DNA of 64,000 bases from Tautonia rosea (lineage in GTDB: Bacteria > Planctomycetota > Planctomycetia > Isosphaerales > Isosphaeraceae). This document shows positions 1 through 64,000 of this stretch, piece after piece. Location: NCBI RefSeq assembly GCF_012958305.1, contig NZ_JABBYO010000008.1, positions 1 to 64,000 on the forward strand. The letters run 5' to 3'. The translations under genes were made by a program, and so were the position numbers. The notes beneath the pieces were generated by a model that worked only from the letters and a program-made list of their open reading frames with translations, was not told the origin of the DNA and ran no database searches. How positions within the stretch are numbered: the first letter of the stretch is position 1; each line of letters starts with the position of its first letter.

Positions 1-75
1 TCGGCCCTTGCTGGTTACTCGGACGGTTACTCTCGGCGGGGTGGTCCGCTGAGCTTGGTCGTTCTGCCCTGAAAC

Positions 76-741
76 TTGATGCCCGCAACCATCGAATCAA
101 TTCGCGATGATCTTGAACGGTGCCGAACTGCCAAGCGGGCACCTAAAGTGTTTGGTGCCGAAGTACATGGCTTCAAGCTGAACCCCGTGGTTCGGAAATC
201 GGTCATAGCCAACTTTGAATCAAAGCACGAAATCATACTTCCGGAAGATTATCGTCGCTTCATCACGGAGCTTGGAAACGGAGGTGCGGGACCGTATTAC
301 GGAGTATTCAAGTTTCATGAAATGGATGATTGTGATTCGTTCCAACGCTGGAAGGAAAACGATGGCTTCGTGGGAACGCTCAGCAAGCCGTTTCCGCATA
401 CAAGGGCATGGAATGATGTTCCGCCATTTCCCGAAGATCAGGATGATGAATCGCTTTACGATGCTGCAATGGAACGGTTTTACGAGATTTACTGGAACAC
501 CGAGAACGTAAACGGCGCAATACCGATTTGCCACCAAGGTTGTGCATATCGGAACTGGCTTGTTGTCACGGGCCCCGAGGCTGGGCACATTTGGGAAGAC
601 CTACGCACCGACCAAGAGGGGCTGAAGCCCACGCAACTGAAACGCAAGAAACGCGTCACGTTCTTAGAATGGTACAATGACTGGCTGCAACAAGCAGTCG
701 TCAAACTTCCTGAATCCAAGACGGGCAGAACCAAGCGGTGA
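76..741 (+). CDS. SMI1/KNR4 (SUKH-1) family protein, immunity-protein-like
   Basis: 221 aa ORF with coding-like GC3. Length and sequence pattern are typical of SMI1/KNR4 (SUKH) proteins: aromatic/acidic patches EMDDCDSFQRWKENDGF and ICHQGCAYRNWLVVTG. Family assigned from memory, not a search. Confidence 0.5.
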   Translation: MMPATIESIRDDLERCRTAKRAPKVFGAEVHGFKLNPVVRKSVIANFESKHEIILPEDYRRFITELGNGGAGPYYGVFKFHEMDDCDSFQRWKENDGFVGTLSKPFPHTRAWNDVPPFPEDQDDESLYDAAMERFYEIYWNTENVNGAIPICHQGCAYRNWLVVTGPEAGHIWEDLRTDQEGLKPTQLKRKKRVTFLEWYNDWLQQAVVKLPESKTGRTKR

Positions 742-782
742 ACCGGAGCCGCCGAGCACGCCCATTTTGAACTCAAAGCACC

Positions 783-1433
783 TTGGCGGCGGCCCGGTTA
801 CCGCGGTCGTTAGGCGTCACACAAGTGTCCAAACTCCGCATCGCCGCATCAAGCATCCCTCACTGGGTATCTGAACTACGGTGGGCGTACTTCTTTTGGA
901 CCGCTGCCCTCTTCCCAATAGCAACCTTGTTGCACGAAGTCGGGCACCTCGTCGTCGCAGTAAGCTTCGGTTTCCCTGCGCAGCTGCACTATGCAAGCGT
1001 GAGCGGGGTTCCCGAAACTCCACCCTTTGGCGGAGAGCCTCTCTATGTTGCGGCTGCAACTCTCGCAGGGCCGGCAGTGACAGCTTTGCTCATGACGATC
1101 GGTGCTATGTTTCGCACGCAGCAATGGGGTCTTCCGCTCATGGCGGCTTGCCTCCCGCGATTCGTCATCAATGTCGTATTCATGTTTCAACAATCACTTG
1201 TTGCAGTGGGAATTGCTGAGCCCGCCAAGCCCAGTTTTGACGAAGTTACTGCGGCTTATGCACTCGGCTGGCCTGCGCCTCTATTGGCGTCAGCCGGGGC
1301 ACTGGTCTTTCTTGCAGGCCTTGTATTGATTTGGCGGTGGGCGGGAAGGCTTGGCTTTCTAATACTTGCAATCGGCGCTGCTGTCGGAATGGTTACTTGG
1401 CTTGGTCTGCTTGGGCCACTGCTATTGGCATAA
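783..1433 (+). CDS. polytopic membrane protein with HExxH motif (putative membrane metalloprotease)
   Basis: 216 aa with several hydrophobic helices. LLHEVGHLVVAVSFGFP contains HEVGH inside a predicted TM segment. Family unknown and start uncertain. Confidence 0.4.
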   Translation: MAAARLPRSLGVTQVSKLRIAASSIPHWVSELRWAYFFWTAALFPIATLLHEVGHLVVAVSFGFPAQLHYASVSGVPETPPFGGEPLYVAAATLAGPAVTALLMTIGAMFRTQQWGLPLMAACLPRFVINVVFMFQQSLVAVGIAEPAKPSFDEVTAAYALGWPAPLLASAGALVFLAGLVLIWRWAGRLGFLILAIGAAVGMVTWLGLLGPLLLA

Positions 1434-1468
1434 CGCGCCGATGACGGCTAACCCCTCGCTCAAGCTGA

Positions 1469-1552
1469 CCCGCGGAGGCAGGTGCTGTAAGCCCGGCCTG
1501 AGCCAGAGGTACTATCGTCTCAGTCCGGGCTTACAGCACCTGCCTCCGCGGG
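1469..1552. repeat. 28-bp perfect inverted repeat (hairpin) with 28-nt spacer, intergenic
   Basis: CCCGCGGAGGCAGGTGCTGTAAGCCCGG at 1469-1496 and its exact reverse complement at 1525-1552. The spacer itself is nearly palindromic (cctgag...ctcagt). Confidence 0.8.
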
Positions 1553-1821
1553 CAGCTTAGCTCGAACGACTATGAAGCCGGGGGTGGGTCAAGCGGGAGG
1601 CGGACGGTTTTTTGGGGCAGTGGCTCAGCTCCTTTGCCGGGGGCGGTCGCATCGAGGTTCGCCGTTGGATGCATTCGACTCTCCGAGGTCTCGACCCGGG
1701 GGTCGGCCTCACTCATCCGATACGGCCCAAACTCTATCACGACATCACGATTGAGGACGTGACCATTGAGTAGCATCGCAACGGGGCGGCGATCCAACTC
1801 GGCTGGGGTGGAGAAACCGGC

Positions 1822-2178
1822 GTGGCAACCGCGAGGATCAAGCGCCTCATGATCAAGGGCGTTGATCCCGAGGGGCGCTACAACATGGCCCCGTTCACCT
1901 GGGAACGCGGTGCCGAGGGGACCAGGAAACTGCTAATCGACGGGCTGTTCGTGAGGTTGGAGGGCTCGATGTACGACGAGGAGGAGGAAGAGTGGGTCCC
2001 TGCGGGCCTCTTCGAGCTGAAGCCAACCGCTTGCACCTTCGATCTGAAGGCGGACAACGTCGATATCCGCACTTCCGCTTATGGGAGGCGGGATACGCCG
2101 GGGACGGTGATCATGTGCGGGAGCGAGACGCCGCGCGATCGGTATCGGTGCGGGAACCCGCCCCGACCCGAGCCTTAA
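1822..2178 (+). CDS. hypothetical protein
   Basis: 118 aa ORF with strong third-position GC bias and no recognisable domain. Confidence 0.3.
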   Translation: MATARIKRLMIKGVDPEGRYNMAPFTWERGAEGTRKLLIDGLFVRLEGSMYDEEEEEWVPAGLFELKPTACTFDLKADNVDIRTSAYGRRDTPGTVIMCGSETPRDRYRCGNPPRPEP

Positions 2179-2625
2179 CGAAGGGCCGGCGTATCCTCCC
2201 CATGTGCTGATCGGGGCACGCCGCCTCACCGGGCTCATGGCCTCTGCTGTCACGGTGCTCAAGAGTCGGCACGCGGGGGAATGATGGGCGGCGTCGGGGC
2301 GTGGTGGTTGTTCGGGAGTCGGAGACGCAGTGAGGCTCTTGAACGGGCCAGGATTGAGGCCGATGATGGTCGTGGTGGTTATGGGGCTCCTCGGGGCGGT
2401 GTCCGGGGAGTTCGTTTCGTCACCTCAAGGTTCCTGTCGGGGGACCCTCGGCGTTCATGGATTCTTGAGGCGTCTGCCCTGGCCGCGCGTCTGCTCAAGG
2501 TGTTGCTCATGATGTGGGACAGGTGGCTGGCCTCGGGACAACCGCAGGGCACCAAAGCCTGTCAGTCACGGGCTTCCTCTCGAGAATTCGGCCGCGCATT
2601 GCCCAAAACGTTTCCGAGAAATTTG

Positions 2626-4053
2626 ATGCGTTACGTCCCGCACTGGAGCGTGTTCGCGCTGGTCCTGTTGGTCCTCACGACCTTTGGAGGGAGCCAGGCG
2701 GCGGAGTTCGAGGTTGGCTTCGCGACCGTCGACATTACCCCTCCGGTCGGCTGGCGCCGCGCCGGCGGGTACGGGGAGATGATCAGCACCGGTGTGCGTG
2801 ATCCGCTTCAAGCAAAGGCGATGGCGTTCTCGCAAGGGGACGTCGAGGTGGTCCTGGTCGGCAACGACCTGTGCTCGGTCCCGCGAGCGCTGACCGATCG
2901 GGCCCGCTCGCGGGCCGGCGAGCGCATTGGCATCCCTCCGGCGAACATTATCATCACGGCGACGCACACCCACGGGGGGCCGGAGTACCATGGCCCGTTG
3001 CGCGATGTCTTCAGTGCTCGGGCGGCTGAGGAGAACGGCGGCCGCGACCCGCGCGAGCCGATCGACTATCAGGCGCTGCTCGTCGAACGTTGGGTGGAAG
3101 TCATTGCCGAGGCCCACGCCAATCGTCGAGGCGCCGCGCTGTCGGTCGTGGTCCCGCTGCAACCCGGACTGGCCTTCAATCGCCGCTTTCTGATGAAGGA
3201 TGGCTCCACCGGGTGGATTCCGGGGAAGCTGAACCCGGAGATTGTCCGGCCTCTCGGGCCGACGGACCCGGAGTTGCCGTTCGTGCTGGCGCGCGACGCC
3301 GAGACCGGCCGACCTCTTGGGGGCCTGACCGTCTTTGCGATGCACACGGCGATCTACGGCGATCCGCCCTTCGGCGCCGACTACCCCGGCCATCTTCAAG
3401 CGCACCTGCGTCGGCAACTTGGGGAGGGGGAGTTCGTCTCACTCTTCGCCCAGGGTTGCGCCGGGGACGTCAACCACATCGACGTGAACACGAGCGATCC
3501 CCAGGACGGCGAGACGTACCCGCCGTACGTCGGCGCCCGCCTTGCCGCGACGATCGCCCGCGCCCTGCCGCTGTCACGGCCCATTGCGGGCGATCAGCTC
3601 GCGATCCGCTCGGCCACTGTCGCCGCGCCGATCCTACCGATCAGTGAGGCAGAATATGAGCAGTCGCGGCGAATTCTGGAGGAGCCCGACGACGGGGGCC
3701 GGCCGTTCCTGGAGCGAGTGGCCGCCTGGCGGACGATGCTCGGGCACCGGTTCCGGGAGGAGCACGGCGACCGGCTTCCACAGGAGGTCCAGGTAATCCG
3801 CCTCGACGAGGACACGGCGGTCGTCGCACTGCCGCACGAGGTCTTCGTCGAGCTGGGGATGGCGATCAAGTCGGCCTCTCCGTTCCGGACGACGATCGTC
3901 ATCTCGCTGGCCAACGACATGGATTTTTATATCCCCACCCGACGGGCATTCGAGGAGGGCCACTACGAACCGACGACCTGCCCACTTGAACCGGGTTGTG
4001 GCGAACGGCTCGTCGCCACGGCGGTTGAGTTGCTCCAGGGGTTGAAACCTTGA
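2626..4053 (+). CDS. neutral/alkaline ceramidase family hydrolase, secreted
   Basis: Signal peptide MRYVPHWSVFALVLLVLTTFGGSQAAEF. Matches the ceramidase N-terminal domain: GYGEMISTGVRDPLQAKAMAF and ITATHTHGGPE (THTHSGP-like). Start moved to the ATG at 2626 inside the longer predicted ORF. Confidence 0.75.
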   Translation: MRYVPHWSVFALVLLVLTTFGGSQAAEFEVGFATVDITPPVGWRRAGGYGEMISTGVRDPLQAKAMAFSQGDVEVVLVGNDLCSVPRALTDRARSRAGERIGIPPANIIITATHTHGGPEYHGPLRDVFSARAAEENGGRDPREPIDYQALLVERWVEVIAEAHANRRGAALSVVVPLQPGLAFNRRFLMKDGSTGWIPGKLNPEIVRPLGPTDPELPFVLARDAETGRPLGGLTVFAMHTAIYGDPPFGADYPGHLQAHLRRQLGEGEFVSLFAQGCAGDVNHIDVNTSDPQDGETYPPYVGARLAATIARALPLSRPIAGDQLAIRSATVAAPILPISEAEYEQSRRILEEPDDGGRPFLERVAAWRTMLGHRFREEHGDRLPQEVQVIRLDEDTAVVALPHEVFVELGMAIKSASPFRTTIVISLANDMDFYIPTRRAFEEGHYEPTTCPLEPGCGERLVATAVELLQGLKP

Positions 4054-4178
4054 CGGAAGCGATCCTCAAGAGCTGGAGGAGAGAGCCATCGTGTCGGGGG
4101 CTGACCGGCGGATAAGGCCGGCTTACCGGGTTCACTCGGCGGGACGGTCCGCAGAGCCTGGGATGGGGGCGGAGAGGG

Positions 4179-4553
4179 ATGCGAGCAGCCTCGGTCGAAC
4201 TGGAGCGGCGCCGACCTGTCTGGGACGCCCTCTCGGATCTGTTCCTCGACCGGGAGCTTCAGCCCGACGACCATCGGCGGATCGCTGATGTTCTTGCGTC
4301 TTCCGGATACTCTGAAGCCGAACTGGAGGAGATCCTTTGCCGAGAGGTCGGCCCCGTCCTCTGGCCGAACCTCCTGTCGGTCGCCGGGGTGTGGACCGGA
4401 TTCGATCGTGACTGGCTGGAGGGCGAAATTCTGCGAGCGGAGAATCGACCGTGGTTTCGAGGGCCTCCCAGGGCCGTTACGATGACGCTGGTGCGTCACG
4501 ATTGGGAGCAGATCCGTGCTCAGTTGAATCCCGGCCGGGCTGCCTCACAGTGA
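4179..4553 (+). CDS. hypothetical protein
   Basis: 124 aa, coding-like codon usage, no domain recognised. Confidence 0.4.
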   Translation: MRAASVELERRRPVWDALSDLFLDRELQPDDHRRIADVLASSGYSEAELEEILCREVGPVLWPNLLSVAGVWTGFDRDWLEGEILRAENRPWFRGPPRAVTMTLVRHDWEQIRAQLNPGRAASQ

Positions 4554-4685
4554 CCGTCAAGGGGTGCCGGCCAGCCGCGGCGATTCGACTGGTGCACCGT
4601 GTTCGCTCGGAAGAACGGCCTTCTGCGCTGGGTCAGGGTGATGACGGGGGAGTTTGTCATATGAAGGCGAGACGGGCGCCGTCTG

Positions 4686-5192
4686 TTGAAGGGGAATTTT
4701 CTGGCACTTGTCGTGTGCCTGATGTTCTGTCCGTCTGCCTGGGCTGCCCGCCTTCTTCAGGTCCACGTGTATGCCAGCGACACGCTCGTTCTGCGCAGTT
4801 CTAATGATGATCGAGGGACCGAGGACGCTGCGACCGTGTGGCGGTCATTGCAGCAGGCACCGATCATGTTGGACGAGGACTTTCCATCGTTCACGGCCGA
4901 TTCAATCGATCCGCTGAGAACGAGCCTCGACGGTGATGTTCGCCTTACGATCAGTCATGTGAACCGTATTTTGGCAGAAGCAACCGTTTCAGGGCTGACG
5001 CTGATCCGCAACGATGCGCAGGACGAGCGGTGGTTCCTTCCCCTGAAGGAGGTGGAGCGAACGGCTGCCGCTGCGGGGCTTCCGCTGAAGCCGGAGGGGA
5101 TCGGCGCGGAGGGGGTTGGACTTCTGAGCGTGCTGGTCCTGGGGGTTTTTCTCTGTGTCGGGCTAGGGTGGGCCGTATGGCGGCGGGGTTGA
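4686..5192 (+). CDS. exported hypothetical protein with C-terminal membrane anchor
   Basis: TTG start. N-terminal signal peptide FLALVVCLMFCPSAWAARL and C-terminal TM helix LLSVLVLGVFLCVGLGWAVW. Confidence 0.4.
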   Translation: MKGNFLALVVCLMFCPSAWAARLLQVHVYASDTLVLRSSNDDRGTEDAATVWRSLQQAPIMLDEDFPSFTADSIDPLRTSLDGDVRLTISHVNRILAEATVSGLTLIRNDAQDERWFLPLKEVERTAAAAGLPLKPEGIGAEGVGLLSVLVLGVFLCVGLGWAVWRRG

Positions 5193-5321
5193 GCGAGTTC
5201 GATGGGGGAGTTGTCCACTTGCCCTGGCTACACTGGCGCGGGGCGTTGATTTGCGTTTTCTAGGCTCGCAGGCTTTCCGGCAGACGGCGCATGAGAGCTC
5301 AATCGTGAGGACCCCGCAATC

Positions 5322-5861
5322 GTGATCAACCGATTTACATTCGAGCATATCGGAATGGCATTGAAACCAATGATCCTGGCCACAGTCGGGATCATGGTGC
5401 TGACCGTTCTTGCGTATGTGGAGTTCCTCGTGGAATCGTCCGGGGGACACCCCTTCCCGTGGTGGCTTTACCTAGGGGTCGCGCTGCTGGCGTGCTCGCT
5501 GCTGTTTGTTCGGTATCGGCTCAAGTCTCTCCCGATCCGGCTGTTCCTTTGCGCGATGGTCGTTTTGGTCGCCGCCCATTACGGCAAGCAGGGATTAGTG
5601 TCTCGGAAGCCGTTCCTCCAGACGCTATACCGCATCGAGGCGGGGATGTTGGAAGCTGAGGTCGACCAGATCATGTCCGACTTCGTCAAGCTTACGAACG
5701 AGGAGGGAGGCACCTCGACGAGGGGTTCCGAGGGTTCGGGGGCTCTGACCGGAACCGTTCGTTATCGGCGTCCACCGCAAGGACCGTCTAACGACGCGGA
5801 CCGTGGTATCGTCCACTTCCGGGAGGGACGGGTCACTCACGTCAATTTCGTGCCGGATTGA
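5322..5861 (+). CDS. membrane protein, hypothetical
   Basis: Three N-terminal TM helices followed by a soluble C-terminal region. No motif recognised. Confidence 0.4.
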   Translation: MINRFTFEHIGMALKPMILATVGIMVLTVLAYVEFLVESSGGHPFPWWLYLGVALLACSLLFVRYRLKSLPIRLFLCAMVVLVAAHYGKQGLVSRKPFLQTLYRIEAGMLEAEVDQIMSDFVKLTNEEGGTSTRGSEGSGALTGTVRYRRPPQGPSNDADRGIVHFREGRVTHVNFVPD

Positions 5862-6462
5862 GATCGCTTCCCGGCGAACGTCGGGGGGGGAAATCTTCGC
5901 GGCTTCGTCTTTCGTACGAGCGGTCGCTCCTGTTCCTGGTATTATCAGAGAGAACCCCGGCGGGCTGGTCCGAGGGGCTGAGTCGGTGAGACGGCGGAGG
6001 CAATCTGATGGAAGACTGGTCACCGCTTGATGATTTGACGTCGTTTGATGCCAAGGGCCCCTTGCAGCGTGATGTGCTGTTGACGGGCTCGCTCCTGATT
6101 GTTGTTCGTGGCCAGGACGGTTCGCCGTGCGCGGGCGAGCGCGTAATGATTCGGGGCTGCGGCTTTGTCTGAGGGAAGACCTCAGCCGTCACCGACCGTG
6201 ATGGTGTGGCCTCGGTCGAGGCCCCGATCGGACGAGTCGAGATCGAAGTGGGATCGATTCACGAGGAGGCATGGGTTGCACTCGACCGCGAGACCGTGGT
6301 CGAAATCACGACTTGAGCGGCGAGCGGCCTTCGCCGTGCCTTACACGGTGGGCGACTGGGCTTGGCGGATCGGGTTCGGGTCTCATGGGGAAGGAGGCTC
6401 GGCGGGCCAATTCGCGGAGCGTTTGGCGTGTGAGGCAGTCTGACGACATGGGAGGCGGTGCG

Positions 6463-6840
6463 ATGATTAAGCAACTTCAGACCGATTCCCCGAGGCTTCT
6501 CGCCTTCCGATTGAGCGGGAAACTGCACGACGAGGATTATCAGCACTTTGTACCCACGGTCGAAGCGGCCCTGGCGGAGGCGGGTGGTAAGGTCTCGCTG
6601 CTGGCGCAGTTCGAAGACTTTCATGGGTGGGACATGCACGCCGCCTGGGACGATCTCAGGTTCGGAATGAAGCATTACGCCGATTTCGATCGGATCGCGA
6701 TGGTCGGTGAATCGACATGGCAGGAATGGATGACGCGGTTTTGCAAACCGTTTACCCAGGCAACTGTGAAGTACTTCGATGCATCCGAAGTGGATGCCGC
6801 CTGGGACTGGTTGCGCGGAAGCAACGAATCACGCTCATAG
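6463..6840 (+). CDS. STAS/SpoIIAA-like domain protein
   Basis: About 125 aa. LLAFRLSGKLHDEDYQHF...SLLAQFEDFHGWD...IAMVGESTWQEW is typical of the SpoIIAA-like (STAS_2) small-protein family. Start set at the internal ATG at 6463. Confidence 0.5.
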   Translation: MIKQLQTDSPRLLAFRLSGKLHDEDYQHFVPTVEAALAEAGGKVSLLAQFEDFHGWDMHAAWDDLRFGMKHYADFDRIAMVGESTWQEWMTRFCKPFTQATVKYFDASEVDAAWDWLRGSNESRS

Positions 6841-6975
6841 CCTCTGATGTCAATCTCACTGCCTTGACGCGCCGTGGCCAGTGAGCGAGCGATTGGTTCT
6901 GCGGTGGCTCATTTCCTTCGTGAGGCCGGCTGATCAGGGAACCGCGATCGTTCGTCATGTGATCGGAGGTGGCCA

Positions 6976-7287
6976 ATGCCTGTCCGTGACCGGGTGATGT
7001 GGGGCGCGAGCAACCCATTCAGCGATCCGAGGCTGGCGAATCTTCCCGAATTGGTCCGTGACTTCCGAGCCGGGCGGCTGCCCCAGGGTTGGCGCGGACA
7101 CAGGCTCTGGGAGAATCGCTGGCTCGACCTGCCGGTGAAGCCGGGCGACTACTACCGGGAATACTACGTCGGCACGTCGGCGGAGTCGGGCGATCTGCGA
7201 GTCGTGCTTGGGCGCGGCGGGGAAGTCTACATCTCGGGCAATCACCACCGCGATTGGCGGCAGGTCATCGGCATGCCGATTGGATGA
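6976..7287 (+). CDS. guanyl-specific ribonuclease of the barnase / RNase Sa (N1/T1) family, no signal peptide
   Basis: WENRWLDLPVKPGDYYREYYV aligns with barnase FSNREGKLPGKSGRTWREAD and RNase Sa FQNRESVLPTQSYGYYHEYTV (catalytic Glu). GNHHRDWRQV aligns with TDHYQTF / GDHYATF (catalytic His). Size is 103 aa, equal to the barnase fold. Confidence 0.65.
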   Translation: MPVRDRVMWGASNPFSDPRLANLPELVRDFRAGRLPQGWRGHRLWENRWLDLPVKPGDYYREYYVGTSAESGDLRVVLGRGGEVYISGNHHRDWRQVIGMPIG

Positions 7288-7349
7288 GGCTGGTGCCGAC
7301 TCCTTCGCTGCGGCGGAGCCAGTCCGCCTCGGTGGTTACAGGACGTTCG

Positions 7350-7877
7350 ATGACGGTCAGGTTCGGGCGGGCTGGTCGGCAACGCGAGGTCGTGAAGCGG
7401 CAGGAGAGGATCGTGGAGGGGTACTCGATTTCATGCCATGACAGCCACCCGACTGAGGAATCCTCTCGGATTGACCGGGGTTTGGGGGAGGCGAATGAGT
7501 CGATGGCCCCGCTCCACGAAGTCGAGCCGATTGCGTGCTTCGTTCATGGGGAGTCTGGGGAGGTGATCGGCGGAGCGATTGGCCGCCGATGGGGTTCCTG
7601 CTGCGAATTGCAACAGCTCTGGGTCGACCCGAGGTATCGCCGCAGGGGAATCGGATCGCGACTGGTCCTGGCGTTCGAGGCACACGCGCAAAGTCGCGGA
7701 TGTTCCTCGTTCTCGCTGGAGACGTTCAGCTTTCAGTCACCGCGATTCTACAGGACGCTCGGCTATGAGGTCGCATACGATCATCCGGTGTATCCGCACG
7801 GGATCGTGAAATCGATCATGGTTAAACATGTTGGTGAGAGTGAGCCCTCCGCCTTGCCACGTTCATCACCTTCTTGA
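7350..7877 (+). CDS. GNAT family N-acetyltransferase
   Basis: CCELQQLWVDPRYRRRGIGSRLV is the acetyl-CoA binding motif A (Q/RxxGxG/A). Start chosen at an internal ATG; the upstream part of the ORF overlaps the RNase gene in another frame. Confidence 0.55.
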   Translation: MTVRFGRAGRQREVVKRQERIVEGYSISCHDSHPTEESSRIDRGLGEANESMAPLHEVEPIACFVHGESGEVIGGAIGRRWGSCCELQQLWVDPRYRRRGIGSRLVLAFEAHAQSRGCSSFSLETFSFQSPRFYRTLGYEVAYDHPVYPHGIVKSIMVKHVGESEPSALPRSSPS

Positions 7878-8443
7878 GGTCAAGGGCGATCCGGAGCGGG
7901 TGGGTGGCAAGGGATGAGGGGGTCCGAACAGGATCGAAGAGAGCGCGGCGCGGGGCATCGGAGCAGGATGACGCTGGTGGGGCCATGAAGGGTCGGGGCG
8001 TTCCTCGCCTCAAGAAACCTGACGGAGGGATGGTCATGCCACGAGATCAGGTGGAAGAATTGCTCTACGGGGGAGAGTCGCCACGCAACCGGATTGCGTA
8101 CTTGCAGTACCTGCGCGAGGTCCAGCGCGGGAAATCGTTGCTGCAACTGAAGGCGGTAGCCGCGGCGATCACCCCCGAAATTCGTCAGCGCTGGTCGGCG
8201 CGGTCGTTCACGCCGGTGCAGACCTCTGACGGCCGCTTCGACGAAATCGTTTGTAACATTTCGTACCATTTTCATAAACATGGACAGAAATACGGGACGA
8301 TTCAGAAGATGACGGACGAGGCATTCAATTACCTCTCTCTGCATCGGAGCGAGGCGAAACTTCGGACGTCTGATGGCTTGCTGGTCTTGCCGAACGGCAG
8401 CCTGTATGAACCGGGAGGGCGGATCGTGACGTTTGTGGGATAG
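7874..8443 (+). CDS. hypothetical protein (start uncertain, possibly MVMPRDQ at about 8027)
   Basis: Coding-like ORF. The conserved-looking patch ISYHFHKHGQKYG was not assignable to a family. Confidence 0.35.
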   Translation: MRSRAIRSGWVARDEGVRTGSKRARRGASEQDDAGGAMKGRGVPRLKKPDGGMVMPRDQVEELLYGGESPRNRIAYLQYLREVQRGKSLLQLKAVAAAITPEIRQRWSARSFTPVQTSDGRFDEIVCNISYHFHKHGQKYGTIQKMTDEAFNYLSLHRSEAKLRTSDGLLVLPNGSLYEPGGRIVTFVG

Positions 8444-8496
8444 TCTTGGGTGGGTTGGCGGATCGCGGCAACGAAGAAGACCTCCGGAGAGAACGA

Positions 8497-8841
8497 ATGA
8501 CGCTGTTTCGCGTGTACCTTATCGGGGTGATGGTGTGCCTTTCCGGCTACACGGTTGTTGTCGGAATTCAACACGGTTGGAACCTGCTGCCGCTGTTCTT
8601 TTCGAGCATCGCGGAAATGTCGTGGCCGGGGCAGTTCAACCTCGACTTCATGACCTTCCTCGGGTTGTCGGGCATCTGGGTGGCGTGGCGTCACGAGTTC
8701 ACCGGGAGGGGGATCGCGCTGGGGATTGTCGCCTTCCTGGGCGGCATGATGTTCCTGGCGCCGTATCTCCTCTGGGCGAGTGTGCAGGCCGAGGGCGACA
8801 TGAAGGTGCTGCTGCTGGGGAAGACTCGGGCGGCCGTCTGA
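8497..8841 (+). CDS. small membrane protein, hypothetical
   Basis: 114 aa with three or four TM helices. Confidence 0.4.
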   Translation: MTLFRVYLIGVMVCLSGYTVVVGIQHGWNLLPLFFSSIAEMSWPGQFNLDFMTFLGLSGIWVAWRHEFTGRGIALGIVAFLGGMMFLAPYLLWASVQAEGDMKVLLLGKTRAAV

Positions 8842-8967
8842 GTTCGCCGAAAATCGCAAGACCGGATGATTCACGGGCACCAGGGCGGGCGGTGAGGTAG
8901 ACTGGGGCGAGGCGAGGCGCAGGTAAGGCGAAACAAAGGCGGCGGTCGGCCCCGGAGTGCGTGGAGG

Positions 8968-9612
8968 ATGGAAACAGGCTGTCGGGATCTCCTGGAGTTT
9001 GCGGGGGAGAACCGGTTTCGGACGGTGCTGGCAGACCCGCCTTGGCAGTTTCAGAATCGGACGGGAAAGGTGGCGCCGGAGCATCGGAGGCTGAACCGGT
9101 ATGAGACCATGACCCTGGACGAGATTGCAGCCCTACCGGTGGATCAGGTGGTGGAGGAGCCGGCACATCTGTATTTGTGGGTGCCGAATGCGCTTTTGCC
9201 GGACGGCTTGAGGGTGATGCAGGCGTGGGGGTTTCGGTACAAAGGGAACCTCGTCTGGCACAAAGTCCGCAAGGACGGGGGGAGCGACGGGCGGGGGGTC
9301 GGGTTTTACTTTCGGAATGTGACGGAGCTGCTCCTGTTCGGCGTTCGAGGCCGAAGCGCGAGGACGAGAGAGGCGGGCAGGCGGCAGGTCAACCTGTTTG
9401 CATCGCGGAAGCAGGAACATAGCCGGAAGCCGGACCATCAGTATGCGATCATCGAGTCGTGTTCGAGTGGTCCGTATCTGGAATTGTTCGCGCGAGGAAC
9501 CCGGGCGGGCTGGTCGAGCTGGGGACTCCAGGCGGTTGCGGGGTACGAACCGACCTGGCCAACCTATGCCGATCATTCCGGATCGAACGGAAAGGCCGCG
9601 GGCCAGGGGTGA
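8968..9612 (+). CDS. MT-A70 family N6-adenine DNA methyltransferase (orphan)
   Basis: Catalytic motif IV DPPW in TVLADPPWQF. The MT-A70 fold continues through HLYLWVPNALL...GFRY...VWHK. No restriction endonuclease gene is adjacent. Confidence 0.7.
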   Translation: METGCRDLLEFAGENRFRTVLADPPWQFQNRTGKVAPEHRRLNRYETMTLDEIAALPVDQVVEEPAHLYLWVPNALLPDGLRVMQAWGFRYKGNLVWHKVRKDGGSDGRGVGFYFRNVTELLLFGVRGRSARTREAGRRQVNLFASRKQEHSRKPDHQYAIIESCSSGPYLELFARGTRAGWSSWGLQAVAGYEPTWPTYADHSGSNGKAAGQG

Positions 9613-9773
9613 AATGGAGGAGCGTGCTGGGCGTTGTGCGTTTGCAATTTTTTTCTGTTGACGATGGTGGAGGATCGCCCGTACGATCAGGAGACGTGGT
9701 GATGGGAGGTCAGGCGAGCTGACTTCATCCACGTTTTCTTTAATTTGAATCACGAGCGATCGACGTGATCCTG

Positions 9774-9860
9774 ATGCAGACGCCCTCCATTCTCCTGCTG
9801 CTGGGCCTTCGACTGAGCCTGGCACTCGGCCTGTTGCTTACGGGCCGGGTGGGGGAGTAG
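9774..9860 (+). CDS. candidate leu leader peptide, 28 aa with 11 Leu
   Basis: ATG at 9774 to TAG at 9860 encodes MQTPSILLLLGLRLSLALGLLLTGRVGE. It lies between an upstream gene and leuA, and the terminator hairpin follows 43 nt after the stop. Confidence 0.35.
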   Translation: MQTPSILLLLGLRLSLALGLLLTGRVGE

Positions 9861-9902
9861 GGAGCGTCGTCGGAACGAGTCGCACAGGACACGAGACTCG
9901 AC

Positions 9903-9948
9903 GAAGCCCCGAGACCCACCCGGCCGGTGGATCTCGGGGCTTTTTTTT
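9903..9948 (+). terminator. rho-independent terminator / putative leuA attenuator
   Basis: GAAGCCCCGAGAcccacccggccggtggaTCTCGGGGCTT followed by T9, about 100 nt upstream of the leuA start codon. Confidence 0.7.
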
Positions 9949-10046
9949 TGCGTTCTCGCATCGCCCTTTGGTTCGGTTCGATCGACCCCGCCGGCCGTTG
10001 ATCGTTTCAACACACTCCGAGCACGACGAGAGAGGATAGGCCCCCC

Positions 10047-11621
10047 ATGGCCGACGACGCACGTATCCGGATCTTCGACACCACGCTCCGCGACGGCGAG
10101 CAATCGCCCGGCGCGAGCATGACCCACGCCGAGAAGCTGGAACTGGCCCGGGCGCTGGCCGACCTGGGGGTCGATATTATCGAGGCCGGGTTCCCGATCG
10201 CCTCGGTCGGCGACTTCGAGGCCGTGCGGGCCATCGCCACCGAGGTGGCCGGGCCGACGATCTGTGCCCTGGCCCGCTGCAATGATCGGGACATCGACCG
10301 GGCGTGGGAGGCGATTCGGTTCGCCCAGAACGGGCGCATCCACGTCTTTCTCGCCACGTCGGCCATTCACCGCGAGCACAAGCTGCGGATGACCACCGAG
10401 CAGATCATTGACCGGGCCGTGGCCGGGGTGAAGCGCGCGGCCGGCTACTGCGCCGACGTCGAGTTCAGCCCCGAGGACGCGGCGAGGACTGAGATCGACT
10501 TCCTGTGCGCGGTGGTCGAGGCGGCAATCGACGCCGGGGCGACCACGGTGAACATCCCTGATACGGTCGGATACGCCACTCCTCTGCAGTTTGCCAAGGT
10601 GATCCGGACGCTGAAGGAACGAGTGCCGAACATTGAGAAGGCGATCATCAGCGTGCACTGTCATGATGACCTGGGGATGGCCGTGGCCAATAGCCTGGCG
10701 GGGGTGGAGGCTGGGGCAAGGCAGGTCGAGTGCACGATCAACGGGATCGGCGAGCGGGCCGGGAACGCGGCGCTCGAAGAAATTGTGATGGCCCTGAAGA
10801 CCCGGAAGGATGTGTACGGGGTCGAAACCGGGGTGAAGACCGAGCGGCTTTTCCCGACGAGTCGGTTGCTGACCACGATCACCGGGCTGGCCGTGCAGCG
10901 GAACAAGGCGATCGTGGGGCGCAATGCGTTCGCCCACGAGTCGGGCATCCATCAAGACGGCATGCTGAAAGAACGATCGACGTATGAAATCATGAGGCCC
11001 GAGGAGGTCGGCGTACCGAAGACCGACCTGGTGCTGGGGAAGCACTCGGGCCGGCATGCGTTGAAGGACCGGGCGGTGGAGCTGGGCTTCCACCTGACCG
11101 AGGAGCAGCTCAACGCGCTGTTCGAGGACTTCAAGGCGCTGGCCGACAAGAAGAAGGAGGTCTACGACGAGGACCTCGCGATCCTGATCGAGAAGCAGAT
11201 CGGGGATGACGTGCCCAAAGCCTGGGAGCTGATCAGCGTGCAGACGACGACCGGCACGCACACCCTGCCGACGGCGACCGTTTGCATTCGCAACCCGGCC
11301 GGGGAGATTGTGCAGGACGCGGCGATCGGCGCCGGGCCAGTCGACGCGATCTTCAAGGCGGTCGAGCGCGTGACCGGGGTGCGTGCCTCACTGCACGACT
11401 TCGCGATTCGGAGCGTCTCGCGCGGGAAAGACGCCCAGGGCGAGGTGACGCTCGAACTGGCGGTTGAGAGCGACGCGCACGACTTCCGCGGCCGGGCGGC
11501 CTCGACTGATATCATCGAGGCCAGCGCACTCGCTTATATCAATGCTGTCAACGCCATTGCCTCGCGCCGCCAGCGCGGTCGGGTGCGAGAGGTTGCCGGC
11601 AGGCCAGGCGCGGGGGCCTGA
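10047..11621 (+). CDS. leuA: 2-isopropylmalate synthase
   Basis: N-terminus RIFDTTLRDGEQSPGASMT plus the HxH metal site (SVHCHDDLGMAVANSL) and a C-terminal LeuA dimerisation/regulatory domain. 524 aa. Confidence 0.9.
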   Translation: MADDARIRIFDTTLRDGEQSPGASMTHAEKLELARALADLGVDIIEAGFPIASVGDFEAVRAIATEVAGPTICALARCNDRDIDRAWEAIRFAQNGRIHVFLATSAIHREHKLRMTTEQIIDRAVAGVKRAAGYCADVEFSPEDAARTEIDFLCAVVEAAIDAGATTVNIPDTVGYATPLQFAKVIRTLKERVPNIEKAIISVHCHDDLGMAVANSLAGVEAGARQVECTINGIGERAGNAALEEIVMALKTRKDVYGVETGVKTERLFPTSRLLTTITGLAVQRNKAIVGRNAFAHESGIHQDGMLKERSTYEIMRPEEVGVPKTDLVLGKHSGRHALKDRAVELGFHLTEEQLNALFEDFKALADKKKEVYDEDLAILIEKQIGDDVPKAWELISVQTTTGTHTLPTATVCIRNPAGEIVQDAAIGAGPVDAIFKAVERVTGVRASLHDFAIRSVSRGKDAQGEVTLELAVESDAHDFRGRAASTDIIEASALAYINAVNAIASRRQRGRVREVAGRPGAGA

Positions 11622-11718
11622 TGCGGGCCATTACGCCGTGATCGCGACAGGTCTCAGCAGGGGCACGAGCGATGGGGCTCGTGCTCCGTCCCACCTGGGA
11701 TAAGCACACAGCCATCGA

Positions 11719-12843
11719 GTGAGCATTATGAGATGTGATTGCATTGTGGCGATGATCTTGATGATCCTTGCGACCCAGGCAAGGGCGCAGCCGATCGAGG
11801 GCGGGCCGGTCGTCGCGGAGGTCGAATTTCTCGGACAGGCGACGGTGGCCGGGAATGCGACGGTGGAAGGGACGCGGGTCGGGGGCTTGTCGGGGATCGT
11901 CTTTGACGAGGTGAAGGGGGAGTACCTGGCGATCTCGGACGACAAAGGGGGTCCGGGAATGGCGGCGCCGAGGGTGTATCGCCTGACGATCGGCCTGGAA
12001 GACGGACGGCTGAGGCCGAGGGGGGTTCGCCTGGAAGGGATGCTGGAGTTGACGAGGGCGGACGGATCGCGCGTTCCGGAAGGGTCGGTGGACGCGGAAG
12101 GAATTGCGCTCGGCGAGAATGGAGACATCTTCATCAGTGCGGAAGGGATGCCGAATGCCTCGTCTCCGGTGCCGCCCTCGGTGGATCGGTTTGACGGGAC
12201 ATCCGGCAGGTATCGCCGAAGCATGGAGGTGCCGGAGGCGTACTTGCCGGCATCGACGCCGAGGCGAGGGGTGCGGAGTAACCTGGCGTTCGAGTCGTTG
12301 ACATTGACGCCGGGGGGGCGGTTTCTCGATACAGCGACCGAGAACGCCCTGCATCAGGATGGACCGGCGGCAAGCGTCGAGCGCGGCTCGCCCTGCCGGG
12401 TGTTGAGGTTCGAGACAGATTCAGGAATGCCGGTTGCCGAGTTCGTTTATGAGGCCGATCCCATTGTGGGGAAGAACGGTGCGAACGTCGCGGGGCTGGT
12501 GGAGTTGCTGGCGATCGACGAATCGCGATGGCTTGCGCTGGAGCGGTCGTTCTCGACGGGTTCGGGGTTTTCCGTGCGGCTTTATGAAGTGTCGAGCGCG
12601 GGGGCGACGAACGTGCTTGGGGCCGATCGGCTGGCGGGTCGAGCGGATGTGGTGCCGGTGACGAAGCGGTTGGTGCTGGATCTGGGGACGATCGAGGGGT
12701 TCATTCCGACGAATCTGGAGGGGATGGCGTTCGGGCCGGATCTGGAAGATGGGCGAAAGCTGGTGATCCTGATGGCGGATAATCAATTGATGGCATTCTT
12801 TCCCTCCCAAGTTGTGGCGCTGGGGGTGACGATCGGTCCTTGA
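11719..12843 (+). CDS. secreted esterase-like activity of phytase family protein
   Basis: Signal peptide MSIMRCDCIVAMILMILATQARA. The repeated GLSGI...AISDDKGG and ...EGIALGENGDIFISAEG pattern resembles the phytase-like esterase beta-propeller family. Assignment from memory. Confidence 0.5.
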   Translation: MSIMRCDCIVAMILMILATQARAQPIEGGPVVAEVEFLGQATVAGNATVEGTRVGGLSGIVFDEVKGEYLAISDDKGGPGMAAPRVYRLTIGLEDGRLRPRGVRLEGMLELTRADGSRVPEGSVDAEGIALGENGDIFISAEGMPNASSPVPPSVDRFDGTSGRYRRSMEVPEAYLPASTPRRGVRSNLAFESLTLTPGGRFLDTATENALHQDGPAASVERGSPCRVLRFETDSGMPVAEFVYEADPIVGKNGANVAGLVELLAIDESRWLALERSFSTGSGFSVRLYEVSSAGATNVLGADRLAGRADVVPVTKRLVLDLGTIEGFIPTNLEGMAFGPDLEDGRKLVILMADNQLMAFFPSQVVALGVTIGP

Positions 12844-12877
12844 TTCCCCGTCGCGAGTCGTTCCTGCGTCTGCAGGT

Positions 12878-12986
12878 CGTCCCCCTCACCCGGCCTGCGG
12901 CCACCTGCTCCCCCACGACCCGGGGAGAGGGTTGATTGTCCGTCTCCCTCTCCCTGCGAGCGGGGAGAGGTCCGGGGTGAGGGGAG
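12878..12986. repeat. GC-rich nested palindromic intergenic element
   Basis: CCCCCTCACCCGGCC...GGTCCGGGGTGAGGGG with inner CCCTCTCCC/GGGAGAGGG. A related copy (same 15-mer plus GGGAGAGGG) lies at 28638-28695. Confidence 0.4.
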
Positions 12987-13166
12987 CATCGCATGAGGGG
13001 GCGACGGTAACGACGAGCAGGCCCCGCGAGAAGCTCTGGGGAGAGCCTCGCGCGGGGCCTGCGGGAAGGATCAGGATGAGAGCGGGACCGATGGGGGCCG
13101 CCGGGGTTCGGAGGCCGCATCGGCCGGAACAGGATGAGATACAGAACGGGACCAAGGGATGAAGGA

Positions 13167-13943
13167 TCAGGTGCCGAACTCGGGTCGGCGGCCATTCAGT
13201 TGGGACTGAAGGCGCAGGATGATCGAGGAATGCATCTGAGAGACGCGAGACTCGGAGAGATCGAGGGTCGCACCGATCTCCTTCATCGTGAGTTCTTCAT
13301 AATAATACAGGATAATAATGAGGCGTTCATTACGGTTGAGGCCTTTGGTGACCATGCGCATGAGGTCTTTGCGCTGGAGTCGGCCGGTGGGGTCCTCGCC
13401 CTTTTTATCTTCGAGAATGTCGATTTCGCGGACGTCTTTATAGCTATCGGTCTCGTACCATTTCTTGTTCAGGGAGATGAGGCCGACGGCGTTGGCGTCC
13501 ATCGCCATTTTTTCATATTCGGCCATGCTGAGGCCGAGCTTTTCGGCAAGCTCGCGGTCGGTGGGGGGTCGGCCGTGCTCGGCTTCGAGCGACTTGCGGG
13601 CCTCCTCCATCTTGGTGGCCTTGGCCCGGACGAGCCGGGGGACCCAGTCCATCGTGCGAAGCTCGTCAAGCATCGCACCGCGGATTCGGGGAACGCAGTA
13701 GGTTTCAAACTTGACGCCTCGGGTCAGATCGAAGGCGTCGATGGCGTCCATCAGGCCGAAGACGCCGGCGGAGATGAGGTCGTCGAGATCGACCCCCTCG
13801 GGCAGGCGCTGCCAGATACGCTCGGCGTTGTACTTGACCAGCGGGAGATAGCGCTCAACGAGCCGGTTCCGCAGGTCGGTGGTCGGGTGTTCCTTGAATT
13901 GCCGCCAGAGTTCAGCGACATCCACGTCCACCTTGGCTGTCAT
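13167..13943 (-). CDS. fliA: RNA polymerase sigma factor FliA (sigma-28, flagellar)
   Basis: 258 aa sigma-70 family protein with region 2 (DLISAGVFGLMDAIDAFD), region 3 and region 4 (ELTMKEIGATLDLSESRVSQ). It sits immediately downstream of flhF-flhG. Confidence 0.85.
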   Translation of the reverse strand: MTAKVDVDVAELWRQFKEHPTTDLRNRLVERYLPLVKYNAERIWQRLPEGVDLDDLISAGVFGLMDAIDAFDLTRGVKFETYCVPRIRGAMLDELRTMDWVPRLVRAKATKMEEARKSLEAEHGRPPTDRELAEKLGLSMAEYEKMAMDANAVGLISLNKKWYETDSYKDVREIDILEDKKGEDPTGRLQRKDLMRMVTKGLNRNERLIIILYYYEELTMKEIGATLDLSESRVSQMHSSIILRLQSQLNGRRPEFGT

Positions 13944-14359
13944 CCTTGACCTCCGTCGGGGGTCTGCGGAGAGGCCCGGGCGCCGTCCTGGCCGCCGGGG
14001 TCAGCCCGCCTGATCCACCCCGCCACTGCGGGGCGTCGAGGCGGGAGGTGCATTCGAACCGAATCGTGAGGGGATCCACAGCCGAGCCGAACCGGGGCGG
14101 GGCAAGCCATTGCCAGAGGGGTTTCGAAGCCCTCCGTTGCTGCTCACCTCGCGAGCCGACTGCTACAGATCACTTCACTCCTCCGACCCAATCCGAACGA
14201 TCCGCTCTCACGCGTTATATCGGACAACCGGACGAACCGGCTTGAACCTCTCACTCAATTCTTTTTTTGGCAAGATCGCTTTCGCGAAAATCCGACAGCA
14301 AGACTCAGTCAAGCTCGCCAACAAAGGGCGGCCTCCCGAGATTACCGACGGGGTTCGGC

Positions 14360-15298
14360 TCAGCGAACCGCCATTTTGGGCGTCTTGCGGCCGGTGAGGG
14401 CCGACAGGAAGCCGGGACGTTGGGGGGCCAGACCGAGGGCCTCGTCGGCCTCGGCGGCCAGGGCGCGGGCCAGGCGCTTGATGCAGCGCGAGGCTTCGCA
14501 GCCGGGGGCATCGAGCAAAAACGGTCGGCGACGGCGGACGGCCGTCGGCACTTTCGGGTCGAATCGGACGAAGCCGGGGCCGATCGGCCGGACGGCGGCG
14601 CCGAGGAACGACCGGCAGGCTGAGGCGAGGCGGTCGAGGGCTTCGATCGCCTCGGCGCTCGATCGGGCCTGGCCGATCACGGATCGGATCGGCGGACCGC
14701 CGCCGGGTCGGCGTCGCAGGCGGGCGACGACGGCCTGGGCGTCGGCCAGGGCGGTGGGTTCGGGAGAGGCAACGACGACGACCTGATCGACCACGTCGGC
14801 CAGGGTCGAGCCGCTTGGGCCGAGGCCGGAGCCGCCGTCGATGAGGATGAAGTCGGCCTCGGTTTCTCGGGAGATGTCGGGCAGCTCGGCCGCGAGGCGG
14901 TCTCGGGCGCGATCGACGGCCTCGTCACCGGCTCGGGCAGCGTGGACGCCGGAGAGGAATCGGATCGATTCGGGTCCGTCGACGATGGTTCCGGCCAGCG
15001 GGCGATCATCGGTCATGGCATCGCCGAGGTCGCGGTCGAGGGCCAGGCCGCAGAGGAGGTCGAGGTTGGCCAGGCCGGCGTCGGCGTCGATGAGGACGAC
15101 CCGGCGGCCCATCGCGCCGAGGGCAACGGCGAGGTTCAGGGTCAGGTTCGAGGTGCCGACCCCGCCTTTGCCGCTGGTGATCAGGAGGGTCCGCGCCCGG
15201 TGCGGAGGCGCGGGCAAGGCGGCCTGATCGGCGCGGAGGCCGGGGGGGGTGGCGCGGTTCTTGAACAGGGAGCGGAGGCCATCAGCTTGATCCGACAT
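14360..15298 (-). CDS. flhG: flagellar number regulator FlhG/FleN (MinD-like ATPase)
   Basis: Deviant Walker A LITSGKGGVGTSNLTLNLAVALG. N-terminal MSDQADGLRSLF is the FlhG DQAxxLR activator motif. Start set at the ATG at 15298. Confidence 0.8.
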   Translation of the reverse strand: MSDQADGLRSLFKNRATPPGLRADQAALPAPPHRARTLLITSGKGGVGTSNLTLNLAVALGAMGRRVVLIDADAGLANLDLLCGLALDRDLGDAMTDDRPLAGTIVDGPESIRFLSGVHAARAGDEAVDRARDRLAAELPDISRETEADFILIDGGSGLGPSGSTLADVVDQVVVVASPEPTALADAQAVVARLRRRPGGGPPIRSVIGQARSSAEAIEALDRLASACRSFLGAAVRPIGPGFVRFDPKVPTAVRRRRPFLLDAPGCEASRCIKRLARALAAEADEALGLAPQRPGFLSALTGRKTPKMAVR

Positions 15299-15414
15299 GA
15301 GCGATCCCTCGGACTGGGGGTTGAGATCAGGGTGAGTCGTGCTTCCGATCGGGCGGGGACTGGGATTCGGGAAGCCGGACGGAACAGGGAGTGAAGGCGG
15401 TGTGTGTTCTGGGG

Positions 15415-16587
15415 TCATGCGAAGACGGCCTCCTGCCCGAGGATCAGGGCGGCGAGGCGGTCGCGGTCGGCGGATTCGATGTCGTCGGGAACCCCCTGGC
15501 CGATGGTCAGGTAGCTGACGGGTCGGCCGGCTCGGGAGACGACACCGAGGAGCGCTCCGAGGCGGTCGGCCTCGTCGAGCTTGGTGAGGATCAGGCGGTC
15601 GAAGCCGAGCGGTGCGAAACGCTCGACAACCGCGTGGAGGCTCTTTTCGCCGGAGACGGCCGAAAGGACAAGGTGGATTTCGTCAGGACGAGCCATTGCG
15701 AGGAAATCGGCCAGCTCGCGGATCTTGACCTCGTCGCGCGGGGAGCGTCCGGCGGTGTCGATCAAGGCCAGATCGACCGGGCCGAGGTCGGAAAGTGCGC
15801 CGAGAATGCGGTCGGGGGCGTCAGCGACGGCGAGGGGAAGGTCGATGATCTCGGCGTAGGTGCGAAGCTGCTCGACGGCGGCGATCCGGTAGGTATCGAC
15901 CGTGACCAGGCCGACCCGCAAGCCGAGCGAGAGTTTGGCGTTGGCGGCGAGCTTGGCCACGGTGGTCGTCTTGCCGACGCCGGTCGGACCGACGAGGGCA
16001 ACAACGCGGCGGGCTCCGGGCACACCGGCGATGGGAGGGGCGACCGAGAGGTTCAACGCGACGGCTCGGCGGAGGGCGGCGTCGATGGCCTCGGGCTGGT
16101 GGGCCTCGTCGGGCTCGACGGAATCGGCCACGATGCGGACGAGGCGACGGGCCATCGGCTCGGGCACGTCGAGATCGAGCAAATGGGCGTAGGTGCCGGC
16201 CAGCCAAGCGGGCACGTCGACCACGAGGTGTTCAATGCGTCCGGCTCGGCTCAGCTCATCGACCGATTCGTGCAGGCGGCCAAGGCGATCATCGAGCGCG
16301 GGTCGAGTCGGGCGAGGGGGGTCGGTTTCGTGAAGGGCGGCCGGAGCGACCGGGGATCGGGGCATCGAGACGGCTCGGAGCGGAGCACCTTGCGGCGGGT
16401 GGGTGCGGTCGTCGGGCGGGGCGGCCGTCACCTCGATCAGCTCTCGCTCTCCGAGTCCGAGCAGGCGTCGGCGGCGGACCTCGCGTGTCCCCAGGATGAC
16501 CGCCGAACCGCCCAGGTCGCGGCGGACCCGGGACAGGGCCTCCTTCAGCGTACCGGCGCGATAGGTGCGGGGGGTGGTCGGGGACAT
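15415..16587 (-). CDS. flhF: flagellar biosynthesis GTPase FlhF (SRP-type)
   Basis: SRP-GTPase G-domain VALVGPTGVGKTTTVAKLAA...LVTVDTYRIAAVEQL...DTAGR. Positioned between flhA and flhG. Confidence 0.8.
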   Translation of the reverse strand: MSPTTPRTYRAGTLKEALSRVRRDLGGSAVILGTREVRRRRLLGLGERELIEVTAAPPDDRTHPPQGAPLRAVSMPRSPVAPAALHETDPPRPTRPALDDRLGRLHESVDELSRAGRIEHLVVDVPAWLAGTYAHLLDLDVPEPMARRLVRIVADSVEPDEAHQPEAIDAALRRAVALNLSVAPPIAGVPGARRVVALVGPTGVGKTTTVAKLAANAKLSLGLRVGLVTVDTYRIAAVEQLRTYAEIIDLPLAVADAPDRILGALSDLGPVDLALIDTAGRSPRDEVKIRELADFLAMARPDEIHLVLSAVSGEKSLHAVVERFAPLGFDRLILTKLDEADRLGALLGVVSRAGRPVSYLTIGQGVPDDIESADRDRLAALILGQEAVFA

Positions 16588-16782
16588 TTGAAGGACCTAA
16601 TGGGGGGCTGAGAATGTTCGATCGGGCGAACGAGGAGAAACGGGGCTTAAATGAACGAATGGAGAAGCACCAATCGGATCACAACGGGTCCGGGCGCACC
16701 CGAGAGGCCTGGGCGATTGTCTCGCCAGGTGAGACGACCCCCAAAGGTGGCATGCGCGAACAATGTCCCAGGTTTGGGGTAG

Positions 16783-16884
16783 CCCCGGTTGCTCGCCAAC
16801 CGGGGTCGCGGAGCGACGAGAGGTCTCGGTGCGGCCTCCCGCATCCTCGTGCGGCTGTGCCGCCCCGGTTGACGAGCAACCGGG
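16783..16884. repeat. two related hairpins in the flhA-flhF intergenic region
   Basis: CCCCGGTTGctcgcCAACCGGGG at 16783-16805 and CCCGGTTGacgagCAACCGGG at 16863-16884. Confidence 0.5.
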
Positions 16885-16939
16885 ACCACCCAGAGGCCTC
16901 GCTCAATCCTCGGACAGTGTTGTTGGATGCCCTCAAAGG

Positions 16940-19297
16940 TCACGGCCGATGACCTCCCGACCAATGGTCCGGGGGGGTGTCTTCCGAAGCCGATGAGCCG
17001 GCCCCGACCGCGGAGGAGCGAGGGGTGATGGCCACGTGGGGGCCTCGGAGGATCGGGCTGGAGCTGGCGGGATGCGTGTGCATCGATTCGGAAAGCACCG
17101 GGGGATGGTCGGAGACGTCGGTCTGTTCGACGACGGTGCCGATGATCTCGATCGGCGTGTCTCGGGGGACCTCGCGTCGGCTGAGGACGACGAGCCGGGG
17201 CAAGTCGGCTCGGGTCAAGTCCTTGAGCACGGGGCGAGACTCGGCCGAGCAGAGGATGACCGGGGGGACTCCGCCGGCGACGGCCGCGGCAACGCCATCG
17301 GCCACGGCCCGGACGACGCCTCGGGCGGCATCGTCGCCAAGGGCCTCGGCGGGACGGTCGTTCTCTCGGGCGGCGAGTGAGAGCCGGGCATCGAGCGGGG
17401 CATCGACGGTGACAACCCGCAAGCGGCCGTCGAGGCCGAGATATTGCTGGGTGATCCGACGGCCGAGGGCTCGGCGGACGCACTCGGTCAACTCGTCGAT
17501 GTCTCGGGTCCGGCCGGCGTGCTCGGCGAGGGCTTCGAGAATGGTTTCGAGGTCTCGGACGCTGACTCGTTCGCGGAGGAGGTTTTGCAAGACGCGCTGA
17601 ACTTCTCCGGCGCGGAGCATGCCGGGGACGACCTCGATGACCAAAGCGGGGGAGGTTTCCCGGGCGCGGTCGAGGAGTCGGCCGACCTGTTCGTGGGTCA
17701 TCAGCTCGTCGGCGTGCCGGGTGACGATCTCGCCGAAGTGCTCGGCAATGGAGGCCGAGGGCTCGATGATCCGGCATCCGGAGCGTTCGGCGGCGTCTCG
17801 GCCGTCGGAGTGAATCCAGACGGCGGGGCGGCCAGTGGCAGGGTCGATGCCGTCTCGACCGTGGACCTGAGGGCCGGTCAGGCCGGCGGGAGGCACGGCG
17901 AGCAATCGGCCGACGAAGGCGGTCCCCTGCCCCACGACGACGCCTCGGATCTTGATCCGGTAGTCGTTCGGGGTCAGGCCCATCTCGTCTCGGATGCGGA
18001 CCTGAGGGACGATGAGGCCGAGCTCTCGGGCGACTCGGTGGCGGACGTGTCGGATGCGGTCGAGCAGGTCGCCGCCTCGGGTCGGGTCGGCCAGGGCGAT
18101 GAGGCGGAAGCCGATCTCCAGCTCCAGCGGATCGACGTGCAGGAGGTCTTCCATCCGTTCGCCGGGGCCTTCGACCACGGTGGCAGCGCCTTCGGTGGTC
18201 CGGTGGGGGAGCGGCTCGGATCGGGTCGAGGAGTCGGTCGATCGGGATTCGGAGAACGAGGAGCGGGACGGATGGGGGGCAGGCTCGTCGGTTGGCTCGT
18301 CCGCCTCGTTCCGGGATCGGGAACCGATGAACGCTCCGGCCCCGAGGGCAGCGGCGATGGTCAGGAGCGGGAGCATCGGCAGCTCGGTGAAGGCCAGCAG
18401 GGCGAGCGATCCGGCCGAGATGGCCAGCACCTCGGGCCGACCGAGCAACTGGCCGACCACATCCTGGCCGAGGTCGGTTTCGCCCGACGACCGGGTGACG
18501 ATCAGGCCGGCGGCCAGCGAGGTGAGGAAGGCGGGGACCTGGGCGACCAGACCGTCGCCGATGGTCAGTTTCGTGAACACGTCGACGGCTTCCATCGGGG
18601 CCATGCCCGATCGGGCAATGCCGATGACCAGGCCGCCGAGGATGTTGATGACCGTGATGACGAGGGCCGCGACGGCATCGCCCCGGACGAACTTGCCGGC
18701 ACCGTCCATGCTGGCGAAGAAGTCGGCCTGGCGCTGGACGTCGAGGCGGCGGCGGGCGGCCTCGGAGGCGTCGATGACCCCGGCGTGCAGGTCGGCATCA
18801 ATGGCCATTTGCTTGCCGGGCATGCCATCGAGCATGAAGCGCGCGGCGACCTCGCCGATCCGCCCGGCTCCCTTGGTGATCACCAGGAACTGGATGGCGA
18901 CGAGGATGAGGAAGATGACGGCGCCGACGATCACCTCGTCTCCGGCGACGAACCGGCCGAAGGCCCGGATGACCCCGCCGGCGGCGTCGAGGCCGTGCTC
19001 GCCGCCTCGGGTCAGGATCAATCGGGTCGTCGCCACGTTCAGGACGAGGCGAGAGAGGGCGGTCGTGAGCAGGATGGTCGGGAAGGCGCTGAATTCGAGG
19101 GGAGACCGGACGGAAAGGGTGGTCAGCAGGACGAGCACCGCCAGGGCGATGTTGCCGGCGAGGAGGAGATCGAGCGCACCGGGAGGCAAGGGAACGATCA
19201 GGACGAAGATGGCCCCGACGATCGCCACGGGCAAGGCGGCATCGGTCAGGGCCGATCGGCCGATCGAGCTCTTGCGAAGCGGGGCGGTCGCGGACAT
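16940..19297 (-). CDS. flhA: flagellar export apparatus protein FlhA
   Basis: Conserved FlhA TM region (LLTTALSRLVLNVATTRLIL, FVAGDEVIVGAVIFLILVAIQFLVITKGAGRIGEVAARFMLDGMPGKQMAID) and a C-terminal cytoplasmic domain. The predicted 1171-aa ORF was trimmed to the ATG at 19297 (MSATAPLRK...) because the upstream part overlaps the divergent nfeD gene. Confidence 0.85.
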   Translation of the reverse strand: MSATAPLRKSSIGRSALTDAALPVAIVGAIFVLIVPLPPGALDLLLAGNIALAVLVLLTTLSVRSPLEFSAFPTILLTTALSRLVLNVATTRLILTRGGEHGLDAAGGVIRAFGRFVAGDEVIVGAVIFLILVAIQFLVITKGAGRIGEVAARFMLDGMPGKQMAIDADLHAGVIDASEAARRRLDVQRQADFFASMDGAGKFVRGDAVAALVITVINILGGLVIGIARSGMAPMEAVDVFTKLTIGDGLVAQVPAFLTSLAAGLIVTRSSGETDLGQDVVGQLLGRPEVLAISAGSLALLAFTELPMLPLLTIAAALGAGAFIGSRSRNEADEPTDEPAPHPSRSSFSESRSTDSSTRSEPLPHRTTEGAATVVEGPGERMEDLLHVDPLELEIGFRLIALADPTRGGDLLDRIRHVRHRVARELGLIVPQVRIRDEMGLTPNDYRIKIRGVVVGQGTAFVGRLLAVPPAGLTGPQVHGRDGIDPATGRPAVWIHSDGRDAAERSGCRIIEPSASIAEHFGEIVTRHADELMTHEQVGRLLDRARETSPALVIEVVPGMLRAGEVQRVLQNLLRERVSVRDLETILEALAEHAGRTRDIDELTECVRRALGRRITQQYLGLDGRLRVVTVDAPLDARLSLAARENDRPAEALGDDAARGVVRAVADGVAAAVAGGVPPVILCSAESRPVLKDLTRADLPRLVVLSRREVPRDTPIEIIGTVVEQTDVSDHPPVLSESMHTHPASSSPILRGPHVAITPRSSAVGAGSSASEDTPPDHWSGGHRP

Positions 19298-19870
19298 CCG
19301 AGTCTCCGTTCCGAATCCGTTCGGGAACCGAATCGCCAACATGGGCAAGGCCCGATCTACCTGGAAGAATCCGCGCGAACCGCGATCGCCCCGCGTTGCG
19401 CCGAACAGGATGGCCGCGCACTGCGACCTTCCGAAGGCGGGTGGCGGGCCGTCTCGGTGGCGAAGACTCCTGGGGGCGGGTGGCCTGGCCGGATGTGTGC
19501 GGGGACGATACATCGAGGCGGCGAGGCTGTCCAGTCGGATCAAGGACGATTGCAAGGACCGAGGAGGGAGGCGGGGCGGGCCGGGTGCCTCAAGTTGTTT
19601 CGCGATCAGGGTCAGCGAGCCTCGTCTCTGTTTCGGGATCGAGGGGGCCGAAGGGCGGGCGAAAAGGGGGCTCGACCCGGGAGGTCCGGGGACCGGAACG
19701 CACGGGGCGATTGTATCAGCTATGCTTAGGAGATCGCCTGGAGCGATTCCCGAGGTGGGGAACGCGGTGCAAGTTACGAAAGATCTGGGCGGGCGAGGCG
19801 AAGATCCTTCCCAAGTCACCTCAAAGGGAACCGATGATCCCGGCGTTCTGATTGGTTTGGAGCAAGGACG

Positions 19871-20494
19871 ATGAGCACCTTTTTCCTGTTCTGTGCAATC
19901 GTGGGCGGGACGATCCTCGCGCTGCAACTGCTGCTCACCCTGTTGGGGGTCGGCGGCGACCTGGGGGGCGAAGGGCTGGACCTCGACCTCCCTGATTTGC
20001 CCGATGGAGACACCGGGGAACCGACCGTCGGGCACGATGCGGGCGGGTTCTCGGACCTGGCGAAGCGGATCACGTTTCAGGGCGTGGTGTCGTTCATCAC
20101 GTTCTTCGGGGTCGGTGGACTGGCGGCGCAGGGTTCGGGCGTCTCGTCGGTGGGAAGCCTGGTGGCGGCGGTGGTCGTCGGGACGCTGGCGACGGCGGTG
20201 CTGGCGTTTGCATTCGCGGGCGTGCGGAAGCTCCAAGGGAGCGGCTCGCTGAGCATGAGCAACGCCGTGGGATCGATCGGCCGGGTGTACCTGACGGTGC
20301 CGGGGGGCAACGGAGGCGTCGGCAAGGTGTTCGTGACGGTTCAGGGGCGATCGGAGGAGGTCCGCGCCGTGACCCCCGGCCCCGAACTCCGTCCGGGAGA
20401 GGCGGTCGTGGTGGTGCATGCCATCGACGACCGCACGCTGGAAGTCGTTTCGCAATCGGCCTATGTGGCCAAGACCGCATCACTCGCAGACTGA
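19871..20494 (+). CDS. NfeD-like membrane protein (flotillin partner)
   Basis: N-terminal TM helices plus a C-terminal OB-fold-like beta domain (GRVYLTVPGGNGGVGKVFVTVQGRSEEVRAV). Immediately upstream of a flotillin gene. Confidence 0.6.
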   Translation: MSTFFLFCAIVGGTILALQLLLTLLGVGGDLGGEGLDLDLPDLPDGDTGEPTVGHDAGGFSDLAKRITFQGVVSFITFFGVGGLAAQGSGVSSVGSLVAAVVVGTLATAVLAFAFAGVRKLQGSGSLSMSNAVGSIGRVYLTVPGGNGGVGKVFVTVQGRSEEVRAVTPGPELRPGEAVVVVHAIDDRTLEVVSQSAYVAKTASLAD

Positions 20495-20556
20495 TCGATG
20501 GTCGGGTCGTCATCGACCGTTGACGAAACCGCATTGATCTTCACGACTGGCAACCT

Positions 20557-22323
20557 TTGACCCGGGGACTCGTCATCATGACGCTGCCGACTTCGATTCT
20601 CATCGCACAGGGTGCCTCGGGCACCAACCTGGAGGCGAACAACTGGTGGGTGATCGGCTTCGTGCTGTTTGCGATCGCCCTGTTTGGCATCGTGACGACG
20701 GCGCTGAGGTGCTACAAACGGTGCCCGTCGAACAAGATTCTGGTGAAGTGGGGTGCCGGTTCGGGCAAGCAGGCCGCCAAGTGCGTGCAGGGCGGCGGCG
20801 AGCTGGTCTTCCCGATCTTCCAGGATTACGACTACCTGAGCCTCGAACCGATCCAGATCGAGATTCCGCTGCGGGGGGCGTTGTCGTTCGAGAACATCCG
20901 GGTGAACGTGCCGAGTGTGTTCACGGTGGCGATCGGCTCGGACCCGCAGGTGCAGCAAAACGCGGCGATCCGGTTGCTCGGCCTGACCCGAGAGCAGATG
21001 AGCAGCCAGGCCAGCGACATCATCTTCGGCCAGCTTCGACAGGTGATCGCCTCGATGACGATCGAGGACATCAACCGCGACCGGGAGAAATTCCTGGAGA
21101 ACATTCAGCTCTCGCTCGAACCGGAGCTGAACAAGATCGGCCTGGTGCTGATCAACGTCAACATCACCGACCTGACGGACGACTCGGGGTACATCGAGGC
21201 GATCGGCCGGAAGGCGGCCAGCACGGCGGTCAACCAGGCCGAGATCGACGTGGCCGAGCAGCAGAAGAAGGGGTCGATCGGCGTGGCCCGCGCCGAGCAA
21301 GAGCAGGCCGTCGAGGTGGCCAATGCCGAGAAGATCCGCGAAATCGGCACGAAGACCGCCGAACGCGACCGGATGCTCGAAGTGGCCGAGCTGAAGCGGG
21401 CGCAGGAAGTCGGCGTCGAGACAGCACGATTCCAGCAGCAGGCGGGCATCAAGCAGTCTGAGCGAGACGTGCGCATTCAGGTGGCCGACGCCGACGCCCA
21501 GGCAATCGCCGGCGAGAACACGGCGAAGGCGAAGGTGGCCGCCTCGAACGCCGAGCTGAACGTCAAGCAGGCCGAAGCGTATCAGATCGGCGAGACCCGC
21601 AAGCGAGAGGCCGAGGCCGCCGTCATCGAGGCACAGTTCCGTGCCCAGGCGAAGGCCGCGTTGGCCGAGGCCGAGAAGGTCGAGGCCGAGCAGCGGGCGA
21701 AGCTCGAAGCCCAGGCGAAGGCCGAGAAGGCCCGCGTGATCGTCGACGCCGAGGCCGCCGCCGAACGCCGACGCCTGGAAGCCCGCGCCGAGGCCGACGC
21801 CATCTTCGCGCAGCTCGAAGCCGAGGCCCGCGGCCAGTACGAACAGCTTGCCAAGAAGGCCGAAGGGTTGAAGGCGATCGTCGATGCCTGTGGAGGCCCG
21901 CAGGCGGCCTTCCAGATGCTCATGCTCGAACACCTGGACAAGCTCTCCGAGACGGCTGCGCAGGCGATCTCGAACATCAAGTTCGACAAGGTCGTCGTGT
22001 GGGACTCGGGGGCCAACGGCCACAACGGCGACGGCACGGGCACGGGGGCCACGGCCGGATTCCTCCGGAACATGGCGCATACCCTACCCCCGATGCTCCA
22101 GATCATGCAGGAGATCGGTGGCGTGAAGATGCCGGATTACTTCGGCCAGGTCGTCAACAGCGACTCCGACCGCTCGGAGGAGGCCGGATCGGCCAATGGC
22201 ATCGCCCCTGAACCGGCCGGCGTCTCGGCGGGGTCGGGGTCCGAACCGAAGGGGAACCGCTCCGGCTCGGGTTCGAAAGGCTCGGGATCGGGATCGGGAG
22301 GCAATCGGCCGCAGAAGGGATAA
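20557..22323 (+). CDS. flotillin / SPFH (band 7) family protein, YqiK/FloT-like
   Basis: N-terminal TM helix and SPFH domain, then a long Ala/Glu-rich coiled-coil (AEAEKVEAEQRAKLEAQAKAEKARVIVDAEAAAERRR). 588 aa. Confidence 0.8.
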   Translation: MTRGLVIMTLPTSILIAQGASGTNLEANNWWVIGFVLFAIALFGIVTTALRCYKRCPSNKILVKWGAGSGKQAAKCVQGGGELVFPIFQDYDYLSLEPIQIEIPLRGALSFENIRVNVPSVFTVAIGSDPQVQQNAAIRLLGLTREQMSSQASDIIFGQLRQVIASMTIEDINRDREKFLENIQLSLEPELNKIGLVLINVNITDLTDDSGYIEAIGRKAASTAVNQAEIDVAEQQKKGSIGVARAEQEQAVEVANAEKIREIGTKTAERDRMLEVAELKRAQEVGVETARFQQQAGIKQSERDVRIQVADADAQAIAGENTAKAKVAASNAELNVKQAEAYQIGETRKREAEAAVIEAQFRAQAKAALAEAEKVEAEQRAKLEAQAKAEKARVIVDAEAAAERRRLEARAEADAIFAQLEAEARGQYEQLAKKAEGLKAIVDACGGPQAAFQMLMLEHLDKLSETAAQAISNIKFDKVVVWDSGANGHNGDGTGTGATAGFLRNMAHTLPPMLQIMQEIGGVKMPDYFGQVVNSDSDRSEEAGSANGIAPEPAGVSAGSGSEPKGNRSGSGSKGSGSGSGGNRPQKG

Positions 22324-22398
22324 GCCGATCGGCCTGTCCGACGGACCGCAATGATTGCCCCCGGGAGAGACGGCTCGCCGCTTTCCCGGGGGCTTTGT

Positions 22399-23070
22399 TC
22401 ATTTCGTGGCGATGTAGGCCCGGGTCCAGATCCGGTAAATCCCGGCGTACTGATTCTCGACGGAGAAGCCGAAGCCGAGGAACTCGCGGGCGAAGTCTCC
22501 ATCACCGCCGAGGAGCCCGTCGAGGGGGTAGCGTTTCTCCCGGTGGGCTTGCATAAAGTGGTCGACGAAGCGAGAGAGGACCTCGCCGAGCGGCAAGGGC
22601 TGCCGCCGCAACTCCTCGCCAAGCGGTCCCTCGGGGACCCGGAAGTGGTATTTCAGGGCGAACCTGGGGACGACCCGCAGTTGGGAGACATAGCGGTCGG
22701 CCGGGTCGGTCGATTCCCGGAAAAAGGCGGCGTAGTCGGTCGAGTCGAGCCACTTGACCCCCATCATGCGGAGCATCGCGGCGAAGTCGTCGGGCGAACG
22801 TCGCAGCGCGAAATAGACCGTCCCTCCCGCCGGTTCGTGCGACGGGGCTCCGGTGAAGGGGTGGCCGGAATGCGGCTGGACGCCGAGGTGTGAGGTCCGT
22901 TTCAGGGCGGTTGCGGGGGAGTCCCAGGGCATCACCGGGATCGGAGTGCCCGGAGGCAGACCGACGCCCATCGGGGCCCACTGGTCCAGATCACCCGGCT
23001 GGCACTGGGGAGCGCCCTCGGGCCAGACCTCGGGGGCGAGGCGGACGAACTCCTCGATCGCGTGGGGCAT
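22399..23070 (-). CDS. hypothetical protein
   Basis: The C-terminal 224 aa of a longer ORF look coding. Start set at the ATG at 23070 (MPHAIEEF). The N-terminal extension of the ORF is low-complexity shadow. Confidence 0.35.
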   Translation of the reverse strand: MPHAIEEFVRLAPEVWPEGAPQCQPGDLDQWAPMGVGLPPGTPIPVMPWDSPATALKRTSHLGVQPHSGHPFTGAPSHEPAGGTVYFALRRSPDDFAAMLRMMGVKWLDSTDYAAFFRESTDPADRYVSQLRVVPRFALKYHFRVPEGPLGEELRRQPLPLGEVLSRFVDHFMQAHREKRYPLDGLLGGDGDFAREFLGFGFSVENQYAGIYRIWTRAYIATK

Positions 23071-23173
23071 GGGTGGGCCTCCGCGCCGGCCCGGCGCTGG
23101 GAAGGGCGAAGTCGATCCGGATCGCCCGCGCGGGGCGAGGGGATCCGGAATCGGGAGCGGCTGTTGCCTCACC

Positions 23174-24199
23174 TCAGAACTGGTCGGCGCTGATGACCTC
23201 GCCCACCCTTCGGGTCGAGAGGGCCTGGTACACGGCGGGGAAGGCATTGCCGAAGATGTAGTCGCCGTCGCCGTTGAAGCTGACGCCGATCGGATCGTCG
23301 CAGCCGTTGCCGTTGGTCGGCCAGGTCTGGATGGTGTCCTTGATGAAGCGAACCGAGCCGTCGACGAAGGCATAGTTGCAGCCGCCGGGGTGGAAGCTGG
23401 CCGTGGCCTCGTACTTGACCCACCAGTAGACGCTGTCGTTGCAACGCTTGTAGGCGTTGGGCGGGAAGTTGGTGTCGAAGAAGGCGTCGGTCCAGAACCC
23501 GGCGTTCCACCAGAAGTAGCCGCCGTTGGTTTGCGGGAAGGCACTCACGGCTTTCTCGCCGAAGAGGAAGGTGTTGCTGGTGCCGTCTCGGATCTCGGCC
23601 AGCTTCACGGCGCTACCGTTGAAGAGTGTGCCGTTGTTGGCCTGGATGCGGCGTTGATAAAGCGCGGTGCCGTGCTGGGCGCTGAGGTGGGTCTGGTAGA
23701 AGGTGCCACGATTGCCGACGTAGCTGGTAAAGGCCTGCCGGGCCCCCGGGAACGACCAGTCGTAGTCGGCCGTGCTCAAGGGGGCGGAGTTGGCGGCGTC
23801 GGAGTCGCTCGGGCACCAGAGGGTCGAGATGCCGATGCCCGCGGCGGTGACGTTCGGCGGGTTCAGCCCGGCGACGGAGAAGTTATAGACATTGAATCCG
23901 CCCGCCTGCTCGAAGTAAGGGGCCATGATGACCAGGCTGTTCGCCCCCCACCAGAAGCCGCCGAAGGTCATGTCTCGGGCCGGCAGATGGCCCGGGGGCA
24001 GGCTGCCGAAGGTCGATTCGTAATTTGCCGCGGCCAGGGCAAGCTGCTTCAGGTTGTTGGTGCACTGCGCTCGGCGAGCGGCTTCACGGGCGGATTGCAC
24101 CGCAGGCAGCAGGAGCGCAATCAAGACGCCGATAATGGCGATGACGACGAGAAGCTCGATGAGGGTAAATCCGCGACGACGCGGAGAAGGCCGGAACAT
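23174..24199 (-). CDS. DUF1559 domain protein with prepilin-type N-terminal methylation motif (planctomycete H-X9-DG family)
   Basis: N-terminus [49 protein letters not shown] is the type IV pilin-like signal typical of DUF1559 proteins, followed by the conserved body. Confidence 0.8.
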
Positions 24200-24468
24200 G
24201 GAACGGTCCTTTCAGTGAGGACATCATCCGTGAGATGGAATCGAAACCAGGACGAAATGGGACACGAAGGTCCTTGAGGAAGATTGCGTCTTCCCATCGA
24301 GCACAACGCGCCGCGACACCCTCGTGGTGTCGGAACGATCGGGCCCGATCGGAGACGAAGCGTGGAGTTTCAAAGAGGGAGAGGTGAAGGGATCGGCAGG
24401 GTTGGCAGTTCGAACCGTTGTGGCCGAATGTCACGAACGGGTGTCACACGGTAAGGCCGTGGGAGCGA

Positions 24469-24747
24469 TCAGCGGCCGCCACGGCCGCCACGACCGCCGC
24501 CGCGTGCTTCTTCGCCGCCGCCGCCGAAATCGGCAGCACGGCCGCCCACCGGGGCATCGGCGGCAGGAGCGTCACCCGAGGCAGGTCCCGTGGCAGTTTC
24601 AGGAGCAGGGGCCGGGGCCGCATTCTCCTGAGCACATCCGCTGAAGATGCCGAGTCCGAGCACGGCCGAGAGAACCCAAACGCGGGACCAGAGAATTCGT
24701 CGAGCCACGGATGATACCTCCTGAAGCGATTTTCGCATGAATGTCAC
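24469..24747 (-). CDS. small Gly/Ala/Pro-rich lipoprotein
   Basis: Lipobox LGLGIFSGC followed by a low-complexity acidic/Gly-rich tail. Common partner of DUF1559 genes. Confidence 0.35.
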   Translation of the reverse strand: MTFMRKSLQEVSSVARRILWSRVWVLSAVLGLGIFSGCAQENAAPAPAPETATGPASGDAPAADAPVGGRAADFGGGGEEARGGGRGGRGGR

Positions 24748-25088
24748 ACACCTCGGAACCGCCTCGACCGGGAGCGCGTTCTTTTCTCATCTCGTCAGCA
24801 CAGGGGCCAGAGGCCCAACCGCTCACTGCGTTCGTTCCAGGCGGGATCACGAGGCCTTGATGCTGGGGAAAAAACGCGGACGTTGGCAGCAACGTGACCT
24901 CATCTTCTTCAAAGAGAGGACCGATTGACCAGAATACGCCGGTTCCCCCAGGTTCAATGAACCCCTCGATTATAGTGCAATCAACCAAGAACGCCAGCAC
25001 CTCTCAAATCTCTGGATGCTATTGCTTCGCGGCGAACCTGATCTTTCGTCCACTCTGAAGCAACCGGATCGAGACCGGCGCAATCGGC

Positions 25089-25874
25089 TCAGATCGGGTC
25101 GGCGGCCGAGGTGGGCTCGGTCTGCCGAGGGCTGAGCTGGCGCTCGCGGGCGGCTCGGCGTCGGGAGCGGAGGGAGGGGTCGCCGTCGTTCGAGCGTTGC
25201 TCCTCGCGGCGTTCCTCGGGGGTCATGCGGAGCTGGGCGTGAAGCCGACGGTACTGGATGGCGTAGTGAATCAGGCCGATGACGAGCATCGCCAGGCCGA
25301 GCTGCAAGAGGGCGCCGTGCAAGGCCGCCGCCAGTGACCGGAGCATCGCGGAACGATCGGCCGAGGCGGCCAGCGGATCGAACCGGGCGAGGATCGACCG
25401 GATCAGCCACCAGGTCAGCACGATCAGGACCGAGGCCCGGAGCACGATTCCGAGAGCCCGGCCGAGGCGATCGGCGGGCGAGCCGCCCCGGGCTCCGGAC
25501 CAGAGCCGAGCCGGATTGGGCAGCGCGAGCGACGGGACGAACAGCCCCCCCATCTGGAGTTGGTGCGCCAGCAGCGCCGCCAGAACCGGGGCAACGAGGA
25601 CCCCCAGCATCGGCACCGCCACCGCTCCGATCGCTGATCGGAGCTGGTGAACGAAGACCTGGGGATCGGCCAGCCCCGGAGTCTCCCCCGCCAGCGCGGT
25701 TTGCATCAGACCGAGAATGGCGTCGATCAAGGGGCCTCCCGAGGCTCCCAGCACCGCCACGGCGGCCAGAATGCCGACGCTGGCCGTCAGCTCGGGGCTG
25801 TGGGGCAGCATGCCTTGCTCGCGAGCCTCTCGGAGCCGCCGGGGAGACGGCTCAAGCGTGCGATCGTCGGACAT
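25089..25874 (-). CDS. flhB: flagellar export protein FlhB, N-terminal transmembrane domain only (C-terminal NPTH switch domain absent)
   Basis: N-terminal SDDRTLEPSPRRLREAREQGMLPHSPEL and four TM helices, then the linker RLHAQLRMTPEERREEQRSNDGDPSLRSRRRAARERQ. The ORF stops where the FlhB-C domain should begin. No NPTH-containing ORF was found in any frame of the window. Confidence 0.7.
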   Translation of the reverse strand: MSDDRTLEPSPRRLREAREQGMLPHSPELTASVGILAAVAVLGASGGPLIDAILGLMQTALAGETPGLADPQVFVHQLRSAIGAVAVPMLGVLVAPVLAALLAHQLQMGGLFVPSLALPNPARLWSGARGGSPADRLGRALGIVLRASVLIVLTWWLIRSILARFDPLAASADRSAMLRSLAAALHGALLQLGLAMLVIGLIHYAIQYRRLHAQLRMTPEERREEQRSNDGDPSLRSRRRAARERQLSPRQTEPTSAADPI

Positions 25875-25937
25875 GGCAGGAACCTCGATCGTCAGGACGA
25901 AACACGACAGCGGATCAACGGGCGAAGCACAGCCGCC

Positions 25938-26720
25938 TCAGGAGCCGGGAAGCAGGGTGAGCCAGGCCGAGGCCAGGCCCGAAAGGATCCAGGAGAGGCC
26001 GATCAGCAGGAGGATCAGGCCGAGGGTCACACGCACCGAAAGCCAGGTCGTGAAACTCGACAGAGCCGGAGCGCCTCGGATGAGCACGCCGACGGCGATC
26101 TGAGCCACCAGTAAGGACAGGGCGACCGGAGCCGCCAGCCAGAGGGCCAGCCCGAGCGCCTGGCCGATACTCTGAAACAGGGAGTGAACCAGCTCGGCCT
26201 CGATTCTGCCGGCCGGAGAGGCGGTCTCCCCCTCGGGCACAAACCCGAGGGCGTAACTGTCGGCCAGGGCGATGGTCAGTCGGATCGGCCCGTCGAGCGC
26301 GGCGAAGGTGGCCAGCGCGATCAGGCCGAAGAGGGTGGCCAGCGGCGTTTCCATCCCCTCGCTCGCTTCAGGAGCGAGCGAGGAGGCAGCCGAGAGGCCA
26401 GCCTGGGTACCGATCACCTCTCCCGCCAGCCGCGCCGCGGCGACGATGAGGCCGGCCCCCACCCCCAGCACGGCCCCGAGGGCCGCCTCGATCAGCACCG
26501 AACCTCCCAGTGCGAGCGCATCGGCCGGGGCAGCGATCCGAGGCCCGACCATCGGCACGACGGCCGAGGCAATGAGCACGGCGGCCGCCATCTTGGTGCG
26601 AACTCCCACCCCAGAGGCCACCGCCAGCCAGGCCAGTCCCCAGACCAGGCCGCTCGATCGGGCCAGCACCAGGACGAACGACGACGGCCCGCCGGTCATC
26701 TGAAGCAAGAGGTCGGGCAT
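25938..26720 (-). CDS. fliR: flagellar export protein FliR
   Basis: 260 aa polytopic membrane protein in fliPQR order, with FliR-like helices. Confidence 0.75.
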   Translation of the reverse strand: MPDLLLQMTGGPSSFVLVLARSSGLVWGLAWLAVASGVGVRTKMAAAVLIASAVVPMVGPRIAAPADALALGGSVLIEAALGAVLGVGAGLIVAAARLAGEVIGTQAGLSAASSLAPEASEGMETPLATLFGLIALATFAALDGPIRLTIALADSYALGFVPEGETASPAGRIEAELVHSLFQSIGQALGLALWLAAPVALSLLVAQIAVGVLIRGAPALSSFTTWLSVRVTLGLILLLIGLSWILSGLASAWLTLLPGS

Positions 26721-26795
26721 GGGAGCCTCGGGACCAGAAGAACGCTCGGGAGATCCGTCGGGAGGACCTCGACGGCAGGCAAAGGGAGGATGCGG

Positions 26796-27062
26796 TCAAA
26801 GCAGATCGGGGAAGCCACCGAAGGCCAGGGCCGCGAAGTCGAGCCAGCGCGCCAGCAGCCAGGGGAGCAAGAGGACCGAGACGGCGGCCACCCCGCCGAG
26901 CCGAGCGACCAGGCCGACCGTCGGCTCGTTCATCTGGGTCATGGCCTGGGCCATCGCGGCCAGGACACCGATGATGAGCGCCACCCCGAGCGGTCCGGCC
27001 GCAAGCAAGACGGCCACGCGCAAAGCTTCCCGGGTTGCGCCAAGCAGTACGGAATCGTCCAT
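26796..27062 (-). CDS. fliQ: flagellar export protein FliQ
   Basis: 89 aa with two TM helices. ALRVAVLLAAGPLGVALIIGVLAAMAQAMTQMNEPTV matches the FliQ signature (..QA.TQI.E.T.). Confidence 0.8.
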   Translation of the reverse strand: MDDSVLLGATREALRVAVLLAAGPLGVALIIGVLAAMAQAMTQMNEPTVGLVARLGGVAAVSVLLLPWLLARWLDFAALAFGGFPDLL

Positions 27063-27100
27063 CAGTTCATCCTCGACGGGTGAACAATTCTGGGAATCTT

Positions 27101-28075
27101 TTACCCACCGGCTCCCGAAGACCCCAGCGCGAAGGTCCGCAAGAGGCCATCGGCCACCAACCACCAGCCATCGACCAGCACGAACAGGGCCAGCTTCAAG
27201 GGCAAGGCCACCTGAGCCGGGGGGAGCATGATCAGCCCGGTCGCCGCCAGGACGGCCGAAACCACGAGATCGACCACCAGGAACGGCAAGTAAATGAGGA
27301 AGCCGATCCAGAGCGCCGTGGTGAGTTCGCTGATCAAAAACGCCGGGGCCACAACCCGCAAGGGAGGCGAAGCGACCGGCGAGGGGCTTCCGTCTCCGTT
27401 GGTCTCTGCCTCGGTCGCGATCGGGTCTGCGGCCGCATGGACGGAGAGGGCGTCGAGATAGTGACTGTGGCCGGTTCGGTGGATCTGATCGAGCATGAAG
27501 GTTTTGATCGGTCCGGAGCCGACCTGCCAGGCCTCCTCGACCGGCAGCTCGCCATCGGCGTAGGGGCGGATGGCGTCGCGATAGACGGACTCGGCGGCGG
27601 GAGCCATGACCATGGCCGTGAGGAGCAGCGAGAAGACCGTGAGCACCTGATTGCCGGGGACCTGAGGACTTCCGATCGCCTGACGCAGCAAAAGCAAGAC
27701 GATGTTGATTCGAACAAATGCCGTGGCCATCAACACCGCCACGGGAGCGAGCGAAACGGCGGCAAAGAGGCCGACCGTTCGGGCGACGCGCTCGACCTCG
27801 GCCCGAGCCGTGGGAGGGTCGGCCGACGTGTCGTCCGCAGGAGTTGAGGACGGATCGGACCCGGCGGCAGGATCGACGGTTGAGTCAACCGAGCCGGACT
27901 CGAAGGCGGGGGCCTCGGGGTCGACTCCGATCTGAAGGATCGCGGACGCCATCGGCGTGGTGTCGAGTGGCGAGGTGGCCGCCTCCTGTCCGGTGGAAGC
28001 GGACGAGAGCGCGAACAGCAAGGCCACTGACATGCACACACAGGCAGATCGAACGATGGTTCGTTTCATTTGCAA
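27101..28075 (-). CDS. fliP: flagellar export protein FliP
   Basis: Signal peptide followed by conserved FliP motifs LPLKLALFVLVDGWWLV and FLISELTTALWIGFLIYLPFLVVDLVVSAVL. Confidence 0.85.
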   Translation of the reverse strand: MQMKRTIVRSACVCMSVALLFALSSASTGQEAATSPLDTTPMASAILQIGVDPEAPAFESGSVDSTVDPAAGSDPSSTPADDTSADPPTARAEVERVARTVGLFAAVSLAPVAVLMATAFVRINIVLLLLRQAIGSPQVPGNQVLTVFSLLLTAMVMAPAAESVYRDAIRPYADGELPVEEAWQVGSGPIKTFMLDQIHRTGHSHYLDALSVHAAADPIATEAETNGDGSPSPVASPPLRVVAPAFLISELTTALWIGFLIYLPFLVVDLVVSAVLAATGLIMLPPAQVALPLKLALFVLVDGWWLVADGLLRTFALGSSGAGG

Positions 28076-28521
28076 TCGTCCTGCAATGCGTCGCCGGGGT
28101 GGTGCGAATTGGGCGTTGAGGGGGAGGGGTCGAGTTCCCCGAGGAGCGATGGGGCTCCCTGCGGGCCGACGCCGACGATCAGGGTCCGATCGCCGGCTCG
28201 GAGCAAATAGACCGCGTGCCTTCCCGTCAGATGAGCCCGGCCGACCACGCGCAAGACCCCCGCGGACCCTGTCGGTTTTCTCCGGGTCCCGAGCACGATC
28301 CCAACGCCGACGATCGCCAGGACGGCCGTGAGCACAAGGCTCACGGTGGCTGGGTCGCCAATCCCCCCCCTGCCCCGCAACGCCTCGGCGGCCGGAGCGC
28401 CGGGCTTGACCGCCGGTTCCTGAGCTGCCAGTGCTGGGGCAAGGATCAGGACCAGCAGGAAGACCAGACTCGGCCGGGCCATTCGGGTCGAAGATCCACG
28501 GTGGTCTGCGCCTTGCATCAT
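28066..28521 (-). CDS. fliO: flagellar protein FliO-like (start uncertain)
   Basis: Small single/double TM protein directly upstream of fliP, with VLRVVGRAHLTGRHAVYLLRAGDRTLIVGV resembling the FliO C-terminal region. Confidence 0.5.
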   Translation of the reverse strand: MMQGADHRGSSTRMARPSLVFLLVLILAPALAAQEPAVKPGAPAAEALRGRGGIGDPATVSLVLTAVLAIVGVGIVLGTRRKPTGSAGVLRVVGRAHLTGRHAVYLLRAGDRTLIVGVGPQGAPSLLGELDPSPSTPNSHHPGDALQDDCK

Positions 28522-28637
28522 CGTGCGCCGGTCGGTTCGGGGGAAAAACGGGCGGGGATGTCGCGATCGGGCGATGAAGACCATGATTGATTCGCGTCGT
28601 GCGGGCTCCGGTCGCTCGGCATTCTTCGACGATCGTT

Positions 28638-28695
28638 CGGCCCCCTCACCCGGCCTTGCGGGCACCCTCTACCCGGTGGGCGGGGGAGAGGGATG
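28638..28695. repeat. second copy of the GC-rich palindromic element
   Basis: CCCCCTCACCCGGCCTTGCGG...GGGGGAGAGGG. Similar to 12878-12986. Confidence 0.35.
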
Positions 28696-28731
28696 AGCAT
28701 GCGTAGGGTCCGTCGTGCAGGAGGTACCCTA

Positions 28732-29298
28732 CTAGACGAAGATGGACTCCCGGCCGGCGGGCTCGGGGAGGGTCAGTTGTCCTCGGTCGTGCAGGCGGCG
28801 GAGGTGCTCGGCCAGTTCGGACTGGGCCGACTCGGCATCGTCGAGCCGAAAGGGTCCAAGGGATTCCATGGTCTGGTGAAGGGCGGTGGACGACTCGGGC
28901 GGCAAGGCCTCAAGCACCTTCTGGCGTACGGGACGAGCGGCACCGGCGAGGGCCAGGGCCCAGACGGTCGCGTCTTCGTCGTGGTAGGCGGTCCGAAGGT
29001 CGCGGTCGCTGAGCTTGACCACGTCGTCGAAGGCGAACCAGAGTCGGCGGAGTCCGAGGTCGAAGAACTCGTCGAGCACGCGGCGCTGCTCGACCGGGTC
29101 GATGCGGTCGAGCCGGGCGATCTCGAGCGTGACAGCCTCGACGGCGGCGCGATCAAGCTCGGCGAGCAGTTTCGAGGCGAGGGGTTGTTCCAGGCTCACC
29201 ACGAGGATCGCCGCCTTGCGGATGGGGGGGATCGGATCGCCAGGGCGGCCAGAGGTTGCTGAGACATGCTCAGGACCGTCAAACGCGGTTGTGCTCAT
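28732..29298 (-). CDS. fliG: short FliG-like flagellar motor switch protein (188 aa, middle domain apparently missing)
   Basis: N-terminal AAILVVSLEQPLASKLLAELD (FliG-N helix) and C-terminal ...TVWALALAGAARPVRQKVLEALPPESSTALHQTMESLGPFRLDDAESAQSEL (FliG-C torque-helix region). Follows fliF with a 4-bp overlap. Confidence 0.5.
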   Translation of the reverse strand: MSTTAFDGPEHVSATSGRPGDPIPPIRKAAILVVSLEQPLASKLLAELDRAAVEAVTLEIARLDRIDPVEQRRVLDEFFDLGLRRLWFAFDDVVKLSDRDLRTAYHDEDATVWALALAGAARPVRQKVLEALPPESSTALHQTMESLGPFRLDDAESAQSELAEHLRRLHDRGQLTLPEPAGRESIFV

Positions 29299-30869
29299 GT
29301 GTCTGCTCCCTGTTCAACCCATCGTCGGAGCACGGCCGCGGCCGCGGAGGGATCACTCCTGACCAGTTCTCGGACACGATCGGCCGGGCCAGGAGTGTCG
29401 TCGTCTGGCATGGGAGGCAGATGCGGACGAGACGTGCCGGCCATCGCCGACGAGGCACGCAAGGCGGGCCGACGGCCGGAGAGCCAACCGCTGGCCGCGG
29501 CAATCAAAGCAAGCCCGGCCACGCCTCCGAGCACGGCCGCGGGGACCCACCAGAGGGCAGCTTCCTGGCGAGCCTCACGCACGATCGGGCGCGGCGTGTC
29601 GGGTTCATTGGGCAAGGGTTGCATGAGAATCTGCACACGTCCGAGCGATGTCTCGGGAATCACGTGAGCAATAATCGTGCGCACATAGTCCTCGGTGAAC
29701 GCGACGAAGCGATCAATCGCGTTTTGCTTTGGCTCGCGAGCGTTGAGAAACGCATCGTGCCGCGCCAGGTAGTACGAGGCCGGAACCTTGACCAGCACAT
29801 TCGCCCGAGCGGGAGGCGGCTCGGCGGGGACCGGGCTCGACGCGGCGGGGGGTTCGGAGGCCATCGATTCGGGGGGCGGATCGAGCGACAGCGGGCCGTT
29901 CGGAACCACCTTAACGATCATCGACGAGGAGGGGGGAGCGGGCGAAGCGAGCGGAGTCGGCTGAAACGTAGGGGCGTCCTCGTCGATCGTGGGGACGACC
30001 GGCGCGGGAGGATCGGAGTCGATCGGCGTGTCGAGGCGAACCTCAACCAAGGCGCCGTCGATGACTGGGGAGAGCTGTTCGGCAATGGCCGCTTCCCAGC
30101 TCCGGGCCAGGGCTTCGGCTCTCATGCTGCGGGCGAAACCGGGGTCTCCGGCCTTGAGCAAGGCGTCTCCCTGGGCGTCAATGATGGTCACGTCGTCGGC
30201 CTTCAACTGGGTGAAGGTGGCGATGACGTTGAGCACGCGATCGACGGTGGTGGGTGAGAGGGACCGGCTGCGATCGGCCCGGAGATGGACCCCAGCGCGG
30301 GCGGCTTCAGGTCGGGCGAAGGGGCGGCCGGGTTTCGGCATCAGGACGACGACGGCCGACTGGATGCCGGGGATTTCCTCCAGGGCACGTTCGATTTTGC
30401 GGGCCTCGGCGCGGAGATGGATCTCGGTCCGTTCGGTGGCGTCGGCCATGAGAGGGGGGCGAGTCGGGTCTTCCACTTCCTGAATCAAGGCACGGCGGCT
30501 CAACCCGAGCTGGTCGAGCACCTTGAGCGCCTCGGCGAGACGGGCGGGAGGAACGGAGACGCGACCCCGGTCATCGGCCTGAGCGTCGATTCCCTTGAGG
30601 GCCAGCTCGTTGAGCAGGGCCTCGGCTTGATCGGGAGGAAACGCTCGACCCTGATCGAGCCACTCGGTCTGATCGGCTTTGGGGGTGAGCAGCGACGAGG
30701 AGACCAGGGCAACGATGGCGACGAGAATGGCGAGCGCGGCCACGCGGTAGGGGGCCTGCTGTCGATCGCGGAGCCAGCCTGAGAGCCCCTTCAGCCGCTC
30801 TCCCAGCCGACGCCTCCCGGACCCCGGGGCTGATCTGGCCCCGCCCGGCTCGCGATCTTCGCTCCGCAT
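29295..30869 (-). CDS. fliF: flagellar MS-ring protein FliF
   Basis: 524 aa. N-terminal TM, YscJ/FliF ring-building motifs (IQSAVVVLMPKPGRPFARPEAARAGVHL, DDVTIIDAQGDALL) and a C-terminal TM. Confidence 0.8.
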   Translation of the reverse strand: MRSEDREPGGARSAPGSGRRRLGERLKGLSGWLRDRQQAPYRVAALAILVAIVALVSSSLLTPKADQTEWLDQGRAFPPDQAEALLNELALKGIDAQADDRGRVSVPPARLAEALKVLDQLGLSRRALIQEVEDPTRPPLMADATERTEIHLRAEARKIERALEEIPGIQSAVVVLMPKPGRPFARPEAARAGVHLRADRSRSLSPTTVDRVLNVIATFTQLKADDVTIIDAQGDALLKAGDPGFARSMRAEALARSWEAAIAEQLSPVIDGALVEVRLDTPIDSDPPAPVVPTIDEDAPTFQPTPLASPAPPSSSMIVKVVPNGPLSLDPPPESMASEPPAASSPVPAEPPPARANVLVKVPASYYLARHDAFLNAREPKQNAIDRFVAFTEDYVRTIIAHVIPETSLGRVQILMQPLPNEPDTPRPIVREARQEAALWWVPAAVLGGVAGLALIAAASGWLSGRRPALRASSAMAGTSRPHLPPMPDDDTPGPADRVRELVRSDPSAAAAVLRRWVEQGADT

Positions 30870-31091
30870 AATCGCCCCGCCCTTTTTTTTGCTCGATCCG
30901 CGGTGTGCAAGGCTCGAACCGAATCGAATGATTCAGAGCCAGGCCATCCGATCGGATGCGACCACAGCGATGCCTCGGGGTTGAAGGTGCTCATCGAGGA
31001 CGGCGAGAGCCGGCCGAGCGCCATTCATTCCGAGCGGAGCGAGTTATCCGACAAACCCCGGGTCTTGTCAATCGCGGCAGCAGGTCCGGGG

Positions 31092-31132
31092 AAAATGCGG
31101 GCGGGGCGGCCTCCCGGTCAGGAAGGCCGCCC
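31092..31132 (-). terminator. rho-independent terminator for the upstream minus-strand secreted-protein gene
   Basis: On the minus strand: GGGGCGGCCTtcctgaccgggAGGCCGCCCCgcccgcaTTTTcccc, about 100 nt after the stop at 31237. Confidence 0.5.
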
Positions 31133-31236
31133 CGTAGGTGCGGAATCAGGAAGGTGGGTTCATGCTCGATCACAGCGTCGGAAGCACTGCTGGCAGGGCT
31201 TTACGATGCGATCGCCCGAATCGTGGTACCACTCGA

Positions 31237-31845
31237 TCAGCGGGTGGTGCCGAACAGCGAGGAGCCGAGACGGCCGTAGGCGCTGGGGACAACCGGGGCC
31301 TCGGGGGCGATGTCGGTTTCCTCAGCAGGAGCCGGCTCCATCATGCCAGGAGCGGCAGGAGCAGCCTGGCCGGAGCCGTAGGCCTGGCCGGTGCCATAGA
31401 CAGCGCCGGTGTACTGAGCGGTCGGGGTGACGAGACCCTGGCCGGTCGGGTAAACGGCGTGGCCGTAGTCAACGACCTCAGGGGCGCAGCCCTTGTTGTG
31501 GTGGAGCATGCCGAGCAGGCCGCCACCAACGCGCTTCTTCTTCAGAACCCACTCGTACTCGTAGCACTTGGGCGGGATCTTGGGCAGTTCGATCTTCGGC
31601 AGGCAGATTTTCGGCAGGCTGATGTGGGGGAGCTTCAGCCCACAGTGCTTGGGGGCCGGAGCGCAGACATCACCATATCCCTGGGCCGTGGGAAGAACAC
31701 CCTGGCCGCTCGGGGCAACGTGCTGCGGAGCAGCCACAACCTGCGGAGAAGGCATCAGGCCGCCGTGGCCGCCAGCCAGGGCAACGCCACTCGTGGAGGC
31801 GAGAGCGAGGGCCAGGCAGACGCTCAAGGTCAAAAGCTTCGACAT
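31237..31845 (-). CDS. secreted repeat protein, hypothetical (LPKI repeats)
   Basis: Signal peptide MSKLLTLSVCLALALASTSGVALA. Short repeats KLPHISLPKICLPKIELPKIPPK, Gly/Gln/Tyr-rich. Codon usage differs from its neighbours, with more GTT/GCT/CCT/CTT codons. Confidence 0.45.
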   Translation of the reverse strand: MSKLLTLSVCLALALASTSGVALAGGHGGLMPSPQVVAAPQHVAPSGQGVLPTAQGYGDVCAPAPKHCGLKLPHISLPKICLPKIELPKIPPKCYEYEWVLKKKRVGGGLLGMLHHNKGCAPEVVDYGHAVYPTGQGLVTPTAQYTGAVYGTGQAYGSGQAAPAAPGMMEPAPAEETDIAPEAPVVPSAYGRLGSSLFGTTR

Positions 31846-32450
31846 GGGAGAGCAATCTCCTCAAAGATTCGGTCTGCACGCGATCAACATGGCCGATCGG
31901 TCGGTCGGCGTCATCGCGATGCAATTCGGTTCGAGATGGACTGGGACCTCACTTCGGCAGACGTTCCCGGCGTCTGGGGCCGACCGGCCCGACCGTCATC
32001 AGGTCACCCCCTGGGGTCTCGATGCTCCCGAGTCCTCGCCGCGGCGATCCCTTGGCGAGCCACCCGTTGTATCGTCATCCCCGGGCGGTCCCTTGAACGC
32101 CTTCCCCCTTTTCTGACAAGGGTTTAGGGCGAACGGACTTGCCGGTCGTCCCGGTCCGAGAGCCGCTTCCGCCTGGGTAAACCGTGACGCCCAATCAACC
32201 GAAACGACCGCGCAGACCGGAACCCTTTCGGCACCGCAATCCACAGGCTTTCGCCGATCCGTTGAGCTTCTCAGGGCTGGCTCGCAACGGAAATTCTTCA
32301 ACCCGCAGGAAGCCCCGACCCATGGTGAGGGCGAAACGGAACCAGGCCCCTGACCTCGCTCAGCCCGAGTGATCGGGATCGGAGGGAGATCAAGGGCCTG
32401 GCCGGTGAGTCGAAGGGGATCCGCTCGTCCGCGGAAGACCGCGACTTCGC

Positions 32451-34277
32451 TTACCGTCGGGAGGCGGGTTCGACTTGCTCATCGTGTCGAAGATCGGCCG
32501 AGGCCGACGCGAGCCCCTCGGCCGGATCGACCCGGAGCAGGATCAGCTCGTTGCGTTGGAGGTCGGGTTCGCGGTAGAGCTCGGTAACCTTGCCTTGCAA
32601 GGAGGGAGAGAAGCGATCGTAGACGCGGTCGCGGATCAGCATGTAACTGGTCGAGCGGTCGGGGTCGGCAATCCAGCCGAGCAGGGTATTCAGATCGCGC
32701 TGGATGCGAAGCTGAGGGTCTTCGATCAAAAGGCCGCGCTGGGCTTCCATGAACAGATCGTGCGCGTCGTTGGTTTCGGGCTGACTGCCGGGAACCGGGG
32801 CCAGGTTTCGATCGCGGAGATAGAACCAGAGCCCTTCATCCAGCTCGTGAAAGAACATGACGGTGGTCTGGTCTAGCGGAACGATCCGCTCGATGGTTGC
32901 GGCTAGCGGCCGATGACTCTGGTTCGAGACGACCGGCCGAGCAATGGCACCATAGATGATCAGCACACTGCACGACACCGCCCCGGCGATCGGGGCCAGC
33001 GCCATGCCTTCGGCTCCTCGACGCCAGGCCCAGGCCGAGCCGATCACTCCGATACTGACGACCACGGCCAGGCCCACCGCAGGAGTGACGAGATCGGGCA
33101 TGCGCTGCGAGAGCACCACCGGAGCGGCACAGGCAATGACGAACAGAGCCACCCAGGTCGTCTGCAACATGAGCCTCGGGCCGAAGGCTCCGGTCCGGGC
33201 CGCTCGGGCGAGGCGGACCCATTCGGATCCCGCCAGAAGGGCCACGGCGGGCAGACAGGGGACGTAATAGTTGGGTTTGGCCACCGACCAGGTGCTGAAC
33301 ATCAAGAGATTGGCGAAGGCCCAGAGCCAGGCGAACCAGATGGTCGGCCGGGTCGATCGCCCTTTCTTCGTGAACGGGAGGACCAGGGCCATCAGGGCCA
33401 AGGGGGTCCAGGGCATCGCCATCCAGAACCACTCGGCGGCCAGCGGAGTTCGGCGGCCATGATGCGTGACGCCGGCCGATCCGACCTTCTGGCCGATCTC
33501 CAGCCACCAGACGCTCAGGGCATCAAACCGAGCCACCAGCACCGGGACCGGCCAGCAAAGGCAAAGCCCCAGCATCAGGAGGATGCCTCGCCAGTCGGCC
33601 AGCGAGCGCACTCCCGGACCGAAGCGTCGCGAGAGCATGAGATAAGGCAGGACCGTCAGCCCGACCAGGACAAGAATCACCGGGCCTTTGGTGAGAAACC
33701 CGAGCCCGATCGCCGCGTACATGACCAGCGTCCATCGGGAGGACCCCCGCTCGTCGGCCGGCGCGGCCAGCTCGGCTCCCTCGCGATCACCGTGCAAGCG
33801 TCGCCAGGCGGCGTAGAGCGCGAGCGTGGTGAAGAAGGCGAGCGGGCCGTCGTTGCCCGCCTGACGGTGCTCGGTGATCACATAAAAGGTGGTACAGTAC
33901 GCCAGTCCCGCGGCAAGGCCGACCGATCGACCGCCGAGCCGACGGCCCAGCCCGTAGACGAGCAAGGTTACGCCGACTGCCGAGAGGGCCGAGGGCAGCC
34001 GGACCATCAGCTCATCGCTTCGGCCACTCACGAGCATCAAACTGGCGCTGACCCACCGGGGAAGGGGAGGCTTTTCGAGCCGGGGGCGACTCTGAATATC
34101 GGCGATGAGCCAGTGGCCGTGCTCGACGGTGTCAAGCGCCTCGGCCGCGGCTCGTTGCTCGCGTTTCCCCCAGAGATCGACCGCGCCGAGCAACCCGAGA
34201 AAGGTTGCCAGGGATGCAAGAGCCAGAACCGCCTCGGGCCCTCTCGAACGGATCCAATGCGAAAAACGAAGCGGCAT
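32451..34277 (-). CDS. GT39 family glycosyltransferase (ArnT / PMT_2-like, polyprenol-phosphate-sugar dependent)
   Basis: About 608 aa polytopic protein. WGKREQRAAAEALDTVEHGHWLIADIQSRPRLEKPPLPRW is the ArnT/PMT periplasmic-loop signature (DE...KPPL). Confidence 0.7.
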   Translation of the reverse strand: MPLRFSHWIRSRGPEAVLALASLATFLGLLGAVDLWGKREQRAAAEALDTVEHGHWLIADIQSRPRLEKPPLPRWVSASLMLVSGRSDELMVRLPSALSAVGVTLLVYGLGRRLGGRSVGLAAGLAYCTTFYVITEHRQAGNDGPLAFFTTLALYAAWRRLHGDREGAELAAPADERGSSRWTLVMYAAIGLGFLTKGPVILVLVGLTVLPYLMLSRRFGPGVRSLADWRGILLMLGLCLCWPVPVLVARFDALSVWWLEIGQKVGSAGVTHHGRRTPLAAEWFWMAMPWTPLALMALVLPFTKKGRSTRPTIWFAWLWAFANLLMFSTWSVAKPNYYVPCLPAVALLAGSEWVRLARAARTGAFGPRLMLQTTWVALFVIACAAPVVLSQRMPDLVTPAVGLAVVVSIGVIGSAWAWRRGAEGMALAPIAGAVSCSVLIIYGAIARPVVSNQSHRPLAATIERIVPLDQTTVMFFHELDEGLWFYLRDRNLAPVPGSQPETNDAHDLFMEAQRGLLIEDPQLRIQRDLNTLLGWIADPDRSTSYMLIRDRVYDRFSPSLQGKVTELYREPDLQRNELILLRVDPAEGLASASADLRHDEQVEPASRR

Positions 34278-34952
34278 CGTGACTCGCCCTCCCTGGCCGT
34301 CGCAGACGCTGCTCAACCTGCCGCCCGGCGACACGGCGCGGCGCGGGCTGGTCTCTCGAATGATGTTTGGTGCACCATAGCCCAAGGCATCGCGGCCGAC
34401 AAGGGGAACCCTCTCGGCAAGGACGATGGGGATTGAAGCGGTCGGGAAATCGAGTGTCAGTAAAGTACCCGACCCGCTTGGCCTGACTCACATTGCGTCG
34501 ATTCGAGAAAAAAAACCGGGAATGCCAGGCAATCGGCCCGTGTTGACAGGGTTGCGGACCTTCGGGTATATCCCAGCCCCAATCAACTTGATGTGCGATT
34601 CGCGAGTCATCGTGCCGCAATCGCCTCTCAGGTTGACGACGTCCGGACCCTTCACGTCGACACTCGCTTCGGTGTGCTGGGGGTTTTTCGAGGCGTCGGA
34701 AGGACGCACGGATGCGATGGCAAGGGGGCATCAACGGGCACAGGGATGGCCCGGCCCCCTTGCATCACGACGCGTGTACACGTCTTTCCTCGGTCAGCCA
34801 ACGGGGAATGTTTTGGTCCGACGCACCGCTCCCCGTTTGTTTTTTCCGGAAGCGATCGATTGCGTCGAGCGTCTGTGATGATCGCCCATCCCGGCCGGTC
34901 CCGACGCACCCGAGGCCGAATCACACGTCCGCCATGGAAGGGGGATGGCCCC

Positions 34953-36353
34953 ATGCGGCTCGCCATGACCAGGATCGTCGCGCCACCCCGTGCGCCTCAC
35001 CGTCGGTTCGTTCGCGAGCGCACCGAAACGCAACCGCAACCCCAACCCCGATCGCCAGGACTGTTTCCTGGCGAGCCGGAAACCTGCCGACGGAGCCTCC
35101 GGCACTTTTTGCCGGTGATGCTTCAGCTTGGTTTGCTGGTTGGGCTTGCAAATGTGTACAACCTTGAAGGTCGGGGCTTCCACCTCTTGCTGGCGATCGC
35201 AACCGCGGCCCTCCCGATTCATTACGCCCTGCCATTTCGCTGGAAGAAGCCGTTTTTCGTGGGCGCTTCGATCGTGGGGCTTGTCTGGGTCTTCGGCGCG
35301 TCGACCGCAGTCGTGGTCTTGCCGATCGCACTGGGTCTGATCGGCCTTTGTCTGGCCCCCCTGCCCTGGCAGGCCAAGGTATTGGGGGTGCTTGGGGTCG
35401 GGGTTGGGCTGGGCCTGATTCAGGCGGGGGTAATCGAGTCGAGCCTGCCGTCGCCGGTGCTGCCCATTCTGGGAACGATGTTCATGTTCCGGCTCATCAT
35501 TTTCCTGTATGAGCTGAAGCATGCCCAGCAGGCCGAACCAACCAGCGATGTGCTGAGCTATTTCTTCCTGCTGCCAAATTACTGCTTTCTGCATTTCCCG
35601 GTTGTTGACTACCGGACCATGCAGCGCGGCTATTTCTCGGGCGAAGTTCACGCCGTGCAGCGCGATGGACTGAAGATGATGCTCAGGGGATTCGTCCACC
35701 TGATGCTCTATCGGTTCGTCTATCATGAATTGTTGATCAGCCCTGAGCAGGTGGCCGGACCCGGCAGTCTGGCACGATTCCTCACGTGCAATTATCTGCT
35801 CTACCTTCATGTCTCAGGGCAGTTTCACATCGCGTGCGGCATGCTGCATCTGTTCGGCTTCAAGCTGCCTGAGACGCATCATCATTATCTGCTGGCGACG
35901 AGTTTCACCGACTACTGGCGCCGGATCAACATCTACTGGAAAGACTTCATGGTCCGCGTCTTCTTCAATCCGGTGGCGTTCCGCTTGAAGCGCCGACCGC
36001 AGTGGCAGGCCCTGGCCGCGGCAACGACCGTGGTGTTTGTCGCCACGTGGTTCTTGCATGCGTACCAGTCATTCTGGCTGAGCGGTTCGTGGCACTTCAG
36101 CGTGCCGGATGCCCTGTTCTGGAGCATTCTGGGCGTGTTTGTGCTGATCAACGTGCAGCTTGACGCCCGGCGATCGCGGGTCCGCCGCAAGGCGAAGACA
36201 ATCCCTTCGACCTCGGCCCGAGTGCGGGGAGGACTGGTCTGGTCGGCCAAGGTGTCGGCGACATTCGTGACGATTGCCTTGCTCTGGTCGCTCTGGACCA
36301 GCCCGAGCCTCGATGCCTGGCTGGCGATGCTTCGCCGGGGGATGGGGTCGTGA
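34953..36353 (+). CDS. MBOAT family membrane O-acyltransferase (DltB/AlgI-like)
   Basis: Polytopic. MBOAT hallmarks FTDYWRRINIYWKDFMVRVFF (FWRRWHI-like) and conserved His in LHLFGFKLPETHHHYLL. Start uncertain (ATG at 34953 or 35118). Confidence 0.7.
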   Translation: MRLAMTRIVAPPRAPHRRFVRERTETQPQPQPRSPGLFPGEPETCRRSLRHFLPVMLQLGLLVGLANVYNLEGRGFHLLLAIATAALPIHYALPFRWKKPFFVGASIVGLVWVFGASTAVVVLPIALGLIGLCLAPLPWQAKVLGVLGVGVGLGLIQAGVIESSLPSPVLPILGTMFMFRLIIFLYELKHAQQAEPTSDVLSYFFLLPNYCFLHFPVVDYRTMQRGYFSGEVHAVQRDGLKMMLRGFVHLMLYRFVYHELLISPEQVAGPGSLARFLTCNYLLYLHVSGQFHIACGMLHLFGFKLPETHHHYLLATSFTDYWRRINIYWKDFMVRVFFNPVAFRLKRRPQWQALAAATTVVFVATWFLHAYQSFWLSGSWHFSVPDALFWSILGVFVLINVQLDARRSRVRRKAKTIPSTSARVRGGLVWSAKVSATFVTIALLWSLWTSPSLDAWLAMLRRGMGS

Positions 36354-37543
36354 ATGAGAACCTTCCCCCCCCCGCTCGCGCCCCGGAGCCTCGATCCTCT
36401 GCCCCTCGCGATGCGATCATGACGGTGAATCGTCCCTTGCTCTGCCAGTTCGCGCTAGCCGCCGCCCTGCTCTGCTGGGGGCTGGCACCCGAGGAGTTTC
36501 GTCCCGAGGCAGCCGAATCGCTCTTGCTTGCCGGCAAGAATACCGCCGACCTCGACCGCATGGAGGCCGGTTACTATGAACACCTGCTTGATACGGGACG
36601 ACGGCTCGACGGCGAGACTCTTGTTTCTTCTCCGCCCAAGCCGCCTCCGTTCAAGGTGACGGACCTGGCGCGGCCGGTCGACGATTTTCGAGAGTGTGTC
36701 CTTGAGCCGTCGTTCACGACGATTTTTCAACAGGCGCGATGGACGACCAATGCCCTGGGTCTGCGAGACCGGGAATACGAAGCACAAAAGCCGGAAGGAA
36801 CCTATCGAGCGGTTCTGATCGGTGATTCGATCGGCGTCGGCTGGGGCGTGCATGACGGCGAAGGCTTCGAACCGAGGCTGGAAAAGGCACTCGATACGCA
36901 ATCCTCGACGGTCGGCGGGCCTCGGATTGAGATCCTCAACCTCTGTGTTCCGGGTTATGCGCCGGCCCAACGGCGAGAGCATCTGGAGCGGCTTGGCTGG
37001 TCGCTCGATCCCGATCTGGTCATCGTGCAGGCGACCGCCGCCGACCTGGACTGGGACGAAGGGCGGCTTCGGCGCCTGCTTTCTGCGGGGTATGGCTGGG
37101 AGATTCCTATTTATCAAGATGCCATCAATGCCGCCGGCCTGAAGCCGGGTGCCAGTTCGTCGAGCATCAAGAAGGGGCTGGAGGCGCAGCAACTTCGAAT
37201 CCTGAGCGATGTGTATCGGGCGCTCGGCTCCGATTGCAGTCGCCGAGGGGTTCCGGTTGTCTGGATCTTGCTGCCTCGCGTGGGACGGTCGGTCAGCGCG
37301 ACCGAGCGACAGACCCTGGTTGACCTTGCGAAGGCCTCGGGGTTCGATCCGGTGCTCGATCTCTCCGACGCCTTCGACGGCCTCTCCCCCGCAACTCTGG
37401 CGATTGGCCCGAACGACTACCACCCGAACGCCCAAGGGCATGCGATCCTCGCCCAACGCCTGGAGGACGCGCTGGCCAATCGGCCGGGTGCCCCCTGGAC
37501 CCAACCGAGCCGGCCCGGATCGGCCGGGGGAGCCGCACACTGA
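36350..37543 (+). CDS. SGNH-hydrolase-like protein (DltD/AlgX/AlgJ-like), paralogue 1
   Basis: N-terminal TM/signal anchor, GDS block AVLIGDSIGVGWG, and C-terminal DxxH (NDYHPNAQGHAILAQ). Overlaps the MBOAT stop by 4 bp. Confidence 0.55.
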   Translation: MNENLPPPARAPEPRSSAPRDAIMTVNRPLLCQFALAAALLCWGLAPEEFRPEAAESLLLAGKNTADLDRMEAGYYEHLLDTGRRLDGETLVSSPPKPPPFKVTDLARPVDDFRECVLEPSFTTIFQQARWTTNALGLRDREYEAQKPEGTYRAVLIGDSIGVGWGVHDGEGFEPRLEKALDTQSSTVGGPRIEILNLCVPGYAPAQRREHLERLGWSLDPDLVIVQATAADLDWDEGRLRRLLSAGYGWEIPIYQDAINAAGLKPGASSSSIKKGLEAQQLRILSDVYRALGSDCSRRGVPVVWILLPRVGRSVSATERQTLVDLAKASGFDPVLDLSDAFDGLSPATLAIGPNDYHPNAQGHAILAQRLEDALANRPGAPWTQPSRPGSAGGAAH

Positions 37544-38784
37544 TGACCCGAAACCTCACCGTACGAGCCCCCTTGCTGTCGGCCCTCCTGCTTTCGGCCG
37601 CGCTGCTCGCTGTCGGCCTGATTGACTGGCCGGCGGGTCGAGCACGATCGGCCATGCAGTCGCTGCGATCGACCGAGGGCAACAACGCTGACCGCGACGC
37701 CAACGCCGGCGGGTACTATGAGGGACTCATCAACCGCGGTGATCCCGAGGACCGGGCCTCGGATGAAGTTGCCTTGCGATTGCTGGGGAAGCCCGGCCGC
37801 TGGGTGAGCTTCCACGATATGGGGGCCACGCACTACATTCCCGATTCGTTCATTCAGTTCCAGCTTTATCCGAACATTCGCAAGCCGGTGTTCGATCATG
37901 AGTTCACCACAAACGAGCACGGCCTGCGCGATCTGGAAGGCTATCAGGTCGCCAAGCCTCCAGGAACGTTCCGGATCGTCTTGCTCGGCTCGTCGATCGA
38001 CATGGGCTGGGGTGTCGACGTTTCAGAAACGTACGAGAACTGGCTCGAAGAATGGCTCAATGCCCGGGCGGTGAAGATCGGGCTCGATCGCAAGTTCGAG
38101 GTGCTCAACTTCGCCATGGCCGCTCACGGACCAGCGCAACGCCTGGAACGGTTCCGCACCTTCGCGAGCACTTTTGATCCTGATCTTGTGCTCTACTCGG
38201 GAACGATGCTCGACCCGAGGCTCTCGGAGATCCACCTTTGCGACCTCCTGCGCTATCGAGCCGACCCGACGTACGACTTTGTGCGGGCGGTGCTTGAGGT
38301 CGCTGCCCTGACCGACGACGATCTTGCGCTGACCTCCGAGGGCCAGCTCAAGCGCCGAGGCCGCCTGAAGGCGAAACTGGCGCCGCACCTCTGGACGGTC
38401 GGCGACGGCGCGGTCGGCATGCTGGCCGCCGAATGTCGATCCCGGCGCCTGCCCTTGGTGTATCTGATCATTCCTCGGGCCGGCCTGTCGGATCTTCCCG
38501 GCAACCGGGACGAAGGAGTTTATCGGCATCAGGAAATGGCTCGTCGCCACGGCATTCGTTTAATTGACCTGACCGGAGCGTTCGACGACGAGGATCCCTC
38601 GTCGCTCGCGCTCGCCCCCTGGGACGACCACCCGAACGCCGAAGGCCATCGGTTGATCTTTCTCGAACTGGCCCGAGCCCTCGTGGCGGATCCCGAGCTT
38701 TCGATGCTCTTGCTCAATGCCGAAGGCGGTGGGCGTCTGTTGACGGCTCACCCGCTCGATGAGTTCGATGACTCGCATCCGTAA
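37543..38784 (+). CDS. SGNH-hydrolase-like protein (DltD/AlgX/AlgJ-like), paralogue 2
   Basis: Same architecture as the upstream gene: signal anchor, IVLLGSSIDMGWGV, WDDHPNAEGHRLIF. Collinear similarity to paralogue 1 (YYEHLL/YYEGLI, LGLRDRE/HGLRDLE, PDLV). Confidence 0.55.
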   Translation: MTRNLTVRAPLLSALLLSAALLAVGLIDWPAGRARSAMQSLRSTEGNNADRDANAGGYYEGLINRGDPEDRASDEVALRLLGKPGRWVSFHDMGATHYIPDSFIQFQLYPNIRKPVFDHEFTTNEHGLRDLEGYQVAKPPGTFRIVLLGSSIDMGWGVDVSETYENWLEEWLNARAVKIGLDRKFEVLNFAMAAHGPAQRLERFRTFASTFDPDLVLYSGTMLDPRLSEIHLCDLLRYRADPTYDFVRAVLEVAALTDDDLALTSEGQLKRRGRLKAKLAPHLWTVGDGAVGMLAAECRSRRLPLVYLIIPRAGLSDLPGNRDEGVYRHQEMARRHGIRLIDLTGAFDDEDPSSLALAPWDDHPNAEGHRLIFLELARALVADPELSMLLLNAEGGGRLLTAHPLDEFDDSHP

Positions 38785-38907
38785 TCGTTACCAATCGACC
38801 GAAGCGGCCGGGGTGGCCTGCGTCTCGCTCGCACCGGCTTGACCGCCTTTCGATCACATCTGCGGCTCGTGACCCTTCCTGTGATGACCGTCAAAGGACT
38901 GACGACC

Positions 38908-40626
38908 ATGCAACCTCACCGAATCGCTCCACCACGGACCACCAGCGAACGTTCGACCTCGGCTCCGACCGGTTCTTCGATTCGCTTCCATCCCGATCGC
39001 CGGATCGATACGGGACATTCCGCGCACCGGCCGGCGCTGGCTCCTCGGGAGACGATCCACCTGGCCCAGTTGCTCGATCGCGCCGCCAGCCGATGGCCTG
39101 ATCGGGTCGCGGTCGAGACCGAAGACGGTCAGACGATGACCTATGCCCAGCTCGACCACGCCGCCGATCGGCTCGATGCCCGCCTGGCGCGTTATGGTGT
39201 GGGCCGAGGGGACCGTGTGGGGGTGATGCTGCCGAAGTCTCGGGAAGCTGTCGCGGCCATTCACGGCATCCTTCGTGCGGGGGCTGCCTATGTACCGGTC
39301 GATGCCACCGCTCCGGTCGCCCGGGGAGCCGGGATTCTGGCCGACGCCTTCGTCAAGACGATCGTGATCCATGCGTCTCTGGTCGCCTCCCTGCGCAACG
39401 CCTGGCCCGGCCCTGGCCCGCTGCCCAAGTTGATCGTTGTGGGAGAGACCGGCGACGACGATTGCGCGACCTGGGACGAGGTGATGGCCGACGAGGCTCC
39501 CACGCCCGATCCGTCCCCTCGGTTCGATGGCGATGTGGCATACATTCTGTATACCTCGGGATCGACCGGCACGCCCAAAGGGGTGACCCTGACGCATCAG
39601 AATGCGTTGTCGTTTCTCGACTGGTGCGTCTCGACGTTCGGCCCCGAGCCGGGTCGACGCTTTGCCTCGCATGCGCCGTTTCATTTCGATTTGTCGGTCT
39701 TTGATCTCTACGCCTCGTGCCGGGCAGGGGGAACGCTTGTTCTTGTGAGCGAGGCGATGGGGAAAGACCCGGCTCGGCTGGGCGATTTCCTGGCCGAAGG
39801 TCGGATTGACGTCTGGTATTCTGCGCCGTCGATTCTCGGCCTGCTGGCCGAGTTCGGCCGCCTCGATCGCCCGGAATTTCACGCGCCGTCGCTCGTGCTG
39901 TTTGCGGGAGAGGTGTTCCCGATCACGCAGCTCAAGCGGCTTCGGAAGCTCTGGCCATCGGCCACGCTCTGGAACCTTTACGGGCCGACGGAGACGAACG
40001 TTTGCACGGCGTACCGGATTCCCGCCTCGATCAACGACGACCGGACCGAGGCCTTCCCAATCGGCCCGGTCTGCCCCCCGCTTGAGGCGCGAGTGGTGGA
40101 TGAGCAAGGCGACGACGTTCCCGAAGGAGACGAGGGGGAGCTTCTCATTTCCGGGCCGGGCGTGATGCGTGGTTACTTCGGGCGCGATGATCTGACGGAA
40201 TCAGCCTTCATGGAAGGCCCCGACGGCACCCTCTGGTATCGGACCGGAGACCTTGTCGCAGACCAGGGCGGCGGTTGCTTTGCCTATCACGGGCGTCGCG
40301 ACCGGATGGTGAAGAAGCGAGGCTACCGGATTGAGCTGGGAGAAATCGAGGCGGCGCTCGATCGCCTCGACGGCATCTCCCGAGCCGCGGTGGTTGCCGT
40401 ACCGGGCGACGCCGGTCTGACGATCACGGCGTTCGTTGCCATGAAACCGGGGCAGAAAGGCTCAATCATCGCGGTCAAGCGGCATTGCACCGCGCACTTG
40501 CCTGCCTACATGATTCCTGATGCCATCCGGTTTCTGCCCGCTCTGCCGTCAACCTCGACGGACAAGATCGACTATCCCCGGCTGATGGCGATCGCCTCAG
40601 GCGAGGCCTCGTCCGAGGCGGCCTGA
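38908..40626 (+). CDS. stand-alone adenylation (AMP-binding) enzyme, DltA/AlmE-like, no carrier domain
   Basis: Adenylation core motifs: A3 YILYTSGSTGTPKGV, A5 NLYGPTETNV, A7 YRTGDL, A8 GRRDRMVKKRGYRIELGEIE, A10 PALPSTSTDKIDYPRL. The ORF ends after A10 with no LGGDSL/PCP motif. Confidence 0.75.
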   Translation: MQPHRIAPPRTTSERSTSAPTGSSIRFHPDRRIDTGHSAHRPALAPRETIHLAQLLDRAASRWPDRVAVETEDGQTMTYAQLDHAADRLDARLARYGVGRGDRVGVMLPKSREAVAAIHGILRAGAAYVPVDATAPVARGAGILADAFVKTIVIHASLVASLRNAWPGPGPLPKLIVVGETGDDDCATWDEVMADEAPTPDPSPRFDGDVAYILYTSGSTGTPKGVTLTHQNALSFLDWCVSTFGPEPGRRFASHAPFHFDLSVFDLYASCRAGGTLVLVSEAMGKDPARLGDFLAEGRIDVWYSAPSILGLLAEFGRLDRPEFHAPSLVLFAGEVFPITQLKRLRKLWPSATLWNLYGPTETNVCTAYRIPASINDDRTEAFPIGPVCPPLEARVVDEQGDDVPEGDEGELLISGPGVMRGYFGRDDLTESAFMEGPDGTLWYRTGDLVADQGGGCFAYHGRRDRMVKKRGYRIELGEIEAALDRLDGISRAAVVAVPGDAGLTITAFVAMKPGQKGSIIAVKRHCTAHLPAYMIPDAIRFLPALPSTSTDKIDYPRLMAIASGEASSEAA

Positions 40627-40665
40627 CGGCGGGGGCGTCTTCCCTGGACTCCGGAACGTTCCGAG

Positions 40666-41712
40666 GTGCTCGTGCGGCTGATTCCCGGTCACCTGACGAG
40701 CTGGAAGCCCTGGTATTACCGGGCCTTGATCCCGGCACTGCGGCGGCTTGGCCCCGAGCAGTCGGATGCCGTCCTGGAATCCCTCGGCCGTCTCGTGGCT
40801 CGCTCGCCGTACCGAGCCCGGCGGATCGCCGCTCGACTGGCCGACGCTCGCGAAGGGCTTCAGGCCGACTGGGATCTCGACGCGGCCCGACGGGCGCTTG
40901 CCGGTAATCTCGCGCGGTTCTCGGCGCGTGATTGCCTTCTCTCCGGGCTGTCGGACGAGGCCGCCCTGAGCCGGTTCGACGTGACTGGAGCCGAGCACCT
41001 TGATACGGCGATCGGATCGGGATCGGGCCTGATCCTGCTCGGGTCGCACTTCGGCGCCTACCTGGCGGCAATGCACTGGCTCGTCCGTCGTCGGGTCCCC
41101 TTGCGGATGATGCTGCAACGTCCCCACCATGTCTCCGATGAGCTGTCACGCTGGTTCGACCTGGCTGGAACGCTCGACGACCCGAACGGCCTGCCCCGCC
41201 ACCCGCAATCGGCCTTGTTTCTGAGACGAGCCATGCCGTCGGGAGACGGGGTGTTGCGTGTGCTTCGAGCGCGATCGGCCCTGGTCGAGGGCCTGGCGGT
41301 CTTGATCAACGGTGATGTCGCCTGGGACTCCCGCTGTGCTCGACCGGGTCGATTGCTCGGGCGTCGGGTCCAGATTCAGTCGGCCTGGGCCGATCTGGCC
41401 GTGGTGACGGAGGTGCCCGTCGTACCGATCTTTTGCTCGCACCGGCCCGCGGGGCGATTCGCGATGACGATTGATCCCCCCTGGTGGATCGCTCCGGGGA
41501 GTCAGCAAGACGCGGTAGACCACTACCTTGCGCGACTCGACGCCATGATTGCGAACGAACCGGCCGAGGCCATCTCGCATCTCCTCTGGCCGACCGATGA
41601 TCGTCCGAGCATCCCCGGCCCTGCTGCCCCTCGGCTGCGATCGACCGCCCCGGGCATCCCCTCCCGAACAATCGAGCAGACGACATCCGTGCGCAGGCTC
41701 CCTGGAGCCTGA
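40666..41712 (+). CDS. LpxL/HtrB-family (lipid A biosynthesis-type) acyltransferase, AlmG-like
   Basis: GSGLILLGSHFGAYLAAMHW matches the lauroyl/myristoyl acyltransferase family block (G.ILL..H.GN.E.). Size 348 aa. Confidence 0.55.
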   Translation: MLVRLIPGHLTSWKPWYYRALIPALRRLGPEQSDAVLESLGRLVARSPYRARRIAARLADAREGLQADWDLDAARRALAGNLARFSARDCLLSGLSDEAALSRFDVTGAEHLDTAIGSGSGLILLGSHFGAYLAAMHWLVRRRVPLRMMLQRPHHVSDELSRWFDLAGTLDDPNGLPRHPQSALFLRRAMPSGDGVLRVLRARSALVEGLAVLINGDVAWDSRCARPGRLLGRRVQIQSAWADLAVVTEVPVVPIFCSHRPAGRFAMTIDPPWWIAPGSQQDAVDHYLARLDAMIANEPAEAISHLLWPTDDRPSIPGPAAPRLRSTAPGIPSRTIEQTTSVRRLPGA

Positions 41713-41764
41713 ACATGCCCGTGACGGAGGGAACGCACGAGCCGACCCTTGCCGGCGGATCGAC

Positions 41765-43510
41765 TCAGTGGGGCCTGGTTTTCGAGGCGAGCCGGGTGCG
41801 GTCGGGCCGCAGTTCGAGGGCAAGCATCCGATCGGGCTCCCCTTTTCTCGGATGGATCGACGTGGCGCGATCGAGCAGGCGCACCCGTCCCAGATGCTCC
41901 AGATCGTCGAGAATCCACTGCGGACCCACGACGTAAACCCGTTCCTCGTCCGAATCGAACTCGATGACGAGCCGATCCGCAAACGACGCCACATCATCGT
42001 GTCGCCGAACCGGAATGGGCAGATAATAGGTGATCTGGGGATCAGGAATCCCGACGACCGAGAGATCGGCGTCGGGAGGCAACTCGGCCGAGAACCGCGT
42101 GGCCAGCTCCGATTGCCCGCGATAATCGTCGACCTCGGGCATCGCGAGCGATTGCACCAGGACAAAGGCTCCCCAGACCACCGCGAACGTGCCGGCAACG
42201 GCCGCTCGGGGCTGACCCGCGTGCCAAAGTCGATCGGTGATCGTCAGCCCCAGGCCGACCAGCGTCGCAATACTCGCCCCGGCCAGGGGCAATCCCGACC
42301 TACCGCTCGCGGCAAGGCCAAGCACACCCACGATCCCGAGAAGGCCAAGCAACGGCATGGTCAGTCGGGAGATGCGGGCGATCGGCCAATGTCGGAGACG
42401 ATCGGGGATCGCTCCGGTCATGATGCGAATCAGGCCAAGCGCCGCCCAGATCGACAGCGGAGGCAAGGCCGGAATGATGTAGTGCTTGTGCTTCCAGGCC
42501 GAGAGGGAAAGCACGAGCATCATGCCGAAGGTCCAGCAGAGCAGGAACCGCCCTCGAGGATCGCTCGTCTTCTGCGCTCGAACGGACTTCGCGTGGGTCA
42601 AGGCTCCGAAGATCGCCAAAGGGGTCCAGGGCAAGGCGAGCCAGGCCGAGGTGTAGCCATAGAACATCGGGTCCTTGCCACCGCCGCCCAGATCGCCGCT
42701 GAAGCGTTCCACATTGTGCCGCCACCAGACATCGAGCAGGCCCGGTTCGCGAAGCATCGCCGCCGCCGGCCAGGCAACGACCAGGGCCAGCATGACCATC
42801 CAGCCGATGGGGTCGAGGAGCAATCGCCAGGCAAGCCACTTGCGTTCCGCGATCGCAAACAGGCCGCTGCCCACGGCGACCAGGACCAGGCCGACCGGCC
42901 CCTTGACCAAAAACGCCAGGCCCGCCGCCCCGAAATAGGCCAGACGCCAGCCGATCGGAGGCCGGTCGCCGTTGCGATCGAGCACGCCGGCCGCGAAGGC
43001 CGCCATTGCCATCGTCACGATGGCGCAGAGCATCATGTCTGCTTCCGCCAGCCGCCCCTGCATGAACACATAGACTGAGCTGGACTGAATCAGACCCGCC
43101 AAGAGGCCGACGCGGTCGCCATACCAGCGAGCCGCCAGCCAGGCGATGACCAGACTGGTCAGGACGGCCGAGACCATTGCCGGAAGCCGAGCAGCCCATT
43201 CGGCCTCGGTGTCGAAGACGAGCAGCGAGGCGGCGATCGACCAGTGCATCAAGGGGGGCTTGTCCCAGATTGGCATCCCCATGATCCGGGGAACCAGCCA
43301 GTCGCCCGATTGCAGGAATTCCCGCGCGGGTCCGGCAAAGTTCACCTCATGGAAGGTCAACGCCCAGGGCTGACCGAAATTGACCAGCAATAACGTCAGA
43401 CCATAGAACGCGACGACCAGCGCGGAACGGACGGAAAGGGGGTCGGTCGACGTCGAACCGACCGAGGGTAAGGTCTTCGAATTAGCAATGACCGCAGAGG
43501 GTTCCATCAT
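41765..43510 (-). CDS. GT39 family glycosyltransferase (ArnT / PMT_2-like), second copy
   Basis: FAGPAREFLQSGDWLVPRIMGMPIWDKPPLMHW plus about 12 TM helices. Confidence 0.7.
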   Translation of the reverse strand: MMEPSAVIANSKTLPSVGSTSTDPLSVRSALVVAFYGLTLLLVNFGQPWALTFHEVNFAGPAREFLQSGDWLVPRIMGMPIWDKPPLMHWSIAASLLVFDTEAEWAARLPAMVSAVLTSLVIAWLAARWYGDRVGLLAGLIQSSSVYVFMQGRLAEADMMLCAIVTMAMAAFAAGVLDRNGDRPPIGWRLAYFGAAGLAFLVKGPVGLVLVAVGSGLFAIAERKWLAWRLLLDPIGWMVMLALVVAWPAAAMLREPGLLDVWWRHNVERFSGDLGGGGKDPMFYGYTSAWLALPWTPLAIFGALTHAKSVRAQKTSDPRGRFLLCWTFGMMLVLSLSAWKHKHYIIPALPPLSIWAALGLIRIMTGAIPDRLRHWPIARISRLTMPLLGLLGIVGVLGLAASGRSGLPLAGASIATLVGLGLTITDRLWHAGQPRAAVAGTFAVVWGAFVLVQSLAMPEVDDYRGQSELATRFSAELPPDADLSVVGIPDPQITYYLPIPVRRHDDVASFADRLVIEFDSDEERVYVVGPQWILDDLEHLGRVRLLDRATSIHPRKGEPDRMLALELRPDRTRLASKTRPH

Positions 43511-43688
43511 GCGGCCAACCATGCCTCTCACCCATCCCTGTTCCGAAACTCAATCGGTTCCTCCGATCGGGCAATCTGCTCGAACACGGGGGAATCCGCC
43601 ACCTGAAGCACTCTCGATCATGACCGCAACCTTTTCCATCGACAAGGGTGCGACAGCACTTGAGGCGATTGGAGGCGGTTCGCTCGCC

Positions 43689-44978
43689 TCAAGACGGATC
43701 CATCTCGTCGTTGGTGCTGCCAATCCCCAGGCATCGGGGAAGCCAGGCGCGGGTCGATCGGCTCGCGGCGATCAGGAAGGGAACCTTGGGTAAGGCGGCC
43801 ACCATGCGGAGGTCGTCGGTCAGCGTGCTCCGGTCGCTTAAAAAACGGACCAAGGGGTCGGCGTCCACCCCGTCGAACATCCGAGCGAACAAATCGGGAG
43901 CGCGGGAGGGTCGATCAAGGAGCGCCCGAAGGAACACGGCGTCAAAGAAATCATATTTCCGATCGGCGATTGGTGCATCGAGCCGTGCGCGGGTCGATCT
44001 GTTGCCCGCGATCTGTTCCGCGATCCGCCGACACTGCCGCTGGATCCGGACGAAGGCATACCCGCTGGATGGCCTCGCCGCTCCTCCAGCCAGGCCAATC
44101 GGCACGATCCGGGCTCCTGGCGCGGTGTTCGGCCGATGGGTTGTCATGGGAATGCGTCCGGCTTCTTCTTCGATCACCTCGTACCGCTCGACGTCGAAGC
44201 AGCGATCGAGGTAGGAGGCAATCTCCTCTCGGTGTCGACTCGCCGAAACCGGATCGGGAAAGAGGTACGTGTTCTCGACCAGCGCTTCGCGATCGGACAG
44301 TGGAAGGACATAGACGAAATGAGGCCCATCCGACTGATCGACACGGAAGTCCATAAGGATTGGACAGGCGGGATCAAACACCGAGTGCTCGGTCCGAACC
44401 GTCTGGCCGAGGAAGTGCTGGACCATGGCGGCCTCTCCCGAACGCGCGGCTTCGGCCAGGGCTGCCGGTCGCCGAGCACTGGTATAGGCCCGGACACCGC
44501 GAATCGTCTCCTGAGCCAGATCGACCGCAACGGTCTCGGCTTCGAGGGTCGTCGCTCGGATCGACGCGCCGAGGTACGGGTCGATCGCGTCGTCCCCGGC
44601 CAGGCGATCGAGAATGCGGCGGTAGACGTCGATCGACCGCAAGCGTCGGTATCGGTAGCGCGTCGACTGCGATTCGATCCAGTTCCCCCGCTCATCCACG
44701 ACGGCCCATCGAGTCCAGGCGTGGGTGGCGAGGTCGTCAAAGGGGGTCGGCTCCACATCCCAGTAGCACCAGGTACGGTCGTTCGCGTACCCCGGCCGCC
44801 GATCGACCAGCGCCATCGACCCGCGATCGCCGAGCGACCGCAAGTGCCAGGCCAGGCTCAGCCCGGCACATCCGGCTCCGAGGATCACATGATCGTAGGT
44901 CGTCGTCGACGGCCGCGGCGTTCGGTGCCGGGGCACGAGGATCGAGTCGCGGGAATCACTGATCGCGGTTTGGGGCAT
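43689..44978 (-). CDS. crtY: lycopene cyclase family protein (CrtY/CrtL-type, FAD-dependent)
   Basis: Rossmann motif YDHVILGAGCAGLSLAWHL at the N-terminus. Lycopene-cyclase family blocks (RTWCYWD, FVYVLPLS, ENTYLF). Start set at the ATG at 44978. Confidence 0.65.
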   Translation of the reverse strand: MPQTAISDSRDSILVPRHRTPRPSTTTYDHVILGAGCAGLSLAWHLRSLGDRGSMALVDRRPGYANDRTWCYWDVEPTPFDDLATHAWTRWAVVDERGNWIESQSTRYRYRRLRSIDVYRRILDRLAGDDAIDPYLGASIRATTLEAETVAVDLAQETIRGVRAYTSARRPAALAEAARSGEAAMVQHFLGQTVRTEHSVFDPACPILMDFRVDQSDGPHFVYVLPLSDREALVENTYLFPDPVSASRHREEIASYLDRCFDVERYEVIEEEAGRIPMTTHRPNTAPGARIVPIGLAGGAARPSSGYAFVRIQRQCRRIAEQIAGNRSTRARLDAPIADRKYDFFDAVFLRALLDRPSRAPDLFARMFDGVDADPLVRFLSDRSTLTDDLRMVAALPKVPFLIAASRSTRAWLPRCLGIGSTNDEMDPS

Positions 44979-44992
44979 CCTGGGTGGACTGA

Positions 44993-46063
44993 TCACGACC
45001 GCACCTCCCCTGCCCTCGGCCGATCCCAGACCGCCTGCATGCGGTCCATCCCCAGCACGACGATGACGTGAGGCAGTGTCAATGCGCTGACCATCGCCAA
45101 CGCTGCCAGGCCGAAATCGGCCACGTCTCCGGTTCTGGCTCGCACGAACCACCAAAGGCCCCCCATCATGGCCAGGGCGATCAACGTGGTCGGCAGGGTG
45201 GAACGATGGAACCGGGCCAGTGCGGTGAGCCATTGGCCGGCACGGGCCGCCGATCGGGTGGGCTCGGCCACCGGCAGCAAACGCACGACATGCCGAACCG
45301 AATGCCAGGCATTGAAATAAACTCCCATCGCCAGAACCGGCGGCACGACCGAAAACAGGACGACCAGCAACGCCGAACCCGCCGCCTCGCTCAGCGCAAC
45401 GGCTCGGCGATCGGGACGTCGCCAGGCTTCCACGGCGAGCGTTGCCAGATGAAAAGCAACGAGAAGTCCCACCGCGACCAGACCGGCTTTCCGAATCGAT
45501 TCCGGAATGGCCCAGCGGGCCGAATCGCCAAAGAGACGGCCGGTGAGGGCATTGGCCGCCTCGGCGAACATGGCGTCGAAGACCAGCACCGGAAGGGCGA
45601 TGGGCACCACCCCCCGAACCAGAAGCAGCAGCACCGACCGCCAGGCCGGCCATTCGCCGGTGTGGTCAGGCGAATCATCTCCCTCGACTTGCAGCCCGAA
45701 CCGGTCGACTCGGCTCCAGTAGAGATCGCCCTGGCCAAAGTGGAATGCTGCCACGACCAGAAACCCAATCAGAGCCGCCATGGGCGCGATCCACCAAAGC
45801 ATCAAGACAACCGCGATTGCCCCCAAATACCCCGCAAGAAACCCCAGGCCGCCCGGCGACCGATCGCTCTCGGTAGGAATCCGATGATCGAGCGCTCCGT
45901 GGGGAATCCCGAACACGAGGAGCCCCACCCCCCAGGGTGCCCACTGCACCGCCGGCCACTCGGCAACCTCAGGGGCAAGTGCGACCAGCCCCAGCGCAGC
46001 GGTACAGGCCAGAATCCCTGGAACCGATGCCATCAGGCTCATCGACGCAGATAGATATGACAT
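44993..46063 (-). CDS. blh: Brp/Blh family beta-carotene 15,15'-dioxygenase (retinal synthesis)
   Basis: Polytopic membrane protein with conserved His clusters FGIPHGALDH and AAFHFGQGDL, typical of Blh/Brp. Adjacent and divergent to a rhodopsin gene. Start set at MSYLSASM (46063), because the annotated upstream start lies inside a tandem repeat. Confidence 0.65.
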   Translation of the reverse strand: MSYLSASMSLMASVPGILACTAALGLVALAPEVAEWPAVQWAPWGVGLLVFGIPHGALDHRIPTESDRSPGGLGFLAGYLGAIAVVLMLWWIAPMAALIGFLVVAAFHFGQGDLYWSRVDRFGLQVEGDDSPDHTGEWPAWRSVLLLLVRGVVPIALPVLVFDAMFAEAANALTGRLFGDSARWAIPESIRKAGLVAVGLLVAFHLATLAVEAWRRPDRRAVALSEAAGSALLVVLFSVVPPVLAMGVYFNAWHSVRHVVRLLPVAEPTRSAARAGQWLTALARFHRSTLPTTLIALAMMGGLWWFVRARTGDVADFGLAALAMVSALTLPHVIVVLGMDRMQAVWDRPRAGEVRS

Positions 46064-46187
46064 GTGACCCTCAACTCGGGTCGGGGAACCCCATAAAGAA
46101 TCCGGTCGTTCAATGGAAGTGGCTGCATCCCCGGCGATGTTGTAGACATGACTCCGTCGTCGTCGAGCCTTGAGTCGAAGCGAACGC

Positions 46188-46220
46188 AGAAACATGTCCC
46201 CTTGAGAAACATGTCCCCTT
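46188..46220. promoter_or_regulatory. exact tandem direct repeat 2 x AGAAACATGTCCCCTT (1-bp spacer) in the blh/rhodopsin divergent promoter region
   Basis: agaaacatgtcccctt g agaaacatgtcccctt. Each copy contains the palindrome ACATGT. Confidence 0.6.
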
Positions 46221-46526
46221 CTGTCTGCAACCGCACGCTCATCACAATTCAGCCGGGTTTTCCCGGCGATTTTCTCTTGACGACGGATTCCCCTCGACTA
46301 TGCCACCCTGTAGGAAGTGCAACATACCGGCGACCACTCCGGACGAACGTCTCGCACGGCGTGGGTTCCGCCCATCACATTATCGCCGGAAGCCTTCCGC
46401 ATCGACCAACGACATCTCGGCGAGTCTTGAAACGTTCCGACTGTGCGGACCGGGTGGTTCTCGGTCTGCGCACGTTCGCCCTTGTCGTGAACGGTCACAT
46501 CTTCCCGCACCCGGAGGAACGACGCC

Positions 46527-47315
46527 GTGGAACTGTCCCTTTCCCAGTTCGAGCTGGTCTCGAACATGTTTTCCTTTACGATCGCCGCGATGGGAGCGGC
46601 GGCCCTGTTCTTCTTCTTCACCAGCTTTCAGATCCACCCGAAGTACCGGCTCGCCGTCCTGGTCTCGGGTGTGGTCGTCGCCCTGGCGTGTTACCACTAC
46701 GTCCGGATCTACGATAGCTGGCACGACGCTTATGCCCTGACCGAGACCGAATCGGGCGTGGTCTTCCAGGAAACGGCCACGCCGTTCAACGACTACTACC
46801 GCTATGCCGACTGGATCTTGACCGTGCCGTTGCTTGTCATCGAGCTGATTGCCGTCATGGCCCTGGCGGCCCCCGTGGCTCGCTCGCTCTCGTGGCGGTT
46901 GGGCGGGGCGGCTGTCTTGATGATCATCCTCGGCTACCCTGGTGAGATTTCCAGCGACAATGGGACACGATGGCTCTTCTGGGGCCTGAGCATGCTCCCA
47001 TTCTTGTATATCCTGTTTGTCCTGCTGACCGAGCTGTCGACCTCGCTCGAACGCCAACCGAGTGAGGTCCGGGGACGAATCAGCTTTGCTCGATACTTGA
47101 TTGTGATCACCTGGTCGTTCTACCCGATCGCCTACCTCGCCCCGATGATCGGCCTCTCGGGAGCAAGCGCGGAAGTCGCCTTGCAGGTGGGCTACTCGAT
47201 TGCCGACGTGCTGGCCAAGGCTGCGTTTGGTCTGTACATCTACTCGATTGCCGCGACGAAGTCGGAGCTGGAGACGGGCGAGGCTCTCTCGGCACACTCC
47301 GAGTACGCCGCCTGA
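46527..47315 (+). CDS. microbial rhodopsin, xanthorhodopsin-like DTE proton pump
   Basis: Helix C RYADWILTVPLLVIEL gives D/T/E at BR positions 85/89/96. Helix G SIADVLAKAAFG carries the Schiff-base Lys. The N-terminus LVSNMFSFT...ACYHYVRIYDSWHDAY resembles the xanthorhodopsin/actinorhodopsin clade. GTG start at 46527. Confidence 0.85.
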   Translation: MELSLSQFELVSNMFSFTIAAMGAAALFFFFTSFQIHPKYRLAVLVSGVVVALACYHYVRIYDSWHDAYALTETESGVVFQETATPFNDYYRYADWILTVPLLVIELIAVMALAAPVARSLSWRLGGAAVLMIILGYPGEISSDNGTRWLFWGLSMLPFLYILFVLLTELSTSLERQPSEVRGRISFARYLIVITWSFYPIAYLAPMIGLSGASAEVALQVGYSIADVLAKAAFGLYIYSIAATKSELETGEALSAHSEYAA

Positions 47316-47669
47316 GCATCGGGTAAACCGGGAGCGGTTCCGGGGGGTGGCCTACGCCCCCCGGTACTCAAGCCAGCTTGGGTTGCATGATTCCCCGCAC
47401 ACGTTGTGCTGTGACATCTGCATCTGTCGAACGCTGCTTCACCTGATCGTGAATCCGGGACGCACCGGGGAGAGGCAATCCCCGGTTTCCGATCCCTCGA
47501 CCGTGCGGCAAACCGACTCAAGGGCAATGGCACCCGGAGGACCGGCCAATCATCCGATCTGGGACGGATCGCGGCGAATCGCTACACTGGGCGTACCGTG
47601 GTTCGTTGAGCGATCGGGCCGGCCCTGGCCTGGTGCAGACGCCCTGCTCGTCGAGAGATCGTTGTTGCC

Positions 47670-49058
47670 ATGCCCGGTCCGTCGCTGTTCGATTCCCTGC
47701 CTGATCCTCATGACCGTGATCCAAAGGCGACCGCCGGGGGAGTTGGTCTGCCCAGCGCTCCACCGGTGCTCAGTGTCACCGAACTGACCAGCTTGATCCG
47801 CGAGCTGCTCGAATCGGCATTTGCCGAGGTGGCCGTATGCGGCGAGATCTCCAACCTTTCCCGCCCGAAGTCGGGCCACGTCTACTTCGACATCAAGGAC
47901 GAAGGGGCCCGCATCCGGGCCGTCCTCTGGCGGACTCAGGCCGCCCGGGTTCCTTTTGATCTGGAAAACGGCCTGGCAGTGCGAGCATGGGGCAGCGTCG
48001 ATCTGTACCCGCCGCACGGCTCGTATCAGATCAATGTTCGGACCATCGAGCCGGAAGGGATTGGGCCGCTCGAACTGGCCTTCCGGCAGCTCTGCGACCG
48101 CCTCCGGATCGAAGGTCTGTTCGACCCGGCCCGCAAACGCCCCCTTCCGAAGTTTCCCCGGCGAATCGTGGTCGTCTCCAGCCCGACCGGCGCGGCGGTC
48201 CGAGACATCCTGACGATCACCGGTCGGCGCTGGCCGTCGGCCGAGATCCTGATCGCCCCGGCCAAGGTTCAAGGCCAGGGGGCGGCCGAGGAAGTGGCCG
48301 CCGCCATCGCCATGGCCAATCGCCTCCGCCAGGTCGATCTGATCCTCGTCGGCCGAGGCGGCGGCAGCCTGGAAGACCTCTGGGCATTCAATGAAGAAGT
48401 GGTGGCGCGGGCAATCGTTGCTTCCCGCGTTCCGATCGTTTCCGGAGTCGGGCACGAGACCGACCTGACGATCGCCGACCTCGTGGCCGACTTGCGCGGC
48501 CCGACCCCCAGCGGCGCGGCCGAACTGGCCGTGCCCGACGCTCGTGATGTGCTGGATCGGCTTGAAACGCTTTCTGGTCGAATGGCCCGCGCGCTGGCGC
48601 TCCGATCGAGCGACGCTCGATCGCGGCTCGAATCGCTGGCTGATCGGTCCGATCGGGCGATGGCTCGCCTGCTCGATCGTCGCCGCGATCGCCTGGCCGC
48701 CCTGGCCGGTCAGCTTGATGCCCTCAGTCCGCTCGCCGTTCTTTCCCGAGGCTACAGCCTGACGCAACGGCTCGACGACGGCCGAGTCGTGCGAGCGCCC
48801 GACGATGCCCGGCCCGGGACGGTGATCCGGACTCGGCTCGCCTCGGGATCAATCCTCAGCAGGGTCGAAGCGAGCCCAACCGACGGGGAACCCGCGCACG
48901 ACGAGCTGAACGCCTCTTCGGCCGACACCAAGCGGCCTGCCCGCCGCGACCGCCGCCCCGCCCCAGGTGCCGCGGCCCCCGTGCCGACTGATCGCCCCCG
49001 CAAGCGCCTCGCCCCCGGAGGCTCCGGCCCCTTCCGCACCGATCCCGAACGGAGCTGA
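47670..49058 (+). CDS. xseA: exodeoxyribonuclease VII large subunit
   Basis: N-terminal OB-fold (LSVTELTSLIRELLESAFAEVAVCGEISNLSRPKSGHVYFDIKDEGARIRAVLW) and catalytic region. xseB follows. Confidence 0.85.
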   Translation: MPGPSLFDSLPDPHDRDPKATAGGVGLPSAPPVLSVTELTSLIRELLESAFAEVAVCGEISNLSRPKSGHVYFDIKDEGARIRAVLWRTQAARVPFDLENGLAVRAWGSVDLYPPHGSYQINVRTIEPEGIGPLELAFRQLCDRLRIEGLFDPARKRPLPKFPRRIVVVSSPTGAAVRDILTITGRRWPSAEILIAPAKVQGQGAAEEVAAAIAMANRLRQVDLILVGRGGGSLEDLWAFNEEVVARAIVASRVPIVSGVGHETDLTIADLVADLRGPTPSGAAELAVPDARDVLDRLETLSGRMARALALRSSDARSRLESLADRSDRAMARLLDRRRDRLAALAGQLDALSPLAVLSRGYSLTQRLDDGRVVRAPDDARPGTVIRTRLASGSILSRVEASPTDGEPAHDELNASSADTKRPARRDRRPAPGAAAPVPTDRPRKRLAPGGSGPFRTDPERS

Positions 49059-49062
49059 TCTG

Positions 49063-49359
49063 ATGCCCGACGACCCTCAGACCTCCCCAACGGCTTCTGA
49101 ACCGAATCCCCCGTCCTTCGAGGTCGCCCTGGGACAGATCGAGGCGATTGTCTCCGATCTGGAACGGGGAACGCTCGACCTTGATGCCTCGCTGGAACGC
49201 TACGAACGCGGAGTCCGCCTGCTCGCGCAGTGCCGCACCACGCTCCAAACCGCCGAGCGGCGGGTCGCCCTGCTCACCGGCACCTCTGAGGAGGGAGACG
49301 CCCTGACCACTCCCTTCGACGATCCCTCCGCCCTGGCGGCCGACCCTGACGACGATTGA
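49063..49359 (+). CDS. xseB: exodeoxyribonuclease VII small subunit
   Basis: FEVALGQIEAIVSDLERGTLDLDASLERYERGVRLLAQC is the canonical XseB helix-hairpin. Start set at the ATG at 49063. Confidence 0.75.
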   Translation: MPDDPQTSPTASEPNPPSFEVALGQIEAIVSDLERGTLDLDASLERYERGVRLLAQCRTTLQTAERRVALLTGTSEEGDALTTPFDDPSALAADPDDD

Positions 49360-49458
49360 ACGCTTCCGATCTCCTGACGCAACGTCGGTGATTCGCTGAC
49401 GACCGTCCCTCCCCTTGCCGGAGTGCCTCCATCCGGTTTCCCCCAACCACCCCCAACC

Positions 49459-50583
49459 ATGCAGCTCCGCCGTATCGACCTGAAGCTTGTCCGTCTTCCG
49501 CTGGTTCGTCCGTTCCGAACCAGCTCGCATGTGAAGGATCATCTTGCACATATTCTTGTGCGCGCCGAGTCGGCTGATGGACTCGTTGGCTGGGGCGAAT
49601 GCGCCAGCCCGTCCGACCCGTACTACTGCCCCGAAACGACCGAAACGTGCTGGCACATCCTGCGCGATTTTCTCGGGCCGCTCGTGCTGGGCAAGGACTG
49701 GGAGACGATCGACGATCTCACCGCCCTGTATCGCCTGGTGAAGGGGAACAACTTCGCCAAGGCCGGCCTGGAGATGGCCTGCTGCGACCTACTGGCCCGG
49801 TCGCAAGACATCTCGCTTGCCCGGTTCATCGGTGGCGTGCGGCCGAAGATCGCCTCGGGGGTGAGCCTGGGAATCGAGGATGACCTGTCCGCCCTGCTTG
49901 ATACGATCGAGCGGCATCTCTCGGCTGGTTACAAGCGCATTAAGCTGAAAATTGGTCCCGGGCGTGATGTCGAGGTGGTCCGAGAGGTCCGTCGCGTCTA
50001 CCCTGGCATCTTGCTTCAGGTCGATGCCAATTCCGCGTACACACTCGACGACATTGACATGCTGCGTCGTCTTGATGAGTTCGATCTCCTCCTCATCGAG
50101 CAGCCGCTGGCGCACGACGACATCATCGACCACGCCCGACTCCAGGCTGCCCTGCAGACGCCGATTTGCCTCGACGAGTCGATTCACTCGGTCGATGATG
50201 CCCGCAAGGCGCTTGAACTTGAGGCCTGCCGGGTCATCAACATCAAGGTCAGCCGGGTCGGCGGCTTGATGGAAGCTCGCCGCATTCATGATTATTGCTT
50301 CACGCGATGTGTTCCCGTCTGGTGCGGCGGCATGCACGAGTTCGGCATCGGCCGCGCCGCCAATGTCGCACTGTCGAGCCTTCCCGGCTTTGTCTTCCCG
50401 GGAGATGTGTCCGGTTCCGACAAGTACTACCTTCAGGACATCGTCGATCCCCCCGTCCTCGCCTTCGACGGCGACGTACCCGTTCCCAAAGGTCCGGGAC
50501 TCGGTCACGAACCGGTCGAAGAAATCATCATCGGCAACACCCGGCGTGAGGTGACGCTCGACGCGAACGAGGTCGATCGGTAG
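49459..50583 (+). CDS. enolase-superfamily o-succinylbenzoate synthase / N-succinylamino acid racemase
   Basis: MR/MLE catalytic set: KxK (RIKLKIGPG), metal ligands D (QVDANSAY), E (LIEQP) and D (CLDES), and the second Lys (NIKVSRVGG). Confidence 0.75.
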   Translation: MQLRRIDLKLVRLPLVRPFRTSSHVKDHLAHILVRAESADGLVGWGECASPSDPYYCPETTETCWHILRDFLGPLVLGKDWETIDDLTALYRLVKGNNFAKAGLEMACCDLLARSQDISLARFIGGVRPKIASGVSLGIEDDLSALLDTIERHLSAGYKRIKLKIGPGRDVEVVREVRRVYPGILLQVDANSAYTLDDIDMLRRLDEFDLLLIEQPLAHDDIIDHARLQAALQTPICLDESIHSVDDARKALELEACRVINIKVSRVGGLMEARRIHDYCFTRCVPVWCGGMHEFGIGRAANVALSSLPGFVFPGDVSGSDKYYLQDIVDPPVLAFDGDVPVPKGPGLGHEPVEEIIIGNTRREVTLDANEVDR

Positions 50584-50616
50584 GCCCCGACTCACTCGGC
50601 CTACAAGTCACAACAC

Positions 50617-51807
50617 ATGATCGAATCACCCTCTCCTCGGAACCCGACCTCCATGCCACCTCACGACCTTCTCCCTCACCTTTCGTCCCGGCTCGACGAC
50701 ATCGTGATGCTGTTGCGGACGCTTGTCGAACATGAATCTCCCAGCAAGGACAAGGGCGCACTCGACGCCCTCGCCGATCGTCTAACCGGGTTTCTGCACC
50801 ATGCTGGAGCATCGTCCGTCGATCGGATCGCCAACGTCGAGGGGGGCGATCATCTCCTCGCGCGTTTTGACTTCGGCCACACTGCACCCGATGCCCCCAG
50901 GCCCGCCCTCCTGATGGCACACTTCGACACGGTCTGGCCTGTGGGAACCCTGACCACCATGCCCTTTCGGGTCGAGGATGGTCGCGTGCATGGCCCCGGA
51001 ACCTTCGATATGAAAGGAGGGCTCACGCTCCTGCTCACCGCCCTCACGGCGCTGCGCGATCTGAATCTGAGCCCGCCTCGTCCGGTCGAGTTCCTCCTCA
51101 CCTCCGACGAGGAAATCGGCAGCCCCAACTCGCGTTCCCTGATTGAAGCGACGGCTCAGAACGCCGCTTATGCCCTGGTGCCCGAACCTCCCTTGCCTGG
51201 AGGCGGCCTGAAAACGGCCCGAAAAGGGGTCGGACGCTACACCTTGAACGTCAGCGGCATTCCCGCCCATTCCGGCATCGAACCCGAAAAAGGCAGAAGC
51301 GCCCTGCTCGAACTCGCTCATCAAATCATCGCCATCCACGCGATTGCCGACCCTTCCCTCGGCACCACCCTGACCGTCGGTCGCGCGGAAGGAGGAGGAG
51401 CCGTGAACGTCGTTCCCGCCTCCGCCACGGCCGAGATCGATGTGCGCGTTTCTACCCTGGACGAGGCCGACCGGGTGGACCATGCCTTACACGCCCTCAC
51501 TCCCACCCTCGACGGCACTACGCTCACCCTCACTGGTCGGCTCAACCGCCCTCCGATGGAGCGTACCGCTGCCACGGCTTCACTCTTCGAGCGTGCCCGA
51601 GAGGCGGCACAACCGCTTGGCCTTGACCTCACCGAAGGCTCCACGGGGGGAGGCTCCGACGCCAACTTTACCTCGGCAATCGGCCTGCCCACCCTCGACG
51701 GTCTTGGCCCCCTGGGAGCGGGTGCCCATGCCGTTCACGAGCACATCGAGGTCGATTCCCTCCCCCTCCGCGCCGCGTTGATCGCAAGCTTGATTCAGTC
51801 TCTTTAA
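50617..51807 (+). CDS. M20 family peptidase/deacylase (ArgE/DapE/CPG2-like; candidate N-succinyl-amino acid desuccinylase)
   Basis: M20 metal-binding blocks LLMAHFDTVWPVG, GTFDMKGG and SDEEIGS. C-terminal dimerisation domain. Confidence 0.7.
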   Translation: MIESPSPRNPTSMPPHDLLPHLSSRLDDIVMLLRTLVEHESPSKDKGALDALADRLTGFLHHAGASSVDRIANVEGGDHLLARFDFGHTAPDAPRPALLMAHFDTVWPVGTLTTMPFRVEDGRVHGPGTFDMKGGLTLLLTALTALRDLNLSPPRPVEFLLTSDEEIGSPNSRSLIEATAQNAAYALVPEPPLPGGGLKTARKGVGRYTLNVSGIPAHSGIEPEKGRSALLELAHQIIAIHAIADPSLGTTLTVGRAEGGGAVNVVPASATAEIDVRVSTLDEADRVDHALHALTPTLDGTTLTLTGRLNRPPMERTAATASLFERAREAAQPLGLDLTEGSTGGGSDANFTSAIGLPTLDGLGPLGAGAHAVHEHIEVDSLPLRAALIASLIQSL

Positions 51808-51814
51808 TCTGAGC

Positions 51815-52660
51815 GTGTGGAGTACGAGACGGATGAGCGACCCCACCATTGAACCGATCGTGATCCGCCGCGCTGAAAGCCCTGCCGACTATATTGCCTG
51901 CCAGGATGCCCAGCGCCGATCGTGGGGCCTGGTTGATGAGTCGTACGTCGTGCCGGTGGCGACCCTGGTGGGCGCGAACCTGCATGGAGGGTTGGTCCTG
52001 GGTGCCTTCCTGGACGACGGCACCGCAGCGGGTTTGTCGTTTGCGTTTCTCGGGAAGATCGACGAGAAGCTCGGGCTTTACTCGCAATTGACCGGCGTCG
52101 TTCCCGAGTATCAGGGACGAGGTCTCGGGCGTCGGATGAAGCAGGCTCAGTTCATGATTGCCGAGGCCGAAGGGCTGGCCTGTGTTGCCTGGGCGTTCGA
52201 TCCGCTCCAGGCCGGCAACGCTCGGTTCAACCTCGATACCCTGCACGCCACGGCATCGCATTATTTGGTCGATATGTACGGTCCCCGAACCGACGACCTG
52301 AACGCAGGCATTCCGACCGATCGGCTCATCGCCGTCTGGGAGCCAAAGCAGTTGACTCGCCCGACACTCCCGGAGCACCCCTTTGGAGAGTTGCCCTTGC
52401 TGATTGATCCTGATGGTCCCACCGCAAAGCCAATCGATCCGAGCGTACCGATCGTCTTGCTCGAAATCCCGGGCGACCTCGCCGCACTCCGCGCCTCGTC
52501 TCCCGAACGGGCGAACCGCTGGCGACTGGCCGCTCGGGAGGCATTCGAATCGGCCTTCCGCAACGGCTACCGGGCGGTCGGAACCGTCAGAACCGGAGAG
52601 GGTCAGGAACGTCGGCAGGCGTACGTCCTGCATCGCCCGTTGGCCGACGCGTCGGCCTGA
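51815..52660 (+). CDS. GNAT-like acyltransferase (candidate amino acid N-succinyltransferase)
   Basis: VVPEYQGRGLGRRMKQAQF is the GNAT acyl-CoA motif. Sits in an operon after the enolase-superfamily and M20 genes. Confidence 0.5.
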   Translation: MWSTRRMSDPTIEPIVIRRAESPADYIACQDAQRRSWGLVDESYVVPVATLVGANLHGGLVLGAFLDDGTAAGLSFAFLGKIDEKLGLYSQLTGVVPEYQGRGLGRRMKQAQFMIAEAEGLACVAWAFDPLQAGNARFNLDTLHATASHYLVDMYGPRTDDLNAGIPTDRLIAVWEPKQLTRPTLPEHPFGELPLLIDPDGPTAKPIDPSVPIVLLEIPGDLAALRASSPERANRWRLAAREAFESAFRNGYRAVGTVRTGEGQERRQAYVLHRPLADASA

Positions 52661-52815
52661 TCGGGACTGGAGGCCCAGCCGGGGGGTGGGTAAGATCCGT
52701 TTCAAATCATTCGAGCCCGGCCGGGGCCGGCACGGCGAGCCCTCGGCGCGGCATCGCCTCCCGAAATGGTTTCGGGGCTGGCCCCTGCTCCGGAACAGAA
52801 AAAGGCCCGGAACCC

Positions 52816-53805
52816 ATGACGAGCAACGACGCGACGGCACCATCGGGGTCGCGAACCCTTTCGAGGCGCCAGTGGATTCAGGGAACGCTCGGTGCCCTCG
52901 CCGGGACGGCAATGGTTCCGGCCGCGGCTCGCACCCTGCTGGCGACCCCAAAAGGGGCCCCCCTGAACCCCCCTCGCTACTGCCTGAACACCAGCACGAT
53001 CCGGGGGGCCAATTCCGAGGTCGGTCTTGTCGATCAGATTCGCATCGCGGCCGAAGCTGGTTACGACGCGATCGAACCCTGGCTCCGCGACATCAACCGA
53101 TTCAAGGATGAGGGCGGTTCCGTCCGTGATCTCGGGCAGCAGATTGCCGATGCAGGACTGGCCGTGCCCAGCGCTATCGGCTTTGCCCGGTGGGCGGTTG
53201 ATAACACCGACGAACGGGCCGCCGGCCTGGAGGAAGCCCGACGCGACATGGCCACGCTGGCCGCGATCGGCGGCACCCGGCTGGCCGCCCCTCCTGTCGG
53301 CCTGACCGATCAACGCTACGGCGATTTGCTCACCCTGGCCGAGCGCTACGCCACCTTGCTCGAACTGGGCACCGAGTTCGGCGTGGTCCCCCAACTGGAG
53401 GTCTGGGGTTTTTCCCAAACCTTCCAGCGGCTTGGCGAGGTGGCGTTTGTCGCGGTCGAAAGCGGCCGACCCGACGCCTGCATCTTGCCCGACGTGTATC
53501 ACTTATATAAAGGTGGATCAAGCCTTGAAGGGCTCTTGTACCTCAACGGAGCCTCGATTCATGTCTTCCATCTGAACGATTACCCCGCCGAACCCCCTCG
53601 GGAGTCGATCAGTGATGCCGATCGCGTGTTTCCGGGAGACGGCGTTGCCCCCTTTGATCGATTGAGGGAGATCCTCAGTGCGATCGGCTTCAACGGCACC
53701 TTCTCGCTCGAACTGTTCAATCGTACGTACTGGACCCGTGATCCGCTTGAGGTTGCCCGCGAAGGGCTTCGCAAGATGAAGGCCGTCACCGGCGATCCCG
53801 CCTGA
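52816..53805 (+). CDS. TAT-signal sugar phosphate isomerase/epimerase (xylose isomerase-like TIM barrel)
   Basis: TAT motif SRRQWIQGTLGALAG, then TIM-barrel blocks (GYDAIEPW, HVFHLNDYP, FSLELFN). Confidence 0.65.
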   Translation: MTSNDATAPSGSRTLSRRQWIQGTLGALAGTAMVPAAARTLLATPKGAPLNPPRYCLNTSTIRGANSEVGLVDQIRIAAEAGYDAIEPWLRDINRFKDEGGSVRDLGQQIADAGLAVPSAIGFARWAVDNTDERAAGLEEARRDMATLAAIGGTRLAAPPVGLTDQRYGDLLTLAERYATLLELGTEFGVVPQLEVWGFSQTFQRLGEVAFVAVESGRPDACILPDVYHLYKGGSSLEGLLYLNGASIHVFHLNDYPAEPPRESISDADRVFPGDGVAPFDRLREILSAIGFNGTFSLELFNRTYWTRDPLEVAREGLRKMKAVTGDPA

Positions 53806-53934
53806 CAACCTCGCTCGGCGAAATTCGGAAGACACATCAACACCAGGCCCCGTTCTTCCTGCCTCTCCTCTCCTCGGTTCGGAAGAACGAACTTGGTCCG
53901 GTTGGTCGCGTAGCAACGGCCCACAATCGCCGAA

Positions 53935-54939
53935 TCAATCAATTTTTATAACAATTTTTCCGAATTGTTCAGAGTGCTCCATGCGTCGAAGGGCATCGCG
54001 TAAATCGTCCAGGAAGTAGGTCTGGTCGACGACGGGCTGAATTCCACGGTCCTCGACGAGTTCGAGCAACGCGGCGAATTCAGCCGGGGTGCCCATGGTG
54101 GTGCCCAGCAACTGGAGTTGCTTCCAGAAGATTGGAAACACGTTGAGCGAGGGGACCGGTCCGGTGGTGGTCCCGAAGTTGACCAGCCGACCGCCGGGCC
54201 GGAGCAGGTCGACGGCATGGGCAAAGGTTTCTCCGCCGGCGCTGTCGATGACCACGTCAGGCCTGCCCCCAAGCGCCCGAAGCGTGTCGGGCCAGTTCGG
54301 ATCTCGATAGTTGACGCCGCCCTCGGCTCCCAGCTCTTTTGCTCGTTCGAGCTTCGCGTCACTTCCCGACGTAACGAAGACCCTCGCTCCCAGGGCTCGG
54401 GCGATTTGCAAGGCATGGATCGCCGTCCCGGCGCCGATGCCGGTCACGAGCACCACCTCACCGGGCTGGACCTGCCCCTTGGTCACCACGGCCCGATACG
54501 CCGTCAACCCGGCCAGGGGCAGTGCGGCCGCCTGCTCGAAATGCAGCCCGGCCGGTTTGGGGAAGACATTCTCCAGGGGCACGACGATCAGTTCGGCAAA
54601 GGTCCCGTGATCGGGCATGCCGAGAATCCGGAACCGTTCTCCCTGAACACGTTCATTCCGGCCCCAATCGAGACTCGGGTTGATGATCACATCTTGCCCA
54701 ATCCGGAGCCCCTCGACTCCGTCTCCCAACCCTGCAACCTGCCCGGCACCGTCGGAACCGAGAATCGCGGGCAAGGTCACATTCGGGTACATGTTCCGCG
54801 AAATCCAGAGATCGCGGTGGTTCAGCGCCGCCGCCCGGAGCCGGATGACGACCTCGCCGGGACCGGGGGATGGGTCGGGCACCTCTTCAAGGTGGAAGTG
54901 CTCAATCGACCCAAACTCTCGGAGGACCATCGCCTTCAT
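53935..54939 (-). CDS. zinc-type/MDR alcohol dehydrogenase or quinone oxidoreductase
   Basis: MKAMVLREFG...GEVVIRLRAAALNHRDLW, Rossmann GIGAGTAIHALQIARALGARVF. Confidence 0.75.
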   Translation of the reverse strand: MKAMVLREFGSIEHFHLEEVPDPSPGPGEVVIRLRAAALNHRDLWISRNMYPNVTLPAILGSDGAGQVAGLGDGVEGLRIGQDVIINPSLDWGRNERVQGERFRILGMPDHGTFAELIVVPLENVFPKPAGLHFEQAAALPLAGLTAYRAVVTKGQVQPGEVVLVTGIGAGTAIHALQIARALGARVFVTSGSDAKLERAKELGAEGGVNYRDPNWPDTLRALGGRPDVVIDSAGGETFAHAVDLLRPGGRLVNFGTTTGPVPSLNVFPIFWKQLQLLGTTMGTPAEFAALLELVEDRGIQPVVDQTYFLDDLRDALRRMEHSEQFGKIVIKID

Positions 54940-55340
54940 CTGCTCCCTCCCGACCTCAAAGAACCGCGCAGCCTGCTCACAAATCCGGCTTTGCGAGAAC
55001 GACACCCCTTCAGCCTACGCCGTTTTGGACTCCCGGCTCAAGTGCCGCGGAACCTGGCAGCTACGACAGCAACCACCAGGTGGCACCATGTCCGAGCAAA
55101 TTCCGATCCAATCGGCAGTTCGGTCCATCGACAAACCGAACCGACTGACAACGGTGCCATCGGGCCGTCACGACCGACGAGTTGTTCGCGCGCCCCAAAC
55201 AACCAAGGCACCCGAGCGCAGACCCATCAGGAAACCGCTCACCCACCCCTCGATCTGGTTGCTCCCAACAGGAAGTTGGACGAGGGGATTCAAGTTCGTT
55301 CTCGATTGACTCCGACAACCTTGACAGATAAGATCCTGTA

Positions 55341-55877
55341 TTGCCAGGGTTCGCGATGTTCCACATCTCCCTGGTCGAGGAAACTCGCATGATTCGAGGC
55401 GATCGGAAACGGGATCGTGGCTGGATCGGCCTGGGCATTCTGCTCGGGTTGATGATCGGTGGTTTGCCGACCGTCGACGTTTGCCCGTTGCCAGCCGGCG
55501 CCCGTTCGACGCATCACTGCGAGCCGTTGCCGGAGCCTGAGCCGTCAAAGCACCACTGCTGTCACACTGTTCCAGGGGTTCCGAACGCCCTTCCCACCCG
55601 ATCAGCGGTGCCGGTTCCCGTCTCCCCAGCGGCTGACGGACACTGTCGGACGCGAACCAACTCCTGTTGCTGCGTGACGAACGTCGCGCAACCGGTGGTC
55701 GATCGCTCGGTTCGTTCCAGCATTTCGCGCGATCAGTCCCGCACATCCCACTCCTTCGAGCCGACGCTCACGCTTCCAAGCTCGCCGTCGGCGTCCCTCC
55801 TTCTCGCGAGCGGTCTCCCCCGACCGGCTCCATCCTCGGTTCCCCTCATTCTGACGACCTCTCGGTTGCGGAATTAG
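55341..55877 (+). CDS. hypothetical membrane protein with His/Cys clusters
   Basis: One TM (WIGLGILLGLMIGGL), then STHHCEPLPEPEPSKHHCCH and NSCCCV. Coding status uncertain. Confidence 0.3.
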   Translation: MPGFAMFHISLVEETRMIRGDRKRDRGWIGLGILLGLMIGGLPTVDVCPLPAGARSTHHCEPLPEPEPSKHHCCHTVPGVPNALPTRSAVPVPVSPAADGHCRTRTNSCCCVTNVAQPVVDRSVRSSISRDQSRTSHSFEPTLTLPSSPSASLLLASGLPRPAPSSVPLILTTSRLRN

Positions 55878-56278
55878 CAAGGCCTCGCCCCTCGCTCATT
55901 GAGGCCGGCGCATTCCGTTCGTTGTTGTTGTCTGGCGTTCTCCATCCGCCCCGTGATCTTCCCTGGTCGCGTTCTTCCAGGGTCGACGGATCGGATCAGG
56001 TGCCTCTCTACAACGATCCCTGAACTGCCGCTGCCCCGTGTGTTTGCCAACGCCGACGGGTCGCGAGTGATCGCGCGCCATCCGACCGGGCGCGCCTCGC
56101 ATCACCGTTCCCTCACGCGACACTCGCCGCCGAGATCGCCGAGCGATTCACCCTTGAACCGAACCGGTTGAGGTGTTGATCGATCGGTGACCGGCCCGCG
56201 TCCCGTCTGCGGTCGGAGAGCGTCCATCACGTGCATTTCATGTTCGGAACCGAATTCGACTGATCTTTCCTGAGGAGT

Positions 56279-56971
56279 TTGAGACCCATGACGCGCCGAT
56301 CGAATCTGTTCGCCCTGGGTGCCTGGCTTGTTGCCATGGCCCTTGCGGCCGTACCCGCTTCTGCCGACACACCCGCCGCCGCGTGCGCCCTAAATCAAGG
56401 GGCAGCGAAGGCTTGCTGCGCCACCGATGTGAAGGTCACGCTTACCTCCACCACTGTCACTGAAGCCAAGGCTTGCTGCGCCGACGCCAAGGCTTGCTGC
56501 GCCGAGGCTAAGGCTGCCGAAGCCAAGACCTGCGACGCCTCATGCTGCAAGGATCAAGACGCCTGCAAGGCTTGCTGTGCCGACGCCTGCGCCTCCTGCT
56601 GCGACGCCGCAAAGAAGGCCGCTGAAGCCAAGGCTTGCTGCGCCGACGCCAAGGCTTGCTGTGCCGAGGCCAAGGCTTGCTGCGCCGACGCCAAGGCCTG
56701 CTGTGCCGAGGCTAAGGCTGCCGAAGCCAAGACCTGCGACGCCTCATGCTGCAAGGATCAAGACGCCTGCAAGGCTTGCTGTGCCGACGCCTGCGCCTCC
56801 TGCTGCGACGCCGCAAAGAAGGCCGCTGAAGCCAAGGCTTGCTGCGCCGACGCCAAGGCTTGCTGTGCCGAGGCCAAGGCTTGCTGCGCCGACGCCAAGG
56901 CTTGCTGTGCCGAGGCTAAGGCTTGCTGTGCCGACGCCAAGGCCTGCTGCGCTGCAACGAAGGCGTCGTGA
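56279..56971 (+). CDS. signal-peptide cysteine-rich heptad-repeat protein (about 60 Cys), candidate metal-binding/storage protein
   Basis: TAT-like signal MTRRSNLFALGAWLVAMALAAVPASA (T-R-R-x-x-L-F). The body is almost entirely KACCADAKACCAEA heptads plus TCDASCCKDQDACKACCADACASCCDAAKK blocks. Confidence 0.6.
   Translation: MRPMTRRSNLFALGAWLVAMALAAVPASADTPAAACALNQGAAKACCATDVKVTLTSTTVTEAKACCADAKACCAEAKAAEAKTCDASCCKDQDACKACCADACASCCDAAKKAAEAKACCADAKACCAEAKACCADAKACCAEAKAAEAKTCDASCCKDQDACKACCADACASCCDAAKKAAEAKACCADAKACCAEAKACCADAKACCAEAKACCADAKACCAATKAS
56440..56945 (+). repeat. intragenic tandem repeats: 21-nt (7-aa) units nested in a duplication of about 250 nt
   Basis: gccaaggcttgctgcgccgac / gccaaggcttgctgtgccgag units. 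The large segment aaggctgccgaagccaagacctgcgacgcctcatgctgcaaggatcaagacgcctgcaaggcttgctgtgccgacgcctgcgcctcctgctgcgacgccgcaaagaaggccgctgaagcc occurs twice. Confidence 0.85.
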
Positions 56972-57347
56972 GTTAGGTTGAGCCGTCTCGCTTGGGAGCG
57001 TGGTTCCCGGACGGTTGGATCAGTCTCACCGTGATCTTCCAATGCCCGGGTGATGGGAGCGCGGGTGGCCGAAGGCCAGGGAATGGGTCCAATCCGCAGT
57101 CAACTCGCAACGGAACTTCGAAACCACGCTGAGCCAGAGCAATTACACCACAACCGGCCCGCGATCCTGTTCCCCGGAGGAACGATCGCGGGCCATTCTT
57201 GTGAACGCAACGGTCGAGATCAGCAAAGACGTCCGCACCCTCACGCCGTCATGACACAGGCTCTGGGGAGCGAAAGTCCTGCCATGCAGATGCGGGCCAC
57301 GGGCTTTCTCATGTCATGGTGCAGACATGAGATCGCCCTCTTGGGCA

Positions 57348-57788
57348 TCAGGCACGCTCGCCCATCACGCTCACCGTCACGCGACGACGATGGGGATGGG
57401 TCCGATGCTCCCAGAGAAAGATTCCCTGCCAGGTCCCCAGGTCGCAGCGGCCTCGGGCGATCGGAACAGAGAGCGACGTCTGCGTCAGAATCGATCGGAC
57501 ATGAGCCGGCATGTCGTCCGGGCCTTCAAGCGTATGCCGAAAAATCGGATCGCCATCGGGCACCAGGCGGGCCGTGTAGCGCTCCAGGTCAGAGCGGACA
57601 CTCGGATCGGCGTTCTCGCAAATGATCAGCGAGGCGCTCGTATGATGCACAAACACCGTGCAGAGCCCCTGATCGATGCCAGACTCGGCCACAATTGCCT
57701 GGATCTGGTCGGTCAGTTCAACCGTGCCCCGCCCCCTCGTCACAACCTCGATCGAGTCCGAGTGAATCATGGCCGCCATCGCTTTCAA
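57348..57788 (-). CDS. yjbQ: YjbQ/UPF0047 family protein (secondary thiamine-phosphate synthase-like)
   Basis: 146 aa. GLCTVFVHHTSASLIICENADPSVRSDLE...GPDDMPAHVRS is the YjbQ family signature. Confidence 0.65.
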   Translation of the reverse strand: MKAMAAMIHSDSIEVVTRGRGTVELTDQIQAIVAESGIDQGLCTVFVHHTSASLIICENADPSVRSDLERYTARLVPDGDPIFRHTLEGPDDMPAHVRSILTQTSLSVPIARGRCDLGTWQGIFLWEHRTHPHRRRVTVSVMGERA

Positions 57789-57989
57789 TCCCTGCGCGAC
57801 GCCCTGAAACGCCGTCTGAGTTCAGCCCCGCTGCCGAATCGCCATCGGTCACGGAGCCGGCATCCAATACTGGACTGGCGTTTCAGGGAAGACTCCGAAT
57901 GAAGTTCCCATCCGGCGGCATGAACCAATGATCCACCGGACGCAGCGTTCTCAACGCGATTCCAGACGATCTGGAAGCGAGCGATCCGC

Positions 57990-58334
57990 TCAGGAATTCG
58001 GCTCTTCGAGACCGGGATCCGCCGGCTCGGTCTCGATCGGGGCCGGTTCATCGGCCGGAGGCTCAATCGTGGTCGGCTCGTCGGCAGGAACCGGCTCGTC
58101 GGCAGGAGCGGTCGACTCTCCGCCAGGGGTCGCGACCGCGTCGCCGGGCATACCGCGCATCAGGCCGGAGCGGTCCATTCCACCCATGTCGTCGCCGGGC
58201 ATTGCCGGAGCGGCGGGCTCAACGGGCGTCATTGCAGGATCATCGCCAGGGCCGGCATCGCAGCCGGTCACGAGCAAAGCGCCGCACAGGGCGAAACCGG
58301 TCATCCAGGCAAGTCGAGTCTTCAATGCGGACAT
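57990..58334 (-). CDS. Met-rich, Pro/Asp/Glu-rich lipoprotein
   Basis: Lipobox ALLVTGC. Met cluster PAMPGDDMGGMDRSGLMRGMPGD. Acidic Pro-rich tail. Confidence 0.4.
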   Translation of the reverse strand: MSALKTRLAWMTGFALCGALLVTGCDAGPGDDPAMTPVEPAAPAMPGDDMGGMDRSGLMRGMPGDAVATPGGESTAPADEPVPADEPTTIEPPADEPAPIETEPADPGLEEPNS

Positions 58335-58845
58335 CGTGTTGCAGCTCCTGGTTTGAATGCTCAACGAAGGATCGACCACCGCGAATCCCGGAACCAGCCG
58401 GGCCTTAGAGCGTTTTTTGATTGCCTGTGAAGGGTCAGGGAAATGGGGACTGGCTCCGAGTCTTCGAGGTGCCTGTCCCCCATTTCCCGGCGAGCCGCTC
58501 CGCTCAATCGATAACCACTCTAGGCGGTCGTAAGCGTCTCAAGTCGGGGAGACCGACTCCACACTCTTCTCTCTCCTGTACGCAAACGGCATCCCAATCT
58601 GTTGGTTTTCTCGAAGAGGTTCGAAACGGTTCTCGATCGTGCAAGGCCTCTTGATCAAACCCGTCGCCGGGTGCATCAGGTTGCCCAGACGACTCGCGGC
58701 CGTCAGAATGCAGACATCTCTACCGACCGACGAATCTGCCACCCCGATCCGTTCGATTCCTCAGCCGCCCTCGCCCTGCCCCGAACCGAACCGAACCGAA
58801 CCTCGGCGAGGCCGCCACAGGCAACCCCCGGGAGCTCATCGAGCA

Positions 58846-59571
58846 ATGGATTTTCAGAACGTCCGCATCACCTGGCTCGGCCACTCGACCTTTCTCATCA
58901 CCTCGCCCGAGGGCCAGACCCTGCTGGTTGACCCGTTTCTGGCCAACAACCCGAAATGCCCGAAAACGCTGCACGACGTCAGTTGCGACGCGATCGCCAT
59001 CACCCACGGCCACGCCGACCACCTGGCCGATGTGTTCTCGGCAGCCAAACGCTGCTCGGGCAAGATCGTCGGCATGTACGATCTGACCGGCTGGCTCGGC
59101 TCCAAAGGAATTGATCAATCAAAGCTGCTCGGCATGAACAAAGGGGGCTCCGTCTGCCTCGGCTCGCCGAACATTGCCCTGACGATGACCGACGCACGCC
59201 ACTCCTCCTCGTGGACCGAGCAGGACGGCACGATCGTCTACCTCGGCGAGGCGGCCGGCTACGTGGCCACCTTTTCCAACGGCTTCAAGCTCTACATCGC
59301 CGGCGACACGTGCCTCTTCGGCGATATGTCGTTGATCCGGGAACTTTACGCCCCCGACCTCGCCATCCTTCCCATCGGCGACCACTTCACCATGGACCCC
59401 CGCGCCGCCGCCTTCGCCTGCCGTTTGCTCGGCGTCAAGGCGGTGATCCCCTGCCACTACGGCACCTTCCCCCCCCTGATCGGCACCCCCGAGCAGTTGC
59501 GGGCCCAGATCGACCACCTCGGCCTTTCGACCGAAGTCTTTGCTCCCGAACCGGGCGAGACGGTGGGCTGA
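58846..59571 (+). CDS. UPF0173-type metal-dependent hydrolase (metallo-beta-lactamase fold)
   Basis: MBL motif ITHGHADH, plus WLGHSTFLI. Start set at the ATG at 58846. Confidence 0.7.
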   Translation: MDFQNVRITWLGHSTFLITSPEGQTLLVDPFLANNPKCPKTLHDVSCDAIAITHGHADHLADVFSAAKRCSGKIVGMYDLTGWLGSKGIDQSKLLGMNKGGSVCLGSPNIALTMTDARHSSSWTEQDGTIVYLGEAAGYVATFSNGFKLYIAGDTCLFGDMSLIRELYAPDLAILPIGDHFTMDPRAAAFACRLLGVKAVIPCHYGTFPPLIGTPEQLRAQIDHLGLSTEVFAPEPGETVG

Positions 59572-59583
59572 GAAGTATTCCGG

Positions 59584-60297
59584 TCAGCCTCGGAGGCGAT
59601 CGACGAACGCCGCGTGCTCAGGGCTGGCCAGGCCGGCTCCGAGCGCCGCAAGCACGGCGTTCAGGTCTCCCCGCAGCAACGCCGAGGGATCCAGCCAGAG
59701 GCCAGGGAAAACCGCGCTTCGGAGTCGGCCCTGCTCGTCGGCCGAGATCAGCTCGTAGCGGTCGTCCTGAAGGACTCGCCAGTCAATCGCACCGTCAAGC
59801 ACGCGCCAGGTGAGGTACTCCCGGACGTTGCTGCGACGATAAACATTGAGCTTGGCGTTCAGATCAAGGCTGACACTGCTGGAGGCGATCTCGACAACCA
59901 GTTCCGGAGCGCCTTCGATGTAATCGTCGTCCGAGATCCGGGCCTGGCCCCCTCGGGCGGGGTCGATCATCAAGAGGATATCGGGCTGGGGCTCGTTGTC
60001 GAGGTCAAGCCGGACGGTGGCGTTATCAGCGACGAAGACGCCCTGCGTCGCGGCTTCGTAAGTCCCTAGCCAGGTAACAAGGTGGGAGTGGGGGCGCCCA
60101 TGGTTTCGGAGACGGACGGGGGATCCCATGTAAACGACTCCCTCAATCAGTTCGGCCTTCTTCAGTTCGGGCATCGCATCGTAGCGGCGCTCGAACTCGG
60201 CGCGAGTGAGCCGGTCACCATTCTCGAGGGGAGGGAGTGGTCGGACCGATGCCCCGGTCTGGCGATGGCTGGCGGTTGTGCTCGATGCGGAGGCCAT
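59584..60297 (-). CDS. Uma2 family (DUF820) putative restriction-endonuclease-like protein
   Basis: PD-(D/E)xK-like core PELVVEIASSS...D...EY, typical of Uma2 proteins. Start set at the ATG at 60297. Confidence 0.55.
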   Translation of the reverse strand: MASASSTTASHRQTGASVRPLPPLENGDRLTRAEFERRYDAMPELKKAELIEGVVYMGSPVRLRNHGRPHSHLVTWLGTYEAATQGVFVADNATVRLDLDNEPQPDILLMIDPARGGQARISDDDYIEGAPELVVEIASSSVSLDLNAKLNVYRRSNVREYLTWRVLDGAIDWRVLQDDRYELISADEQGRLRSAVFPGLWLDPSALLRGDLNAVLAALGAGLASPEHAAFVDRLRG

Positions 60298-60427
60298 GAT
60301 CGCGGCTCCCCCGGACGGTCGTCCTTCGTGAACGCAGATTCTCCGGCGCAATTGTACCGGCCCGAGGGCGTCGGGGCGAAGACGCCTCCGGGCGGGCGAG
60401 AGACCTGCAACGGCCCGGCCCGATCCA

Positions 60428-62389
60428 TCAGCCGGCCGAGCGGCCTGAGGCGGCGGTCGATTCGTCGGCCTCGCCGGTGATGCCCAGATGCTGGACAAGG
60501 TCCAGGCAGGCCCGGACGATGCCATCGACGTCGAGGCCGACCTCGGCAAGCTGCTCGTCGCGCTCGGCGTGCATGACAAATCGATCGGGCAAGCCGAGCC
60601 GGCGGACGTGCGAGGTGTTCCGACCGGCCTCGTTGGCGGCTTCCAGCACCGCCGAGCCGAAGCCGCCCATCAGGCAGCCTTCCTCAACCGTGAGGACGAA
60701 GCCGCATTCATCCAGGGCCTTGAAAACGGTCGCCGTGTCGAGCGGCTTGGCAAAGCGGGCGTTGATGACGCCGATCCGAAGGCCGTGCTCGTTGCGAAGT
60801 CGTTCGGCCGCGCGGAGGCAGTCGGGGACCTGGGCACCGAGGGCGAGCAACATCCCATCGGTTTCCCATTCGAGGACCTCGGCCTGGCCCAGCTCGATCG
60901 GCTGCGGGTCGCGCTCGACTTCTTCGAGGTTGGCCTTCGGATAGCGGATTGAGACGGGGTGATCGTGTGCCAGGGCCCAGTCGATCATCGGGGCCACGTC
61001 TCGGGCATCGCCGGGGGCCATCACAACCATGTTCGGGAAAGGACGCATGTAGGCAAGATCATACGATCCGTGGTGCGTCGGGCCGTCCGAGCCGACCAGG
61101 CCCGCGCGGTCCATGCAGAAGACGACCGGCAAGTCCTGAAGGGCGACCTCCTGGAAGATATGGTCATATCCGCGCTGGAGGAAGGTGCTGTAAATGTCCA
61201 CCACCGGCCGGGCGCCGGCCTTGGCCATGCCGGCGGCGAAGGTGACGGCGTGCGCCTCGCAGATGCCGACGTCGAAGAAGCGGTCGGGGAACGTCTCGCG
61301 AATCTTCTGGAGCTTGTTCCCCTCGCACATGGCGGCGGTCAACACGGCAACCTTCGGATCACGGCCGAGGGCCGTGTAGAGCGCGTCGGCCACGGCGTTC
61401 GTGTACGCCTTGGTCGAGGAGGTTTTCAAGGGAATGATCCCCTCCTCGCAGCGCTGGAAGGGAGCGGGAGCGTGGAAGGAGACGGGGTCCTTCTCCGCCG
61501 GTTCGAACCCGCGGCCCTTGTCGGTCAACACGTGCAGGAGGATCGGCCCCTCCATCGCCTTGACCTTTTCCAGGTACGACTGAAGTGTCTTCAGATCGTG
61601 CCCATCGACGGGGCCAAGATAGGTAAAGCCCAGTTCCTCGAAGATCATGCCGCCGTGGAAGCTCGCTTTCACCGCGTCCTTGAACTGCTGGAGCATCCGA
61701 TCGGCCTGGTCGCCAACCAGCGGAATGCTGGGCAGGAGCTTGCGGACCAGCTTGTTGGCCCGGTTGTACTCAGGGGTCATGCGGGCCTTGTCGAGGTAGT
61801 AGGCAATGCCCCCCACTCGCGGACAAATCGACATCTTGTTATCATTCAAAATCACAAGATAACGCTTGCCGTGGCTGTGGCCTGCGGCGTTGTTCAGGGC
61901 CTCGTAGACGACTCCCGAGGGGAAAGCGCCGTCGCCGATCACCGCCACGCTGTAACGATCGGGGTGGCCGGTCACGATGTCGCCGGCGTGCAAGCCCAGG
62001 GCCGTCGACGGGGCGCAGCCGGCGTGGCCGGTCATGAACAGGTCGTAGGGGCTCTCACTCGGGTTGGGGTAGCCCATCAGGCCGCCTTTGGTCCGAATCG
62101 AGTGGATCTGATCGGCGCGTCCGGTGATGAGCTTGTGGGGGTAGATCTGATGGCCGGTGTCCCAGATGAGCCGGTCCCGGGTAAAGTCGAAGGCCAGGTG
62201 CAGGGCAAGGCACAGTTCGACAACACCGAGATTGCTGGCGAAGTGGGCCGAGCGGCGTCCGACGACGCCGATGAGCTCCTCGCGCATCTCGGAGGCCAGG
62301 CGCTCGAGGTCGTCCTCCGAGAGCCTGTGCAGGTCGGCCGGCGATTGGATGCGGGGGAGGATCGGACTCGGGGGGGTGCTCATCGTCAA
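60428..62389 (-). CDS. dxs: 1-deoxy-D-xylulose-5-phosphate synthase
   Basis: TPP-binding GHAGCAPSTALG and GDGAFPSGVVYEALNNAAG, plus transketolase pyrimidine-binding and C-terminal domains. 653 aa. Confidence 0.9.
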   Translation of the reverse strand: MTMSTPPSPILPRIQSPADLHRLSEDDLERLASEMREELIGVVGRRSAHFASNLGVVELCLALHLAFDFTRDRLIWDTGHQIYPHKLITGRADQIHSIRTKGGLMGYPNPSESPYDLFMTGHAGCAPSTALGLHAGDIVTGHPDRYSVAVIGDGAFPSGVVYEALNNAAGHSHGKRYLVILNDNKMSICPRVGGIAYYLDKARMTPEYNRANKLVRKLLPSIPLVGDQADRMLQQFKDAVKASFHGGMIFEELGFTYLGPVDGHDLKTLQSYLEKVKAMEGPILLHVLTDKGRGFEPAEKDPVSFHAPAPFQRCEEGIIPLKTSSTKAYTNAVADALYTALGRDPKVAVLTAAMCEGNKLQKIRETFPDRFFDVGICEAHAVTFAAGMAKAGARPVVDIYSTFLQRGYDHIFQEVALQDLPVVFCMDRAGLVGSDGPTHHGSYDLAYMRPFPNMVVMAPGDARDVAPMIDWALAHDHPVSIRYPKANLEEVERDPQPIELGQAEVLEWETDGMLLALGAQVPDCLRAAERLRNEHGLRIGVINARFAKPLDTATVFKALDECGFVLTVEEGCLMGGFGSAVLEAANEAGRNTSHVRRLGLPDRFVMHAERDEQLAEVGLDVDGIVRACLDLVQHLGITGEADESTAASGRSAG

Positions 62390-63300
62390 CGGTCCCTTTC
62401 CAGCAGGTCCAGGGCCAGGGCCCTCAGTCGGGTGCCGCGGTCGCCCAGCGGCTCCAGTGCCGCGACGGCGTCCTCGGCAACCTGGCGGGCTCGGCGGCGG
62501 CTGCCCTCAATGCCGAGCAGGCCGGGGTAAGTCCACTTACCCAGGCCAGAGTCTTTGCCGACACGTTTGCCCAGCTTGGCCTCGTCGCCTTGCACGTCGA
62601 GCAGATCGTCGATGATCTGGAAGGCCAGGCCGACCCCTCGACCGTAGCGGTCGAGCGCGAGCAACTCCTCCTCATCGGCTCCGATGGCAATGGCCCCCAT
62701 GCGAAGGCTCGCCCGGAGCAAGGCGCCGGTCTTGCGGCGGTGAATGGCTTCCAGCGCCTCGACGGTGGCATCAGAGCGCCCTTCGGCCTCCAGGTCGGCC
62801 ATCTGGCCACCCACCATGCCGCTCGGTCCGCAGGCTTCGGCCAGTTCCAGGCAGCAGCGGGCCGCGGCCTCGCCGGGCTGGATGTCTCGGGCGATGACCT
62901 CGAAGGCGAGCGCCTGCAGGGCGTCTCCGGCGAGGATCGCGGTGGCTTCGTCAAAGGCGCGATGGCAGGTCGGGCGGCCTCGGCGGAGGTCGTCGTCATC
63001 CATCGCGGGCAGGTCATCGTGGATCAAGGAATACGTATGCACCATCTCCAGGGCACAGGCCACGGGCATCGCCTGATCGGGTTCCCCCCCAACGGCCTCG
63101 GCGGCCATCAAGGCGAGAATGGGGCGCAACCGCTTGCCGCCTCCAAGCAGGCTGTACCGCATGGCCAGCAGGAGCCGAGAGGGGCATTCGGCGTCGGACA
63201 GACGGTCGTCGGGCAGGTAGCGGTCCAATGCCTCGTCCACTCGCCGCCGGGCATCCCCGAGGAACGCGGCGAGGTCAACGGCGGTGCTCGGGCTACTCAT
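62386..63300 (-). CDS. ispA: polyprenyl diphosphate synthase (farnesyl/geranylgeranyl diphosphate synthase)
   Basis: FARM LIHDDLPAMDDDDLRRG and SARM FQIIDDLLD. Start set at MSSPST (ATG at 63300). 4-bp overlap with dxs. Confidence 0.85.
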   Translation of the reverse strand: MSSPSTAVDLAAFLGDARRRVDEALDRYLPDDRLSDAECPSRLLLAMRYSLLGGGKRLRPILALMAAEAVGGEPDQAMPVACALEMVHTYSLIHDDLPAMDDDDLRRGRPTCHRAFDEATAILAGDALQALAFEVIARDIQPGEAAARCCLELAEACGPSGMVGGQMADLEAEGRSDATVEALEAIHRRKTGALLRASLRMGAIAIGADEEELLALDRYGRGVGLAFQIIDDLLDVQGDEAKLGKRVGKDSGLGKWTYPGLLGIEGSRRRARQVAEDAVAALEPLGDRGTRLRALALDLLERDR

Positions 63301-63710
63301 GGGCGGAAGGTTCTGAAGCGAGAGGGGAACGACCCGCCGGTCGACCGGCCCTTGGGTCTTGTGCCTGTTGCGAATCGACTTCCCATCGGGATCGCGCTTC
63401 GGCGGGCTTCCGGACATTGTTGGCATTCGTGCCTCGATTGTCCACCCGCCAGCGGCACCCGCCCCGGAGGAATCTTTCCCGACCGATCCCCCCCAGCCTT
63501 CCCAGAAGGCCGGAGCCTCGGCCCAACCGGCAAACTCGTCTTGGATTCGCGTCCTTGGGCCGGCACACCTCCGGATCAAGACCGCCGGGAAGGGCCGCAA
63601 TCCCCCACGAGTGAGTTGCTTGACCACCCCAAGAGCCGATCGCTACAGTCAGGCAAACGGGCGGCGGGATCGGTTCGACGCCGCGATCCGCAACGCTGCG
63701 AGGCCCCGAC

Positions 63711-64000
63711 GTGACCGATGCCCCCGCTCCTGCACCGCTCGACCCCGACTTCAAGCCCCGGACCGTCCACGTCCCATTGGGAGAGCGGTCGTACGACATC
63801 CGGATCGTCTCCGGCGCTCCCGAGGGTTTCGGCCCCTTCGCCCGATCGGCTCTGGAGGCGACCCGAGCCGGCCGAGGGTGCCGCGTTGCCCTGGTCATCA
63901 CCGACGCGAACGTCGAGCCGATCGCCGAGCCCTTCGCCCGGGCCTTGACGTCCGAGGGAATCGCCATCGAGACGGCCGTGATCCCTCCGGGAGAAGCGAG
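63711..64000 (+). CDS. aroB: 3-dehydroquinate synthase, N-terminal fragment (runs off the window)
   Basis: GTG at 63711: VTDAPAPAPLDPDFKPRTVHVPLGERSYDIRIVSGAPEGF...RVALVITDANV matches the AroB N-terminus (VxLGERSYxIxIGxG...). Not in the ORF track because it is incomplete. Confidence 0.55.
   Translation, partial: MTDAPAPAPLDPDFKPRTVHVPLGERSYDIRIVSGAPEGFGPFARSALEATRAGRGCRVALVITDANVEPIAEPFARALTSEGIAIETAVIPPGEA

Follow-up and report, generated by a model that had tools for sequence, protein, structure and literature searches.

The region upstream of leuA in Tautonia rosea raises a specific question: is this gene controlled by a short translated leader that governs the choice between termination and read-through? 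The window considered here, a stretch of DNA of 64 kb analysed as a whole, contains on its plus strand a small leucine-rich ORF followed by a hairpin and a run of T residues, both located ahead of leuA. A preliminary description of these elements had proposed a candidate leucine attenuator. That proposal gains support from the modelled pairing regions, from conservation in relatives, and from a promoter that the leader appears to own. We consider it probable that the leader acts as a classical ribosome-mediated leader-peptide transcription attenuator, which would control leuA by means of charged tRNA-Leu.

The gene placed under this putative control, leuA (10047..11621, plus strand), encodes 2-isopropylmalate synthase. 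Its product scores 745 bits against TIGR00973, for which the cut-off is 598.7, and includes the LeuA_dimer domain. The gene appears to be monocistronic and is followed by a gene for a phytase-like protein. A tRNA scan of the window found no tRNA genes.

The leader ORF (9774..9860, plus strand) has 28 codons, with an ATG at 9774 and the stop codon TAG at 9858-9860, and would encode the peptide MQTPSILLLLGLRLSLALGLLLTGRVGE. An alternative in-frame start, GTG, lies at 9765. As first described, 11 of the 28 codons specify leucine (codons 7-10, 12, 14, 16, 18, 20, 21, and 22), four of them in a row. The four, CTC CTG CTG CTG, occupy 9792-9803 and are followed by seven more Leu codons, so that the proposed stalling sites form a zone at 9792..9839 on the plus strand. 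The Leu codons used are the common ones, CTG and CTC, and none is rare, which speaks against attenuation. A conserved motif, CCUUCGACU, which reads Leu-Arg-Leu with CGA as the Arg codon, lies inside this zone at 9805-9813. No clear Shine-Dalgarno sequence was found before the ATG in the window, whereas most relatives carry GGAG there, 6-10 nt ahead of the leader ATG as read from their sequences; this, too, speaks against the attenuator reading, as does the 5' UTR hairpin of the window described below.

Such a composition is exceptional in the window. The six frames of the 64 kb contain 446 ATG ORFs with 12-45 codons; the leader ORF has the highest Leu density of them all (8 Leu within 12 codons) and is alone in having a run of at least four Leu. 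Leucine accounts for 39% of its codons, compared with 10.1% of the codons in the long genes of the window. Neither the Leu-rich ORF nor the strong hairpin is what chance would produce in a background of 65% GC.

That hairpin belongs to an intrinsic terminator at 9903..9948 (plus strand), defined by folding and by covariation in relatives. Its hairpin occupies 9903-9943 and its U9 tract 9940-9948, which confirms the strong rho-independent terminator that had been placed between the leader ORF and leuA. The hairpin has the form GAAGCCCCGAGA.CCACC...GGUGG.UCUCGGGGCUUU, in which an outer stem of 12 bp and an inner stem of 5 bp (17 bp) give about -31 kcal/mol. In a comparison of terminator-like sites on both strands of the 64 kb, it is the most stable, at -29.6 kcal/mol against -19.9 kcal/mol for the next. 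Across 17 relatives (alignment A1) its helix is 96% paired with 7 compensatory pairs, a result matched by none of 500 shuffles. The spacings given in the preliminary description hold to within 2 nt: the stem begins 43-45 nt past the leader stop codon, and the end of the T9 tract lies 98 nt from the leuA ATG.

A strong terminator may also serve the gene that precedes it. An MT-A70 methyltransferase gene (8968-9612) lies upstream of the leader on the same strand, and it is followed by just a weak terminator-like site at 9620-9653. Both facts would suit an explanation in which the ORF arose by chance beside a terminator or insulator that acts constitutively to stop MT-A70 transcription, an outcome that the preliminary description had itself named as one that would count against attenuation. 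The position of the promoter speaks against it. A sigma70-like promoter, TTGACG-18 nt-TACGAT, was located by consensus scan at 9658..9687 (plus strand), downstream of the MT-A70 gene and ahead of the leader, which makes it likely that the leader forms its own transcription unit. Equivalent promoters of the form TTGACn-N16-18-TAnnAT occur in 17 of 18 Isosphaeraceae-type relatives, 34-115 nt 5' of the leader ATG. The leader ATG lies 86 nt past the -10 box in the window, while relatives mostly have 34-52 nt and one has 115 nt. Judged from the promoter position, leader transcription is predicted to start near 9694. At its 5' end, the predicted transcript would carry a hairpin, GGAGACGUGG...CCACGUUUUC, and then a U-rich segment (9690..9741, plus strand), an insertion specific to the window.

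Comparative evidence bears on the same explanation. LeuA-anchored scans, covering one genome per species together with metagenomes, yielded 160 related loci. In a synteny check, the MT-A70 gene and the phytase-like gene were absent from all 160 of them, while the leader was kept. Because the genes that flank the pair in the window recur in none of these loci, the leader can be said to travel with leuA. Given the conserved intervening promoter and the absence of MT-A70 from all 160 loci, the terminator is not that of the MT-A70 gene. An automated criterion asked for an ATG ORF in which 12 codons hold 6 Leu or more and whose stop lies no more than 110 nt from a terminator. Such a combination occurs in 62 of 120 leuA upstream regions, compared with 4 of 1952 control windows drawn from these loci. 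Together with the first rank of the ORF in Leu density, these data effectively refute a chance ORF beside an insulator, which we regard as next to impossible.

The attenuator reading also makes a structural prediction, namely that the terminator should compete with an antiterminator, and the preliminary description had pointed to RNA folding as the relevant check. Folding of the nascent RNA predicts an antiterminator with a 5' strand (region 2) at 9840..9873 and a 3' strand (region 3) at 9898..9928, both on the plus strand. Region 2 includes the leader stop UAG at 9858-9860. Region 3 spans the terminator 5' arm (9903-9920) and the loop, so that this pairing covers the whole of the arm and excludes the terminator. 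The predicted duplex reaches -52.1 kcal/mol through GGCCGGGUGGG/CCCACCCGGCC, GGG/CCC, and CGUCGUCG/CGACGA. Region 2 has a further partner, as the Leu-codon region at 9787-9835 may pair with 9840-9861 to give a 1:2 structure of about 9787-9861 at -40.7 kcal/mol when no ribosome is present. The preliminary description had named the lack of an alternative antiterminator pairing that overlaps the Leu codons as a refutation; an antiterminator is predicted, and its 5' strand can pair instead with the Leu-codon region. The core of this anti-antiterminator structure is a conserved hairpin inside the ORF, ACUCGGCCUGU / ACGGGCCGGGU (9824..9850, plus strand), predicted by folding and by RNAalifold. Beside the 1:2 and 2:3 pairings stands the terminator (3:4) at -31.6 kcal/mol. 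By this modelling, the leader has the four pairing regions, and can form each of the pairings (1:2, 2:3, and 3:4), that are known from classical attenuators.

How these structures would exchange depends on the state of the transcript. The terminator is part of every minimum-free-energy structure of the complete leader at equilibrium, under all ribosome masks. Hence, the switch must be kinetic. Equilibrium folding of the complete leader cannot discriminate between the alternatives, and it was therefore replaced by the folding of truncated nascent transcripts. The informative fold is that of a nascent RNA which ends before the terminator 3' arm, with ribosome masks applied. With a modelled ribosome on Leu codons 9-16, nascent RNA extending to 9925-9930 adopts the antiterminator as its minimum-energy fold, at -49 to -60 kcal/mol. 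With the ribosome placed on Leu codons 20-22, the inner part of the antiterminator alone forms, at -22 to -29 kcal/mol. A modelled ribosome at the stop codon precludes antiterminator formation; since the leader stop codon lies within the antiterminator 5' strand, a terminating ribosome would block it. In the truncated-transcript test, 9 of 17 terminator-arm bases were sequestered in the window, a score explained by the need of the outer antiterminator helix for the terminator loop.

These elements can be arranged into a mechanism in which the choice of hairpin would be made kinetically, by the position of a translating ribosome. Transcription from the dedicated promoter, whose -10 box ends at 9687, would produce the leader RNA, and a ribosome would translate the 28-codon ORF. 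When Leu-tRNA is ample, this ribosome would reach the UAG at 9858-9860 and cover roughly 9843-9873, which corresponds to the antiterminator 5' strand. With that strand covered, the terminator at 9903-9943 and its U9 tract would form, and a leader transcript some 250 nt long would be released before leuA is reached. When Leu-tRNA is scarce, the ribosome would stall within 9792-9839, masking region 1 and leaving region 2 free. Free region 2 would pair with 9898-9928 as soon as this segment is transcribed, pre-empting the terminator 5' arm and allowing read-through into leuA. Should the leader remain untranslated, the Leu-codon region would pair with region 2 (1:2), and termination would again result.

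Conservation provides an independent view of these features. The closest LeuA proteins, at 75-81% identity, come from Isosphaeraceae and from similar metagenomic contigs. The check for a conserved Leu-rich ORF in related genomes, proposed in the preliminary description, yielded 17 non-redundant Isosphaeraceae-type leaders that align over their full length with the window (alignment A1), and a simpler form occurs across Planctomycetota. The Isosphaeraceae-type leaders have in common the promoter, the ORF and its frame, the Leu positions, the antiterminator, and the terminator. Their consensus peptide is M-R-S-x-L-A-x-L-R-L-x-L-x-L-G-L-x-G-R-x-x-S. The window departs from this set in several respects. 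Its peptide is the most Leu-rich, with 11 Leu and an LLLL run against 5-9 Leu that mostly alternate; the loop of its 1:2 hairpin carries a 6-nt insertion; and its U9 tract is perfect where those of many relatives are broken.

The pairings were also compared across the alignment. A consensus antiterminator, GGCG.GGUCUUAGGGUUCG with CGAAGCCCCGAGACCCGCC, includes the stop codon and is 83% paired, compared with 25-54% in shifted registers. Its covariation is modest, with 5 compensatory pairs, a number reached by 8 of 500 shuffles. Per-sequence energy z-scores against shuffles are weak for this helix, with a mean z of -1.3, since shuffled GC-rich sequences pair well too. When the window's own antiterminator and 1:2 registers were imposed on A1, the pairing did not rise above shuffles, since the relatives use a slightly different register, and covariation for the antiterminator was absent. 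RNAalifold predicts a family-wide CUCGGCC/GGCCGGG helix, 75% paired, that corresponds to the 1:2 core; the extended 1:2 pairing beyond this core is not conserved in the family. The strand that takes up 60% or more of the terminator arm would be covered by a ribosome at the stop codon in 13 of 16 leaders, whereas shuffles lead to an expectation of 1.8.

Conservation of a small ORF could equally reflect the peptide that it encodes. The ORF might be a functional gene for a small hydrophobic membrane peptide that lies upstream of leuA by coincidence, and the leader peptide is indeed hydrophobic and resembles a transmembrane segment; its own promoter, the strong terminator, and the conserved ORF would all befit such a gene. 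Yet the peptide, 14-30 aa long across the phylum, varies freely in length and sequence except for its richness in Leu and for the parts whose coding sequence forms RNA helices. The element is always found directly 5' of leuA and on the same strand, whatever the neighbours, and the conserved pairing of the ORF 3' end with the terminator arm would serve no purpose in a peptide gene. We therefore rate a membrane-peptide gene as very improbable.

A more serious alternative accepts the terminator/antiterminator switch as real and has it set by some other factor than ribosome stalling at Leu codons, with the Leu-rich ORF being secondary. Candidates include an RNA-binding protein, a small molecule, and the overall translation rate or ppGpp. 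Several observations lend it some weight. In many relatives the Leu codons number only 5-7 and are scattered, which, together with degenerate or broken U-tracts, also counts against the classical reading. The CCUUCGACU motif is nearly invariant in relatives, with Arg always encoded by CGA, and is unpaired in the consensus structure, a pattern that the classical model leaves unexplained; neither inspection by eye nor RNAalifold found a pairing partner for it. There is also a precedent in the LEU element upstream of actinobacterial leuA, for which Seliverstov et al. judged classical attenuation unlikely (PMC1262725). Their argument draws on Streptomyces, where attenuator-like leaders of leuA and ilvB behaved in a non-classical manner after mutation of their Leu codons, according to the summary given in that article (PMC1262725).

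The pattern of leucine conservation nonetheless disfavours control by such a factor. Leucine is the sole amino acid consistently enriched in the leaders. Four Leu positions are kept in 16 of 17 sequences by way of 2-5 synonymous codons per position, and these synonymous changes argue for selection on decoding rather than on RNA sequence. The stop codon lies within the antiterminator strand in the 13 of 16 leaders mentioned above and in 38 of 48 further leaders considered below, an arrangement that is sensible only if the position of the ribosome matters. The alignment and the consensus fold contain no large conserved unpaired core in the style of a riboswitch, and no Rfam riboswitch or T-box match was obtained. 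Control by another factor is thus improbable in our estimate, though less so than a membrane-peptide gene, and attenuation by ribosome stalling at the Leu codons is retained as the preferred reading.

The spread of the leader was followed with a covariance model, R1, built from 15 relatives with the window excluded and comprising 159 positions. R1 matches the window at 9771-9952 over positions 1-159 of 159, with 104.4 bits and an E-value of 5.8e-24, and has no other significant plus-strand match in the window. Full-length matches of 16-38 bits, always just 5' of leuA, occur in many loci, including those of Pirellulales, Planctomycetaceae, and Gemmataceae. On the strength of these matches, the family appears homologous across the phylum. 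When the automated criterion and R1 matches are combined, 37 of 53 genomes labelled as Planctomycetota (about 70%) are positive, compared with 2 of 22 others. Simple leaders also stand ahead of leuA, for example MATLNLLRLLLLALRERRP with a hairpin and U6-7 about 35 nt further on. The taxa that carry them comprise Pirellulales, Planctomycetaceae, Thermoguttaceae, Gemmataceae, Phycisphaerae, and two Verrucomicrobiota; the Gemmataceae among them include Gemmata algarum and a Gemmata MAG.

In an alignment of 26 Pirellulales-type leaders, covariation of the 2:3 and 1:2 helices did not exceed that of shuffles, and the terminator alone was significant. The result for the two helices is attributed to spacers that align poorly. 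The test on this set was replaced by per-sequence folding against shuffles. In 38 of 48 further leaders, the upstream strand of the antiterminator lies under a ribosome at the stop codon; 11.2 would be expected, and none of 20000 simulations reached 38. The Planctomycetota-wide leuA leader family is defined here by model R1 together with alignments A1 and A3.

What this family would mean depends on its age and on the mechanism. The joint proposition is that an ancient, homologous, and uncatalogued leuA leader family extends across Planctomycetota and that it provides evidence for the coupling of transcription and translation, Gemmata included; we hold it with about equal belief and doubt. Look-alikes of the planctomycete leader in Verrucomicrobiota form part of the ancient-family reading. 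The proposed mechanism needs a ribosome within ~100 nt of the polymerase, so conservation of the attenuator would amount to genetic evidence of coupling if the family reading is true. Gottshall et al. 2014 are cited (PMC6212462 and PMC5394234) for the claim that transcription and translation are spatially segregated in Gemmata. To this dispute, an attenuator conserved in that genus and its relatives would bring an independent and testable genetic argument. The leader could also be used as a compact reporter for transcription-translation coupling in planctomycetes. In metabolic annotation, it would mark leuA as the leucine-controlled step in planctomycete genomes. Directly downstream of leuA, several lineages carry a tRNA-Leu(UAA) gene, which may share the attenuated transcription unit.

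Leader-peptide attenuation is no longer limited to the phyla where it was first established, the Firmicutes having been added since 2010. In that year it was described as established in Proteobacteria and Actinobacteria only (PMC2965389). The preliminary description knew of no report from Planctomycetota, and this is consistent with the present searches: Rfam 15 has no matching family for the planctomycete leuA leader, and no description of planctomycete leucine attenuation was found in the full-text literature, a search that does not cover the survey of Lopatovskaya et al. 2010. Since neither an Rfam family nor a report from Planctomycetota was found, R1 and the alignments define an RNA family that can now be annotated.

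Among known systems, the enterobacterial leu leader (leuL, RF00512) and the trp, his, thr, phe, and ilv attenuators offer the closest functional parallel. They share with the T. rosea leader an ORF rich in the cognate codon and four regions whose 1:2, 2:3, and 3:4 pairings exclude one another. They further resemble it in having the stop codon at region 2 and an intrinsic terminator ahead of the first biosynthetic gene. In E. coli, leuL contains four consecutive Leu codons, and the leu leader uses the rare CUA codon. In contrast, the T. rosea peptide is longer (28 codons), spreads 11 Leu over 16 codons, and uses the common CTG and CTC. The enterobacterial leader controls a leuABCD operon, whereas that of T. 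rosea would govern leuA alone, in a different phylum. As modelled, the planctomycete leader is functionally equivalent to the enterobacterial leu leader and to the trp, his, thr, and ilv attenuators, and its mechanism would be the textbook one.

This likeness in function is not one of sequence or structure. A cmscan of 9400-10200 gave no match to RF00512 even at E<=10, and RF01743 and the T-box RF00230 were likewise unmatched at that threshold. None of these three families reached its gathering score in 19 related loci. Five matches were listed for the window region, among them EBV sisRNA-2, Xanthomonas asX2, and F6, and all were rejected as chance. One of these chance matches happened to display the antiterminator pairing.

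The LEU element of actinobacterial leuA resembles the T. rosea leader in its high GC content, in being a leuA-specific 5' leader, and in its upstream ORF with a Leu run (PMC1262725). In that element, the Leu-codon run pairs with leuA's Shine-Dalgarno box in a pseudoknot, and a terminator is not obvious (Seliverstov et al. 2005, PMC1262725). The T. rosea leader differs on each count. It has a canonical hairpin and U9 tract 98 nt 5' of the leuA ATG, its Leu codons are predicted to pair with region 2, ~200 nt from the leuA ribosome-binding site, and its alternative pairing involves the terminator arm. With a terminator present and the Leu codons predicted to pair with region 2, membership in the LEU element was rejected.

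A further group of attenuators combines a uORF rich in codons for branched-chain amino acids with antiterminator and terminator stems, as the T. rosea leader does. It includes the Lactococcus leu/phe leader (RF01743) and the attenuator peptide of the S. aureus ilv-leu operon (PMC5794164). The uORF of Corynebacterium ilvB-II also belongs here (PMC10272879). These Firmicutes and Corynebacterium systems are unrelated in sequence to the T. rosea leader, control ilv or ilv-leu operons, and often sense several branched-chain amino acids, whereas the leader of T. rosea is specific both for leucine and for leuA.

The Leu-Arg-Leu motif CCUUCGACU, at window positions 9805-9813 and in the homologous columns of A1 (17 Isosphaeraceae-type leaders aligned with the window), is nearly invariant in Isosphaeraceae-type leaders. 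It is also present in a Gemmata leader (locus L031, about 2835-2845). Arg is present in 14 sequences and is encoded by CGA in every one, whereas the flanking Leu codons show synonymous variation. The consensus structure leaves the motif unpaired.

The window terminator ends in a perfect U9 tract. In contrast, many Isosphaeraceae-type relatives combine a strong, covarying terminator hairpin with a broken U-tract, such as CUUCUCCCAUUU or CUUCGUGUGUUUC (loci L084, L098, L101, L103, L104, and L105). These interruptions put the efficiency of intrinsic termination in those relatives in question.

The region upstream of the leader contains further structure. Directly 3' of the MT-A70 methyltransferase gene (8968-9612), which has no counterpart beside leuA in any of the related loci, lies a weak terminator-like hairpin followed by T7 (9620-9653), positioned just 5' of the predicted leader promoter. 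The interval separating the predicted -10 box from the leader ATG holds a stable hairpin, GGAGACGUGG...CCACGUUUUC, with UUUUCUUUAAUUU after it (9690-9741). This hairpin is carried on an insertion of about 45 nt that is absent from the relatives, and could represent either a stem-loop that stabilises the 5' end or another terminator-like signal. Elsewhere in the window, the small ORF MLQGSRRLQGLLCRRLRLLLRRRKEGR occurs in two identical copies 204 nt apart (56542-56625 and 56746-56829), indicating a direct DNA repeat.

At about ten of the related loci recovered by LeuA-anchored scans, from Pirellulales, Planctomycetaceae, and Thermoguttaceae, leuA is followed on the same strand, after a gap of 13-360 nt, by a tRNA-Leu(UAA) gene: L015 (4682-4766), L022 (4622-4706), L023 (4577-4662), L026 (4598-4681), L027 (4538-4622), L028 (4645-4729), L041 (4554-4641), L047 (4638-4725), L153 (1573-1657), and L147 (2078-2164). 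A tRNA scan of the 64-kb window returned no tRNA genes. The tRNA gene at those loci may be co-transcribed with leuA and, if so, may also fall under the control of its leucine attenuator.

Similar leaders also occur under labels other than Planctomycetota. A full-length match to R1, the covariance model built from 15 relatives with the window left out, lies 5' of leuA at L049 (2812-2954), on a contig labelled 'uncultured Alcaligenaceae'. The LeuA encoded there is 62% identical to that of the window; possibly, the contig is planctomycete DNA that was mis-binned. In Verrucomicrobiota, a Leu-run leader ORF and a terminator likewise lie 5' of leuA at two loci, namely L062 (2781-2912; ORF MKPLLSVLELLLLGLTRPVGHPRMR) and L080 (2809-2933; ORF MIRSGLLRRLLLLLLLEG); an R1 search of both loci did not detect these leaders. 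Their occurrence may reflect common ancestry across the PVC group, or else convergence.

Follow-up and report, generated by a model that had tools for sequence, protein, structure and literature searches.

An Isosphaeraceae operon joining an MBOAT–SGNH module to a predicted proline-activating enzyme, probably derived from a fused, carrier-containing cassette

What might a bacterium do with an amino-acid adenylation enzyme that sits beside an MBOAT acyltransferase and SGNH-fold proteins, with no carrier gene next to it? In Dlt systems, an adenylation enzyme leads through an MBOAT and a membrane-anchored SGNH-fold protein to an ester on an envelope polymer (PMC12148441; PMC4448142). A locus in a 64 kb stretch of Tautonia rosea DNA (the window, by which we mean the whole stretch analysed) resembles the Firmicutes Dlt set (DltA, DltC, DltB, DltX, DltD) and the Bordetella dra locus in that its adenylation enzyme would feed an MBOAT. 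An earlier note had described this locus as uniting the catalytic parts of the dlt, alm and arn systems; all seven open reading frames that it listed, and counted as six, lie where it placed them. We find instead that the core of the locus comes from a different kind of cassette, in which MBOAT and SGNH domains are fused, and that the T. rosea locus is probably a derived form of that cassette, one that places a prolyl group on an acceptor in the envelope. The note's broader idea, that a component of the envelope is decorated with (amino)acyl groups, is still the best reading, and its view that the locus is undescribed agrees with the open-access literature we searched, which holds no prior characterisation of the operon.

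Five plus-strand genes are involved: a divergent MBOAT-fold membrane acyltransferase (34953..36353; 466 aa), two SGNH paralogues with N-terminal membrane anchors (SGNH1, 36350..37543; SGNH2, 37543..38784), a stand-alone adenylation enzyme predicted to be proline-specific (38908..40626) and an acyltransferase of the LpxL/PatA (Lip_A_acyltrans) family (40666..41712). Packing with overlaps of 0-4 bp had been claimed throughout, and it is found only at the MBOAT/SGNH1 and SGNH1/SGNH2 junctions; 55-123 bp, depending on the start codon, separate SGNH2 from the adenylation gene, and a further 39 bp lie before the LpxL-like gene. That the five genes form an operon is borne out by their neighbourhoods, as the order MBOAT–SGNH–SGNH–adenylation enzyme–LpxL-like is conserved in dozens of Isosphaeraceae genomes. 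Among 43 full Isosphaeraceae loci (longer than 20 kb, adenylation gene present), all have the MBOAT gene and 42 have the LpxL-like gene after the adenylation gene. An arrangement repeated so often is not plausibly due to chance.

The first protein is an MBOAT by its modelled fold and catalytic residues rather than by profile, for it has no Pfam or NCBIfam match even at E<10 and is missed by MBOAT and DltB HMMs. Its open reading frame opens at GTG 34593, and orthologues, about 60% identical across Isosphaeraceae, begin at ATG 34953. The best PDB fold match of the AlphaFold model (pLDDT 76) is DltB (6bug/8jem, E 9e-6), with HHAT, DGAT1 and LPCAT3 next in rank, so the earlier label of DltB-like holds for the fold and not for the sequence families. 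H369 and N326 (in an RRIN motif) are invariant. At the C-terminus, LLWSLWxS stands in place of FxYxxF, the MBOAT acyl-shuttle motif (PMC12148441). The two SGNH proteins, 34% identical to each other, match Lipase_GDSL_2 at 37.3 bits (SGNH1, which possibly starts at ATG 36419) and 37.5 bits (SGNH2), and are predicted to face the periplasm. SGNH1 conserves a GDS serine (Ser160), a GYYE motif (Y75/Y76) and D-x-H; in SGNH2, Y58/Y59 (GYYE), S151, D361 and H363 do not vary among 29 paralogues and orthologues. Both had been called DltD-like: the SGNH fold and the paralogy stand, but profile and structure searches returned only generic GDSL esterases and no DltD match, and the low-confidence structure model of SGNH2 likewise matches only generic SGNH esterases.

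Where such an MBOAT comes from becomes clearer when its relatives are considered. A profile of the family found 1813 representatives, and 113 of the best 150 are MBOAT-SGNH fusions of 800-950 aa that have RRIN, the histidine, LWSLW, GYYE and DxHPN in common with the window proteins. The window MBOAT is thus a member of a divergent clade, missed by Pfam and mostly fused to SGNH domains. In 80 metagenome loci, the fusion is adjoined by a PltL-like carrier (66), by an acyl-CoA-dehydrogenase-family gene (45) and by an adenylation enzyme that shares about 50% identity with that of the window (at least 42). The dehydrogenase scores 449 bits with the PigA model and 416 bits with that of the prolyl-PCP dehydrogenase RedW, the best PDB matches of the carrier profile are type II PCPs, PltL and PigG among them, and the adenylation code is DLLYLALVCK in 36 of 42. 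The same gene set lies on plasmid pMVF16-2 of Microvirga sp. VF16; in a sister variant, the fusion occurs with a carrier and with a fatty acyl-AMP ligase. The four-gene cassette of fusion, carrier, adenylation enzyme and dehydrogenase is widespread and apparently undescribed. Its carrier and dehydrogenase recall the type II NRPS trios that turn proline into pyrrole, PltF/PltL/PltE, PigI/PigG/PigA and RedM/RedO/RedW (PMC7723355; PMC6667630). In those known trios, however, the pyrrolyl-carrier goes to a polyketide or a soluble ester-forming acyltransferase and ends in a secondary metabolite, whereas in the present case a transmembrane MBOAT-SGNH module takes that place. On sequence grounds, the MBOAT/SGNH/adenylation core of the window descends from this cassette, which has a dedicated carrier.

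The adenylation enzyme itself points the same way. Its open reading frame (38839-40626) opens at TTG 38839, with ATG 38908 the likely start, and the protein scores 286 bits with AMP-binding and 361 bits, above the cut-off, with TIGR01733. A stand-alone amino-acid adenylation enzyme is therefore what it is, as had been said, but likeness to DltA does not hold: the DltA model gives 297 bits against a cut-off of 560, and the best PDB matches of the pocket region are PltF (2e-29) and PigI (3e-24). The specificity code, DLFYLALVCK, is invariant in 121 of 121 orthologues. It is identical at 9 of 10 positions to that of proline-specific PltF (DLLYLALVCK, from a printed alignment), differing by F for L at position 239, and at only 4 of 10 to that of Bacillus subtilis DltA (DLMTMCTVAK); PigI has DLFYIAWVCK. 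We predict that the enzyme activates proline, code identity being the sole basis for naming this amino acid. The protein stops 10-20 residues past the A10 lysine and an HMM search confirmed that it has no PP-binding domain; nor does any of the 121 orthologues contain a carrier domain. Its thiolation machinery nonetheless looks intact in the alignments: the C-terminal subdomain is conserved at 0.84 (core, 0.78), and it keeps the GK(D/E)P turn that aligns with carrier-contact residues of PltF (PMC7723355). This subdomain is nearer to LgrA than to PltF.

If the enzyme still loads a carrier, then where is it? The claim that the window encodes none withstood six-frame searches of all 64 kb with AcpP and DltC seeds, with a motif scan and with an HMM made for the family from 104 carriers. 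A carrier gene is also absent near 82 of 83 related Isosphaeraceae loci, and none of the 83 has the dehydrogenase, so the transferred group may differ from that of the fused cassette. One Isosphaeraceae MAG (CAVUNQ01) is informative here, as it has the full operon (L039) and, at a second locus (L073), an orthologous carrier (HMM E 1.4e-30) adjoining another MBOAT/SGNH pair without an adenylation gene; L170 has the same layout. The absence of a carrier is thus shown in cis only. A carrier in trans is plausible, and that of T. rosea is probably encoded elsewhere in its genome.

The fifth gene has no place in the ancestral cassette. The LpxL-like gene occurs in none of the 80 fused-cassette loci and is an Isosphaeraceae-specific addition. 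The family assigned to it earlier is correct, at 33.4 bits against a cut-off of 22.3 for PF03279, a weak match; H128, H137, H155 and D217 are invariant, and there is no acidic residue at H+5. Among PDB sequences it best matches, also weakly (E about 0.04), PatA, a mycobacterial PIM acyltransferase that uses palmitoyl-CoA. A precedent for such a partner is Vibrio cholerae AlmEFG, in which a Lip_A_acyltrans-family transferase, adjoining a stand-alone adenylation enzyme, aminoacylates lipid A (PMC4278540). Unlike AlmEFG, the window has no AlmF-type carrier gene, its predicted amino acid is proline and not glycine, and its operon adds the MBOAT and SGNH proteins.

Our favoured account, held tentatively and at not quite an even chance, is that the locus is the Isosphaeraceae version of the fused MBOAT-SGNH/carrier/PltF-like/PigA-RedW-like cassette and transfers prolyl to the envelope. 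In T. rosea, the fusion would have come apart into a single MBOAT and a pair of membrane-anchored SGNH proteins; the operon would have lost its carrier and dehydrogenase genes and gained the LpxL-family gene after the adenylation gene. The cytoplasmic adenylation enzyme would convert L-proline, as its code suggests, to prolyl-AMP and then attach the prolyl group as a thioester to phosphopantetheine, most likely that of a trans-encoded carrier. By analogy with DltB and PatA, and following the published MBOAT-SGNH chemistry (PMC12148441), His369 of the MBOAT would accept the acyl group from the thioester and move it across the inner membrane, where the two periplasmic SGNH proteins, each with an intact Ser-Asp-His triad, would esterify it onto an extracytoplasmic acceptor. 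Since a CBM_4_9 carbohydrate-binding module occurs in some of the fused relatives, a glycan is the probable acceptor. We speculate that the family-specific, invariant GYYE, which lies close to the membrane on its outer side, offers a candidate acyl-shuttle tyrosine in place of FxYxxF. The LpxL-like enzyme might use the same donor at the cytoplasmic face, as AlmG does for lipid A, or might prepare the acceptor. A prolyl ester would bring a protonatable amine, like D-alanyl and glycyl esters. The lack of an LpxL-like counterpart in the ancestral cassette and the weak Pfam match of that protein count against this account, as do the missing carrier and dehydrogenase genes, the F at position 239 and the LgrA-like C-terminal subdomain of the adenylation enzyme. 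So do stand-alone MBOAT+SGNH pairs of the same clade, with no adenylation gene nearby (for example L084), which would also fit an acyl-CoA donor.

Such pairs also fit a truly carrier-independent system, with proline thioesterified to coenzyme A or prolyl-AMP handed directly to a partner, and with prolyl-CoA serving the MBOAT and the LpxL-like enzyme much as acyl-CoA serves PatA-type MBOATs and mycobacterial PatA. We consider this unlikely, though several results fit it: the missing cis carriers and carrier domains, the weak LpxL-like match to mycobacterial PatA, and the aminoacyl-CoA synthetase activity measurable for DltA and homologues (PMC4176424). PatA/PatB, AlgI/AlgJ/AlgX and WssH/WssI, which need no carrier gene in cis, also combine a periplasmic SGNH transferase with an MBOAT that has additional C-terminal helices (PMC12148441); in the modelled window MBOAT, two helices follow the one with the catalytic His, a feature of the CoA-using PatA type, instead of reliance on a separate DltX. 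We searched for a DltX-like microprotein and found none. But the nearest relatives of the MBOAT, and likewise those of the adenylation enzyme, operate next to a dedicated carrier, and one Isosphaeraceae MAG has kept a carrier in trans. To our knowledge, no natural envelope-modification pathway uses aminoacyl-CoA from an NRPS-type adenylation domain.

It is also possible, and in our judgement quite unlikely, that the operon holds two independent modules, an acetyl-CoA O-acetyltransferase like PatA/PatB or AlgI/J/X made of the MBOAT and SGNH proteins, and an AlmE/AlmG-like lipid modification made of the adenylation enzyme, the LpxL-like enzyme and a trans carrier. The AlmEFG precedent and the solitary MBOAT+SGNH pairs in unrelated contexts are consistent with this, as is T. 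sociabilis, where the LpxL-like gene is split off from the MBOAT-SGNH-adenylation block. However, most loci of the wider clade join the fused MBOAT-SGNH protein to a carrier and an adenylating enzyme, unlike PatA/PatB, AlgI/AlgJ/AlgX and WssH/WssI, and contain no LpxL-like gene, which makes the MBOAT-SGNH protein the ancestral partner of the adenylation enzyme; the sister variant with a fatty acyl-AMP ligase argues likewise. Moreover, the acetyl-transferring MBOATs have a C-terminal FxYxxF, where the window clade has LWSLW and GYYE.

We give little credence to the hybrid first proposed, in which dlt, alm and arn parts, both GT39 enzymes included, add D-alanine or glycine to lipid A. General family resemblances and the DltB fold match speak for it, as does GT39a (32451..34385, minus strand), a GT-C glycosyltransferase divergent from the operon and a frequent but inconstant neighbour (26 of 43 full loci). 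In T. sociabilis, a GT39 gene sits immediately upstream of the LpxL-like gene. Against it stand the adenylation code and score, the two GT39 proteins as described next, and the descent of the core from a PltF/PltL/PigA-type cassette. The window also differs from Dlt in gene content, with two SGNH paralogues and an LpxL-like enzyme but no DltC or DltX gene. Both glycosyltransferases do belong to GT39 (PMT_2, 62.9 bits for GT39a and 60.6 for GT39b), but both fall far short of the ArnT cut-off of 567 bits, at 74 and 106 bits. GT39b (41765..43531, minus strand) adjoins the operon elsewhere only in Tautonia sp. JC769 (L004); with its adjacency confined to Tautonia, it probably does not belong to the system. 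Acylation of a carotenoid glycoside for the neighbouring xanthorhodopsin is highly improbable, since the lycopene cyclase (43689-45653) and rhodopsin (46527-47315) that adjoin the locus here are not conserved neighbours, neither lying within 10 kb of the operon in other loci, the closest relative L004 included, and a periplasmic position is predicted for the SGNH proteins. A conserved secreted protein of 202 aa with a signal peptide and no Pfam match, encoded downstream of GT39a (31237..31845, minus strand), is present in 20 of the 43 full loci and may be associated with the system.

The operon is real and strongly conserved. All seven open reading frames that the earlier note had named were recovered at their coordinates in the window, which is from Tautonia rosea: five on the plus strand, encoding an MBOAT protein (34953-36353), two SGNH proteins (36350-37543 and 37543-38784), an adenylation enzyme (38908-40626) and an LpxL-like protein (40666-41712; WP_169977499.1), and two flanking minus-strand glycosyltransferase genes, GT39a (32451-34385) and GT39b (41765-43531), both with PMT_2/PMT domains in the HMM search. 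The plus-strand genes had been described as packed with overlaps of 0-4 bp, which holds for the first two junctions but not for the adenylation and LpxL-like genes: the adenylation gene starts at ATG 38908, 123 bp past the second SGNH gene, as placed by an N-terminal extension conserved in Tautonia, and the 39 bp gap between the adenylation and LpxL-like genes holds no carrier at the AlmF position. Scans for promoters and terminators returned sites no commoner than in shuffled sequence, and an Rfam scan of the whole window for a substrate-naming riboswitch ahead of the adenylation gene gave no matches. With one genome scanned for each GTDB species, more than 532 loci came up, the best 80 of which are all Isosphaeraceae-like. 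We counted neighbours in the 43 loci that exceed 20 kb and hold the adenylation gene, and the gene neighbourhood proved conserved, with the MBOAT gene in 43/43 and the LpxL-like gene in 42/43. Some loci have a single SGNH gene, and several genomes carry extra MBOAT and SGNH pairs in unrelated contexts, with neither an LpxL-like nor an adenylation gene beside them. T. sociabilis has its LpxL-like gene on a separate contig, directly 3' of a GT39 gene.

The MBOAT assignment stands at the level of fold but not of family profile. No Pfam or NCBIfam model, MBOAT and LTA_dltB included, matches the protein even at E<10, and it has no sequence match in the PDB; the best PDB fold matches of its AlphaFold model (pLDDT 76) are DltB (E 9e-6), HHAT, DGAT1, LPCAT3 and ACAT, and all significant fold matches are MBOATs. 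In an alignment of 22 orthologues H369 is invariant (22/22, with an equivalent His in 30/30 MBOAT-SGNH fusion proteins described below), as is N326 within an RRIN motif; judged by motif pattern and position, and with a spacing that fits, these two residues are the putative MBOAT catalytic pair. In the Dlt and PatA/PatB systems the MBOAT draws its acyl group from a phosphopantetheine thioester, on either a carrier protein or CoA, and the group then passes onto the Tyr of an FxYxxF motif and from there to the Ser of the SGNH partner (PMC12148441). The window protein shares with PatA/PatB the MBOAT fold, the conserved His and an adjacent membrane-anchored SGNH protein with its triad, and its model has two extra C-terminal helices, as in the PatA type, but the C-terminal FxYxxF acyl-shuttle Tyr of that system is absent: in the 22-orthologue alignment the last 90 residues hold no conserved Tyr, and LLWSLWxS is invariant there. 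Nor is there a DltX-like microprotein, as no ORF ending in FxYxxF occurs in the 30-45 kb region of the window. The likeness to DltB is one of fold only.

The two SGNH proteins had been called DltD-like. Both match Lipase_GDSL_2 (37 bits each), but as generic GDSL esterases only, and neither matches the DltD family. Look-ups by exact sequence returned no entry for the second SGNH protein, nor for P0121 and P0127. A model from a two-sequence alignment (pLDDT 53) has only generic SGNH esterases among its fold matches; poor as it is, it shows an SGNH core and nothing beyond. Because profile and low-confidence model alike lead only to generic GDSL esterases, "DltD-like" is valid for topology and role only. 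Residues S151, D361 and H363 are invariant across 29 sequences, so the Ser/Asp/His triad is intact, and both proteins begin with a hydrophobic anchor. Just outside the membrane, a GYYE motif is invariant in both paralogues and in all fusions, where it sits in the linker past the membrane helices. We speculate that GYYE could be an acyl-shuttle motif.

The adenylation enzyme points away from the Dlt system. It exceeds the cut-off of TIGR01733, with 361 bits, and reaches 286 bits on AMP-binding, but its 296.8 bits on the DltA equivalog TIGR01734 fall far below the cut-off of 559.85. All 120 database orthologues are stand-alone proteins of about 525 aa with AMP-binding domains only, and all end 10-20 residues past the A10 lysine, in keeping with the earlier observation that the protein stops right after this motif. 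Reading the ten specificity positions by motif anchoring, in GrsA-PheA numbering, gave DLFYLALVCK, a code invariant in 121/121 orthologues. When the pocket segment was compared with the PDB, the proline ligases PltF (E 2e-29) and PigI (E 3e-24) matched best and outranked the DltA enzymes, and the codes read off the printed alignments fall in the same order: DLLYLALVCK for PltF (9/10 match to the window), DLFYIAWVCK for PigI (7/10), which also has the window's Phe at position 239, and DLMTMCTVAK for B. subtilis DltA (4/10). The D-selectivity cysteine of DltA, Cys-269 (PMC4176424), is an Ala in the window enzyme. From its code, the window enzyme probably activates L-proline, the starting point of the established PltF/PltL and PigI/PigG/PigA route to pyrrolyl-2-carboxyl-S-carrier (PMC7723355; PMC6667630).

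Where this combination came from became apparent on searching 1.84 billion representative proteins with an MBOAT-family profile. There were 1813 matches at E<1e-3, of which 722 lay at E<1e-30, far fewer than expected if the profile reached canonical MBOATs, and we therefore take the window family to be a separate clade. Among the best 150 matches, 113 are MBOAT-SGNH fusions of 800-950 aa, matched at E 1e-115 to 1e-157, which share all the hallmarks of the split genes: RRIN, the His, LWSLW, the SGNH Ser, D-x-H-P-N and GYYE. A metagenome scan with the fused family gave 80 loci (L089-L168). Beside the fusion, 66 of the 80 encode a carrier of 81-90 aa with the motif GGILDSLATLKLV, whose profile finds its best PDB matches in type II PCPs, including PltL and PigG, with DltC behind. 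At least 42 of the 80 encode a stand-alone adenylation enzyme that shares about 50% identity with that of the window and has a near-identical code (DLLYLALVCK in 36/42, identical to that of PltF), and in 45 an acyl-CoA-dehydrogenase-family gene lies directly 3' of the adenylation gene; the two top families for its product are NCBIfam PigA (449 bits) and the RedW L-prolyl-PCP dehydrogenase (416 bits), both under the equivalog cut-offs. The alphaproteobacterium Microvirga sp. VF16 has the same four genes, unannotated, on its 1.39 Mb plasmid pMVF16-2 (NZ_CP069356.1, 702291-718513; L169). This cassette is common in soil metagenomes and widespread, and in it a transmembrane acyltransferase is combined with a type II NRPS trio of the proline/pyrrole kind.

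Compared with the cassette, the window locus shares the motifs and an orthologous adenylation enzyme; the carrier and the dehydrogenase are missing, the MBOAT and SGNH parts are split, the SGNH gene is duplicated and an LpxL-like gene has been added. We consider it very probable that the window locus derives from the cassette. The locus is a new variant of a Dlt-like MBOAT/SGNH relay. The earlier reading of it as a hybrid of the dlt, alm and arn systems named the right kind of locus, one for envelope acylation that is uncharacterised and lacks a carrier gene in cis, but was wrong on its ancestry and probably on its substrate. As the earlier note had supposed, the composition seems to be uncharacterised: literature searches on DLFYLALVCK, DLLYLALVCK and MBOAT with PltF or pyrrole returned no relevant paper, and no description of the cassette was found in the literature searched. 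Since the route through PltF/PltL and PigI/PigG/PigA is known, and given the likeness in code and carrier, we predict that pyrrole-2-carboxyl-S-carrier is what the parent cassette makes, and that the MBOAT-SGNH protein receives the acyl group from it. In the Isosphaeraceae, with no dehydrogenase near any locus, the transferred group would be prolyl. Some fusions carry a CBM_4_9 carbohydrate-binding module (P0341, P0409 and P0450, about 980-1280 aa), which points to a glycan as their acceptor. One variant locus (L088, 8001-14474) has a fused MBOAT-SGNH gene followed directly 3' by genes for an 86-aa PP-binding carrier protein and an AMP-binding enzyme, here a fatty acyl-AMP ligase (324 bits on NF006624), as well as a 636-aa protein that weakly resembles STT3, and suggests a fatty-acyl version of the relay.

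Envelope aminoacylation, as in D-alanyl teichoic acids and glycyl lipid A, is a major route of cationic-peptide resistance, and few systems are known. The MBOAT-SGNH transmembrane acyltransferase of the window clade defines a large, apparently unstudied family of about 1,800 clusters at 50% identity, and in most loci examined it is wired to proline/pyrrole-forming enzymes that, to our knowledge, have elsewhere been met only in the biosynthesis of antibiotics and pigments. If our reading is true, soil bacteria and planctomycetes carry surface prolyl or pyrrole-2-carboxyl esters; we know of no report of prolyl esters from any bacterial envelope. The planctomycete version raises the further questions of how the pathway runs without a carrier gene and what part the LpxL-family enzyme plays, and genetic tools are already in use for Singulisphaera acidiphila (PMC12493201).

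The claim that the locus has no carrier ORF is borne out for the whole 64 kb window, in which six-frame searches with E. coli AcpP and B. subtilis DltC seed sequences, a G-x-DS motif scan and a carrier HMM, trained on 104 carriers from the related cassette, found none. The window thus lacks the DltC carrier gene of Dlt and the AlmF-type carrier gene of AlmEFG, and although its enzyme has the PltF/PigI proline pocket, the type II carrier and prolyl-carrier dehydrogenase of the PltF/PltL/PltE trio are encoded neither in the window nor at the Isosphaeraceae loci, whereas the fused-cassette relatives have both. Among related loci there is no conserved small ORF, the sole conserved extras being a secreted 202-aa protein and, in Singulisphaera, a 270-aa membrane protein. 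Three candidates were set aside: an 80-aa ORF in L003 is the tail of GT39a after a frameshift, a 77-aa ORF in L086 is not a carrier, and a possible carrier relic between the second SGNH gene and the adenylation gene of L075 (14776-14862, plus strand) is not significant (E 0.65). This last fragment, of 29 residues, reads FLPGRNPKEL at its start and resembles the FLPGEDPAEL motif of the carriers.

One metagenome-assembled genome, CAVUNQ01, bears directly on where a carrier might be. It has three relevant loci: L039 is a full operon; L073 has a second MBOAT gene, divergent from the gene for an orthologous carrier (8640-8910, minus strand; carrier HMM E 1.4e-30, 127 bits on NF052616), then an SGNH gene, and no adenylation gene; and L082 is a third MBOAT/SGNH pair. 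The layout of L073 recurs in another sample (L170). The single adenylation enzyme of CAVUNQ01 must serve a carrier encoded elsewhere. In the Isosphaeraceae enzymes the C-terminal subdomain, which is related to thiolation, is conserved at least as well as the core, and the turn that aligns with the carrier contacts of PltF is kept; against this, a search of the PDB with the C-terminal fragment ranked LgrA first. The trans carrier of CAVUNQ01, together with this subdomain and contact turn, leads us to favour a carrier encoded in trans in T. rosea too, at about even odds. The main alternative is that the enzyme forms prolyl-CoA instead, and DltA-type enzymes are able to load CoA (PMC4176424). That the operon is truly carrier-free, with a PltF-like enzyme handing prolyl over directly or as prolyl-CoA to the MBOAT/SGNH relay and the LpxL-family enzyme, so that prolyl esters are placed on lipid A and/or an envelope glycan while in many soil bacteria the parent cassette likewise puts pyrrole-2-carboxyl on an extracytoplasmic polymer, seems to us unlikely. 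On NCBIfam NF052616 (ACP_for_OlsHI, ornithine lipid biosynthesis acyl carrier protein; cut-off 130) the carriers of the cassette reach 109-131 bits, so they and ACP_for_OlsHI may be very close, or the model may capture cassette carriers, and on these scores planctomycete genomes may encode related ACPs close to the ornithine-lipid genes, OlsHI, of S. acidiphila. A link to the ornithine-lipid pathway itself was rejected, as the window pocket lacks the acidic residue that ornithine would call for and no ACP is named in the paper on the OlsHI genes (PMC12493201).

The LpxL-like enzyme is specific to the Isosphaeraceae operon, and no homologue of it or of GT39a occurs in any of the 80 metagenome fusion loci. 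The LpxL-family call was upheld (Lip_A_acyltrans, PF03279, 33.4 bits against a cut-off of 22.3), and the likeness to the AlmEFG system is at this family level. Residues H128, H137, H155 and D217 are invariant, there is no acidic residue five positions past H128, and the best PDB match, a weak one, is the mycobacterial PIM acyltransferase PatA. It might transfer the same aminoacyl group at the cytoplasmic face in the manner of AlmG, for which there is precedent (PMC4278540), or it might prepare the acceptor. Taken as a whole, our proposed mechanism is tentative, with chances that we put a little short of even.

The flanking genes belong less closely to the operon. The GT39 pair had been thought ArnT-like, which did not hold up: with 74.3 and 106.2 bits on NF009784 they fall far short of its cut-off, 567, and they are generic PMT_2/PMT proteins only. 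GT39b accompanies the operon in Tautonia sp. JC769 only. GT39a is a frequent, non-obligatory neighbour (26/43 loci) and heads a minus-strand string with the secreted 202-aa protein and flagellar export genes. That protein (31237-31845, minus strand) has a signal peptide and a Cys/Pro/Lys-rich LPKI repeat, matches no Pfam family, and is conserved downstream of GT39a in 20/43 loci. Directly downstream of both, on the same strand, are genes for FlhB, FliR, FliP, FliG and FliF (25089-30869), and this FliF flagellar export cluster is syntenic in 19/43 loci; the Isosphaeraceae are largely described as non-motile. The alternative role suggested for the operon was acylation of a carotenoid glycoside for the adjacent xanthorhodopsin, but in related loci neither a lycopene cyclase gene nor a rhodopsin gene accompanies the operon (0/43). 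In the window, the lycopene cyclase (43689-45653, minus strand) bears about 250 additional, unexplained residues at its N-terminus, and the bacteriorhodopsin-like gene (46527-47315, plus strand) is overlapped by a 305-aa antisense ORF. In the Singulisphaera acidiphila locus (L001), a group II intron reverse transcriptase (RVT_1 and GIIM; 3586-5001, minus strand) is inserted so that it separates the fli genes from the secreted-protein homologue, and a 270-aa multi-pass membrane protein (8637-9449, minus strand), absent from the window, lies between GT39a and the MBOAT gene in Singulisphaera and about 15 other loci.

Follow-up and report, generated by a model that had tools for sequence, protein, structure and literature searches.

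A predicted light-driven proton pump of the xanthorhodopsin group and its linked retinal-synthesis genes in the planctomycete Tautonia rosea

Xanthorhodopsin-clade relatives and the Tautonia protein

Among the described xanthorhodopsins (XRs), Gloeobacter rhodopsin (GR, PDB 6nwd) and the Antarctic Pseudanabaenaceae psXR (PDB 9wfa) carry a Gly at the fenestration (G178 and G172, respectively) and bind carotenoid antennas. GR and Kin4B8 no longer bind carotenoid once this Gly is exchanged for Trp or Phe, and only about 55% of environmental XRs possess the Gly, the others having mostly Trp or Phe (PMC3646047; bioRxiv 10.1101/2022.08.24.505090). Subgroup II XRs are mostly Trp-bearing (Vollmers et al. 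2013, PMC3646047) and, like the non-fenestrated environmental XRs of Chazan et al., combine the DTE pump signature with a bulky aromatic residue that blocks the fenestration and with linked retinal genes; subgroup I loci, for example that of Salinibacter ruber, are without linked retinal genes (Vollmers 2013, PMC3646047). Linkage of the opsin to the pathway of its chromophore is also the logic of the classical proteorhodopsin/XR crtEIBY-blh clusters, the full form of which was seen in loci of Planctomycetota, Verrucomicrobiota, Acidobacteriota, and Melainabacteria. For planctomycetes, an Isosphaera-like hot-spring XR with a carotene oxygenase has already been reported (Thiel et al. 2017, PMC5459899). 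A 2025 review covering a century of work on Planctomycetota is silent on both rhodopsin and retinal, and no paper connecting Tautonia with rhodopsin was found among those searched.

Tautonia rosea is a cultured planctomycete (Isosphaeraceae, Planctomycetota). A stretch of 64 kb of its DNA, hereafter the window, contains a rhodopsin gene adjacent to two retinal-synthesis genes (Table 1), all three of which lie where a sequence-only reading had placed them. The 262-aa rhodopsin shows 100% identity with RefSeq WP_315852046.1, a record annotated as "bacteriorhodopsin-like [Tautonia rosea]", and matches Pfam PF01036 (Bac_rhodopsin) with an E-value of 2.3e-36 and a score of 125.8 bits (cutoff 24.6). 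Its AF2 model (pLDDT 93.4) shows seven helices and a B-C hairpin, and with this seven-TM fold and the helix-G lysine the protein is a type-1 (microbial) rhodopsin.

Table 1. Features of the window, with positions counted from its first nucleotide
Feature	Position	Strand	Remarks
Flagellar export-gene cluster	13167-30932		
crtY-type lycopene cyclase	43689-44996	-	435 aa; GTG start; alternative ATG at 44978
blh (predicted Brp/Blh beta-carotene 15,15'-dioxygenase)	44993-46063	-	356 aa
Divergent intergenic (promoter/5'-UTR) region	46064-46526		between blh and rhodopsin
16-nt direct repeat, first copy	46188-46203		
16-nt direct repeat, second copy	46205-46220		17 nt start to start
Shine-Dalgarno GGAGGA	46513-46518		8 nt ahead of rhodopsin GTG start
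Rhodopsin gene	46527-47315	+	262 aa; XR clade; DTE motif; GTG start; TGA stop
Codon H57	46695-46697		
Codon R92	46800-46802		
Codon D95	46809-46811		
Codon T99	46821-46823		
Codon L103	46833-46835		
Codon E106	46842-46844		
Codon W152	46980-46982		XR G156 / BR W138 position
Codon M156	46992-46994		XR T160 position
Codon S197	47115-47117		XR G201 position
Codon D227	47205-47207		
Codon K231	47217-47219		
dxs	60428-62506	-	Pfam DXP_synthase_N 2.9e-99
IspA-type FPP synthase	62386-63642	-	stop-to-stop ORF; Pfam polyprenyl_synt 1.4e-59

The placement in the XR clade, first proposed from the N-terminal region, is borne out by PDB ranking, alignment, structure comparison, and a neighbor-joining (NJ) tree. 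In searches of the PDB, psXR (4e-75), GR (3e-74), and Salinibacter XR (1e-66) were the closest solved relatives, with XR-clade matches ranging from 1e-75 to 1e-57 and all other rhodopsins at 6e-29 or worse; by this ranking and the tree, the protein groups with XR, GR, TR, and actinorhodopsin and not with PR, NaR, ClR, or BR. Identity to these solved relatives is 43-53%, and the model superimposes on the GR, psXR, XR, and Kin4B8 structures with TM-scores of 0.88-0.92; GR and psXR are the best matches in both sequence and structure (52-53% identity, TM 0.88-0.91), and a scan of the genome collection retrieved relatives of up to 71% identity, none of them from Tautonia. In the NJ tree, which is crude, carrying neither support values nor subgroup II reference sequences, the protein falls in a W/F branch that adjoins, as a sister, the Gly-bearing XR, GR, and Kin4B8 branch (about 50% identity).

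The residues of the pump were assigned by a MAFFT alignment of the protein with BR (its sequence checked against the PDB), XR, GR, Kin4B8, psXR, and the 128 closest homologues. D95, T99, L103, E106, and K231 share columns with BR D85, T89, L93, D96, and K216, and these five columns are invariant in all 128 homologues, so that the Asp/Thr/Glu motif, the helix-G Schiff-base lysine, and the Leu at the BR-93 tuning position, all recognized earlier by eye, stand in an unshifted register; the two peptides on which that recognition relied are present as RYADWILTVPLLVIEL (residues 92-107) and SIADVLAKAAFG (residues 224-235). R92 and D227 correspond to BR Arg82 and Asp212, and H57 occupies the invariant column (alignment A2) of XR H62 and GR H87, the His partner of the counter-ion Asp. 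The set of residues of a PR/XR-type outward proton pump is thus complete, with DTE, the Arg82 and Asp212 equivalents, and the counter-ion His. In Salinibacter XR (PDB 3ddl), H62, D96, T100, L104, E107, D236, and K240 are the counterparts of Tautonia H57, D95, T99, L103, E106, D227, and K231, whereas its D-E and F-G loops contain additional insertions; GR and psXR share with the Tautonia protein the DTE motif, the counter-ion His, the tuning-site Leu, and the B-C beta-hairpin. Judged by these residues, the gene would encode a conventional light-driven proton pump belonging to the xanthorhodopsin group, which is predicted to absorb green light and to move protons outward.

The carotenoid antenna site

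Whether the Gly of the antenna pocket is retained had been left as a question, and it is not: Trp152 occupies the column of XR Gly156, GR G178, and Kin4B8 G153, in which BR has W138. The same column holds Trp in 120 and Phe in 8 of the 128 closest homologues, and Gly in none. A one-residue indel that would produce a "WG" register (FWGLS in the query, LWGFLS in XR) was considered and ruled out, since a downstream S..PF.YIL block common to BR and all the references fixes helix E in an ungapped register. Further along the carotenoid slot, M156, S197, and F187 replace XR T160, G201, and N191, respectively, while I201, Y203, and M207 are retained; GR and psXR, both antenna-binding, thus differ from the Tautonia protein at the positions of Trp152, Met156, Ser197, and Phe187.

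A dual-chromophore protein with a bound carotenoid antenna, like Salinibacter XR, GR, Kin4B8, and psXR, might be anticipated because every one of its closest solved relatives, at the identities given above, is an XR-clade protein that binds an antenna or is fenestrated, and because the pink color of the cells presumably reflects carotenoids (species name; pink relatives, PMC7716859). This reading is nevertheless exceedingly improbable in view of Trp152 at the fenestration position in a register shared with BR, the loss of all three of XR T160, G201, and N191, and the abolition of binding by the corresponding substitutions in GR and Kin4B8. Trp152 together with the altered helix E/F slot therefore points to retinal as the sole chromophore, and the Tautonia rhodopsin should be a non-fenestrated XR for which no carotenoid antenna is expected. 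As a clean natural non-fenestrated pump of the XR clade that is nonetheless about 50% identical to solved antenna-binding proteins, it would be a useful partner for comparison or mutagenesis (W152G) in antenna studies, although knowledge of the rhodopsin mechanism itself is left unchanged by this locus.

Retinal synthesis and the supply of lycopene

In contrast to S. ruber and the other subgroup I loci, blh and crtY here adjoin the opsin gene, from which they are transcribed divergently, as the sequence-only reading had proposed and as strands, domain matches, and the conserved layout in relatives confirm. The Blh protein matches Pfam PF15461 (BCD) at 9.4e-60 and TIGR03753 with 187 bits (cutoff 95), and His55, His108, His254, His258, and His332 recur in 29-31 of the 31 homologues aligned with it, the first four of these histidines being taken as the iron ligands. 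CrtY is 100% identical to a 435-aa RefSeq protein of T. rosea, possesses an N-terminal GxGxxG FAD/NAD fold in which G34 and G36 are invariant and the conserved residues are retained, and matches Pfam PF05834 (Lycopene_cycl) at 5e-62 (210.6 bits; cutoff 23.4). Longer reading frames of 400 aa for blh and 654 aa for crtY were rejected as over-extended, given that the 356-aa gene call of T. marina fits a start at 46063 and the RefSeq protein a start at 44996. Membership of CrtY in the lycopene cyclase family is secure; its scores lie under the NCBIfam equivalog cutoffs (81 versus 215.2 bits for TIGR01789 and 119.5 versus 209.5 bits for TIGR01790), so that a beta-cyclase specificity is suggested by context, namely the linkage to blh. 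The crtY GTG start and the blh stop have 4 nt in common (GTGA), and a 4-nt overlap of the two genes is also found in T. marina. All three genes are under purifying selection, with dN/dS values of 0.17 for crtY, 0.21 for blh, and 0.029 for the rhodopsin relative to T. marina, the last being the strongest constraint among the neighborhood genes.

The earlier description of a complete module stands from lycopene onward (crtY, blh, and opsin), but not for the preceding steps: crtE, crtB, and crtI were not found in the 64-kb window, nor within 10 kb in any of the Isosphaeraceae-type loci examined. When the window was searched by tblastn with the L031 CrtE, CrtI, and CrtB, only the IspA-type synthase was matched, at 33% identity. 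The FARM sequence of this polyprenyl synthase, YSLIHDDLPAMDDDDLRRG, is presumably identical to that of E. coli IspA and has a Tyr at position -5, the determinant of FPP length; a FARM of the IspA type ruled out its assignment as CrtE. Both dxs and this ispA-type gene, already noticed in the window, were recovered by Pfam and constitute an upstream isoprenoid supply outside the rhodopsin module.

It could accordingly be asked whether T. rosea makes its own retinal at all, or whether only the apoprotein is encoded and the unit, for want of a C40 lycopene pathway, is inactive or fed by carotenoids or retinal from neighboring phototrophs. The missing crtE, crtI, and crtB would fit this, as would the 30 loci from other phyla in which these genes stand beside the rhodopsin and the confinement of the named homologues of T. 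rosea CrtY to rhodopsin-bearing genera. The only genetically characterized carotenoid pathway in Planctomycetota, that of the studied model planctomycete, is moreover a squalene-derived route to C30 carotenoids, which cannot yield retinal (PMC9907078). Set against these points, C40 saproxanthin-type carotenoids have been reported from other planctomycetes (cited in PMC12673574), and crtY is kept under purifying selection and retains its conserved overlap with blh. Because the only substrate of CrtY is a C40 psi-end carotenoid, its maintenance implies that lycopene is available, and we regard a unit lacking its own retinal as unlikely.

Phyletic distribution, predicted role, and the intergenic region

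The arrangement of a rhodopsin gene pointing away from blh-crtY recurs in nine loci, comprising six contigs of the genome collection (five labelled as Isosphaeraceae/Planctomycetales MAGs and one as Ca. Kuenenia), T. marina, Isosphaera pallida, and contig L085. The rhodopsin of I. pallida (E8QX23 / ADV64062.1) is 61% identical and belongs to the same family-level clade, as does the hot-spring XR of Thiel et al., but it differs from that of Tautonia in its fenestration residue (Phe, against Trp in Tautonia), in a 46-residue N-terminal extension, and in its flanking genes. Other Planctomycetota MAGs contain full crtEIBY-blh clusters, compared with which the Isosphaeraceae version has only crtY and blh, divergent from the opsin. 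Such a unit had been called uncommon in planctomycetes, an overstatement given these occurrences and the 2017 precedent (PMC5459899). Overall, the initial observation was confirmed and its interpretation is supported, with corrections as to antenna, completeness, rarity, and motility.

Taken together, the locus is probably a three-gene retinal-phototrophy unit of T. rosea, encoding a light-driven proton pump that uses retinal only and has no carotenoid antenna. In the proposed mechanism, lycopene made elsewhere in the genome would be converted by CrtY to beta-carotene, which Blh would cut at the 15,15' bond into two molecules of all-trans retinal, and retinal would then be bound to Lys231 of the rhodopsin through a protonated Schiff base. 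Upon absorption of green light, the Schiff base proton would pass to Asp95, paired with His57 and Thr99 in a counter-ion complex completed by Arg92 and Asp227, and Glu106 on the cytoplasmic side would reprotonate the Schiff base. The net outward pumping could supplement the proton-motive force of a heterotroph. Cultured planctomycetes (T. rosea, T. marina, and I. pallida) thereby gain a clear, testable capacity for retinal phototrophy.

The occurrence of the orthologous three-gene unit in I. pallida, which shows phototactic gliding (PMC7716859), raises the question of whether the rhodopsin serves mainly as a photosensor, for example in phototaxis, and not as an energy-conserving pump. This is very improbable, as the DTE/His pump signature is complete and, like the carboxylate donor E106, both intact and invariant, the rhodopsin gene has no transducer, HAMP, or MCP gene next to it in either Tautonia or I. 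pallida, and the descriptions of two other Tautonia species give them as non-motile (PMC7716859); downstream of the rhodopsin gene in T. rosea lie xseA and xseB. The designation of T. rosea as flagellated is correct in that flagellar export genes are present in the window, but motility had been deduced from genes only, and published descriptions have the Isosphaeraceae, Tautonia plasticadhaerens and T. sociabilis among them, as non-motile (PMC7716859). A more speculative combination, unlikely when taken as a whole, is that, if T. rosea and I. pallida lack canonical crtB and crtI, their lycopene or beta-carotene might come from an unrecognized route or from neighboring phototrophs, and that, separately, the orthologous pump might act as the photoreceptor for the unexplained phototactic gliding of I. 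pallida by means of PMF/energy sensing.

The region between blh and the rhodopsin gene is 84% identical to its T. marina counterpart, with long conserved blocks, and provides the latter gene with a Shine-Dalgarno sequence. No sigma-70 consensus promoter was found in this intergenic region, terminator-like matches lie inside coding sequence, and a search of it against Rfam returned no family, the sole match, a snoRNA at E 0.96, being noise. It also contains a perfect 16-nt direct repeat, AGAAACATGTCCCCTT, at first sight a candidate operator. T. marina has only one copy of the sequence, so that the repeat probably reflects a recent duplication and not a conserved site.

Identity and residue register of the Tautonia rhodopsin

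The rhodopsin gene of Tautonia rosea (Isosphaeraceae, Planctomycetota) has a GTG start codon, which lies 8 nt downstream of a GGAGGA Shine-Dalgarno sequence, and a TGA stop codon. Its product is identical at 262/262 residues to WP_315852046.1, a T. rosea entry named "bacteriorhodopsin-like", and differs from the T. marina rhodopsin at 5 residues. The opsin gene is lower in G+C (0.606) than blh (0.652) and than crtY and the window as a whole (both 0.647), although its third-position G+C is high at 0.82.

The protein was aligned with bacteriorhodopsin (BR), Salinibacter ruber xanthorhodopsin (XR), Gloeobacter rhodopsin (GR), the antenna-binding reference Kin4B8, the Antarctic Pseudanabaenaceae xanthorhodopsin (psXR), and 128 homologues. 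The BR sequence matched PDB entry 1o0a exactly, the other four references were taken from HMMER alignments, and the published numbering was confirmed for XR (H62, D96, T100, E107, G156, K240), GR (D121, E132, G178, K257), and Kin4B8 (G153). Residues R92, D95, T99, L103, E106, D227, and K231 occupy the columns of BR R82, D85, T89, L93, D96, D212, and K216, respectively, and are invariant in 128/128 homologues, while H57 lies in the column of XR H62, invariant in the 40-sequence alignment A2. Because these columns match, the DTE motif proposed from the sequence alone sits at BR positions 85/89/96 with no one-turn shift, the proposed Schiff-base lysine of helix G is correctly placed as K231, and the leucine at the BR-93 tuning position is likewise found as L103.

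A confident AlphaFold model (pLDDT 93.4, pTM 0.89) revealed seven helices together with the XR-type B-C beta-hairpin, and superposed with TM scores of 0.84-0.92 on GR, psXR, XR, Kin4B8, a thermophilic rhodopsin, and a Rhodoluna actinorhodopsin. Sequence searches also favoured the suggested xanthorhodopsin-clade membership, returning XR-clade chains at E-values of 1e-75 to 1e-57 and every other rhodopsin type at 6e-29 or worse. Judged by its sequence, the protein is best described as a member of the XR clade and not as a strict-sense, dual-chromophore xanthorhodopsin; it should operate like GR or XR minus the carotenoid, as a green-absorbing, outward, DTE-type proton pump. The observation made in the sequence-only reading was confirmed, and its interpretation was supported with corrections on the antenna glycine, the extent of the pathway, rarity, and motility.

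The carotenoid-antenna site

Binding of a carotenoid antenna depends on a slot opened by glycine at the fenestration site (XR Gly156), which the sequence-only reading could not judge. XR, GR (G178), Kin4B8, and psXR (G172) carry this glycine, whereas the Tautonia protein has Trp152 in the same column, as does BR (W138). Among the 128 closest homologues the column holds Trp in 120 and Phe in 8. The gap-free register at Trp152 is pinned by a downstream S-x-x-P-F-x-Y-I-L block common to the query, BR (WWAISTAAMLYIL), XR, GR, and Kin4B8. An apparent, XR-clade-like "WG" in FWGLSMLPFLYIL was rejected, since in the ungapped register its glycine sits one position late.

Other antenna-site positions are also altered: XR T160 is replaced by Met156 (Met in 128/128 homologues; BR and the four fenestrated references all have Thr), XR G201 by a BR-like Ser197, and XR N191 by Phe187. 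Substitution of the fenestration Gly by Trp or Phe in GR and Kin4B8 has been reported to kill carotenoid binding, and only about 55% of environmental xanthorhodopsins possess the Gly, the remainder having mostly Trp or Phe (PMC3646047; bioRxiv 10.1101/2022.08.24.505090). In a rough neighbour-joining tree of 110 sequences, the query fell in a W/F branch, sister to the Gly-bearing branch of XR, GR, and Kin4B8. Taken together, Trp152, the accompanying changes, the published mutants, and the tree argue for a non-fenestrated XR-clade pump that should use retinal as its only chromophore and that offers antenna studies a naturally non-fenestrated protein for comparison.

Retinal synthesis and the supply of lycopene

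Profile matches bore out the presence of a Brp/Blh dioxygenase gene and a lycopene cyclase gene beside the rhodopsin on the opposite strand (see table). Mechanically listed ORFs of 400 aa (blh) and 654 aa (crtY) were over-extended; the T. marina gene call for blh is 356 aa and the RefSeq T. rosea CrtY ("lycopene cyclase family protein"), 100% identical to that of the window, is 435 aa, which puts the blh start at 46063 and the crtY start at 44996. The crtY GTG and the blh stop share 4 nt, an overlap also present in T. marina. Blh keeps H55, H108, H254, H258, and H332 (each found in 29-31 of 31 homologues), and in CrtY the dinucleotide-binding motif is intact, as is every highly conserved position. 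As CrtY scores below the NCBIfam CrtY cutoffs, we infer its beta-cyclase specificity from the overlap with blh. The only named CrtY homologues before Rubrobacter were from T. rosea, T. marina, an Isosphaeraceae MAG, and I. pallida, all of them rhodopsin carriers, a distribution consistent with a crtY dedicated to the opsin.

Coordinates of the features discussed (window positions unless a comparison contig is named)
Feature	Positions	Strand	Remarks
Flagellar export/regulatory gene cluster	13167-30932		
crtY (lycopene cyclase family)	43689-44996	-	Pfam PF05834, 5e-62
blh (Brp/Blh beta-carotene 15,15'-dioxygenase)	44993-46063	-	Pfam BCD 9.4e-60; TIGR03753 187 bits (cutoff 95)
Perfect 16-nt direct repeat, blh-rhodopsin intergenic	46188-46220		AGAAACATGTCCCCTT x2, 17 nt start to start
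Rhodopsin	46527-47315	+	262 aa; Pfam Bac_rhodopsin 2.3e-36, match spans whole protein
xseA + xseB	47670-49359		Directly downstream of opsin
ispA + dxs	60428-63642		~11 kb past xseA/xseB, opposite strand
L082 (Isosphaera pallida CP002353.1), two adjacent SQS_PSY-family genes	1-1243		~5.5-8 kb beyond crtY
L084 (3.3-Mb contig), crtE-crtI-crtB-opsin-blh-crtY	4830-11179		All one direction
L085 (Planctomycete-like metagenome contig), two paralogous XR-type opsins	5443-8485		Beside divergent blh-crtY

The intergenic repeat unit is single-copy in T. marina, which speaks against its reading as a conserved operator; for the same reason the direct repeat is probably a recent duplication.

The module had been called complete, which holds from lycopene onward (crtY, blh, opsin); crtE, crtB, and crtI were found neither in the 64-kb window nor within 10 kb in any Isosphaeraceae-type locus examined. 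The dxs and ispA genes were located in the window as claimed, the polyprenyl synthase adjoining dxs bearing an IspA-type motif (YSLIHDDLPAMDDDDLRRG) with a first Asp-rich motif like that of E. coli IspA. A Tyr five residues before this motif marks, by the established chain-length rule, an FPP and not a GGPP synthase, and the enzyme is predicted accordingly from its Tyr at -5. To our knowledge, retinal is not obtainable from C30 carotenoids. Squalene is the precursor of the C30 carotenoids in P. limnophila, the model planctomycete (PMC9907078), and C40 saproxanthin-type pigments have been reported from other planctomycetes in work cited in PMC12673574. Given the missing crt genes, the FPP-type synthase, and the C30 precedent, the lycopene source is the single real gap in the "complete" label. 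The SQS_PSY pair of I. pallida could represent HpnC/HpnD squalene genes or phytoene synthase; one of the two is only 27% identical to rhodopsin-cluster CrtB.

Distribution, motility, and selection

Gene order around the rhodopsin is the same in T. marina and T. rosea: GDSL lipases, AMP-ligase, acyltransferase, PMT glycosyltransferase, crtY, blh, rhodopsin, xseA, xseB, enolase-superfamily protein, and M20 peptidase. An opsin divergent from blh-crtY was found at nine loci, namely T. marina, I. pallida (with different flanking genes), L085, and six genome-collection contigs (L001-L004, L006, L007), labelled as five Isosphaeraceae or Planctomycetales MAGs and one Ca. Kuenenia. The unit is thus a family-wide feature, and the suggestion that it is uncommon does not hold; it gives cultured planctomycetes a testable phototrophic trait. 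Classical clusters, found in other phyla and two other Planctomycetota MAGs, have crtE-crtI-crtB-crtY-blh codirectional with and following the opsin, whereas the Tautonia unit has only crtY and blh, divergently oriented.

The 4521-bp contig L006 (CAMCFM010000407.1), labelled as a Ca. Kuenenia stuttgartiensis MAG, bears the Isosphaeraceae-type unit and was probably mis-binned into the anammox MAG. The two L085 opsins are 64% identical to one another, both with DTE and with Trp at the fenestration site. L084 encodes a CrtY 47% identical to that of Tautonia, but its opsin is of another type, sharing only 26% identity and lacking the XR N-terminal signature; recombination between lineages has thus brought opsin and cofactor genes into new combinations.

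No mention of rhodopsin in Tautonia was found among the papers searched, and the words rhodopsin and retinal are absent from a 2025 review of the Planctomycetota phylum. The I. pallida gene has carried a rhodopsin annotation since genome deposition, and a hot-spring metagenome study described rhodopsins and a carotene-cleaving enzyme in Isosphaera-like planctomycetes (PMC5459899).

The host had also been called flagellated. The flagellar cluster does encode a FliA-like sigma factor, a MinD/FlhG-like ATPase, FlhF, FlhA, FlhB, FliR, FliP, a short 193-aa FliG-like ORF, and FliF. Apart from I. pallida, which glides phototactically, the described members of the family are non-motile, two other species of Tautonia among them (PMC7716859), so that "flagellated" denotes a genotype and not a documented phenotype.

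Between T. rosea and T. marina, dN/dS values indicate purifying selection on rhodopsin, blh, and crtY alike (0.029, 0.21, and 0.17, respectively). With 98% amino-acid identity, the opsin is the most strongly constrained gene of its neighbourhood, ahead of xseA (0.10) and the PMT glycosyltransferase (0.19).
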